Of a stretch of DNA of 32,000 bases, positions 1-32,000 are shown in pieces. The position numbers and the translations under genes are program-made. Positions within the stretch are counted from its first letter, which is position 1. Each line of letters opens with the position of its first letter. The notes under the pieces are model-generated. The model saw nothing but the letters and a program-made list of their open reading frames with translations, ran no database searches and was not told the DNA's origin. This DNA is from Geotalea uraniireducens Rf4. Its GTDB lineage: Bacteria; Desulfobacterota; Desulfuromonadia; Geobacterales; Geobacteraceae. The stretch spans positions 2,700,001 to 2,732,000 of the forward strand of contig NC_009483.1 in NCBI RefSeq assembly GCF_000016745.1, in the 5' to 3' direction.

Positions 1-745
1 AGGTAACCGCCATGCATAGGTTTGCAAGGCTTAATAGCGCGGGTTTTGAGGATGCAAGCGTCTTGACTGACCGGTAATCCCCTCTGCCATGCCACCGTTC
101 TCTGGCAAAAAATCGCTTTACACTCTTGGGATATCCCGCATGCACCACTCTCAGGCCAGGATCGTTTTCGATCCGAGCTCCCATCGTCCTTGCCCGGGCG
201 CAAAATTCGCAGTCCTCGCCGGTCTCCAACTTGGGATCGAATCCTCCTACCGTCGAGAACAGGCTCCGATGGATGATCAGATGCCCGCCATTGATGTAAT
301 TGATCTGTGTGCGGGTTGTCCGGGGGGCGAACCAGATCCTCTCGATCCAGTTGCTTTCATCGCTGATCCCGTAGAGGGAGCCGGTGATGATATCCGGCTC
401 AAGATGCAACCTGGCGATGACCGCCCCTATCCGTTCACCCCAGCCCTGTCCCAGGTAAACGTCGGCGTCCAGAAAAATAAGGACACCCGCACCGGCCCGG
501 GACGCCCCCAGGTTCCTCAGGGACGAGATCGTGCAGCCGGGAGCACGGAGACAAATCGCCCCTTTCTCCACGGCAATCTCCACGGTACGGTCGCTGGAAC
601 CGTTGTCGACCACGATCACCTCAAAGCTGAAACCATGCCCGGCATGCTCCCTGACGGTATCCAGCACGCCGCCGATATGCGCCTCCTCGTTGAGCGTGGG
701 GAGAATGAAGGCAATATCCCTGGTCGCAAAATCTTGTAGAGTCAT
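1..745 (-). CDS. Glycosyltransferase family 2 (GT-A fold), 3' end cut by window edge
   Basis: The minus frame is open from ATG 745..743 to position 1. It is absent from the ORF track because it has no in-window stop. My translation starts MTLQDFATRDIAFILPTLNEEAHIGGVLDTVREHAGHGFSFEVIVVDNG..., a typical GT2 N-terminus. The ATG overlaps the TGA of the upstream gene (ATGA at 742-745). The + ORF 89..739 is its antisense shadow. Confidence 0.85.
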   Translation of the reverse strand, partial: MTLQDFATRDIAFILPTLNEEAHIGGVLDTVREHAGHGFSFEVIVVDNGSSDRTVEIAVEKGAICLRAPGCTISSLRNLGASRAGAGVLIFLDADVYLGQGWGERIGAVIARLHLEPDIITGSLYGISDESNWIERIWFAPRTTRTQINYINGGHLIIHRSLFSTVGGFDPKLETGEDCEFCARARTMGARIENDPGLRVVHAGYPKSVKRFFARERWHGRGDYRSVKTLASSKPALLSLANLCMAVT

Positions 746-1872
746 GATCGGTCCGTGTGTTCCGCAGGGCACATTACCGCCTGGATCGCCTCGACCACCC
801 GCGGCCAGGTAAACCGTTCCAGCACCCGCTCCCTGGCGCGATGGCCCATCGCCGTCCTGGCATCCGGCCGGCTGTAAAAGTCCACTATCAGCTCGGCTAT
901 CCGCTGGTGGTCCCCCGGCTCCACGATATAGCCGGTCTCGCCATCGGCGATGATCTCGGGCATCGCGTTAAGACTGGTGCCCACGCAGACCAGCCCCTGC
1001 GTCATCGCCTCGAGAAATACAAAACCGAACGAATCGCAGCGGGATGGAAGCAGGAACAGGTCGGCGCTGCGATAGAGTTTCAGCAACTCCTCCCGGTCCG
1101 TAACCGCACCGATATAGCGGATACCCTCCTGGTCCATGGCCGTGGAATGGTTCGGCCCCACGATCACCAGTTCGAGATCGGGCAGACGTTTGCGTGCCGA
1201 CGAAAAGGCCTTGAGGACATCCGGACCGCCTTTGAGATCGAAGGTGTAACCGACAAACAGACATCTGTTGGCAGGTGAATCGGGCAGGTTCAGGCGCATG
1301 TTCCTGATGAAGAAGTCATCGACCCCCATGCTGACGACCGTGATACGATCGGCCGGAATGCCGTAGTCTGCTATCAGGTGCCGGCGAACAAAATCCGAGG
1401 CCACGAAGATATGTTCCGCGCCGGCATACAGGCGCTGTTCGAGTTCGACGAATTCCTCCCGCTGGTCGTTCTCCGGGACCCATTTGGAATAACCATCCCG
1501 AAAGGCCAGTTTCATCGTATAGGTGAAAAACAGGAAGTATTCCATGCCGGCTGCATCGGGATGCGGCGCATACAGCCCCCCGATCTGGAGGATCTTGTCA
1601 TGCGGCCGGCGAACACGGTCAAGCAGAAGACCGTTGAGCCGGGTGTTCCGTTTCCAGCCGGCGACCGAATAGGTGCCCAGCATCGAGCGCCGATGCGACC
1701 ACCTTTTCCGATCGGGATGGAACGATTCGAGCAGGATGCGAATCTTCGGCAACAGGCACTTCTTCGCATCGATGATCATCATCCGGTGACCAAGATCCGC
1801 CAGGGCATCCCGCAGGTAGATCGGCAGGCCGGATGAAGAATCCTCCTGGCAAACCATGTGAATAGTGGCCAT
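742..1872 (-). CDS. Glycosyltransferase family 4 (GT-B, group 1)
   Basis: This is the C-terminal part of track ORF 742..2145. It carries the GT4 signature LLPSRCDSFGFVFLEAMTQGLVCVGTSLNAMPEIIADGETGYIV (E-x7-E). The first 91 codons of the track ORF overlap the ATP-grasp gene and look non-coding. I placed the start at ATG 1872, with GGAG 5 nt upstream. ATG 1917 is an alternative and makes an ATGA overlap with the upstream stop. Confidence 0.8.
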   Translation of the reverse strand: MATIHMVCQEDSSSGLPIYLRDALADLGHRMMIIDAKKCLLPKIRILLESFHPDRKRWSHRRSMLGTYSVAGWKRNTRLNGLLLDRVRRPHDKILQIGGLYAPHPDAAGMEYFLFFTYTMKLAFRDGYSKWVPENDQREEFVELEQRLYAGAEHIFVASDFVRRHLIADYGIPADRITVVSMGVDDFFIRNMRLNLPDSPANRCLFVGYTFDLKGGPDVLKAFSSARKRLPDLELVIVGPNHSTAMDQEGIRYIGAVTDREELLKLYRSADLFLLPSRCDSFGFVFLEAMTQGLVCVGTSLNAMPEIIADGETGYIVEPGDHQRIAELIVDFYSRPDARTAMGHRARERVLERFTWPRVVEAIQAVMCPAEHTDRS

Positions 1873-1913
1873 ATGCACTCCGTTCCCTGGCGGGTGTTTG
1901 AGACCGCCAGCGG

Positions 1914-3128
1914 TCATTTCCTGGGTGACAACCCCAGCAACGCTCCGACATATGCCCGGGCTTCCGCGGCAAACGGGTTCGGGTCTTGCGGATCGTATAC
2001 GTCCAGCGTGGTACCTGTGCTCCTCCCTCTCAAAAGTTCCCTCGCCACCTGCACAATGGTGGGAGACTCCGGCGGAAGCATGGCTTTCATGCGCCTGCCG
2101 GACTTCAGGCGGATGATCAGGTGATCCAGCAGGCCGAACGTCCACTTCAGGCGATGCCCGACCCGGTAGTCACAGCAGAGCGACGACGGCTTGATATCCA
2201 GGTAGTAATCCAGGCACAGGGCCGGAAAGTCGACCCCCGCGGATACGGCCAGTTGCAACGATCCCCAGAACCTGCCGTTGATTTCCATCAGTTTTGCCGT
2301 ACCATCCCTGATATCCCGTTTGAACTCCACCATGGCAATACCCGGCCATGCGACCCCTGCAAGCAGTTTGCGTGCTGCCTCAACCATGCCGTCATCCAGG
2401 GGGACGCTCTCGGACAGCACGCTGACCCCGCCGGATGGTGGTTTTTCCAACAGGCGCCGATGCGAGAAGAGCGCCAAGTGACGGTCACCATCAAAGAGTG
2501 TGAACAGTCCGGTCCCCTCCCCCACGATCAATTCCTGAATCAGGGACGGATACCGGAGCACAGCCCTGGTGTCGTACAGGCGACACAACTCGTCCTGATC
2601 GTTGGCGTACATCACGCCGGACGAGATAATCCTTTCCCCTTCCACAATTTTTGAAAAGGCCGGTTTCACGACTACCGGAAAATCGGCGATGCGTTGTCGC
2701 TGTCTAAAAAAATCTTCCATGCCCGCCACGTACACGGTCTCCGGCATGGCAATACCCAATCTGCACGCCGACTGAAACAACGTGTACTTGTTCGATACCG
2801 CTTCCATTTTTTCAGGGGGTGCGCAGGCCAGAATGACCGAGCTGCCCAGACGGTTCCTTGCCCTGTTTAGAGCATAGACCGATTGCTCGGTCACTGGAAA
2901 GATCAGGTCAATATTTTCCGCCAGTGCGATTTCTGCAATCGCCGCGGAGTAGCCTGTGCCGTTTGCCAGCGGGTCCGGCAGCAGGAACGCTTTCCGGCAA
3001 AACGACGAACAGGCCGAGATATTGTTCATTTCCCTGCCGCAAACAAAAACCGTATGACCCTTTCTGCCGAGGGAGCGGGTCACGGCCAGCGCCGATCTGG
3101 TTTCACCGTCTGTAACGAGAATATTCAT
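1914..3128 (-). CDS. ATP-grasp domain enzyme (carboxylate-amine ligase type)
   Basis: 404-aa ORF. N-terminal pre-ATP-grasp region MNILVTDGETRSALAVTRSLGRKGHTV. Central region FPVVVKPAFSK...IQELIVGEGTGLFTLFDGDRHLALFSHRRLLEKPPSGG...GIAMVEFKRD...LMEINGRFWGS, typical of ATP-grasp ligases. Confidence 0.8.
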   Translation of the reverse strand: MNILVTDGETRSALAVTRSLGRKGHTVFVCGREMNNISACSSFCRKAFLLPDPLANGTGYSAAIAEIALAENIDLIFPVTEQSVYALNRARNRLGSSVILACAPPEKMEAVSNKYTLFQSACRLGIAMPETVYVAGMEDFFRQRQRIADFPVVVKPAFSKIVEGERIISSGVMYANDQDELCRLYDTRAVLRYPSLIQELIVGEGTGLFTLFDGDRHLALFSHRRLLEKPPSGGVSVLSESVPLDDGMVEAARKLLAGVAWPGIAMVEFKRDIRDGTAKLMEINGRFWGSLQLAVSAGVDFPALCLDYYLDIKPSSLCCDYRVGHRLKWTFGLLDHLIIRLKSGRRMKAMLPPESPTIVQVARELLRGRSTGTTLDVYDPQDPNPFAAEARAYVGALLGLSPRK

Positions 3129-3139
3129 GGGCAGCCTTT

Positions 3140-4159
3140 TCAGAATGCCTGCAGCAGAATCTTGGATCTGAGCATCGGGATGGTAGTGCTGATGTCCTCA
3201 TGCAGTGCGATCCTGGGTATTTCCAGAAAAGACACGCCACGCCTCAGAAAGCCCTTGCGTGTCGTCACAGCCGCATCGAATCCGCCCTCCTCAACTATCC
3301 GTCGAACGGCTTCGCTGTGATTACCGTTGGGATAAGCAAATGTAGTTACTTTTTGTTCCAGACGGCGTTCGATCTCGGAGCGGGAAAGGGAGATCTCGTC
3401 GCGGGCCCTGTGCAGCGGCAACTGGTCCAGAAGCTCATGGTTAACGGTGTGAGCGCCGAACCGCACCAACCCGCTGTGGACCATTTCCCGCGCCTCCTCC
3501 CAGCTCAGCATCTGCCGGGGAACCGGTTCCGCGCCCAACATGCTTCGAAGGTAGTTAAGGATTCCCTCCCGGTCAGAGGGGGCAAACGCCTTCAGCGTTT
3601 CAATCGACCGGTCCAAGAACCATTCCCGCCCATGACATTTGAACCTGCCTATCATGCCGGTAAAGCGGCTCCATGAGGGGGGTGCACCGATACCTGCAAA
3701 AGTGCCGAGATCGATTCGCTCAAGGTAATGACAGAGTTCCTCGGGCCAGAATGTCCTTGGAGTACCCACAAACCCGGTTGACAGAAAGATGGTGGCAGGC
3801 ACGCGGTATCTTTCAAGCACCGGAAATGCCTCCGTGTAATTATCACGCCACCCGTCATCAAACGTGAGCGCGCAGTGTCTGCCGATATGTGCACCCTTCA
3901 GCGCCCTTTTGACCAGGTCATCCAGGAACACGACCTCGAAATGATCCCTTACATATGCCACCTGTTGCTCAAAGGTCACCGTGGTCACGAACATGCCTGG
4001 TTGTACGTAATACGCCTGGTTTTCGGCAGAGGGCAGGATTCGATGGTACATCAACACAAACGCCCGGTCGGACAGGCATACGCGTTCAAGCAGGGAATGG
4101 ATCCCACTGGAGGACAACAGCGCAGACACCATCCGTCTGAATTTGATCTTTCGGGTCAT
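3140..4159 (-). CDS. Polysaccharide deacetylase (NodB homology / CE4)
   Basis: 339-aa ORF with the NodB motif HCALTFDDGWRDNYTEAFPVLERYRVPATIFLSTG and later FGAHTVNHELL (His motif). Confidence 0.85.
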   Translation of the reverse strand: MTRKIKFRRMVSALLSSSGIHSLLERVCLSDRAFVLMYHRILPSAENQAYYVQPGMFVTTVTFEQQVAYVRDHFEVVFLDDLVKRALKGAHIGRHCALTFDDGWRDNYTEAFPVLERYRVPATIFLSTGFVGTPRTFWPEELCHYLERIDLGTFAGIGAPPSWSRFTGMIGRFKCHGREWFLDRSIETLKAFAPSDREGILNYLRSMLGAEPVPRQMLSWEEAREMVHSGLVRFGAHTVNHELLDQLPLHRARDEISLSRSEIERRLEQKVTTFAYPNGNHSEAVRRIVEEGGFDAAVTTRKGFLRRGVSFLEIPRIALHEDISTTIPMLRSKILLQAF

Positions 4160-4221
4160 GGCGTGGGACCAATGCAGATGTATTTTCGCTTATATCCACG
4201 GCAGTTGATCATGCACCCCCC

Positions 4222-4779
4222 TCATCGGATCAGCATCTTGATGGCGGAGATCGATCGTTGTATCTGCGCGAAACATTTCTCGAACGCACGTTCGTTGTTA
4301 CCAAAGGGGTCGTCGATATTACACAACAGGTTTTCCGGAAAAGGTGCAAATTCCCTCAGCAGCTTAATCTGTCGCCCCTTATGGGGGAAGGATTCGATCA
4401 GCTTGCGATATTGCCGGTACTCCATTGCCAGAATCAAGTCGGCACCCTCCAGATCGCAACGCTCGATCCCCCTGGACAAGTGATGCCCGAGGTCCAAGCC
4501 GATTTTACCGGCAGCACATACAGCTTCGCAGGGGGAAGGAGACCTCACCTCGACGTCGATGCCACAGGATTCTATGACCGGGAAGGAGCCATCTGCCTCA
4601 GCTTTCAGTAATTTTTCCGCAAACGCGCTTCTGCATATGTTGCCCCCGCAGACAAAGACTATTTTCCCGGGATTTCTGATGATGCTTCGTTTTTTCACAA
4701 TCCGATAGACGATCGACTCGATGATGTTTCTACACCATAATTGTACCTTTTTTTTTATAGCTCTCATTTTTTTGAACAT
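4222..4779 (-). CDS. Low-molecular-weight protein-tyrosine phosphatase (Wzb-like)
   Basis: 185-aa ORF. P-loop IVFVCGGNICRSAFAE (C-x5-R-S) and a downstream DDPFG general-acid motif. Confidence 0.9.
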   Translation of the reverse strand: MFKKMRAIKKKVQLWCRNIIESIVYRIVKKRSIIRNPGKIVFVCGGNICRSAFAEKLLKAEADGSFPVIESCGIDVEVRSPSPCEAVCAAGKIGLDLGHHLSRGIERCDLEGADLILAMEYRQYRKLIESFPHKGRQIKLLREFAPFPENLLCNIDDPFGNNERAFEKCFAQIQRSISAIKMLIR

Positions 4780-4825
4780 TAATGCTCCCTGGCAGTGCTG
4801 TTCAAGACATGCGGGTACGGGCGGG

Positions 4826-6103
4826 TCAACCAGCAGTCAGGTCCTGCCCACCCGGAATTCGCGAAGAGATCAGGAACAGCGTGACTAAAAGAGCCGAGAT
4901 ATTCCAAAAGGGCGGGTAGTACAGCACGGACAGAAATATGCCGGTGATCAGAAACCCGAACAGACTCACCAGCAGAGCACGATTGAGGTTTTCGATGCCG
5001 GCCGCCTCCTCCCTGATGGTTATACGGGTACAGTTTTCGTTGATTTTCTTTATTTTGGCATACAAGTCCTTCAGCATCAGCACGAAGATGATCGCACCGA
5101 TCAGCCCCAGTTCAGGCAACAGGGTAAAATAGACCGAGTGGGTCATCCTGCCCCACATGTCTCGTTTCCAGAAGCTCTCCCCCCACTTGTCGTGGCGGTA
5201 CTTGTTCATCACGACCGGCATGTTTCCCTGGCCAACACCCAGGACCGGATTGTCGACGAAGGCCTTCCAGCCGACCTTCCACAACTCGACGCGATCTTTA
5301 CCGGTGTCCTTTTCGGCACTGTTCAGGCCAAGTCCCCGGATCTTTTCCTTGCTGAGCGGAGTTGCAAAGCTCCAAGCCAGAATCGCCAGCACCACCATGA
5401 CCGGAATCGCCCTGAGACGATGCTTCGACGACAACCAGCAGACGGTTCCCACCGCCACGAGGCCGACAAAGCCGCCGCGGGACGCGGTGACCATATTGCC
5501 GAGCACGAAAGTGATCGCAGCCATCCAGAAAAGCCACCTTTTCCAGCCTTTGTGTGCGCGGCCGAGAAAGAAAGCGATCGGTAGTGCCACGTTCATCGCC
5601 AGGGCAAAGTCGTTCTCGTCCCTGAACACCCCCCCGCCCGAGATATCGAGAAAATTGGCGCCGGAAATGCGATTGATTGCACAGAGCGCCACCACAAAGG
5701 TAAAAACGGAGAAAAAGACATTCAGCTTGTTGATGCTGTCGAGAAAGACGCAGCAAGACACTCCGATAATCAGATAGGAAAACATCACTTTCAGACACAG
5801 GAAGGCATAGTAATTGTTGGTGGCGATAAAGACGTGCATCGTCATGAAGAGAAGCAGCAACAGATACAGCCTGAAGTATTTCTCCTTCAGAGTCTGGCAG
5901 ATTCTGGTTCGGCAAGGCAGCAGACAGAGGATCAGCAAGCCCTGCACGAGCAACCCCGGCTTGATCGGCACCAGGAACAGCGGCCGGCCGTACTCAATCA
6001 GCAGATAAAAGGCCAGCAACAATACCGGCAGGGTCATGCCCTTTTCCCTTACACGATCAGCCGGCACACATGCGTCTGCATTCCGCAGAATATCGGATTC
6101 CAT
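4826..6103 (-). CDS. O-antigen ligase / Wzy-like polytopic membrane protein (exosortase-locus type)
   Basis: 425-aa ORF with about 10 or more hydrophobic helices. It has the Wzy_C-like segment TASRGGFVGLVAVGTV and a large loop before the last helices. The N-terminus LLAFYLLIEYGRP resembles the exosortase-associated O-glycosylation-ligase family (TIGR03097, from memory). ATG 6037 is an alternative start. Confidence 0.75.
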   Translation of the reverse strand: MESDILRNADACVPADRVREKGMTLPVLLLAFYLLIEYGRPLFLVPIKPGLLVQGLLILCLLPCRTRICQTLKEKYFRLYLLLLLFMTMHVFIATNNYYAFLCLKVMFSYLIIGVSCCVFLDSINKLNVFFSVFTFVVALCAINRISGANFLDISGGGVFRDENDFALAMNVALPIAFFLGRAHKGWKRWLFWMAAITFVLGNMVTASRGGFVGLVAVGTVCWLSSKHRLRAIPVMVVLAILAWSFATPLSKEKIRGLGLNSAEKDTGKDRVELWKVGWKAFVDNPVLGVGQGNMPVVMNKYRHDKWGESFWKRDMWGRMTHSVYFTLLPELGLIGAIIFVLMLKDLYAKIKKINENCTRITIREEAAGIENLNRALLVSLFGFLITGIFLSVLYYPPFWNISALLVTLFLISSRIPGGQDLTAG

Positions 6104-6129
6104 AGGTCACGCGCCTCATATTCCGGTTT

Positions 6130-7251
6130 CTACCGGCCTTTCTGTCGCTTGTCTGCCAGAATCTGCTCATAAAGGCCGATATACCTCCCGGCCATCTGTC
6201 CGATCGAGAAGGTTTCCTTAACATGGTCCCGGGCCGACGCGCCCTTTTCGTGAAAGGGCGGGGGATGGCGGACGTATGCCAGCAGAGCGGCATGCAGCGC
6301 ATCACAGGAGCCGGGGGCGACCAATGTTCCATATCGTTCCCGCTCGAAGAGCTCGGGGATGCCGCCAACTGCAGAAGCGATCACCGGTATTCCCAGAGAC
6401 ATGGCCTCCAGAACGGCCAAGGGGTGTCCTTCGGAGAGGCTGGGTTGCACGTACAGGTCAAACGCATTCAACACATTTTCAATGTCATTGCGAAAACCTG
6501 TGAAAAGGACCCGATCCCGGGGTATGTTCAAGGCTCTCACCAGTTGTCGAAGATTGTTTTCTTCTCCGCCACGTCCAACAAGAACAAGAAAGGCTTGAGG
6601 GAAAGAGGAGTAAATCTCGGCAAAAGTTCTGATCAGATATTTCTGCCCTTTCACCGGATAGAGATTTCCCACATTGCCGATCAGAACGGCGTCGTCGGGA
6701 ATATTGAATTCCGCTCGAAAGGATGAGCAGGTTTTTTCCAAGAAGTGGATGCCGTTGTAAATGGTTTTCAACTTACTCTTGTTCAGACAGACCCTCGCGG
6801 CGCTTTCCCGGACGGCTTCAGAAACACAAATGACTAATCCGCTACAGAGTGAAATCATCCCATACTTGATTTTCGAGACGGCCGTTTGCTTTAGTGACAC
6901 ATCCCCATGCTCGGTGCAGATATGGGGCACGGAGCTGATCCGACAGGCGAGTGCGGAATAGAAGTTTGAATCCAACAAATGGGAATGAACGATATCCGGC
7001 CGGACCTTGTTGATGACGACGGTGATGTTCTTAAGCAACCGCCCGGGGCTACCGGTTTTGTCGAAAGTTACATAGGGAACAGCCAACTCCTCCAGAGCAG
7101 GAGCCAACCAATTCTCCATTCGCGGATCACTCACACCAGGAATGGCTGCAATCACCTCCACGCCCTCCCGCTTCAAACCCCATGCGAGCCAACGAAATGC
7201 GTTCTCGGCTCCACCGTGACCAAGGGTGTGTATGATCTTCAGAACTTTCAT
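6130..7251 (-). CDS. Glycosyltransferase family 4
   Basis: 373-aa ORF. N-terminus MKVLKIIHTLGHGGAENAF. C-terminal region VQPSLSEGHPLAVLEAMSLGIPVIASAVGGIPELF (E-x7-E). Confidence 0.9.
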   Translation of the reverse strand: MKVLKIIHTLGHGGAENAFRWLAWGLKREGVEVIAAIPGVSDPRMENWLAPALEELAVPYVTFDKTGSPGRLLKNITVVINKVRPDIVHSHLLDSNFYSALACRISSVPHICTEHGDVSLKQTAVSKIKYGMISLCSGLVICVSEAVRESAARVCLNKSKLKTIYNGIHFLEKTCSSFRAEFNIPDDAVLIGNVGNLYPVKGQKYLIRTFAEIYSSFPQAFLVLVGRGGEENNLRQLVRALNIPRDRVLFTGFRNDIENVLNAFDLYVQPSLSEGHPLAVLEAMSLGIPVIASAVGGIPELFERERYGTLVAPGSCDALHAALLAYVRHPPPFHEKGASARDHVKETFSIGQMAGRYIGLYEQILADKRQKGR

Positions 7252-7255
7252 TGCG

Positions 7256-8188
7256 TCAAATACCTCGATGCAGTCGCATACGCCTTTTTGTCTCTTTAAT
7301 CGTTTCTATGGTCCCTGAAGGTAAATATGTGGAGGTTAAATACAATAAGGATTTGAATTTAAAGGGATAATACAAGTAACTCTTGATAAATTTGCTTCTA
7401 GCATCCTTATATTTATTTTGAGAAAAATCATGATAAGCTTCATCAAAGAACAGATCAGCATATTTTCTTCTAATTACCGACTTGCCAAGACATTTATATA
7501 TATCCGGATATTTGTTTTGTATTATTTCGATATGCTTCCTCACGCCCAGCGATATATTGACACTGGTTCTGCTCAAGCTCCCCTCAGTCATATGATATAA
7601 AACCAGTGGCTCATTGAGAAGTTTTACACCATATCTCATGCCGATTCTCATCCACATATTGTCATCTTCGGCAACTACCAGTCCTTCCTCGAAAAACCCC
7701 ACGGCATCGAAAACGCTTCTTCGAACCATCACAGTGGAAGTGACGATATAACTATTTAAAAAGATGTTTCTGACAATATTGCCGCGCATTAAGCGTTCTC
7801 GCTTATTCACCCTATGCTTTGATATGCCGTGTTCATCGAAGAAATAATTTTCCGTAAAAACCAAACCCAACTCATTACAATTGTGAAATAAAACAGCCTG
7901 TTTTTCGAGTTTATCAGGCAGCCACCTGTCATCAGCATCAAGAAAAGCAATTAAATCTCCTTGCGCCTTTGATATTCCATAATTTCTTGCAGATGCAACA
8001 CCTTTGTTTTCCACATAAAAATATCGTACTGTAGGATAGCGGTCTTCAATTATTCTTTTTGTATCGTCAGTTGATCCATCGTCTATTATTACTATTTCAT
8101 AGTCTGTATATGTTTGGCAAAGCACGCTGTCAATTGCTTCACAAATATATTTATCAGAATTATATGTAGGTATTATAACACTTATCAC
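7256..8188 (-). CDS. Glycosyltransferase family 2
   Basis: 310-aa ORF. ISVIIPTYNSDKYICEAIDSVLCQTYTDYEIVIIDDGSTDDT followed by FLDADD. The start is GTG at 8188, with AAGGTGAT upstream. The gene is very AT-rich compared with its neighbours. Confidence 0.9.
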   Translation of the reverse strand: MISVIIPTYNSDKYICEAIDSVLCQTYTDYEIVIIDDGSTDDTKRIIEDRYPTVRYFYVENKGVASARNYGISKAQGDLIAFLDADDRWLPDKLEKQAVLFHNCNELGLVFTENYFFDEHGISKHRVNKRERLMRGNIVRNIFLNSYIVTSTVMVRRSVFDAVGFFEEGLVVAEDDNMWMRIGMRYGVKLLNEPLVLYHMTEGSLSRTSVNISLGVRKHIEIIQNKYPDIYKCLGKSVIRRKYADLFFDEAYHDFSQNKYKDARSKFIKSYLYYPFKFKSLLYLTSTYLPSGTIETIKETKRRMRLHRGI

Positions 8189-8212
8189 TTGATCATCACC
8201 TTTGTATCATTA

Positions 8213-8328
8213 TATTACTCCGGCAATTAAACATCACAATCCTGATGTAGGGGCACGGCGCGCCGTGCCCCGATTGGGCGAGGCAAGCCTAGCCCCTACC
8301 GTTCATATGTTTAATTACCGGAGTAATA
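8213..8328. repeat. Nested palindromic REP/MITE-like element, copy A
   Basis: The terminal arms tattactccggcaattaaacat (8213-8234) and atgtttaattaccggagtaata (8307-8328) are reverse complements (21 of 22). Inside is a perfect 22-bp palindrome ggggcacggcgcgccgtgcccc and a second hairpin gggcgaggcaagcctagccc, bracketed by gtaggggc...gcccctac. It fills the EpsI-GT2 spacer. The right half is about 86 percent identical to 19378-19433. Confidence 0.7.
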
Positions 8329-8342
8329 ACAGATCGATCCGG

Positions 8343-8996
8343 CTATTTCTCAACCGGCCAATATTCGGGAAGAAGTTGAAGAACCAGTCCGGCAAAATTC
8401 CGAACCTTTGTCCCGGCATTCGCTACCTGGTCGTCGGAAACCCGGGTCGAAACCTGAACAAAAGCGCCATCATTCCGATTATGGAGCAAACGCCCCCAAA
8501 ACCTTTCGATATTCTGTTGGATACCAGTCGACATCACCGTTGTACCCGCAGTCTGATACCAGTGAACCATGACGGTATTGACTCCGTCCCTTCGGGCCTG
8601 AACGTAATTGACTTCTACATCCGAAGATTGCGAGGGTTGCCGGATTCTGACTTTTCCGGAATCGACTATCGCCCATCCGGCGCCGGGCAGACAGGCATAG
8701 GGATTGTGGCCGGTCCGCCCCCCTTTGGCCGTGCCGTAATACCCGACATAGAGGTCGAGCTGACTGCCGTCTCCGGACCGGTAATGCCGGTAAACATGCT
8801 CGTCGGCGTTGAGCTCGCGATACACTGATTCAGGAAAGGTGTCATCCATAGCAGCATAACCGGAGATTTCCTTAGGCAGATATTCGAGATTTGTCCGAAC
8901 GACAACCGGTTTGGGACGTATGGCGAATAAAGCCACTATCGTCACGGTCACCAACATCCCCACGACCGATATGATGAACGTCTTAGCGGATATCAT
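8343..8996 (-). CDS. epsI: EpsI family exosortase-associated protein
   Basis: Track ORF 8343..9050. I placed the start at ATG 8996 (MISAKTFIISVVGMLV, a single N-terminal TM helix; AGGA upstream). It overlaps the exosortase stop by 14 nt. The body (LDLYVGYYGTAKGGRTGHNPYACLPGAGWAIV...VHWYQTAG) matches the EpsI family as I remember it (TIGR02914). Confidence 0.8.
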   Translation of the reverse strand: MISAKTFIISVVGMLVTVTIVALFAIRPKPVVVRTNLEYLPKEISGYAAMDDTFPESVYRELNADEHVYRHYRSGDGSQLDLYVGYYGTAKGGRTGHNPYACLPGAGWAIVDSGKVRIRQPSQSSDVEVNYVQARRDGVNTVMVHWYQTAGTTVMSTGIQQNIERFWGRLLHNRNDGAFVQVSTRVSDDQVANAGTKVRNFAGLVLQLLPEYWPVEK

Positions 8997-9816
8997 CTGT
9001 CTTTTTCCTGCTTGTAATGGAGAACACTGCAAACAACAATGCAAAGCCAAGCGCGAATATTACCAGCCCTGAAAATTCATGTAGAAACCCCCTGGCTACT
9101 CTGTCTCCGTAAAAGTGGGCCAGGATTCCGGTGCCTGTCACACGGACGATGTTGGCCACCAAGGCGATCGGTATTGCAGCCCCAACGAGAAGAACTTTTC
9201 TCCACCATCCATCTTCGGACAAATAGCAGAACAGGAGGGCGAGCATTGTCAATGCCGTGATCGATCTGATGCCGCTGCAAGCCTCGGCGACCTCAAGCTT
9301 GGTCTGCACGAAATTGAGCATATTCCCTTCCCGGTAGACCGGTATGGAACAGTAACCGATGAGATTGGCAGAAATGCGGGTCGCCATGAGTTGCAGCGGC
9401 ATGGAGACAAGACTCATCAATGAGTATGGAACAGGAACCATGAAAAGCAGAAAGCCTATCGGGAAGGCGAGGATACGGATAGACCCGCTTCCGAGGCAGA
9501 ACCAGATAAGCCCGAATAGAGATGACACCATGGCGATTCTGGCCGGAAATGCGGTTCCGCCCGCATAGCTTGCAACATAAACAATCAAACTGGCTGCAAG
9601 GATTGCCCCCCCCCATGCCGAACTGTCAATGGGCGTGGACTGCAATTCCCCTTTTTTTTGCCAGACAAAGAACAATACGATAAAGGGCACGATGAAGGCG
9701 TGGGAGTTGTCGGAATGGCTGAGCCAATCACGAACCAATTCCGGGTATATCGGGCTAAAAACCGCTACCCATAACAAAAGAAGCATCGATATTTTTATCT
9801 TGTCGCTTTTTGACAT
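8983..9816 (-). CDS. Exosortase (EpsH/Xrt family transpeptidase)
   Basis: 277-aa polytopic membrane ORF with the three exosortase catalytic motifs in order: VAEACSGIRS (Cys), ANIVRVTG (Arg) and LHEFSGLV (His). The N-terminus YPELVRDWLSHSDNSHAFIVPF is also typical. Confidence 0.9.
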   Translation of the reverse strand: MSKSDKIKISMLLLLWVAVFSPIYPELVRDWLSHSDNSHAFIVPFIVLFFVWQKKGELQSTPIDSSAWGGAILAASLIVYVASYAGGTAFPARIAMVSSLFGLIWFCLGSGSIRILAFPIGFLLFMVPVPYSLMSLVSMPLQLMATRISANLIGYCSIPVYREGNMLNFVQTKLEVAEACSGIRSITALTMLALLFCYLSEDGWWRKVLLVGAAIPIALVANIVRVTGTGILAHFYGDRVARGFLHEFSGLVIFALGFALLFAVFSITSRKKTDDIR

Positions 9817-9838
9817 AGGATAAGTCCGATTTGCTCGT

Positions 9839-11026
9839 TTAGATCAGTAACGGCCCGATCTTTTGAATGTCACAATCGCTTACAAAAGGATGCACAGGCA
9901 AAGCGACAATTCTTTCGGCAATATCTTTAGCTACCGGAAAGCTGTTTCCATTGGAGAGGTATGCAAGTTTGGCGATTCCATCGATAGAATCCGGGTATCC
10001 GCCTGATATCCCCAATCCCATACTCTCGCTTATCCGGAGGATCTTTTTCTTTGTTTCAACATCCGCAAGCAGAACCGGATACCTGATCAAACCAGGGATC
10101 ACAGCCCCAAGGACAGCCGGGAGAGTGATCCCGTAACCGGCAATTTTCCGCGCATTTTTCAACCGGACTTCCTTGAGTTCGCCAATTTTCTTCTTCCATC
10201 CTTTTGCCACCCCTGCCTGGAACGACGACAGCCTCCTGATCGGAAAGGATGGATCGAAATGCGTTTCTCCAAGTTTTAAAAACGGCAAGGATTTCGGTAG
10301 CCAGTAGACCCAGGGGTGAATGAGGAGCGACAGTGCAACCGCATATAGGATCACTTTCAGGCAATCGAAAGCCCCATATCCGGCGATAGCGCCCATACGT
10401 TTCTCGATTGCCCGCCCGATCAAATCGTTGTCCGTGAGGATTATGCCTCCCTCCACTGTTGAGAATGCCTTGCCTCGGCCCATGCTGAACAGCCCCACAT
10501 CGCCCAGTGTCCCCATCTTCTTGCCGTTCCATTCCGCGCCCATGGCCTGGGCGGCATCTTCCACGACAAATATGCCGCGATGGTTGACCAGCCTCTTTAC
10601 CCGTTCCGCATCAGCCGGCAAACCGAACAAATGGGTGGGAATTACGCACAGTATCCGGGGATTCTCCAGTTGTTCCTCAAGACGGTCAAAATCAAAATCG
10701 AGTGTCCCGGACGCCAAATCGCACAAGCGGACCTTGAGCCCGGCCCTTACAATCGCCGAAGGAACGGAATAACATGTATAGGCCGGGATCAGAACTTCGT
10801 CTCTCTCCGGTGAGAGCTCATTCAGCGCTTGAAGGATCAGGACAAGGGCAGCCTTTCCCGACGAAACGGCAAAACAGTGCCTGACACCATAAACCTCCTT
10901 GAGCTCCTCCTCGAACCTTCCGACCGTTATTACCCCCTCGAAAAGTCCGGCCCAGCCGGATATGATATCCTTGAAATGGAGCGGAGCCGCCGCCGGGGGG
11001 AGAGTTCTTCCGATATGCATTGCCAT
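9839..11026 (-). CDS. DegT/DnrJ/EryC1/StrS-family PLP aminotransferase
   Basis: The track ORF starts at a TTG (11044). I prefer ATG 11026 (MAMHIGR) with GGAG 6 nt upstream. Motifs: AVSSGKAALVL, VVEDAAQAMGA and FSMGRGKAFSTVEGG (PLP lysine). Confidence 0.85.
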   Translation of the reverse strand: MAMHIGRTLPPAAAPLHFKDIISGWAGLFEGVITVGRFEEELKEVYGVRHCFAVSSGKAALVLILQALNELSPERDEVLIPAYTCYSVPSAIVRAGLKVRLCDLASGTLDFDFDRLEEQLENPRILCVIPTHLFGLPADAERVKRLVNHRGIFVVEDAAQAMGAEWNGKKMGTLGDVGLFSMGRGKAFSTVEGGIILTDNDLIGRAIEKRMGAIAGYGAFDCLKVILYAVALSLLIHPWVYWLPKSLPFLKLGETHFDPSFPIRRLSSFQAGVAKGWKKKIGELKEVRLKNARKIAGYGITLPAVLGAVIPGLIRYPVLLADVETKKKILRISESMGLGISGGYPDSIDGIAKLAYLSNGNSFPVAKDIAERIVALPVHPFVSDCDIQKIGPLLI

Positions 11027-11048
11027 GGTGAACTCCGAACTCAAAGCA

Positions 11049-12086
11049 TCAGGGAATGCTTTTTACGATCCGCGGCCCGAGAACCTTCGTCACCGTCACC
11101 GGCAGTTGCTGCCAAACCTTTATGGCCAGCCGGTACTTCGGATTGCCAGGATTCAGTTCCGGAACGTGCTTCCCTTTTTCCAGCAGATACTGCCAGTAGA
11201 GCTGAACGGGCTTGGCTCCCCACTGCTTCTTGAAACGGTAAGTCCCCTCCCCCGGAGTCGATCGGCCGAAGTCGAATTTCCTGGCCCCTTTCCTGATGGC
11301 GAACCTGATGGCCTCCCAATAGAGGAGATTGTTCGGGCATTTTTCCCGGTAGTCGATAATCGACGATGCCCACGGGACTTCCAGGCTATCTCTGAACCAG
11401 ATCAACAAACCGGAAGCGACCGTTTTCCCTTCCAGCATCACCGAAATGATGCGGGAAGTATCTGGGAAAGTCTCAAGGATATTGCGGAAGAAACCCTTGC
11501 TGTACACAGGCGTACCCAGATCTCTCATGTTCCGGCAAAAAACCGCGTAAAACCCGTCCAGCAGTTCCATGTGCCCCGTTATGGTCTGCAATCCGCACTT
11601 TTCCGCTTTGCGTACCTGGTTTCGTACCTTGGCATCTAGCGCCTTCCACTGGGTTTCCTCGTCCTGCTCCAGGTCGAGAATCATGGTTACCTTGTGCTGT
11701 TTCGTCGCAAGCTCTTCTTCGCAGATATGGAGATGACGCAACTCCGCATGGTCGGCACGGACATCCCGGAGCATGCATCGAGCCATGTTCAGCAGAGTTG
11801 CGCCGGCATTGTCTTCACTACACAACAATCCGCCGTAATTAAAAAATGGCAGTGAAACAAGGAAGCTGCCGAACAGCATGCTTTTCATGTGAACGAGCGG
11901 CAAGACCCCACAAATTTCATTGTTGCTGTTTCTGGCAACCAGGTAATAGACCATATGCCCGAAACTCTTTTCGATAACATTGCGCCAGCCGTACAGGTGA
12001 TAATTGGTACTGTGCCGATGGGAAGCAACAAAGGCGTCCCACGCTGTTCCGTCTTCGTTGTAATGTTGAACAGTCATGTCCATCAT
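11049..12086 (-). CDS. FemAB-family protein, PEP-CTERM/exosortase-system-associated type
   Basis: 345-aa ORF. WDAFVASHRHSTNYHLYGWRNVIEKSFGHMVYYLVA...GVLPLVHMKSMLFGSFLVSLPFFNYGG...FDFGRSTPGEGTYRFKKQWGA. This resembles the FemAB-related family found next to exosortase genes (TIGR03019, from memory). Confidence 0.8.
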   Translation of the reverse strand: MMDMTVQHYNEDGTAWDAFVASHRHSTNYHLYGWRNVIEKSFGHMVYYLVARNSNNEICGVLPLVHMKSMLFGSFLVSLPFFNYGGLLCSEDNAGATLLNMARCMLRDVRADHAELRHLHICEEELATKQHKVTMILDLEQDEETQWKALDAKVRNQVRKAEKCGLQTITGHMELLDGFYAVFCRNMRDLGTPVYSKGFFRNILETFPDTSRIISVMLEGKTVASGLLIWFRDSLEVPWASSIIDYREKCPNNLLYWEAIRFAIRKGARKFDFGRSTPGEGTYRFKKQWGAKPVQLYWQYLLEKGKHVPELNPGNPKYRLAIKVWQQLPVTVTKVLGPRIVKSIP

Positions 12087-12096
12087 CTTCTCCCGC

Positions 12097-13068
12097 TCAC
12101 GACTTTAACTGCAGCGATAAACAAGCATCAGCCAGCTCTTGCTTGGTTTTTCTGAGAACCCGGAATAAAGGATCCGGCATGGAAAAGATAATAAAATACA
12201 GAATGTCCTTGAGGCAAAAGGGATGCTTCCGAAGAACCGCCAACATAAGACATCTGGCCTTGGTCCGGTTTTCTACGATGTAATAGTAACCATAAGCGAA
12301 TCTCTTCAAAGTATGATGCAAGTTGAAGCCAAATGCCGCATAGAACTCCCGATCAGTCAGTTTCGGAGATTCAATATGTTGAGAAATCAACTTATTAAAG
12401 ACGTAATGATGAGCTTTCAAGTGCTTGTCCAGGTTTTGTGAAATGCCCGAGTTGCGTACTCGATAAGATACAAGAGTTCCCGGACAGAACATCACGTCAA
12501 AATTTCCGGATATCCGTAACCACAAATCATAGTCCTCACAGGATATGCACTCCCTGGTTTCATCGAACAAACCAATTTTTTCAAACACTTCTCTTCTTAT
12601 CAAAGTGGCGGAAGGAGTGCCTATCCTGTTCTTCGTCAGGAATTCCCGGTAAACGCTGCCGCTGGGAAATTCCGTTGGGGCTTCATTGGGAATCACTCTT
12701 CCCTGTTCGTCGATCAGCTCCTGATACGAATAAACCAGGCCGCATTCGGGATTTTCAATCATGCGCTGCACTTGTACAGCAGTTTTTGTTGGATGCCACA
12801 TATCGTCATCATCCAATAACGCAATCAAGTCTCCTTTTGCGATGGAAATACCATGATTGCGGGCTGCTGCGGGACCGGCATTCTCCTGGCGCACATACTT
12901 GACCTTCGGGAAGAACGGAGCCAATATTTTTTCGATATCCGCCTCGGATCCATCGTCAACAACAATGATTTCCAGCAATTCGTACGTTTGCGTCAGTGCG
13001 GATTGCACGGCATCTACGAGGTAGCGCGTACCGTTGTATGTTGGAATGACGGCAGATACACTAACCAT
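12097..13068 (-). CDS. Glycosyltransferase family 2
   Basis: The track ORF starts at GTG 13107. ATG 13068 (MVSVSAVIPTYNG) has GGGAG 7 nt upstream. Motifs VSAVIPTYNGTRYLVDAVQSALTQTYELLEIIVVDDGS and LLDDDD. Confidence 0.85.
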   Translation of the reverse strand: MVSVSAVIPTYNGTRYLVDAVQSALTQTYELLEIIVVDDGSEADIEKILAPFFPKVKYVRQENAGPAAARNHGISIAKGDLIALLDDDDMWHPTKTAVQVQRMIENPECGLVYSYQELIDEQGRVIPNEAPTEFPSGSVYREFLTKNRIGTPSATLIRREVFEKIGLFDETRECISCEDYDLWLRISGNFDVMFCPGTLVSYRVRNSGISQNLDKHLKAHHYVFNKLISQHIESPKLTDREFYAAFGFNLHHTLKRFAYGYYYIVENRTKARCLMLAVLRKHPFCLKDILYFIIFSMPDPLFRVLRKTKQELADACLSLQLKS

Positions 13069-13129
13069 ATCCACACTCCCATTTGAACGGCCCCGGATCT
13101 TTTCCACAAAACAGGTCCGCTATTCGCTC

Positions 13130-14236
13130 TCAAATTTCCGAAAATCTGTCCTCGCTTTGCCATTTTCTCGTTATGAATTCATTCGATATTTCATTACGTA
13201 AAATTTCAAGGTAAGCCCTTCCAAATTTCAAATCCGGCTCGAGATGATTTCCTTCCGCCCATTCGTTCCATGATTTTATAAAAACAAGTTTGCGTTCGTC
13301 AGGTTTATCTCTCGATATTTCCAAGGCTTTTTTGACATGTTTTCTAAATGCTTCCGGGGTTGAATCATGAAGAACAAGGCCGTTGGATTTGCTCCTTGGC
13401 GTATTGTCCCAGTTTGGCAATAAACAGGGATAATTATCCCCATGTGCAATCTTGATCGGTTGCAAATCCGCAAAATCCTTTTCGTAGGAAAAAATAGCGG
13501 GTTTTCCTGTTTTGACTTGATATTGCTTGATCATCCATTTTATAGGCGTACGACGTGTGATCCAGGGTATGGAAGGATGACGCGATATTACATACGCATC
13601 GAATCCAAGCTGCTGCGGAATCCAATCAGGCTCTTCGGTCACTCCGACCAGATACAAACCCTTCAAACCAGCCTTTACCGCCATTTCCCTCCAGAAACCA
13701 ATGACCCGCATGGGATCAGGTATTTCCTTGGGTCGGAATATCAGAAAGAGAGGCTTACCATCAACTGTTACATAACGTCTATCCGTGAAAGCCTTTAATA
13801 ACTCCTGAAAGTGGCTGCTATAGTCGTCGAATCCGGGATAGGTTTGCTCGACTAATATTCTGTTCGGAGCACCATGCCAAATTCCAGTCCATGATTGGTT
13901 AGCCCAACAAAGACAAAAGGGAAAATCGGGTTCTCCCGATGCCAGAACCTCGTTAAAAGGTCTTTCGAGCAATCTTCTTCCAGCAAACCAGTAGTGATAA
14001 TAACAAAATGCCTCTATGCCATATTCTCTTGCCATTTCAGCTTGTGCAGCTCTTGTTTCAGGCACCCTTAAATCATAAAAACCCAAATCAGCGGGGATAT
14101 GCGGCTGGTAATGACCGCGGAACAATGGCTTTGCCTTTGCCACGTTTGTCCATTCGGTGAAACCTTTACCCCACCACGTGTCGTTTTCCGGGATTGGATG
14201 ATATTGGGGCAGATAAAATGCGATCAATCTGGCCAT
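13130..14236 (-). CDS. WbsX-like glycosyltransferase/glycosidase family protein
   Basis: I placed the start at ATG 14236 (MARLIAFYLPQYHPIPENDTWWGKGFTEWTNV), which avoids overlap with the upstream gene. The FYLPQYH..END.WWG.GFTEW motif is characteristic of the Glyco_tran_WbsX family. Confidence 0.8.
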   Translation of the reverse strand: MARLIAFYLPQYHPIPENDTWWGKGFTEWTNVAKAKPLFRGHYQPHIPADLGFYDLRVPETRAAQAEMAREYGIEAFCYYHYWFAGRRLLERPFNEVLASGEPDFPFCLCWANQSWTGIWHGAPNRILVEQTYPGFDDYSSHFQELLKAFTDRRYVTVDGKPLFLIFRPKEIPDPMRVIGFWREMAVKAGLKGLYLVGVTEEPDWIPQQLGFDAYVISRHPSIPWITRRTPIKWMIKQYQVKTGKPAIFSYEKDFADLQPIKIAHGDNYPCLLPNWDNTPRSKSNGLVLHDSTPEAFRKHVKKALEISRDKPDERKLVFIKSWNEWAEGNHLEPDLKFGRAYLEILRNEISNEFITRKWQSEDRFSEI

Positions 14237-14261
14237 AAGAATCCCTCTGAAGAGCAATCTT

Positions 14262-15149
14262 TCAGTCAAATATCCGCTGTATTCGCCAGGGGACCATCTC
14301 GTTGTACATCTTTTTAACAACCGGGTGGCATCTCTTCATTAACCTCATTATCGGGCTCACATCCCGGTAAAGGCATCTTATCTGCTTCTTTCTGACATTG
14401 AGCTTCTTAACCACTTCATTGTTTGATTTATTCTTCTGAATTTGCTTATCGATTGCCAAAAGGTAACCCTTTCTCATCTTAAGCTTGTTTACGCACATGG
14501 ATTCTCTTCTCCTCCGGTAATTGGCGAGTGGCATTTCAATGAAAACGACCTTGGGATCGAGTGCGAACACATTCATCCAGCATTCCCAGTCCTCATGATT
14601 CGGCAGGTTTTCATCGAAGGCTACTCCATATTCCCGAAAAATAGCGGCATCAAACAAGAAGCAATGGGGTGGTATGCACAACTCTGTTTCCCATTTCATC
14701 ATCAGGTCATCAAATGGCTTCTCGTCCTGCAATACGGGACTCATTCTTTCTCCGTACGTTATTGTCATGTCACCGATAGTGCTGAAAATATAATCGCAAT
14801 AAGCCACCGCAATACCGGAGATATTCTTTATTTGTTCCAGTTGTAAACTGATCTTGCGGTCGTAAATCAGATCATCCGCATCAAGAAATTGCAGATATTT
14901 CCCGGAGGCATGCCTTATGCCGGTATTTCTTGCACTGGAAAGGCCTTTATTTTCCTGATAAAGGTATTTGATTCTGCTCCCATATTTCTCTTTCAACAAT
15001 CCTCCAGTACCATCGGAAGATCCGTCATCGACAACTATGATTTCCAGATTATCGTATGCTTGATTCAATGAGCAGTCGATGGCATCGCACACCACTTCGC
15101 TGTCATTATAGGTTGGTATGATTATGCTTATCAGTGGGGATCGTTTCAT
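14262..15149 (-). CDS. Glycosyltransferase family 2
   Basis: 295-aa ORF. LISIIIPTYNDSEVVCDAIDCSLNQAYDNLEIIVVDDGSSDGT and FLDADD. Confidence 0.9.
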   Translation of the reverse strand: MKRSPLISIIIPTYNDSEVVCDAIDCSLNQAYDNLEIIVVDDGSSDGTGGLLKEKYGSRIKYLYQENKGLSSARNTGIRHASGKYLQFLDADDLIYDRKISLQLEQIKNISGIAVAYCDYIFSTIGDMTITYGERMSPVLQDEKPFDDLMMKWETELCIPPHCFLFDAAIFREYGVAFDENLPNHEDWECWMNVFALDPKVVFIEMPLANYRRRRESMCVNKLKMRKGYLLAIDKQIQKNKSNNEVVKKLNVRKKQIRCLYRDVSPIMRLMKRCHPVVKKMYNEMVPWRIQRIFD

Positions 15150-15167
15150 TTTCTCACTAATCTCCTC

Positions 15168-16118
15168 TTATTCCCAAGTCATTGGTTCGAGTTTCAGGGA
15201 TTTCAGCAGTTTATATAGTGCGGGAACATACAATCTCAATAACAACTTGAACGATCTTGTGCTCATTACAAAGTACTTTGTGACAGATCTCACGGCGAAT
15301 TCTTTAGCCTTGGTCAATTTACCCATATCTTCATATTGTTCGGCTACATCAACATGCCGTTCGTGTAAAATACGTTTAATAATTCTCTTATATTTACTCT
15401 CCAGTAAATCGTAAAATTTTTCATAAACCTCAATATTTGCTTTATTTTTTTCTTCCCAGTTTTGCCTTATTCCAAACCACATTCCGGTCTGATGGATCAC
15501 GTAAACCCCCATAATTTCGTTAATGTAGCCAATCTTCCCATACAGTGCATGCAAAATATCAACGGGCCAATCCCCCATTTTCAATGAACAAATCCAATGC
15601 GGGACGTGATCCAATAGCCCTCTGCGATACATCTTTGAACAAGTCGGAATAATGTTGCCTTTTTCCAGTAAATCCTCGACGGTAGAGAATTCTTTTTGAC
15701 CGGGAGGGCAATAAACATGGCATTCATGGGATCCGTCCTTATAAAACATCAAAACATTATGAAAACAAATCACACATTCAGGATGATTATCCAGGAAATC
15801 CACCTGCTTCTGCAATTTGTAAGGAGATGTCCAATAGTCATCACCATCAAGCACAGCCACATATTCGCCTGTGCAGGATCCGAAAGTTTGCTCAGCGTTT
15901 CTATTTGCTCCAATATTTTTTTCATTCAATAACAATCTGAATTTATCAGGATATTTTTTTTGATAGTCACTGACGATATTGCGGGTATTATCGGTAGAGC
16001 AATCTTCGCCAATTACTATTTCATAGTCAAAGTTAGTCCTTTGCATCATGACACTATCTATCGCCTTCGCTATAAATTCCTCGTGATTGTATGTTATCAT
16101 TGCTACGCTTACTTTCAT
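15168..16118 (-). CDS. Glycosyltransferase family 2
   Basis: 316-aa ORF. VSVAMITYNHEEFIAKAIDSVMMQRTNFDYEIVIGEDCSTDNT and LDGDDYW. Confidence 0.9.
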   Translation of the reverse strand: MKVSVAMITYNHEEFIAKAIDSVMMQRTNFDYEIVIGEDCSTDNTRNIVSDYQKKYPDKFRLLLNEKNIGANRNAEQTFGSCTGEYVAVLDGDDYWTSPYKLQKQVDFLDNHPECVICFHNVLMFYKDGSHECHVYCPPGQKEFSTVEDLLEKGNIIPTCSKMYRRGLLDHVPHWICSLKMGDWPVDILHALYGKIGYINEIMGVYVIHQTGMWFGIRQNWEEKNKANIEVYEKFYDLLESKYKRIIKRILHERHVDVAEQYEDMGKLTKAKEFAVRSVTKYFVMSTRSFKLLLRLYVPALYKLLKSLKLEPMTWE

Positions 16119-16146
16119 GGGGCCTCTCTATTTTGAGTGGTTCATG

Positions 16147-19071
16147 TCAGTACCTGGTAACCCTCAAGGTAGTTCTTTTGGTCACGCCGCCATAAGCAGC
16201 AGAAATGGTGACCGATGTGGATCTGGTCACCCGAGTGGTGGTAATCGTGAACGTTGCGCTGGTGCTGCCACCCGCTATCGTTACATTGGCAGGCACACCG
16301 GCTGCTGACGAATTATCGCTTAACGACACTACCACACCGCCACTCGGCGCAGGACTGCTCAACCTCACCGTGCCCCTGGAAGTGGCTCCGCCCCTGACAC
16401 TTGTTGGGCTTACCGAAAGCGCACTCAATACCGGCCGCGCAACCGTCAGCGTGGCTGTTCTCGTCACCCCCCCATAGCTGGCAGAAATGGTTACAGGAGT
16501 CGAGCCGGCCACCGGCGTGGTGGTAATCGTAAATATGGCGCTGGTGCTGCCACTCGGTATCGTCACGCTGGCAGGAACACCTGCTGCTGACGAATTGTCG
16601 CTTAACGACACCGACACACCGCCACTCGGTGCAGGACCGCTCAATCCCACCGTGCCCCGGGAAGTAGCCCCGCCTGCAACACTACTTGGGTTAAGCGAAA
16701 GCGAACTCAATGCTACTGTAGGCAAAACAGTAATAGTGACAGTTGCGACATTACTATTAATTGTTCCATTGTTCGCCATGTAGGTAAAACTGTCGTTCCC
16801 CGCATAGTTCGCAGCCGGTGTATAGGTGAAAGCTCCGTTGGTATTGAGGGTGAGGGTGCCATGGGATGGGCCGCTCACCAGTTGCGCCGTCAGGATCGCT
16901 CCCTGGGGATCGGTATCGTTGCCCAGCACTCCCGGGACAGCCTGATTCAGGGTCGTATTTGCGTTGGTGCTGTACGTATCATTCACCGCTACGGGGGTTG
17001 CCGACACCGAATACTGTATTTGGACAGTTGAAACTGAAGCACCTATCCGAACTTTTGCGCCATAGTTGGTGGTTCTATAATCCGCGGGATTAGCCGGTGT
17101 TCCATCAAGAAACACCTGCATATTCCCGATAGTCTCAGATGATCCCCTGGGAAGAACTATTTCAATGGCAGTGTCTGCGTCCGTAACTCCGAATACCGAT
17201 GCCGTCACGATGGAGGTGTTACCGGACCTTGTGAAATTGGGAGTCACATTTACCTTCGAGCGTAAAAGCCACCAGTCGTAGATCCCTACGGCATTGGTGG
17301 ACCACAATTTGGGCTTCGACATGCTATAACTCACGTACTCTTGTTCCAACCCTCCGCTGTTAGAAGGTGCATGTCCGTAGTAATTGAGCAACAATCCGCC
17401 GATGTCATAGTAGAAATCAACCGCTGCCCTTATGGAATCAGTAGTGTGACCCCATTCAAGGGCTTGAGGGATTTCAGTGCCGACAAACCAGTCGCTCGTC
17501 GGCTGCGAAACGTGAGAATAAATACGCTTGCCGGGTTTCTTATACGAGAGCGTGAAGTGCGGAAAGGGGCCGATTTTTTGTTCGCCCATGGTGATCGAGC
17601 CTAATTGCTCCAGGATATCGTAGGAATCTTCACGGGTGGAATTGAAGTATGGTGAAGCCCAGGTCCTTGGGCACGTCCCGGTTGCACCGCAACCGGGACG
17701 GCCGTTGTCGATCCCGGCCAGCCAGCCTTCGATATCCTTGAAAGAAGCCAGAATAGAAGCGGAAGCATAGGCCTTGCCGTTCGCGTAACCCGGCGGACTT
17801 TGGTCCAGCGCTTCGTCCGGCCCCCAGTGCCAGTAATCATGATCAGATGGTTGCAGGGAGGGGTTTCCGGGGTTCTTAAGACCGCCGTTGTGCGACCCGA
17901 TTGTAGCCCCGTAGTAAGACACGGCGTCCCGAAGGCTGGAGATTATCGTGGCACGATCCGATCCCGTATAGGTGCGTAGCGCACCTGTACTGAAATAGTA
18001 CTCGCCTACAGCCCCGATGGAATGTTCAAACTGGGCCGAGGATTTGATAGTTTTTATCAGGTCAATATATTCCTCAAAATCGTGGCGAACAACTAAAGCC
18101 GCGTCGTACGGATATCGCCATGGACTAAGCTTAACGATCGGAAGGGTGAAAGATTCGAAGGCCCACTCGATGGCCCTGCGATAGACGAGATAAGCATACA
18201 TGCTTGGGTCGATCATTCCGTGGCCGATGAGTGGTTGAATTGCTCCATGGTAGATAAACTGTCCTTGTCCGTAATTCTTAACCGTCAGAAGCGGACCTGA
18301 ATCACCATTTGCAACAACCGTAGCACCATTGGCAACAACCGACCATGTCCAGTGCTTGCCATGAATTACGTGGGCAGGTGAATTACCCCAGGGAATCTCC
18401 TCTGAGGTCAAGGGGGCGTTCCAAACGAGTGTACCACTTGGGATATGACTGGTCAGCCGATGGTCGGTAGTCTTGGTGAAATGCTTGTTCCCATACCAGT
18501 TCCAATTGTTGGATTCAGTCTGGTTGGAATTGGCCATGTGCAATCCCATTTCTCCGGCCAGGGCAAAATCACCACGGTTAGTGCCATCGGGATAACGTGT
18601 AAAGGCCGATGAGCCGACGAACACGAAGCCTCCTGCGCTGACATAATTGCGGAGCGGAGAAATCTCGTAATCGGCTATCGCTTCAGAAGCCAGGCTGATC
18701 AGAATCGGGTAGCGCGGCGAGCCATCAGGGTTAAGCAATTTGCCGGCAGCGATATCACTATCGCTTACCTCGACAAATGGTGTGCCATCCGAACTAAGCG
18801 CCTCTTTAAATGATTCATATGCAACGAAATAGTGCCATGAAGTATACCACCACTGGTAACCGGAAAACCCGGTCCCTGTAGGTGTCGGTGGGACAGCAGG
18901 TGTTGTTTCGAGTGCATGGGTGAACTCGGAGATGTGGATGGCGACGAAAGGCTCGGGAGGTGTTGAACCTTGCTGCGCAATCGCCTGATATGGAGCTGCT
19001 GAAACGGCTACGATGAGAAGGCACACTACTGGGAAAATATATCTAAACGACCTGAACAATATTTTTTCCAT
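16147..19071 (-). CDS. Secreted 974-aa multidomain protein: signal peptide, large enzyme-like core, cadherin/Ig-like domain, two 94-aa tandem Ig-like repeats
   Basis: - Signal peptide: MEKILFRSFRYIFPVVCLLIVAVSAAPYQAIAQ.
- Core (about aa 320-560) has deacetylase/glycosidase-like strings (ALVVRHDFEE, GSHNGG, NYYGH); this assignment is weak.
- aa 691-786: VAVNDTYST...GVLGNDTDPQG...FTYTPAANYAGNDSFTY, a cadherin-like Ig domain.
- aa 787-880 and 881-974 are about 75 percent identical repeats.
- There is no PEP-CTERM tail; the protein ends ...TLRVTRY. Confidence 0.85.
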   Translation of the reverse strand: MEKILFRSFRYIFPVVCLLIVAVSAAPYQAIAQQGSTPPEPFVAIHISEFTHALETTPAVPPTPTGTGFSGYQWWYTSWHYFVAYESFKEALSSDGTPFVEVSDSDIAAGKLLNPDGSPRYPILISLASEAIADYEISPLRNYVSAGGFVFVGSSAFTRYPDGTNRGDFALAGEMGLHMANSNQTESNNWNWYGNKHFTKTTDHRLTSHIPSGTLVWNAPLTSEEIPWGNSPAHVIHGKHWTWSVVANGATVVANGDSGPLLTVKNYGQGQFIYHGAIQPLIGHGMIDPSMYAYLVYRRAIEWAFESFTLPIVKLSPWRYPYDAALVVRHDFEEYIDLIKTIKSSAQFEHSIGAVGEYYFSTGALRTYTGSDRATIISSLRDAVSYYGATIGSHNGGLKNPGNPSLQPSDHDYWHWGPDEALDQSPPGYANGKAYASASILASFKDIEGWLAGIDNGRPGCGATGTCPRTWASPYFNSTREDSYDILEQLGSITMGEQKIGPFPHFTLSYKKPGKRIYSHVSQPTSDWFVGTEIPQALEWGHTTDSIRAAVDFYYDIGGLLLNYYGHAPSNSGGLEQEYVSYSMSKPKLWSTNAVGIYDWWLLRSKVNVTPNFTRSGNTSIVTASVFGVTDADTAIEIVLPRGSSETIGNMQVFLDGTPANPADYRTTNYGAKVRIGASVSTVQIQYSVSATPVAVNDTYSTNANTTLNQAVPGVLGNDTDPQGAILTAQLVSGPSHGTLTLNTNGAFTYTPAANYAGNDSFTYMANNGTINSNVATVTITVLPTVALSSLSLNPSSVAGGATSRGTVGLSGPAPSGGVSVSLSDNSSAAGVPASVTIPSGSTSAIFTITTTPVAGSTPVTISASYGGVTRTATLTVARPVLSALSVSPTSVRGGATSRGTVRLSSPAPSGGVVVSLSDNSSAAGVPANVTIAGGSTSATFTITTTRVTRSTSVTISAAYGGVTKRTTLRVTRY
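16150..16713 (-). repeat. In-frame tandem duplication, 2 x 282 bp (2 x 94 codons)
   Basis: The units 16150-16431 and 16432-16713 encode VLSALSVSPTSVRGGATSRGTVRLSSPAPSGGVVVSLSDNSSAAGVPANVTI... and ALSSLSLNPSSVAGGATSRGTVGLSGPAPSGGVSVSLSDNSSAAGVPASVTI.... The mirrored + ORFs 16205.. and 16487.. are offset by exactly 282 nt. Confidence 0.9.
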
Positions 19072-19115
19072 GGCTTAATCCCCCTGTTCTCAGAAACTGT
19101 ATCTACCGAATTCGG

Positions 19116-19284
19116 CTAGGAGTCTGTCGGACTTAGGGAATCGTAGCGAGAGGATGGAAAATCGAGGACAGATTTCCGGAAATTTGAGAGCGAATAGTGG
19201 ACCTATTCGTCGAAAATTTACGGGAATATGGACCGATTTGCCATTCTCGCAGTAGATTCATTCCTAAGTCCGACAGGCTCCTAG
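19116..19284. repeat. 169-bp imperfect palindrome (long hairpin / MITE-like)
   Basis: The left arm 19116-19197 and the reverse complement of 19203-19284 align end to end. The outer 22 nt are ctaggagtctgtcggacttagg versus ctaggagcctgtcggacttagg. The innermost 7 nt, cgaatag / ctattcg, flank a 5-nt loop tggac centred near 19200. Overall arm identity is roughly 75-80 percent by hand alignment. Confidence 0.8.
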
Positions 19285-19333
19285 ACCCTCCTCAAACAGA
19301 CAAGCTCTCGAACGACAGCGTTTCGGGATTCCA

Positions 19334-19433
19334 TATTGCTTCAGTAATTACACATGCAAGTCCTTATAGGGGCGAATGATTGGGCGAGGCAAGTCTCGCT
19401 CCTGCGTTGATATGTTTAATCACCGGAGCAATA
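19334..19433. repeat. Nested palindromic REP/MITE-like element, copy B
   Basis: The arms tattgcttcagtaattacacat (19334-19355) and atgtttaatcaccggagcaata (19412-19433) are about 18 of 22 complementary. The interior gattgggcgaggcaagtctcgctcctgcg matches copy A but lacks the 22-bp central palindrome. The element overlaps the last 22 codons and the stop of the aminotransferase gene. Confidence 0.7.
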
Positions 19434-20635
19434 GCAACATGACTTGACAACCTTTCTTCAGCCTCAAGACCATATACGACTGCCAGCCGCATTATCTGAC
19501 AGATTTTTCTTATCTCATCCGGACCGACAGCAGTACCGGCAGGAAGAGAAAGCACACGGTTTGCGAGTCTCTCGGTTTCAGGCAACACCAGTCTTGCATG
19601 GGGAAAGTAGGAACGGTAAGGTTCCATCCTGTGACAGCCCGGATAGAAGTAACGCCGCGCCAGAACATTTTCTGCACGGAGAATGTCCACTATCTGATCC
19701 CGGGTCACGTGCGTAATGGATTCGTCGATTTCAAGAACGACGTATTGATAGTTGCACTTCTCCCTCTGATCATAATTGATGAGGGTGACTCCCGCCAAGT
19801 CTCTGAGTTCCTGTTCATAGCATCTGTAATTCCCGAAGTTCACTGCAATAAATTCATCTATACTTTCGAGATTCGTCAATCCCATCAGCGCAGAGAATTC
19901 GTTCATCTTCCCATTTGTCCCGATATAGATGACGTTGTCATATCCTGAGAACCCGAAATTCTTCATCAGGCGAATTTTGCCGGCCAGGTCATCGTCATTT
20001 GTGGCTATTGCTCCCCCCTCGCAGGTATTAAAGAATTTTGTTGCATGAAAGCTGAAGACCTCTGCGCTTCCGAAGCTGCCGATCATCCTCCCTTTGTACG
20101 AACAGCCAAAGCCATGGGCGGCATCAAACAGCAGTTTTAAACGATGTGAAGCTGCGATTTCTTCCAGTGCTTCGATATCGCATGGGCGGCCCCAGAGATG
20201 CACACCTATGATACCGGTCGTCCGGGGCGTGATCATCTTTTCTATGCAGGATGGGTCAATCGTGTGTGTTTTGGGATCGATATCGCAGAAAACCGGGGTA
20301 ATCTCCTGCCATTGCAGCGCATGCGCGGTAGCAACGAAGGTGAAAGAAGGGAGAATGACTTCGCCTTTCAACTCGAGAGAACGGATAGCAATTTCCAAAG
20401 CAACAGTACCGTTGCACATGGAAATACAGTTCTTGACGCCGATCATGTCGGAAATCCGCCGTTCGAATTCCTGCACATAAGGCCCATTATTGCTGAGCCA
20501 CTTTCTATCCAGCATGTCATTGATGCGCTTAAGCAATCGCTCCCGGTCCCCAAGATTGGGACGTCCGACATGGAGTGTTTCTTGAAAAGTGGGAGTTCCG
20601 CCAAATATAGCCAGATCATCGATATTCTCTTTCAT
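19364..20635 (-). CDS. DegT/DnrJ/EryC1/StrS-family PLP aminotransferase
   Basis: 423-aa ORF. LAIFGGTPTF...NNGPYVQEFERR...MCNGTVALEIA...FSFHATKFFNTCEGG (PLP lysine). GGAGG lies 6 nt upstream of ATG 20635. The C-terminal 22 aa (IAPVIKHINAGARLASPNHSPL) are encoded by repeat copy B. Confidence 0.85.
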   Translation of the reverse strand: MKENIDDLAIFGGTPTFQETLHVGRPNLGDRERLLKRINDMLDRKWLSNNGPYVQEFERRISDMIGVKNCISMCNGTVALEIAIRSLELKGEVILPSFTFVATAHALQWQEITPVFCDIDPKTHTIDPSCIEKMITPRTTGIIGVHLWGRPCDIEALEEIAASHRLKLLFDAAHGFGCSYKGRMIGSFGSAEVFSFHATKFFNTCEGGAIATNDDDLAGKIRLMKNFGFSGYDNVIYIGTNGKMNEFSALMGLTNLESIDEFIAVNFGNYRCYEQELRDLAGVTLINYDQREKCNYQYVVLEIDESITHVTRDQIVDILRAENVLARRYFYPGCHRMEPYRSYFPHARLVLPETERLANRVLSLPAGTAVGPDEIRKICQIMRLAVVYGLEAEERLSSHVAIAPVIKHINAGARLASPNHSPL

Positions 20636-20641
20636 CTGATA

Positions 20642-20646
20642 CCTCC
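20642..20646 (-). promoter_or_regulatory. Shine-Dalgarno (GGAGG) for the aminotransferase gene
   Basis: Plus-strand cctcc at 20642-20646, with a 6-nt spacer to ATG 20635..20633. Confidence 0.6.
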
Positions 20647-20732
20647 GATCACCAGAGAATCTTTTGCGAACAACGGCTCATATGCGTGCTGAAACTATCA
20701 CTAATATCCGATACGGTTAACCATCCGATCTC

Positions 20733-22358
20733 TCAAACACTATCCTCTTGACTGTGGCGATAATTCCCGGCGCAGATCCCCGCCAAGGTTTTTCTATCTA
20801 TCTTTCCCGATGATGTCATCGGCAGAGAATCCCGAAACTCCATAATCTCAGGCATCATATATTTGGGTAATCGCGTAGCACAATGCCTGACAACATCCTC
20901 TTTTCCGACCGTGCGGTTACTCATGGGAACGATAACGGCGACAATCCTGTTCCCGACAAGCTCGTCCGGAATTGGAAGCACCACGGCGGCCATGATCTCC
21001 GGATGGCTTGACAGCACAGTTTCTATCTCTTCAAGCTCGATACGGTAACCTCGACTTTTCACCATGTTGTCTTTGCGGCCGGAAAAAACATAATTGCCAT
21101 GCCCGTCGATCCGGACAAGATCACCTGTCTTGTAGACGATTTTCCGGGAAACGGGATACCGTGGGTCAGGCACGAACTTATCACCGGTCATCCATTCCTC
21201 TCCCCAGTACCCAAGGGCAACGGTGGAACTGCCGACGTACAGTTCCCCGTCCTCCCCCACCCGGCTGATGACTTCCCCGGCGTCATTCAGAGCAAAGACT
21301 TCAAAGTTCGGGAACGGCCTGCCGATGGGGATGCGCCATGCGTCATCGTCGGGTAACTCCCCGATGGGATAAAACATTGAGGAATTCGCTTCAGTCTGGC
21401 CGTAAATATTAAAGAATGATGCATTGCCCATATGTTTTGTTAATACACGCAGATACTTTGCAGGCATGATATCGCCGGAAAAATGAACGATGCGCAGAGC
21501 GTCGAAGCTGTGCCGTTCCAGCATTCCCTTGTCTGCAAGCATGGTTAAAACTGAAGAGACCGAATTCCAGATGGTGATTTGTTCTTTAGCTATAAATTCA
21601 CTCAACTTCACAGGAAATGTCGACAACAACTCGGGAAGCAGCACAATTGCCGCCCCGCATTTCACTGCAACGAATATGTCAAACACCGAGAGATCGAAAT
21701 GCAACGGCGCGTGATTACAGAACCTGTCCGTCTCGCTTATCTTAAAAAACCTTGCTGCCATTTCAACAAAGGTAAGCGCATTCAGATGAGATATGGCAAC
21801 GCCTTTCGGATTCCCGGTAGAACCGGATGTATGAAGTATGTATGCCGGGCTGCTGTCGGACATCTCTACGGATTGAAATTCGGAATCGCCGTTGTCGGAT
21901 ACCTGGTAAAATGGCAGACATTCGGCAAGAATATTCAGATGCCTTGACTCATCATGATCTTTTCCAACTACTATTGCCTTCGTAACAGACATTTGTTCCT
22001 CTGAATCTGATAATAATGTGTTCAAATTCGGAGATGATGCAATCAGACATTCAATGCCGCAGTGTTTGATAATATATGTAATCCTGTTAACCGGTGCAGA
22101 AGGGTCGATCGGTACATATATTGCCCCGGACTTCAGTATCCCAAAGAGAGATACGATCGTCTCGATCGATTTGGAAAGCATTATGCCGACACGATCACCC
22201 TTTTTTATTCCCGACTGCTGAAGTTTCCGGGCCAGATCATTGCTCTGTTGTTCCAGTTCGGAATAGGTTACGGATTTTTCCTTAAAGACGACGGCCACGT
22301 TATCAGGATATTTCCTGGCGCTGTGTTCCAATAAATGTTGAAGCAGATAGCCGCACAT
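20733..22358 (-). CDS. Stand-alone adenylation enzyme (ANL superfamily, DltA/NRPS A-domain-like)
   Basis: 541-aa ORF with the A-domain core motifs in order: SYSELEQQSNDLARKL (A1), LKSGAIYVPIDP (A2), AYILHTSGSTGNPKGV (A3), FDLSVFD (A4), NIYGQTE (A5), GELYVGSSTVALGYWG (A6), YKTGDLV (A7), GRKDNMVKSRGYRIELEEIE (A8), LPKYMMP (A9) and LPMTSSGKIDRK (A10). There is no fused carrier or condensation domain. Confidence 0.9.
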   Translation of the reverse strand: MCGYLLQHLLEHSARKYPDNVAVVFKEKSVTYSELEQQSNDLARKLQQSGIKKGDRVGIMLSKSIETIVSLFGILKSGAIYVPIDPSAPVNRITYIIKHCGIECLIASSPNLNTLLSDSEEQMSVTKAIVVGKDHDESRHLNILAECLPFYQVSDNGDSEFQSVEMSDSSPAYILHTSGSTGNPKGVAISHLNALTFVEMAARFFKISETDRFCNHAPLHFDLSVFDIFVAVKCGAAIVLLPELLSTFPVKLSEFIAKEQITIWNSVSSVLTMLADKGMLERHSFDALRIVHFSGDIMPAKYLRVLTKHMGNASFFNIYGQTEANSSMFYPIGELPDDDAWRIPIGRPFPNFEVFALNDAGEVISRVGEDGELYVGSSTVALGYWGEEWMTGDKFVPDPRYPVSRKIVYKTGDLVRIDGHGNYVFSGRKDNMVKSRGYRIELEEIETVLSSHPEIMAAVVLPIPDELVGNRIVAVIVPMSNRTVGKEDVVRHCATRLPKYMMPEIMEFRDSLPMTSSGKIDRKTLAGICAGNYRHSQEDSV

Positions 22359-22378
22359 CTCATTTCTCCATCAATGTA

Positions 22379-23524
22379 TTAAAGCCCGAGAAGACTCGCT
22401 ATGACATTTTTTTGAATTTCGGATGTACCTGAATAGATCTTTCCTGCTATGGAATCCCGCAAGTTTCTTTCAAAATCCATTTCTGCAGAATAACCGTAGG
22501 CACCGTGTATCTGCAGAGCTTCCATGCAATTTTCCACATAACTTTCACTGACAAATAGTTTGGCAATTGCAGATTCGACAGGCGCCCGTTGCCCCTGTGC
22601 CTTCAACCATGCGACTTTGTAAAGGACAAGTCTTGACAGTTCGAGCCTGACTTGCATGTCTGCGATTTTATGGGATATGGCCTGGTATTTGCCGATAGGC
22701 TTTTCGAACTGATGCCTGTCATTCACATAACGGATACATTCTTCAAGATCTCTTCCCATGGCCCCTACGTGGGTAGCAAACAAGCAACTCCTCTCCCATT
22801 CCATTTCTGAATTGAAGATGGCGGCACCTGCGCCTTCTTTCCCCAGCCTGTTCTCTTCCGGGACTTCGCAATCCTGGAGAATAACCTCTCCGAGCGGGCA
22901 GGTCTTCAACCCCATCATATCAAGGGGTTTTCCTACCGAAAATCCGGGGAAGCCTTTTTCAACGATAAAGGTCGAGATCCCGGCAAAACCTTTTTTTGCA
23001 TCCGTGACCGCAAACACCAAAAGGATGTCTGCTATAGGCGCATTTGTAATAAACATCTTTGTCCCGTTGATAATATATCGATCACCTTTTTTTTCGGCTT
23101 TGCACTTCATGCTGAATGCATCGGAACCGGAATCCGGCTCCGTCATGGCATGACCCCCCTTGAGCGAACCATTGCAAAGACCCGGCAAATATTTTTTCTT
23201 TTGATAATCGGTGCCGAATTTAAGTATCGGGGACTCGCAAGTCCAGATATGTGAGTTGATGGCAAACAAAAGACCGCTGTCCCTGCAGCCATAGCCAAGT
23301 CCTTCCATGGTGGCAACGCATGTCAAAATGTCCACGCCGAGACCACCGTACTCTTCCGGTATGGGAAGTCTCTGTATTCCAAATTCGGCGCACTTTTCCC
23401 AGCCATCCTGGTTGAATTCACAGTTCCTTTCGCGTTCTTTGGCACCTTTATTGAGTGCCTTCTCCGCAAATTCGATGGCCGAGTTTTTAAAGGTCAGCTG
23501 GTCTTCAGTGAATGAAAAATCCAT
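22379..23524 (-). CDS. Acyl-CoA dehydrogenase-family flavoprotein
   Basis: 381-aa ORF. FTEDQLTFKNSAIEFAEK...IPEEYGGLG...GGHAMTEPDSGSDAFSM...INGTKMFITNAP...IHGAYGYSAEMDFERNLRDSIAGKIYSGTSEIQKNVIA. This is typical ACAD architecture. Confidence 0.9.
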   Translation of the reverse strand: MDFSFTEDQLTFKNSAIEFAEKALNKGAKERERNCEFNQDGWEKCAEFGIQRLPIPEEYGGLGVDILTCVATMEGLGYGCRDSGLLFAINSHIWTCESPILKFGTDYQKKKYLPGLCNGSLKGGHAMTEPDSGSDAFSMKCKAEKKGDRYIINGTKMFITNAPIADILLVFAVTDAKKGFAGISTFIVEKGFPGFSVGKPLDMMGLKTCPLGEVILQDCEVPEENRLGKEGAGAAIFNSEMEWERSCLFATHVGAMGRDLEECIRYVNDRHQFEKPIGKYQAISHKIADMQVRLELSRLVLYKVAWLKAQGQRAPVESAIAKLFVSESYVENCMEALQIHGAYGYSAEMDFERNLRDSIAGKIYSGTSEIQKNVIASLLGL

Positions 23525-23531
23525 GGTCTTT

Positions 23532-23720
23532 TTATCCTATTTTCAGGTTCATCCGGGAATTCCGGGGAAGGCCGCCTGCCGCGACTTCGTCCGTTCGTTC
23601 GGTCGCCGCAGCTGCGGACCTTGCACCGTCTCCAATGTAATTGCCTGAATATTCGTTTGCTGACGAAGCTGCTTCTTTCAATCTCGGGCGGGTGTCCGCT
23701 TGCCGCTTCGGCTCTGTCAT
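23532..23720 (-). CDS. Hypothetical 62-codon ORF filling the ureohydrolase-ACAD spacer (coding status uncertain)
   Basis: The ATG at 23720..23718 overlaps the TGA of the upstream gene (ATGA). The stop TAA at 23534..23532 lies 7 nt before the ACAD ATG. The product MTEPKRQADTRPRLKEAASSANEYSGNYIGDGARSAAAATERTDEVAAGGLPRNSRMNLKIG is hydrophilic, low in complexity and has no recognisable motif. The region is GC-rich, so long ORFs can arise by chance. Confidence 0.25.
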   Translation of the reverse strand: MTEPKRQADTRPRLKEAASSANEYSGNYIGDGARSAAAATERTDEVAAGGLPRNSRMNLKIG

Positions 23721-24742
23721 TCACTCCCGAAGCCACGGCAGCCGTCACCGGAAATGTCGGAAGAACCTTTTTTTACCGAGGCCATTCCTGAAAGTGCATA
23801 AATAAGCGCCCATGAAGCCAGATGTGAAGAAAAACCATGGGGGTCCTGATTTGGATAAACTTCAACATAATCGAGGCCTGCTATGCCGGATGCTCCGATC
23901 CTCTGCAGGGAAGGAAGCAGTTCGTGAGGCATCAGGCCGTTGAAATCGGCCGGTCCCCCCGGATTGAAGCCCGCATCTATGCAATCGCTGCATATGGTAA
24001 CGAGGACATATTTCGTATCCTGATGAGCAATGTCGATCGCCTCGCTGATAACGTCATCGATACCGCGCTTTCTGATTTCATTGATGGCAAAAATTCTTGC
24101 CCCCATGCTTTGGGCATACGCAAACTGTGAAGACGAGTTTCTCGGCCCCCTGATCCCTATATGTACTATGCTCCTGGTTCTTACCTTTTCAATTTGGGCA
24201 ATCCTGTGAATCGGACCGCACCGCGGGAATTTATCTCCACCAAAAGCCCTTGAATTATCTAAGTGAGCGTCAAAGTGGATCACGCCGATATTCCCGTCGA
24301 TATTGTCGCTCAAGGCCCTGATTATCTCGGGGGTGAAGGAATGATCGCCACCCAGTACGAAAGGAATACTATGGTTTTCATATACTTTCCCCATCGTCTC
24401 ATACACGTTTTTCATGGTGGCCAGTTCATCGTTCGGATTTACCGGAACATCCCCGATGTCCCCTATTTTCAGATAATCGAAAAGATCCAGTTCATATTCC
24501 GGCAAAAATCCCCCATATCGTGCAGAAGCATGCCTTATCGTTTTCGGAGACAGTTCACAACCGCTGAAGGTGCCCCACGTCACCGTTCCTTCCCAAGGCA
24601 CACCGGCAACTATGACGTCATACCCATTTACAAGCGCTTTCGAATCGAGCACCGTCGTTCCCAGAAATGAGGGAGTATCCCCGTACACCTTCGGCAGGGA
24701 AGCCTTTCTGTCAGCTACCATAGGAATATCTTTGGGTGTCAT
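23717..24742 (-). CDS. Arginase/agmatinase/formiminoglutamase-family ureohydrolase
   Basis: 341-aa ORF. Family motifs GGDHSFT, IHFDAHLDN, ICSDCIDAGFNPGG and GLDYVEVYPNQD. The N-terminus TPSFLGT...DVIVAGVPWEGTVTWGTFSGCELSPKTIRHAS is agmatinase-like. AGGAGG lies 5 nt upstream of the ATG. Confidence 0.85.
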   Translation of the reverse strand: MTPKDIPMVADRKASLPKVYGDTPSFLGTTVLDSKALVNGYDVIVAGVPWEGTVTWGTFSGCELSPKTIRHASARYGGFLPEYELDLFDYLKIGDIGDVPVNPNDELATMKNVYETMGKVYENHSIPFVLGGDHSFTPEIIRALSDNIDGNIGVIHFDAHLDNSRAFGGDKFPRCGPIHRIAQIEKVRTRSIVHIGIRGPRNSSSQFAYAQSMGARIFAINEIRKRGIDDVISEAIDIAHQDTKYVLVTICSDCIDAGFNPGGPADFNGLMPHELLPSLQRIGASGIAGLDYVEVYPNQDPHGFSSHLASWALIYALSGMASVKKGSSDISGDGCRGFGSE

Positions 24743-24747
24743 TATTT

Positions 24748-24753
24748 CCTCCT
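24748..24753 (-). promoter_or_regulatory. Shine-Dalgarno (AGGAGG) for the ureohydrolase gene
   Basis: Plus-strand cctcct at 24748-24753, with a 5-nt spacer to ATG 24742..24740. Confidence 0.6.
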
Positions 24754-24786
24754 TTCGACAATGAGGCCATGGCTTGTACTACAAAC

Positions 24787-25044
24787 TCAAACTGCCTGGT
24801 TCTGCATTTGCTGTTCGACAAGCTTGACCATGCTATTAAGGCATTGAAAGTTCTCGGGGATTATCTCCTCGTCAATTATCTTTATGTCGAAGGTCTTCTC
24901 CATAAAAGCTATCAACTTCATGAGTCCCAGCGAATCGATAATCCCCTGTTCGAGAAGATCTTCATCAGGTTCCAGCGACGTTTTACCAAGACCGACGGCA
25001 ATTTCGGCAAGCAAAACTTTTTCAAGTTCCTCTAAAATCCTCAT
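24787..25044 (-). CDS. Small carrier protein (ACP/PCP, DltC-like)
   Basis: This is the last 85 codons of track ORF 24787..25470: MRILEELEKVLLAEIAVGLGKTSLEPDEDLLEQGIIDSLGLMKLIAFMEKTFDIKIIDEE..., with the phosphopantetheine-attachment DSL motif. GGAGG lies 8 nt upstream of ATG 25044. The upstream part of the track ORF overlaps the GNAT gene out of frame. Confidence 0.85.
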   Translation of the reverse strand: MRILEELEKVLLAEIAVGLGKTSLEPDEDLLEQGIIDSLGLMKLIAFMEKTFDIKIIDEEIIPENFQCLNSMVKLVEQQMQNQAV

Positions 25045-25052
25045 CTGAATAC

Positions 25053-25057
25053 CCTCC
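25053..25057 (-). promoter_or_regulatory. Shine-Dalgarno (GGAGG) for the carrier-protein gene
   Basis: Plus-strand cctcc at 25053-25057, with an 8-nt spacer to ATG 25044..25042. Confidence 0.6.
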
Positions 25058-25078
25058 TCTTTAATCGGATTCGATAAC

Positions 25079-25969
25079 CTACACACCTTCGGGAAATATC
25101 CCGAATGCTTCAATATGTTGGCCGGGACGCCATGCCCCTCGTACCATAAGATTGTCCAGGCAATAGACTTTAAAACCGAATCCCATAAGTGTCTTGACGA
25201 GCAGATAATCCCTGGCCATAACACGCGTTTGACAGTCTCGTTCTTTGAAAACTGCTGATGCATGTTGAAACAGGCACCCCGCTTCCTCTTCTCCTTCGGC
25301 GAGCAAGGGACCAAGCTGCACCGATCCTGAACCGGGAAGACACGCCAGAAATCCACGAATCTGCGATTGATCTCGATAAACAAAAACCTTGCCCCACTTG
25401 ACATAATATGCGAGGTCTTTTCGGCGATCCGACTTGCTTCTTGGACTATCGTACGTATGAACAGCATCAAGATCCTTTGCCGTTAATTCGGTTACATTGC
25501 TGCATGGATCCAACCGCTGCCCCGCTCCTCCATCCAGAAATAAATCCAGCAGGCTTGCCACCGGCAAAAAATTGAACGAATAAAACAAAGAAAAGGATGC
25601 AGGATTGAACGCCTCCTGGATCAGTCTGAGACTTTGCAGGTTTTCCGCTCTTTTTAGAAGAGCATCCATCAACTGACTGCCGATACGATAACCTTGAAAA
25701 TATGGATTAACGACAACAGGCCCAACGCCTCCAAGATTGCCCCTTGGATTCAGGCAACATATTCCCGCAATACGGTTTTCCACCTCGGCAATCAGAAGTT
25801 CATTCGAACCATAGTGCAGCATGGACCAAGCCCAGGACTTTCCCGTCTCTACCCGTTGCATTTTCCGGGCATACCCGTGTTTCGCTGCACCGGCATTGAA
25901 TGATTCGTAAAGAATTTCCCCCACCCGGTCCGTATCAGCTTGAGTCATATTCCGTATTTGGGCTTTCAC
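25079..25969 (-). CDS. GNAT-family N-acyltransferase (two-lobed, 296 aa)
   Basis: The N-terminal lobe has the GNAT motif-A-like VVVNPYFQGYRIGSQLMDALLKRAE. The C-terminal lobe is a second alpha/beta region. The start is GTG 25969, with GGAGG 5 nt upstream. ATG 25948 is an alternative. Confidence 0.75.
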   Translation of the reverse strand: MKAQIRNMTQADTDRVGEILYESFNAGAAKHGYARKMQRVETGKSWAWSMLHYGSNELLIAEVENRIAGICCLNPRGNLGGVGPVVVNPYFQGYRIGSQLMDALLKRAENLQSLRLIQEAFNPASFSLFYSFNFLPVASLLDLFLDGGAGQRLDPCSNVTELTAKDLDAVHTYDSPRSKSDRRKDLAYYVKWGKVFVYRDQSQIRGFLACLPGSGSVQLGPLLAEGEEEAGCLFQHASAVFKERDCQTRVMARDYLLVKTLMGFGFKVYCLDNLMVRGAWRPGQHIEAFGIFPEGV

Positions 25970-25974
25970 CTTAA

Positions 25975-25979
25975 CCTCC
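25975..25979 (-). promoter_or_regulatory. Shine-Dalgarno (GGAGG) for the GNAT gene
   Basis: Plus-strand cctcc at 25975-25979, with a 5-nt spacer to GTG 25969..25967. Confidence 0.55.
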
Positions 25980-26012
25980 CTACGGCCGCAAATTGATTGT
26001 CGTCAGTACTAC

Positions 26013-26741
26013 TTACTTCCCGCTTTCTTGCGACCCGGTGCCCATCCCGGGGTTATGCGATTTCACAGACCACGTCAGCCATGTACTCAGTTCATTACTG
26101 GGTTTAGGCAGTAATTCAGCCGCTCTATTGATGTATACCCCCTTTTCCCGGGTATCCGCAGTTATTGAAACGCCGGCGCCGATTATACATTCTCTGGCAA
26201 CAATGACCCCTCCATCCCTGATGGTCGAGTTAGCCCCGATCAAGCAATACGGCTCTATGGTAGCGGAACCTAAAATAACCGCATGAGGGGCGACGAAACA
26301 GTGGTCCTTGATGACGGAGTGATGCCCGATCAGGCTGCCGGCCCCTATGAATACGTTATTCCCGATCTCGGCAAAAGGACAAATGACACTATTCTCGGCG
26401 ATGTAACAATTATCACCGATGACCAACCCGGGCCAGGTAACGGCCTTCGGATTGACGTAACTTATCAACTCATATCCCTTTGCTTTCGCCTGATCATATT
26501 TTTCCGCCCGTAACCTGTTCAGCTTTCTGTAGCTGATGAGAAGAGACATCTTGTACTCGTTTGGTGGATATATTGATTCGATATTCTCGAAAGGGACAAC
26601 CGGTAGTCCCAAAAGCCTGTCTTCTTTGATGTATGCCCGGTCTACGGTGAACGCAGCAACCTCATACGGGGAACTGTGGGTCAGATAGATGTAATTCATT
26701 TCCGCCTCTTGACCATTGCCAAATATAATTACTCTATCCAT
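26013..26741 (-). CDS. NeuD/PglD-type sugar N/O-acyltransferase (left-handed beta-helix, hexapeptide repeats)
   Basis: 242-aa ORF. N-terminal Rossmann-like VIIFGNGQEAEMNYIYL, then hexapeptide repeats IGDNCYIAENSVICPFAEIGNNVFIGAGSLIGHHSVIKDHCFVAPHAVILGSATIEPYCLIGANSTIRDGGVI. Confidence 0.85.
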   Translation of the reverse strand: MDRVIIFGNGQEAEMNYIYLTHSSPYEVAAFTVDRAYIKEDRLLGLPVVPFENIESIYPPNEYKMSLLISYRKLNRLRAEKYDQAKAKGYELISYVNPKAVTWPGLVIGDNCYIAENSVICPFAEIGNNVFIGAGSLIGHHSVIKDHCFVAPHAVILGSATIEPYCLIGANSTIRDGGVIVARECIIGAGVSITADTREKGVYINRAAELLPKPSNELSTWLTWSVKSHNPGMGTGSQESGK

Positions 26742-26770
26742 GGTAATCCCTTCCTCCGACTGCGAAAGTT

Positions 26771-27703
26771 CTACGCGAACTCTCCTTTTCGATAGGCCGG
26801 AAAATAATCGGTAGTTGTCATACCCTTGGCTTTTACGATCTGCGCATATCGTTCAGGGTCGAAGATCCGGCCGCAAAAATAGGCAGTCCGTGTCCCGGTT
26901 GACCAGCCGCGCTTGAATCGGGTCAGGCCATCAGTACCATCGCCACCGATGCCGGCGCCGGCCCCGAGTTCCAGCCACCGCAGACCGTTGTCGGCAAAAT
27001 ACTTCAAGGCGAAAGAGAACAGTGCAAACGATGCATGCAATTCGAGTCCACGGGGACTGGTGCTGCCCAAATGGTAATAAGCCACATCGCCATGCACATA
27101 CCACAACAGCATCCCAAGGGTCTTATCATCAGATACCGCCCGGAACATTACCAACCCGGGCACGGACAACTGTTTGGCGAATGATTCTTTTGAGAATGCC
27201 GTTATCCCTTTGATACCGTGTCTCAGAATCAATTCCTGATAAAGCGCTGCCCATTCATCTATAAAGTCGATTGGCTCCTCGCACAGCTCTACGGTTACAT
27301 GTTGAAGGCTTTTTCGTATATACCGTCGATGATGTTCTGATACATGGTTATCCGTCTGCTGATTGAGATCGACTACGAAATGCTCCTTAAACGGAACGAC
27401 ATGCTCAAAGCATCGATTCAAATAGTCTCTGTCATACTCACCAAAGGGGTCTGTCACCAGCGCCAGACTTACCAGCTCGATTTCGAGAGTTTCCAGATCC
27501 GAATGAAGCTGATACCAATCCTGACAGACAAACAGAGGGTAACAGCACATTGCATCGCGGTCGGTTAAACCCGGTATGGGGCGCTCCAACACCCACCCCT
27601 TGCATCGAAGGAGTTCTCGTGGTGTGCCGAATTCCGACAACGATTCTGCGTAGCAGGGATGCATGTATCCGGTCACTCTCTCAACTCCCCTCGCAATAGT
27701 CAT
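26771..27703 (-). CDS. FemAB-like / Acetyltransf_6-type GNAT-fold acyl(aminoacyl)transferase
   Basis: 310-aa ORF. C-terminal region VMFRAVSDDKTLGMLLWYVHGDVAYYHLGSTSPRGLELHASFALFSFALKYFADNGLRWLELGAGAG...GLTRFKRGWSTG, the pattern of FemAB/CelD-like acyltransferases. The family call is by eye only. Confidence 0.6.
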   Translation of the reverse strand: MTIARGVERVTGYMHPCYAESLSEFGTPRELLRCKGWVLERPIPGLTDRDAMCCYPLFVCQDWYQLHSDLETLEIELVSLALVTDPFGEYDRDYLNRCFEHVVPFKEHFVVDLNQQTDNHVSEHHRRYIRKSLQHVTVELCEEPIDFIDEWAALYQELILRHGIKGITAFSKESFAKQLSVPGLVMFRAVSDDKTLGMLLWYVHGDVAYYHLGSTSPRGLELHASFALFSFALKYFADNGLRWLELGAGAGIGGDGTDGLTRFKRGWSTGTRTAYFCGRIFDPERYAQIVKAKGMTTTDYFPAYRKGEFA

Positions 27704-27733
27704 AAGCTATCCAATGCGATTACGACGATGCTT

Positions 27734-28999
27734 TTAATCGCTGAATCCACCAAGGTATTCCATTTTCCATTCCAGCACGGGTTGCACAACGCCCGGCTCT
27801 TTGCCGTACCAGACGCCCTGTCTTTCTCTCACATCGAATATGTCGAACGACACCCGGCTTTCATGGCTGTAGATGACGGAGCTTCCATCTTTTACAACCA
27901 GCACGACAAACCGGTGTGAACCGCTATTCAGCAAGTCGCCGGGGAAATAGCATACGTTGCGATACAAACCGGTTGCCAAGGGACGATTGTTCAGGTTGCA
28001 CGTAGTAAACGCAATGATCCCTTCTGCGGTATAAAGGTGCAGGGTTGTATGCAAATGCGTATCGGCTGCCAGATTCCAGTATTCCACTTCCACCTGAAAC
28101 GGCGTCTGCATCGTCAGGGGGTCCGACAGGCAGCCGTCCTGACGCCGCAATCGCACCCGGTGGAGCCGCACCATATCGTTACCGGGTGCATCATTTACGT
28201 CATTCCAAACCTCTTCGGACAAATCCATGCCCTTCACTGATGTTGCCAGATACCTTGTCACAATCTGTGCAGTTGGTCCGTCTTCGACGATCTTGCCGCC
28301 GTTCACCCATATCACCCGCTTGCACAGGCTATTTACGGCAGTCATATTGTGACTTATCAATAGCACCGTCCGCCCGTCCCTTGCGGCATCACCTATCTTA
28401 TCCAGACACTTTTTCTGGAAAGCGGCGTCACCTACTGACAGGACTTCATCCACCAGGAGGATCTCCGGCTCAAGATGAGCAGCCACAGCGAAGCCCAAGC
28501 GCACATACATGCCACTGGAGTAACGCTTCACGGGCATGTCGAGAAACTCACCGACCTCGGCAAACTCGACTATTGCGTCGAAACGGCGGCGAATTTCCTC
28601 CTTCTTCATACCTATGATGGCGCCGTTAAGGTAAATATTTTCCCTGCCGGTCAGTTCAGGGTGGAAGCCGGTGCCCACTTCCAGCAGGGAACCGACTCGT
28701 CCGAAAATCTCGGCCCGGCCGTCAGTAGGCACCGTAATCCGGGAAATTACTTTTAATAGCGTGCTTTTTCCGGCTCCATTCTGCCCGATGATACCGACAA
28801 TCTCACCCTGCCTGACCTCAAAGGAAACATCTTTCAAAGCCCAGAATGTTCTCTCAGCCAGATGGGATCGACCCTTGCGGAGAAAGACAGACTTCAGGCC
28901 ATCAGCAAGCTGATCACATAGGGTATCGTAACGATATTTCGCCGTTGCGATATTGTATCGTTTGGACAGGTTTTCGGCTCGAATCGTAATATCGCTCAT
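27734..28999 (-). CDS. wzt: ABC transporter ATP-binding protein, polysaccharide export (Wzt/TagH type) with C-terminal extension
   Basis: 421-aa ORF. Walker A GIIGQNGAGKSTLLK, signature YSSGMYVRLGFA, Walker B ILLVDEVLSVGD and H-loop LLISHN. About 170 further residues follow the NBD and are rich in beta-strand pattern (Wzt_C-like). Confidence 0.9.
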   Translation of the reverse strand: MSDITIRAENLSKRYNIATAKYRYDTLCDQLADGLKSVFLRKGRSHLAERTFWALKDVSFEVRQGEIVGIIGQNGAGKSTLLKVISRITVPTDGRAEIFGRVGSLLEVGTGFHPELTGRENIYLNGAIIGMKKEEIRRRFDAIVEFAEVGEFLDMPVKRYSSGMYVRLGFAVAAHLEPEILLVDEVLSVGDAAFQKKCLDKIGDAARDGRTVLLISHNMTAVNSLCKRVIWVNGGKIVEDGPTAQIVTRYLATSVKGMDLSEEVWNDVNDAPGNDMVRLHRVRLRRQDGCLSDPLTMQTPFQVEVEYWNLAADTHLHTTLHLYTAEGIIAFTTCNLNNRPLATGLYRNVCYFPGDLLNSGSHRFVVLVVKDGSSVIYSHESRVSFDIFDVRERQGVWYGKEPGVVQPVLEWKMEYLGGFSD

Positions 29000-29060
29000 A
29001 AAGTATTCCCGGAACAGCTGCGCCTTTCAGGGCAGAAACTAAGGGACTTGGTAATTATCA

Positions 29061-29165
29061 ATATACCACGTAGGGGCGACAGCACGGCTTCATCGTGCTT
29101 CGCCCTTGTTCGCAACGCCAACAAAGGCGGGCGAAGCTTCGCCCCTACAATCAAAAACGGTATAT
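29061..29165. repeat. Nested palindromic REP/MITE-like element, copy C (related core, different arms)
   Basis: - Outer arms atatacc...ggtatat, with gtaggggcga (29070-29079) paired to tcgcccctac (29139-29148).
- Inner hairpins ggggcgacagcacg-gcttcat-cgtgcttcgccc and ttgtt-cgcaacgcc-aacaa.
- A perfect 16-bp palindrome gggcgaagcttcgccc.
- It shares the gtaggggc/gcccctac bracket with copy A. Confidence 0.6.
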
Positions 29166-29182
29166 CAGGAAATTCTATGTCC

Positions 29183-30043
29183 CTAAATAACATCAGCAAA
29201 AGTCTGCTCCATCCGTTTAAAGTAAACAATTCCACCTGCCAATAACGCCAATACGACGGATGAGCTCACTGCCATCAACATAAAATCCGGGCTTTCCTTT
29301 CCCAGGAGAGCCCAACGAAAACCTTCTATCACCCCGACCATCGGGTTCAGACTGTAGAGCAGTCTCCACTTCACCGGAACCATGCTTACAGGGTATGCTA
29401 CAGGTGATGCGTACATCCAGACCTGGCTTAAGAACAGGATAATATTGCCCACATCCCGATATCTCACGTTAAGTGCAGAGGTCCAAAGTCCCACGGCCAG
29501 AGCTGTCATTATTGCAAGGCCCAGAAAAAGAGGCAGAGCCAACAGACCCCACGTGGGCGCAATGTTGAACCAAGCCATCAGAACCAGGAGAACCAGGAAC
29601 GAGAAGAATAAATCGACCACGGGTGAAACCGAAGCGGCCAGGGGAATCAATAATCGAGGGAAATATATTTTCGTAACCAGGTTGGAGCTGTTGACAACGC
29701 TGCTTGAGCTCTTTGCCAAAGCTTGAGAAAAGTATGACCATGGAAGCAAAGCGCTGAAAGCGAAAACAGGATATGGTATCCCATCCGAGGGAATCTTGGC
29801 GAAGTTGCCGAAAATCAGGGTAAATATCAACATGGTGATCAGAGGCTGCAAGATCACCCAAGCGGCTCCAAGCGCCGTCTGCTTATAACGTACTATCACA
29901 TCCCGCCAAACCAGGAAGTAAAGCATTTCACGATATTGCCAGACACTTGTCAGATCAAGCTGAAACAGTCCCTTGCGAGGCTGGATTACCACTGAAGGCT
30001 TTCTTGATGTATTTCCTGCCGCTAAGTCCATATTGCGCACCAT
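29183..30043 (-). CDS. wzm: ABC-2 type transporter permease, polysaccharide export (Wzm/TagG type)
   Basis: 286-aa ORF with six predicted TM helices. The N-terminus WQYREMLYFLVWRDVIVRYKQTALGAAWVILQPLITMLIFTLIFG and the segment NLVTKIYFPRLLIP are hallmark ABC-2 strings. ATG 30031 is an alternative start. Confidence 0.85.
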   Translation of the reverse strand: MVRNMDLAAGNTSRKPSVVIQPRKGLFQLDLTSVWQYREMLYFLVWRDVIVRYKQTALGAAWVILQPLITMLIFTLIFGNFAKIPSDGIPYPVFAFSALLPWSYFSQALAKSSSSVVNSSNLVTKIYFPRLLIPLAASVSPVVDLFFSFLVLLVLMAWFNIAPTWGLLALPLFLGLAIMTALAVGLWTSALNVRYRDVGNIILFLSQVWMYASPVAYPVSMVPVKWRLLYSLNPMVGVIEGFRWALLGKESPDFMLMAVSSSVVLALLAGGIVYFKRMEQTFADVI

Positions 30044-30170
30044 TTATTCGATGGAATCCCATATTGGACAGCAATTGGATTTCAACTTCATACGCGTTCA
30101 CTCTGCCGGACGAAATCGATTCGGCCAAATTCATCGGTTTCACGTATCGTTCATCGAGTCGTTTCTGCCC

Positions 30171-31052
30171 TTACATTGACAATTCATCTGATGTTCTTTC
30201 AATTCTGTTGCCGCTCAAGTTCCATACGTCCTGGATGGCATGGAATTTCAGGCTGTTTAATAGATATTTGATTTTCGATTCCATCTTATCCAGATTCAGA
30301 TAATGTCTGAAACGAGATTTTAATCCGGCACGAATGCGGGGCTGGTCCGGATCGATTTCCCATGGATGGAAATAGACTACTGTCGGCTGACTTTCGCAGG
30401 TATTGATATAGTTTATGGCTCGCCCTACCAGTGGAGCAGGGAAAAGTCTCAGGTATCCGCCGCCGGCAATCGGCAGCCGATATTGCCACCATCCTATCCG
30501 CAGGGGAAAGGTGGAGATTGGGAATTCTTTTATTTTCCCCGCCCGAGTCTCGATTTCATGGGGGAATCGTTCCCCCCCCGGAATCCCGTATATGTCATGG
30601 ACAATGGGAAAGATGCTGGAATCATAAGTAAAACCTTCCTCGACCAGAATATCGAGTGCCCATAACGACTTTCCGGTAATGGAATAGCTCGGAGCACGGT
30701 AGCCGCAGACCGGAACACCGGTAATATCTTCGAGGAGCCCCTTAGCCCTGCGAACGTCCTTGCGAAACCTCTCAGGGCCGATAGCGTATACCAGCTCATG
30801 GCAATAACCGTGGCAGGCGATCTCGTGCCCCCGTTGCATGATTTCCCGTACCAATCCAGGAACACGCTGCGCTACCCAGCCAAGAACGAAAAAGGTGGCC
30901 TTCACTGAAAATTCTTCCAGCAGGTCAAGAATCCGATGGGTATTTGCCACCACCCGCAGGGGAAAGCAGTCCCAATCCTCGATTTTCACGTAACGTTCAA
31001 ATGCCGTCACATGAAAGTAATCTTCGACATCAATGGTAAGGGCGTTGTACAT
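30171..31052 (-). CDS. Polysaccharide deacetylase, PEP-CTERM/exosortase-locus subfamily
   Basis: 293-aa ORF. MYNALTIDVEDYFHVTAFERYV...ATFFVLGWVAQRVPGLVREIMQRGHEIACHGYCHELVY...YRAPSYSI...GGGYLRLFP. This matches the family I remember as TIGR03006. Confidence 0.85.
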   Translation of the reverse strand: MYNALTIDVEDYFHVTAFERYVKIEDWDCFPLRVVANTHRILDLLEEFSVKATFFVLGWVAQRVPGLVREIMQRGHEIACHGYCHELVYAIGPERFRKDVRRAKGLLEDITGVPVCGYRAPSYSITGKSLWALDILVEEGFTYDSSIFPIVHDIYGIPGGERFPHEIETRAGKIKEFPISTFPLRIGWWQYRLPIAGGGYLRLFPAPLVGRAINYINTCESQPTVVYFHPWEIDPDQPRIRAGLKSRFRHYLNLDKMESKIKYLLNSLKFHAIQDVWNLSGNRIERTSDELSM

Positions 31053-31099
31053 GAAGACCCCGGATTTCGAGTACGAATATCAACCAGTATCCCATTTTG

Positions 31100-32000
31100 T
31101 TAAAATGTTTTTCTGAGTTCCAGTATCACCCTGTTTATCTGCTTGTTGTCGGTGACAATCACCGGTGAATAGTAGTCGATGTACCTGTAATAAAGAGAAC
31201 AGGTTAAGTCCTTGACAAATGAATAACTAAGCCCGGTATCAACAAAAAACCTGCGGGTATAACTGCCTGTATCCTTGTGATCATATTTAGAAGCCTCAAA
31301 ACTGAGATTGGCCACAAGAGCGTTCATTAGTTCATATCTGCCTCTCGTGCCGGCCGTTGAACTCTTCGTCTGCAATCTGTCAATTTCCGTATCAACAAAT
31401 TCAGCGTATGAAAGAAAAATCCCGACCTTTCCTCTTTTAAAATCCCTGTCGACGGCGCCCGAATAGCTTGTTTCCTGAGTAGTTCTTCTGAGCGGATCCT
31501 CATAATATCTGACGCTGGCATTGATCGTGGCGGTAACGCTGCCAAATTGGTGTTTGATACCTGCATTCCAGAATGGAGCAATAAAGGTGCTGTCTTTACT
31601 GTATTTAATCCATGTCCCTCCGCCCTGCCCGAATAAAAAGGAAATATCCGCATACTCATAGCGAAACCCCAGATATACGTCATGCTTGCTATAATCATCT
31701 ACTGGTGCAATATCTCTGGTAAAAGTATAGCCGCCTGTGACATTGATTTTAGGCGAAACATTATAAGTTCCCTCAGCGAAACCGATATGGTCGGTTCTAT
31801 CAAAAGCAGCCGGGCTTTTGTACCAGGTATTCACATAGCGATAACCAAACCTCAAATTTGTCTGCGTTGTAGGTCTGATGACGAAAAAAGGTGACGCGGT
31901 CACTATGTTCTGATCCGACTGATCGACAAAAAGACTTTCCCTGGTGACGTCCCTGGTTATATCCAGCGAAACCCGCTGATAATTATCAGTGACATCGAGA
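31100..32000 (-). CDS. Outer-membrane beta-barrel protein, exosortase-locus associated (5' end beyond window)
   Basis: The track ORF starts at a GTG (31903), but I translated the same frame upstream and found no stop up to position 31999 (...LDVTDNYQRVSLDITRDVTRESLFVDQSDQNIVTASPFF...). It shows an alternating hydrophobic/polar strand pattern with many aromatic girdle residues and ends ...ILELRKTF with the C-terminal Phe typical of OMPs. It may belong to the family I recall as TIGR03016. Confidence 0.65.
   Translation of the reverse strand, partial: LDVTDNYQRVSLDITRDVTRESLFVDQSDQNIVTASPFFVIRPTTQTNLRFGYRYVNTWYKSPAAFDRTDHIGFAEGTYNVSPKINVTGGYTFTRDIAPVDDYSKHDVYLGFRYEYADISFLFGQGGGTWIKYSKDSTFIAPFWNAGIKHQFGSVTATINASVRYYEDPLRRTTQETSYSGAVDRDFKRGKVGIFLSYAEFVDTEIDRLQTKSSTAGTRGRYELMNALVANLSFEASKYDHKDTGSYTRRFFVDTGLSYSFVKDLTCSLYYRYIDYYSPVIVTDNKQINRVILELRKTF

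Follow-up and report, generated by a model that had tools for sequence, protein, structure and literature searches.

A conserved four-gene carrier-protein module in a Wzm/Wzt export block of Geotalea uraniireducens Rf4 and its possible role in decorating a glycan amino sugar

In the 32,000-nucleotide stretch of Geotalea uraniireducens Rf4 DNA analysed here (the window), a single tight co-directional block on the minus strand (19364-30043) combines a DesI-like aminotransferase, an adenylation enzyme, an acyl-CoA-dehydrogenase-fold flavoenzyme (ACAD), a ureohydrolase, a carrier protein, a tandem GNAT, a left-handed beta-helix (LbH) acyltransferase and a FemX-fold transferase with the Wzt/Wzm exporter. 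We propose, tentatively and with a probability of roughly 40%, that the block is a carrier-dependent module building an unusual aminoacyl group, which would be delivered to an amino sugar of the Wzm/Wzt-exported glycan. The substrate would probably be a guanidino amino acid, arginine; the sugar acceptor we infer from the gene neighbourhood only. If true, the exported surface polysaccharide would carry a novel side group on its amino sugar.

The gene block and its conserved part

Domains and families were called by Pfam and NCBIfam profile searches with the cut-offs of the models, and these together with structure searches returned assignments for all proteins except a 62-aa ORF. The eight ORFs listed in the initial annotation were all present on the minus strand, spaced by -4 to 97 bases, and both flanks were as described there, with the aminotransferase on one side and the exporter on the other. 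The features of the block are as follows:

19364-20635, minus strand: DegT-family PLP aminotransferase, DesI/VioA-like (PF01041, E 3e-110)
20733-22358, minus strand: stand-alone amino-acid adenylation enzyme, type II A domain (AMP-binding and AMP-binding_C; TIGR01733)
22379-23524, minus strand: flavin-dependent ACAD-fold enzyme of the prolyl-carrier-protein dehydrogenase family (three ACAD domains; PDB matches)
23532-23720, minus strand: 62-aa ORF, no family match
23717-24742, minus strand: arginase-fold ureohydrolase (PF00491, Arginase family, E 4e-64)
24787-25044, minus strand: 85-aa carrier protein (PF00550, PP-binding, 28.6 bits against 20.8)
25079-25969, minus strand: tandem-GNAT N-acyltransferase, 296 aa (PF00583, Acetyltransf_1, and PF18014, Acetyltransf_18)
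26013-26741, minus strand: NeuD/PglD/VioB-type LbH sugar N-acyltransferase (hexapeptide repeats; TIGR03570)
26771-27703, minus strand: FemX/MprF-fold tandem-GNAT transferase, Gura_2357 (PF13480, Acetyltransf_6, 39 bits against 22)
27734-28999, minus strand: Wzt-type ABC exporter ATPase with a C-terminal extension of ~170 aa (PF00005; galactan Wzt/RfbE and TagH models)
29183-30043, minus strand: Wzm-type ABC-2 permease (Wzm/RfbD and KpsM models, below cut-off)

The view of these eight genes as one functional unit did not hold. Mining of gene neighbourhoods revealed an invariant part of four genes, encoding the adenylation enzyme, carrier, ACAD and ureohydrolase, which co-occurred and were syntenic in 10/10 independent loci, while the neighbouring transferases varied. 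More than 100 database relatives of this unit were found, in Geobacterales, Nitrospirota and Syntrophia, and its gene order was kept across phyla while the surroundings changed. The arrangement is far beyond chance; independent genomes and metagenomes show the same succession of genes. The four-gene set is conserved and widespread rather than rare, but it is uncharacterised: no published description of it was found, in line with the earlier statement that no described pathway combines these enzymes.

The 62-aa ORF, previously listed as a possible gene, gave no Pfam, NCBIfam or Rfam match and had no tblastn counterpart in any related locus. Several relatives (L006, L012 and L017) leave no room for it between the genes of the ureohydrolase and the ACAD, which adjoin or overlap there, so it is probably a non-coding spacer. 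The exosortase setting attributed to the cassette is real in the window, where XrtA (8983-9816; 223.7 against a cut-off of 208), EpsI, TIGR03019 FemAB, TIGR03006 deacetylase and TIGR03016 outer-membrane protein were found; elsewhere, however, the module lies in loci of the Wzx/Wzy type, and the Geomonas copies have no glycan locus around them.

Enzymes of the four-gene unit

The adenylation enzyme belongs to the amino-acid class and not to the fatty-acid class: it passed TIGR01733, the model for amino-acid adenylation (365 bits against 317), kept Asp235 and Lys517, and failed all CoA-ligase equivalogs of NCBIfam. Among full-length, stand-alone solved proteins it is best matched by PltF (6o6e, E 7e-88), and its nearest plasmid relatives (39-40% identity) carry the proline-type code DL(F/L)YLALVCK. 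The specificity code reads DLFNHSISSK in the enzyme of the block, which is 100% identical to a Geotalea uraniireducens protein, and in 109 of 120 homologues (53-100% identity); it differs from that of the proline-type relatives (DLFYLALVCK) at 6/10 positions, the bulky Y278, L299, V330 and C331 being replaced by N, H, S and S. By its sequence, the enzyme derives from proline-activating enzymes and has a remodelled specificity pocket, so far from the proline code that proline is probably not what it activates. No substrate-supply enzyme recurred near the module across the related loci, which suggests a primary metabolite as substrate; among guanidino amino acids, the common one is arginine. Two observations count against arginine: none of the pocket positions 239, 278 and 331, at one of which the known Arg, Orn and Lys codes place an acidic residue, is acidic here, and some orthologues have Ile or Leu in place of His299.

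The carrier has a predicted phosphopantetheine attachment site at Ser38, within DSL, and orthologues in all related loci (35-67% identical). Its identity as a carrier protein was confirmed, but the label DltC-like given to it is generic, as AmcB, the best carrier-protein model of NCBIfam (55.7 bits), outscored DltC (31.6 bits) and both stayed below cut-off. At one related locus (L008), an Sfp-type phosphopantetheinyl transferase adjoins the module.

As anticipated from the prolyl-carrier precedent, the ACAD falls in the prolyl-carrier-protein dehydrogenase family. Among solved proteins it is closest to AnaB (4irn, E 4e-131; ~49% identity), Bmp3 (6cxt) and PigA (5zw0; 40-41% identity to the latter two), and it scored 441 bits to AnaB versus at most 286 bits to catabolic ACADs, remaining below the NCBIfam equivalog cut-offs for PigA (455 against 500 bits) and RedW (417 against 650 bits). 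The catalytic Glu244, within the motif MEWER, is conserved with AnaB, Bmp3 and PigA; the role of this Glu has been described (PMC11177257). The cassette ACAD has extra invariant residues on the catalytic helix, Glu240 and His252, both absent from six proline-type enzymes. The hosts are anaerobes, a point against the pathway as regards the electron acceptor of the flavin.

The ureohydrolase has an intact binuclear metal site (6/6 ligands: H134, D158, H160, D162, D253 and D256). Among the matches listed, 120 homologues were each at least 63% identical, and the PDB relatives were distant (about E 1e-31 to 1e-33). It had been assigned to the agmatinase family; the Arginase family membership stood, but the protein scored below the cut-offs of the HutG, agmatinase and arginase models and matched no named equivalog of NCBIfam. 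The suggestion that the tethered amino acid is possibly de-amidinated is a fair one, because the ureohydrolase is metal-intact and an integral part of every module.

A competing scheme has proline or a polar ring analogue loaded on the carrier and then oxidised by the flavoenzyme. The product, a thioester of the pyrroline- or pyrrole-2-carboxyl type known from the anatoxin, pyoluteorin and clorobiocin pathways, would go to the sugar, and the ureohydrolase would serve a different partner, e.g., agmatine or arginine as acceptor or linker. A proline-like ring substrate stays plausible because the ACAD shares 49-51% identity with AnaB and with ACADs that partner canonical proline-code enzymes (50-51% to those of S. 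clavuligerus and Microvirga; that of Brasilonema, 46%). The three best solved relatives of the ACAD are all prolyl-carrier dehydrogenases, PltF and the plasmid relatives tie the adenylation enzyme to proline, and JGI labels some of its orthologues L-proline ligase. Some loci also have class-B B12 radical-SAM and SAM methyltransferases, reminiscent of CloN6, which methylates a pyrrolyl-carrier. We nevertheless find this scheme rather unlikely. The new code is conserved over distant taxa, which argues for a substrate other than proline; the always-present ureohydrolase, whose gene often abuts that of the ACAD, gets no part in building the acyl group; and a pyrrole offers no amine for capping by the GNAT or formyltransferase.

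Transferases, acceptor and proposed pathway

The DegT aminotransferase scored 546 bits against the DesI model TIGR04427 (NCBIfam cut-off 650), and a 76% identical orthologue holds the same position in L017, the closest relative. Its predicted product, dTDP-4-amino-4,6-dideoxyhexose, is the likely acceptor sugar. Wzt is 77% and 60% identical over its full length to the Wzt proteins of L017 and L021, respectively, and the ABC2_membrane gene of L017 encodes a protein 80% identical to Wzm.

The LbH protein scored 144 bits with TIGR03570 (NeuD/PglB/VioB family), slightly under the cut-off of 160.8, matched QdtC, PerB, PglD, VioB and LpxD in the PDB (E 1e-7 to 1e-11), and has orthologues in L017 and L019 (59-60% identical); it is a candidate for acyl (or acetyl) transfer onto a nucleotide amino sugar. 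The 296-aa GNAT had no NCBIfam match and no PDB sequence match. Its slot beside the carrier varies, being filled by a 212-aa GNAT, a 297-aa LbH protein, the 296-aa GNAT of the window or, in L017, a formyltransferase (Formyl_trans_N/C); since the latter substitutes for it in the closest relative, the 296-aa GNAT is probably a small-acyl capping enzyme. Foldseek with the AlphaFold model of Gura_2357 (pLDDT 87.4) returned FemX (TM 0.64-0.70; E 8e-13 at TM 0.70), and also MprF and Sba18/Sbb17, Sba18 being a FemX-fold enzyme that aminoacylates an amino sugar (streptothrisamine). A FemX-like and DesI-like DegT pair occurs in L021 without any carrier module, so Gura_2357 is more likely aminoacyl-tRNA-dependent and apart from the carrier chemistry. 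Altogether, the working model of the initial annotation kept its amino-acid activation, its dehydrogenation family and its possible de-amidination, and the three transferases it named (GNAT, NeuD/PglD-type and FemAB-like) were found, but the last of them likely lies outside the carrier route.

In the pathway that we propose, the adenylation enzyme would charge Ser38 of the holo-carrier with a long, polar, guanidino alpha-amino acid as a thioester, most likely L-arginine. The flavoenzyme would take the C2 proton with Glu244 and oxidise C2-C3 (or C2-N), in the manner of its relatives that act on prolyl thioesters, and the ureohydrolase would release the amidino group as urea, on the carrier or post-transfer. 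Retained until that step, the guanidine would shield the thioester from attack by the delta-amine; in marginolactone biosynthesis, a guanidine masks against self-cyclisation and is removed late by an amidinohydrolase (PMC4737276). The product would be an oxidised ornithine-type acyl group, either N-alpha-capped dehydro-ornithyl with a free amine or the spontaneously cyclised delta-1-pyrroline-2-carboxyl. The LbH enzyme (in other lineages, the 212-aa GNAT) would transfer this group to the 4-amino of the dTDP-sugar or, alternatively, to an amino acid already placed on the sugar by the FemX-fold enzyme. The 296-aa GNAT may acetylate the remaining amine, to which the formyltransferase of the nearest relative would add a formyl.

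That the module is not glycan-specific, and serves a small molecule or the modification of a lipid or protein (e.g., an amino lipid or a PEP-CTERM protein), seems quite improbable. The core found in Geomonas oryzisoli (carrier, 212-aa GNAT, ureohydrolase, CxxCxxCC protein, ACAD and adenylation enzyme) is indeed flanked by housekeeping genes, and no glycan gene lies closer to it than 10 kb; orthologues of the unit occur in at least eight Geomonas species, and mycobactin mbtK-N offers a precedent of a ligase/ACP/ACAD/GNAT module acylating a non-sugar amine. However, most of the sampled independent loci hold the module among glycosyltransferases, DegT aminotransferases and Wzx/Wzy or Wzm/Wzt genes, the lineage of the window has it in one co-directional block between Wzt and DegT whose genes are 20-97 bases apart, and the sister cassette L019 repeats the Wzm-Wzt ... 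DegT frame. It is very hard to believe that DegT and LbH, which best match the DesI/VioA and NeuD/PglD/VioB families, make an ordinary VioA/VioB-type dTDP-4-acetamido-4,6-dideoxyglucose beside an unrelated acyl-CoA ligase, acyl-CoA dehydrogenase, agmatinase and ACP brought together by chance, even with a ureohydrolase annotated by public pipelines as agmatinase or guanidinopropionase, given the conserved order of the four genes across phyla, the amino-acid class of the adenylation enzyme, the affinity of the ACAD to AnaB rather than to catabolic ACADs and the sub-threshold scores of the ureohydrolase.

Comparison with known systems

A module that builds a carrier-bound aminoacyl group for an amino sugar would have its nearest counterparts in the type II prolyl-carrier modules (PltF/PltL/PltE, RedM/RedO/RedW, PigI/PigG/PigA, Bmp and, for anatoxin-a, AnaC/AnaD/AnaB), with which it shares a stand-alone adenylation enzyme, an ~85-aa carrier and an ACAD with its catalytic glutamate. 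It differs from them in the DLFNHSISSK code, the obligatory ureohydrolase, the extra Glu240 and His252 and its location, since it occupies glycan loci of anaerobes and they belong to PKS/NRPS clusters. In clorobiocin and coumermycin biosynthesis (CloN1-N7, CouN), a carrier-built pyrrolyl-2-carboxyl goes to the 3-OH of noviose; the adenylation enzyme/carrier/ACAD trio, the deoxysugar as the destination of the acyl group, here a proposed one, and the accessory B12 radical-SAM methyltransferase, here seen at some loci, are common to both, whereas the CloN/CouN systems acylate a hydroxyl on a small-molecule antibiotic, use different transferases (CloN2/CloN7) and are not known to involve a ureohydrolase or polysaccharide export.

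Carrier-dependent N-acylation of amino sugars is represented by the V. cholerae O1 tetronate genes RfbK-O, the P. syringae flagellin viosamine island, B. anthracis AntD and butirosin BtrH/I/J. They resemble the module in logic, with a ligase and ACP supplying an exotic acyl donor for a 4-amino sugar made by an aminotransferase, and VioB and AntD are LbH-type N-acyltransferases acting on dTDP-4-amino-4,6-dideoxyglucose. They transfer hydroxy acids or gamma-glutamyl-protected AHBA, and to our knowledge none of these sets has a prolyl-dehydrogenase-type flavoenzyme or a ureohydrolase. Mycobactin mbtK-N (FadD33 ligase, MbtL ACP, MbtN ACAD and MbtK GNAT) combines a ligase and a carrier with desaturation by the ACAD and transfer to an amine by the GNAT, a parallel to the carrier-GNAT212-...-ACAD-adenylation enzyme core that most related loci have. 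It uses a fatty acid, however, and is not known to include a ureohydrolase, and the MbtN model gave the ACAD of the block only 50 bits (cut-off 700).

The XrtA-associated ligase/ACP/decarboxylase set (TIGR03098, TIGR03099 and partners) and Dlt D-alanylation are further carrier tailoring sets at cell-surface polymer loci. The adenylation enzyme matched their ligase models with 350 and 280 bits, below the cut-offs of 592 and 560, and no PLP decarboxylase or DltB/DltD-type partner was found among the genes of the block with Pfam. As for the ureohydrolase, OspR is a peptide arginase that acts on ribosomal peptides. The marginolactone enzyme DstH (PMC4737276) is an arginase-fold protein acting on a scaffold-bound guanidine, which shields a thioester-bound aminoacyl group from self-cyclisation. 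The substrates of DstH and OspR are finished macrolides or ribosomal peptides, whereas here the gene is embedded in a carrier module of glycan loci.

Gene assignments and the conserved core

The block occupies 19364-30043 on the minus strand, and its genes are all co-directional, with spacing of -4 to 183 bases. Pfam and NCBIfam gave the following assignments.

Genes of the block, with family and model scores in bits
19364-20635, minus strand: DegT aminotransferase; nearest model DesI (dTDP-4-dehydro-6-deoxyglucose aminotransferase), 546 against a cut-off of 650
20733-22358, minus strand: stand-alone adenylation enzyme; above the amino-acid adenylation model TIGR01733, 365 against a cut-off of 317
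22379-23524, minus strand: three-domain protein of the acyl-CoA-dehydrogenase fold (ACAD); Pfam/NCBIfam
23717-24742, minus strand: arginase-family ureohydrolase; PF00491, 217 against 22
24787-25044, minus strand: carrier protein of 85 aa with the DSL serine; Pfam/NCBIfam
25079-25969, minus strand: two-domain GNAT of 296 aa; Pfam/NCBIfam
26013-26741, minus strand: NeuD/PglB/VioB-type hexapeptide acyltransferase (LbH, left-handed beta-helix); 144 against the cut-off of 160.8 for TIGR03570, over residues 4-204 of 242
26771-27703, minus strand: Acetyltransf_6 protein (predicted FemX fold, Gura_2357); PF13480, 39 against 22
27734-28999, minus strand: Wzt; PF00005, best matches to Wzt/TagH-type models, under equivalog cut-offs
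29183-30043, minus strand: Wzm; best matches to Wzm/KpsM-type models, under equivalog cut-offs

The gene inventory of the initial annotation was right with the exception of a 62-aa ORF, listed there as a possible gene. This ORF had no family match, no homologue or counterpart in any relative and no RNA family, and its promoter and terminator signals did not rise above the shuffled expectation. At its place, several of the related loci have the ureohydrolase and ACAD genes directly adjoining or overlapping each other. It was therefore rejected as a gene. At least two products encoded in the window, those of 20733-22358 and 26771-27703, show 100% identity to proteins of Geotalea uraniireducens Rf4, whose chromosome the window very likely represents.

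The block lies inside a true XrtA system, with exosortase A at 223.7 bits (cut-off 208) and the partners EpsI, TIGR03019 FemAB, TIGR03006 deacetylase and TIGR03016 outer-membrane protein in the window. The exporter genes wzm and wzt (ABC-2 permease and ATPase) adjoin the biosynthetic genes, and the pair recurs in three related loci: L017, the closest large-contig relative of the window; L019, a sister cassette without the ureohydrolase; and L021, which lacks the carrier module. Wzt carries a C-terminal extension of approximately 170 aa with no Pfam match, kept in L017 and L021 and absent from the short Wzt of L019. By analogy with other ABC-dependent O-antigen exporters, it may be a domain binding the glycan terminus.

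Further observations concerned the surroundings of the block. The segment at 16147-19071 encodes a 974-aa secreted protein that contains a tandem-95 repeat and, at its C-terminus, two almost identical modules rich in Ser/Thr. Its L017 counterpart (63% identity over the full length) is kept immediately downstream of DegT, so the protein may be functionally linked to the glycan. At 9839-12086 a second DegT aminotransferase directly adjoins the XrtA-associated FemAB protein (11049-12086; 403.5 bits against 260 for TIGR03019). This pair stands immediately upstream of the carrier module in most other loci; in the window glycosyltransferases stand between the pair and the module. The G+C content is 0.39-0.46 over the glycosyltransferase genes at 7001-8000 and 12001-16000, versus 0.49-0.60 elsewhere, which suggests horizontally exchanged serotype-specific genes in the exosortase locus. 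An ATP-grasp gene (1914-3128) is overlapped by approximately 230 bases by a 467-aa GTG ORF (742-2145), whose true start is probably further downstream, at its glycosyltransferase-like part.

Ten independent loci were compared: the window and the related loci L003, L005, L006, L008, L009, L010, L012, L017 and L018. The adenylation enzyme, ACAD, ureohydrolase and carrier were present in the same order in all ten, with identities of 52-57%, 69-79%, 64-87% and 32-67%, respectively. Hence, the core of the eight-gene tailoring cassette proposed initially does co-occur, but the conserved unit is smaller and the gene beside the carrier varies. We consider it probable (about 0.75) that this four-gene module makes an aminoacyl-derived decoration for an amino sugar of a glycan.

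Substrate specificity of the module enzymes

The adenylation enzyme has kept Asp235 and Lys517 (the D of FD at 222 and the K of SSGK at 519 align to PheA 235 and 517), which points to an alpha-amino (or imino) acid as the substrate. Its scores fell below the cut-offs of the exosortase-A-associated acyl-CoA ligase model TIGR03098 (350 bits, cut-off 592) and the DltA model (280 bits, cut-off 560). A fatty-acid ligase was rejected on the model scores and the presence of Asp235.

The ten specificity residues were read by alignment to a PheA reference fragment, the register being validated by the canonical DAWTIAAICK that this fragment gives. The code DLFNHSISSK was found in the window and in 109 of the 120 best homologues (53-100% identity), and variation among these 120 was confined to positions 236, 301 and 322 and to position 299, where Ile or Leu takes the place of His. 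Among solved proteins the closest full-length match is the proline ligase PltF, and the nearest plasmid-borne relatives (39-40% identity) stand in trios of ACAD, adenylation enzyme and carrier. The code of the proline-type relatives L014-L016 reads DLFYLALVCK or DLLYLALVCK. The window enzyme did not match this proline code in the PheA-based alignment; Tyr278, Leu299, Val330 and Cys331 are replaced in the module enzymes by Asn, His, Ser and Ser, substitutions that, judged from the sequence, should deepen the pocket and make it polar. Because the code is strictly kept at an overall identity of only about 55%, a specific substrate other than proline is argued for.

The three best solved relatives of the ACAD are all carrier-protein proline oxidases, AnaB (E 4e-131, 49% identity), Bmp3 and PigA (both 40-41%), and butyryl- or isovaleryl-CoA dehydrogenases score more than 150 bits below them. 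The protein is 50-51% identical to ACADs that S. clavuligerus and Microvirga replicons encode next to an adenylation enzyme with the proline code (46% for Brasilonema), and it scored 455 bits against 500 for the PigA equivalog and 417 against 650 for RedW. The catalytic glutamate of AnaB and Bmp3 is present as Glu244, in MEWER; in prolyl ACADs this glutamate is the base taking the C2 proton off the prolyl thioester (PMC11177257). At nine positions the ten module enzymes share an invariant residue that six proline-type enzymes lack. Among these residues are Glu240, a single helical turn ahead of Glu244, and His252, two turns beyond it; by helix periodicity, both would face the substrate.

The ureohydrolase retains all six binuclear-metal ligands of the arginase fold (H134, D158, H160, D162, D253 and D256). 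It passed no named NCBIfam equivalog, scoring 120.8 bits against 229 for HutG, 63.7 against 227.6 for arginase, and 114.1 against 174.3 and 118.4 against 302 for the agmatinases. Solved relatives at E of about 1e-31 to 1e-33 are a guanidine hydrolase-type 'agmatinase 2', formimidoylglutamase and guanidinopropionase. An exact-peptide-word scan of genome contigs with the ureohydrolase returned 6 loci, and neighbourhoods were therefore taken from contigs encoding homologues. Homologues at E 1e-20 or better numbered 4477; the best 120 of these are all at least 63% identical and belong to Geomonas, Geobacter, Nitrospirota, Smithella and further assemblies of deltaproteobacteria. A distant relative from Oscillospiraceae (L013, 39% identity) was set aside as uninformative, as it is without the module and adjoins a MerR-type regulator.

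Arginine or a close analogue is the best guess for the substrate, since the ureohydrolase needs a guanidino or amidino group, no enzyme supplying an unusual precursor was seen to recur near the module in the compared loci, and arginine is the common guanidino amino acid. Two observations count against it: known Arg, Orn and Lys codes use an acidic residue in the specificity pocket, and such a residue is absent from that of DLFNHSISSK; the ACAD is still very proline-like. The arginine-derived version of the decoration is thus tentative, with odds somewhat short of even. Glutamate, citrulline, histidine, cysteine-like and pyroglutamate substrates were weighed because the pocket is neutral and polar and because the variant DLFNLSLSSK departs from the cysteine code at positions 330 and 331 only; they are unlikely, as none accounts for the ureohydrolase. 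A proline analogue, converted to a pyrroline or pyrrole carboxamide while the ureohydrolase acts on a separate partner, would suit the ACAD and the descent of the adenylation enzyme. Given the remodelled pocket and the fixed place of the ureohydrolase in the module, we nevertheless regard this route as unlikely.

Carrier-side slot, transferases and gene neighbourhoods

The carrier scored 31.6 bits with the DltC model, under the cut-off of 68, and Pfam revealed no MBOAT or DltD-like domain in the ten genes of the block. The slot beside the carrier is occupied by a 212-aa GNAT-like protein in six loci, a 297-aa LbH in Geobacter sp. AOG1, the 296-aa tandem GNAT in the window and an ArnA/Fmt-type formyltransferase in L017. 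As the last of these can only cap an amine, the window GNAT is most simply a capping enzyme. The separate LbH protein of the window aligned over its full length to PerB and over the LbH region only to PglD, QdtC and VioB; among its relatives are VioB, PerB, QdtC and LpxD, the last of which uses acyl-ACP.

The product of 26771-27703 matched no NCBIfam model, including the XrtA/PEP-CTERM FemAB model TIGR03019 (260 bits). Its predicted structure (34-sequence alignment, pLDDT 87.4, pTM 0.86) corresponds to the tandem-GNAT FemX (TM 0.64-0.70; 7z6a, E 8e-13 at TM 0.70), followed first by Sba18/Sbb17, tRNA-dependent enzymes whose solved structures contain the amino sugar streptothrisamine, and next by MprF; FemA was matched too. 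At the level of fold, the earlier designation of this transferase as FemAB-like is upheld.

L021 (1599-11278) encodes Wzm, Wzt (60% identity over the full length), two tandem FemX-fold proteins, a DesI-like DegT and two sulfotransferases. Since the FemX-fold/DegT pair occurs there without the carrier module, it is an independent unit, most likely for tRNA-dependent aminoacylation of an amino sugar, and an aminoacyl-tRNA donor is favoured for the FemX-fold enzyme. L019 (7119-16912) has the same frame as the window, with Wzm, Wzt, FemX-fold protein (64% identity), LbH (60%), carrier, ACAD (58%), adenylation enzyme (50%, code DMFNLAMTSK) and DegT. It lacks the ureohydrolase and instead encodes a 612-aa protein with an FkbH domain, an additional carrier, and two proteins of 219 and 403 aa that matched no family. 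This locus indicates that the trio of adenylation enzyme, carrier and ACAD is a recurring glycan-tailoring device, of which the ureohydrolase marks one sub-type. L017 is syntenic with the window apart from the slot, its order being XrtA deacetylase, Wzm, Wzt, FemX-fold protein, LbH, carrier, ureohydrolase, ACAD, adenylation enzyme, DegT and a secreted protein of approximately 975 aa.

Occasional accessories of the module are SAM methyltransferases, class-B B12 radical-SAM enzymes, an Sfp-type phosphopantetheinyl transferase and an HDAC-family protein. In L008 (3526-17219) the carrier is directly preceded by the phosphopantetheinyl transferase and a methyltransferase; a 755-aa fusion of GNAT and carrier lies downstream, as does an NRPS-like protein whose code, DVWHISLVDK, is of the serine type. 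In L006, homologues of ComA (phosphosulfolactate synthase) and ComB (2-phosphosulfolactate phosphatase) are encoded downstream of the module (17236-19959), which hints at a sulfonated substituent in the polysaccharide of that locus.

Geomonas species have also kept the core; in Geomonas oryzisoli (CP076723; L003, 9043-14426) the order is carrier, 212-aa GNAT, ureohydrolase, 217-aa CxxCxxCC protein, ACAD and adenylation enzyme. The adjoining radical-SAM gene is of the TIGR03960 family and probably unrelated. This core is flanked by purine and transport genes and has no glycan gene nearer than 10 kb; such housekeeping surroundings speak for a non-glycan target of the module, which we nevertheless hold to be improbable. 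A block of ordinary neighbours, contradicted by the cross-phylum synteny and the model scores, is very improbable.

Putative pathway and precedents

Given the observed parts list, family relationships and invariant association of the four genes, we infer the following course for the putative glycan-decorating module. An amino acid would be adenylated and tethered to the carrier, its C2-C3 (or C2-N) bond oxidised by the flavoenzyme, and urea removed by the ureohydrolase, while the group is still on the carrier or once it has been transferred. In the meantime the guanidine would shield the thioester from the delta-amine, a protection logic documented for marginolactone starters (PMC4737276). With a free alpha-nitrogen, spontaneous ring closure of the 2-imino- or 2-oxo-5-aminopentanoyl unit so formed would give a delta-1-pyrroline-2-carboxyl group. 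Proline oxidases handle this very intermediate, which would explain the ancestry of the ACAD. If the alpha-nitrogen were capped first by the GNAT or the formyltransferase, the product would be a stable N-acyl-dehydro-ornithyl group whose cationic amine is free. The NeuD/PglD-type LbH is the best candidate for delivery to the DesI-generated 4-amino sugar or, alternatively, to an amino acid put on the sugar by the FemX-fold enzyme, and the polymer would leave via Wzm/Wzt. Taken as a whole, we hold it less likely than not that anaerobes have such a complete, previously unrecognised oxygen-independent route, from carrier-tethered arginine through a repurposed prolyl-carrier dehydrogenase and de-amidination of a carrier- or glycan-bound guanidine to a surface polysaccharide bearing a cationic substituent of the dehydro-ornithyl or the cyclic pyrroline-carboxamide type.

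If it holds, the pathway would define a new class of glycan decoration, provide the first ureohydrolase in carrier-protein or glycan tailoring and bring a new substrate class to the arginase fold. Thiotemplated amino-acid oxidation, so far a theme of secondary metabolism, would be extended to glycan tailoring, and the arginine route would be widespread in Geobacterales, Nitrospirota and Syntrophia. The surface polysaccharides of metal-reducing and syntrophic bacteria serve in mineral attachment, cytochrome anchoring and biofilm formation, and their chemistry is almost unknown. To our knowledge, biosynthetic genes have yet to be assigned for many of the exotic N-acyl and aminoacyl groups of bacterial glycans; the module, which is conserved, compact and amenable to experiment, is a candidate for one of them, in a cultivable uranium- and iron-reducing host. 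The invariant specificity code offers a clean annotation marker for hundreds of genes labelled 'agmatinase', 'acyl-CoA dehydrogenase' or 'proline ligase'.

Full-text literature searches yielded papers on the marginolactone amidinohydrolase and on the prolyl-ACAD mechanism but no description of this gene set, in agreement with the initial annotation, which knew of no described pathway with this combination. The parts appear in public annotation as 'agmatinase family protein', 'guanidinopropionase', 'amino acid adenylation domain-containing protein' and 'L-proline ligase'. The principle has precedents in Dlt, the V. cholerae tetronate genes, the P. syringae viosamine island, AntD, BtrH/I/J and mbtK-N, and in CloN/CouN, where a pyrrolyl group is moved onto noviose. 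Hence, the gene set is not a new category; the module is a large, coherent and unstudied family, with an unassigned specificity code and distinctive in its combination of enzymes.
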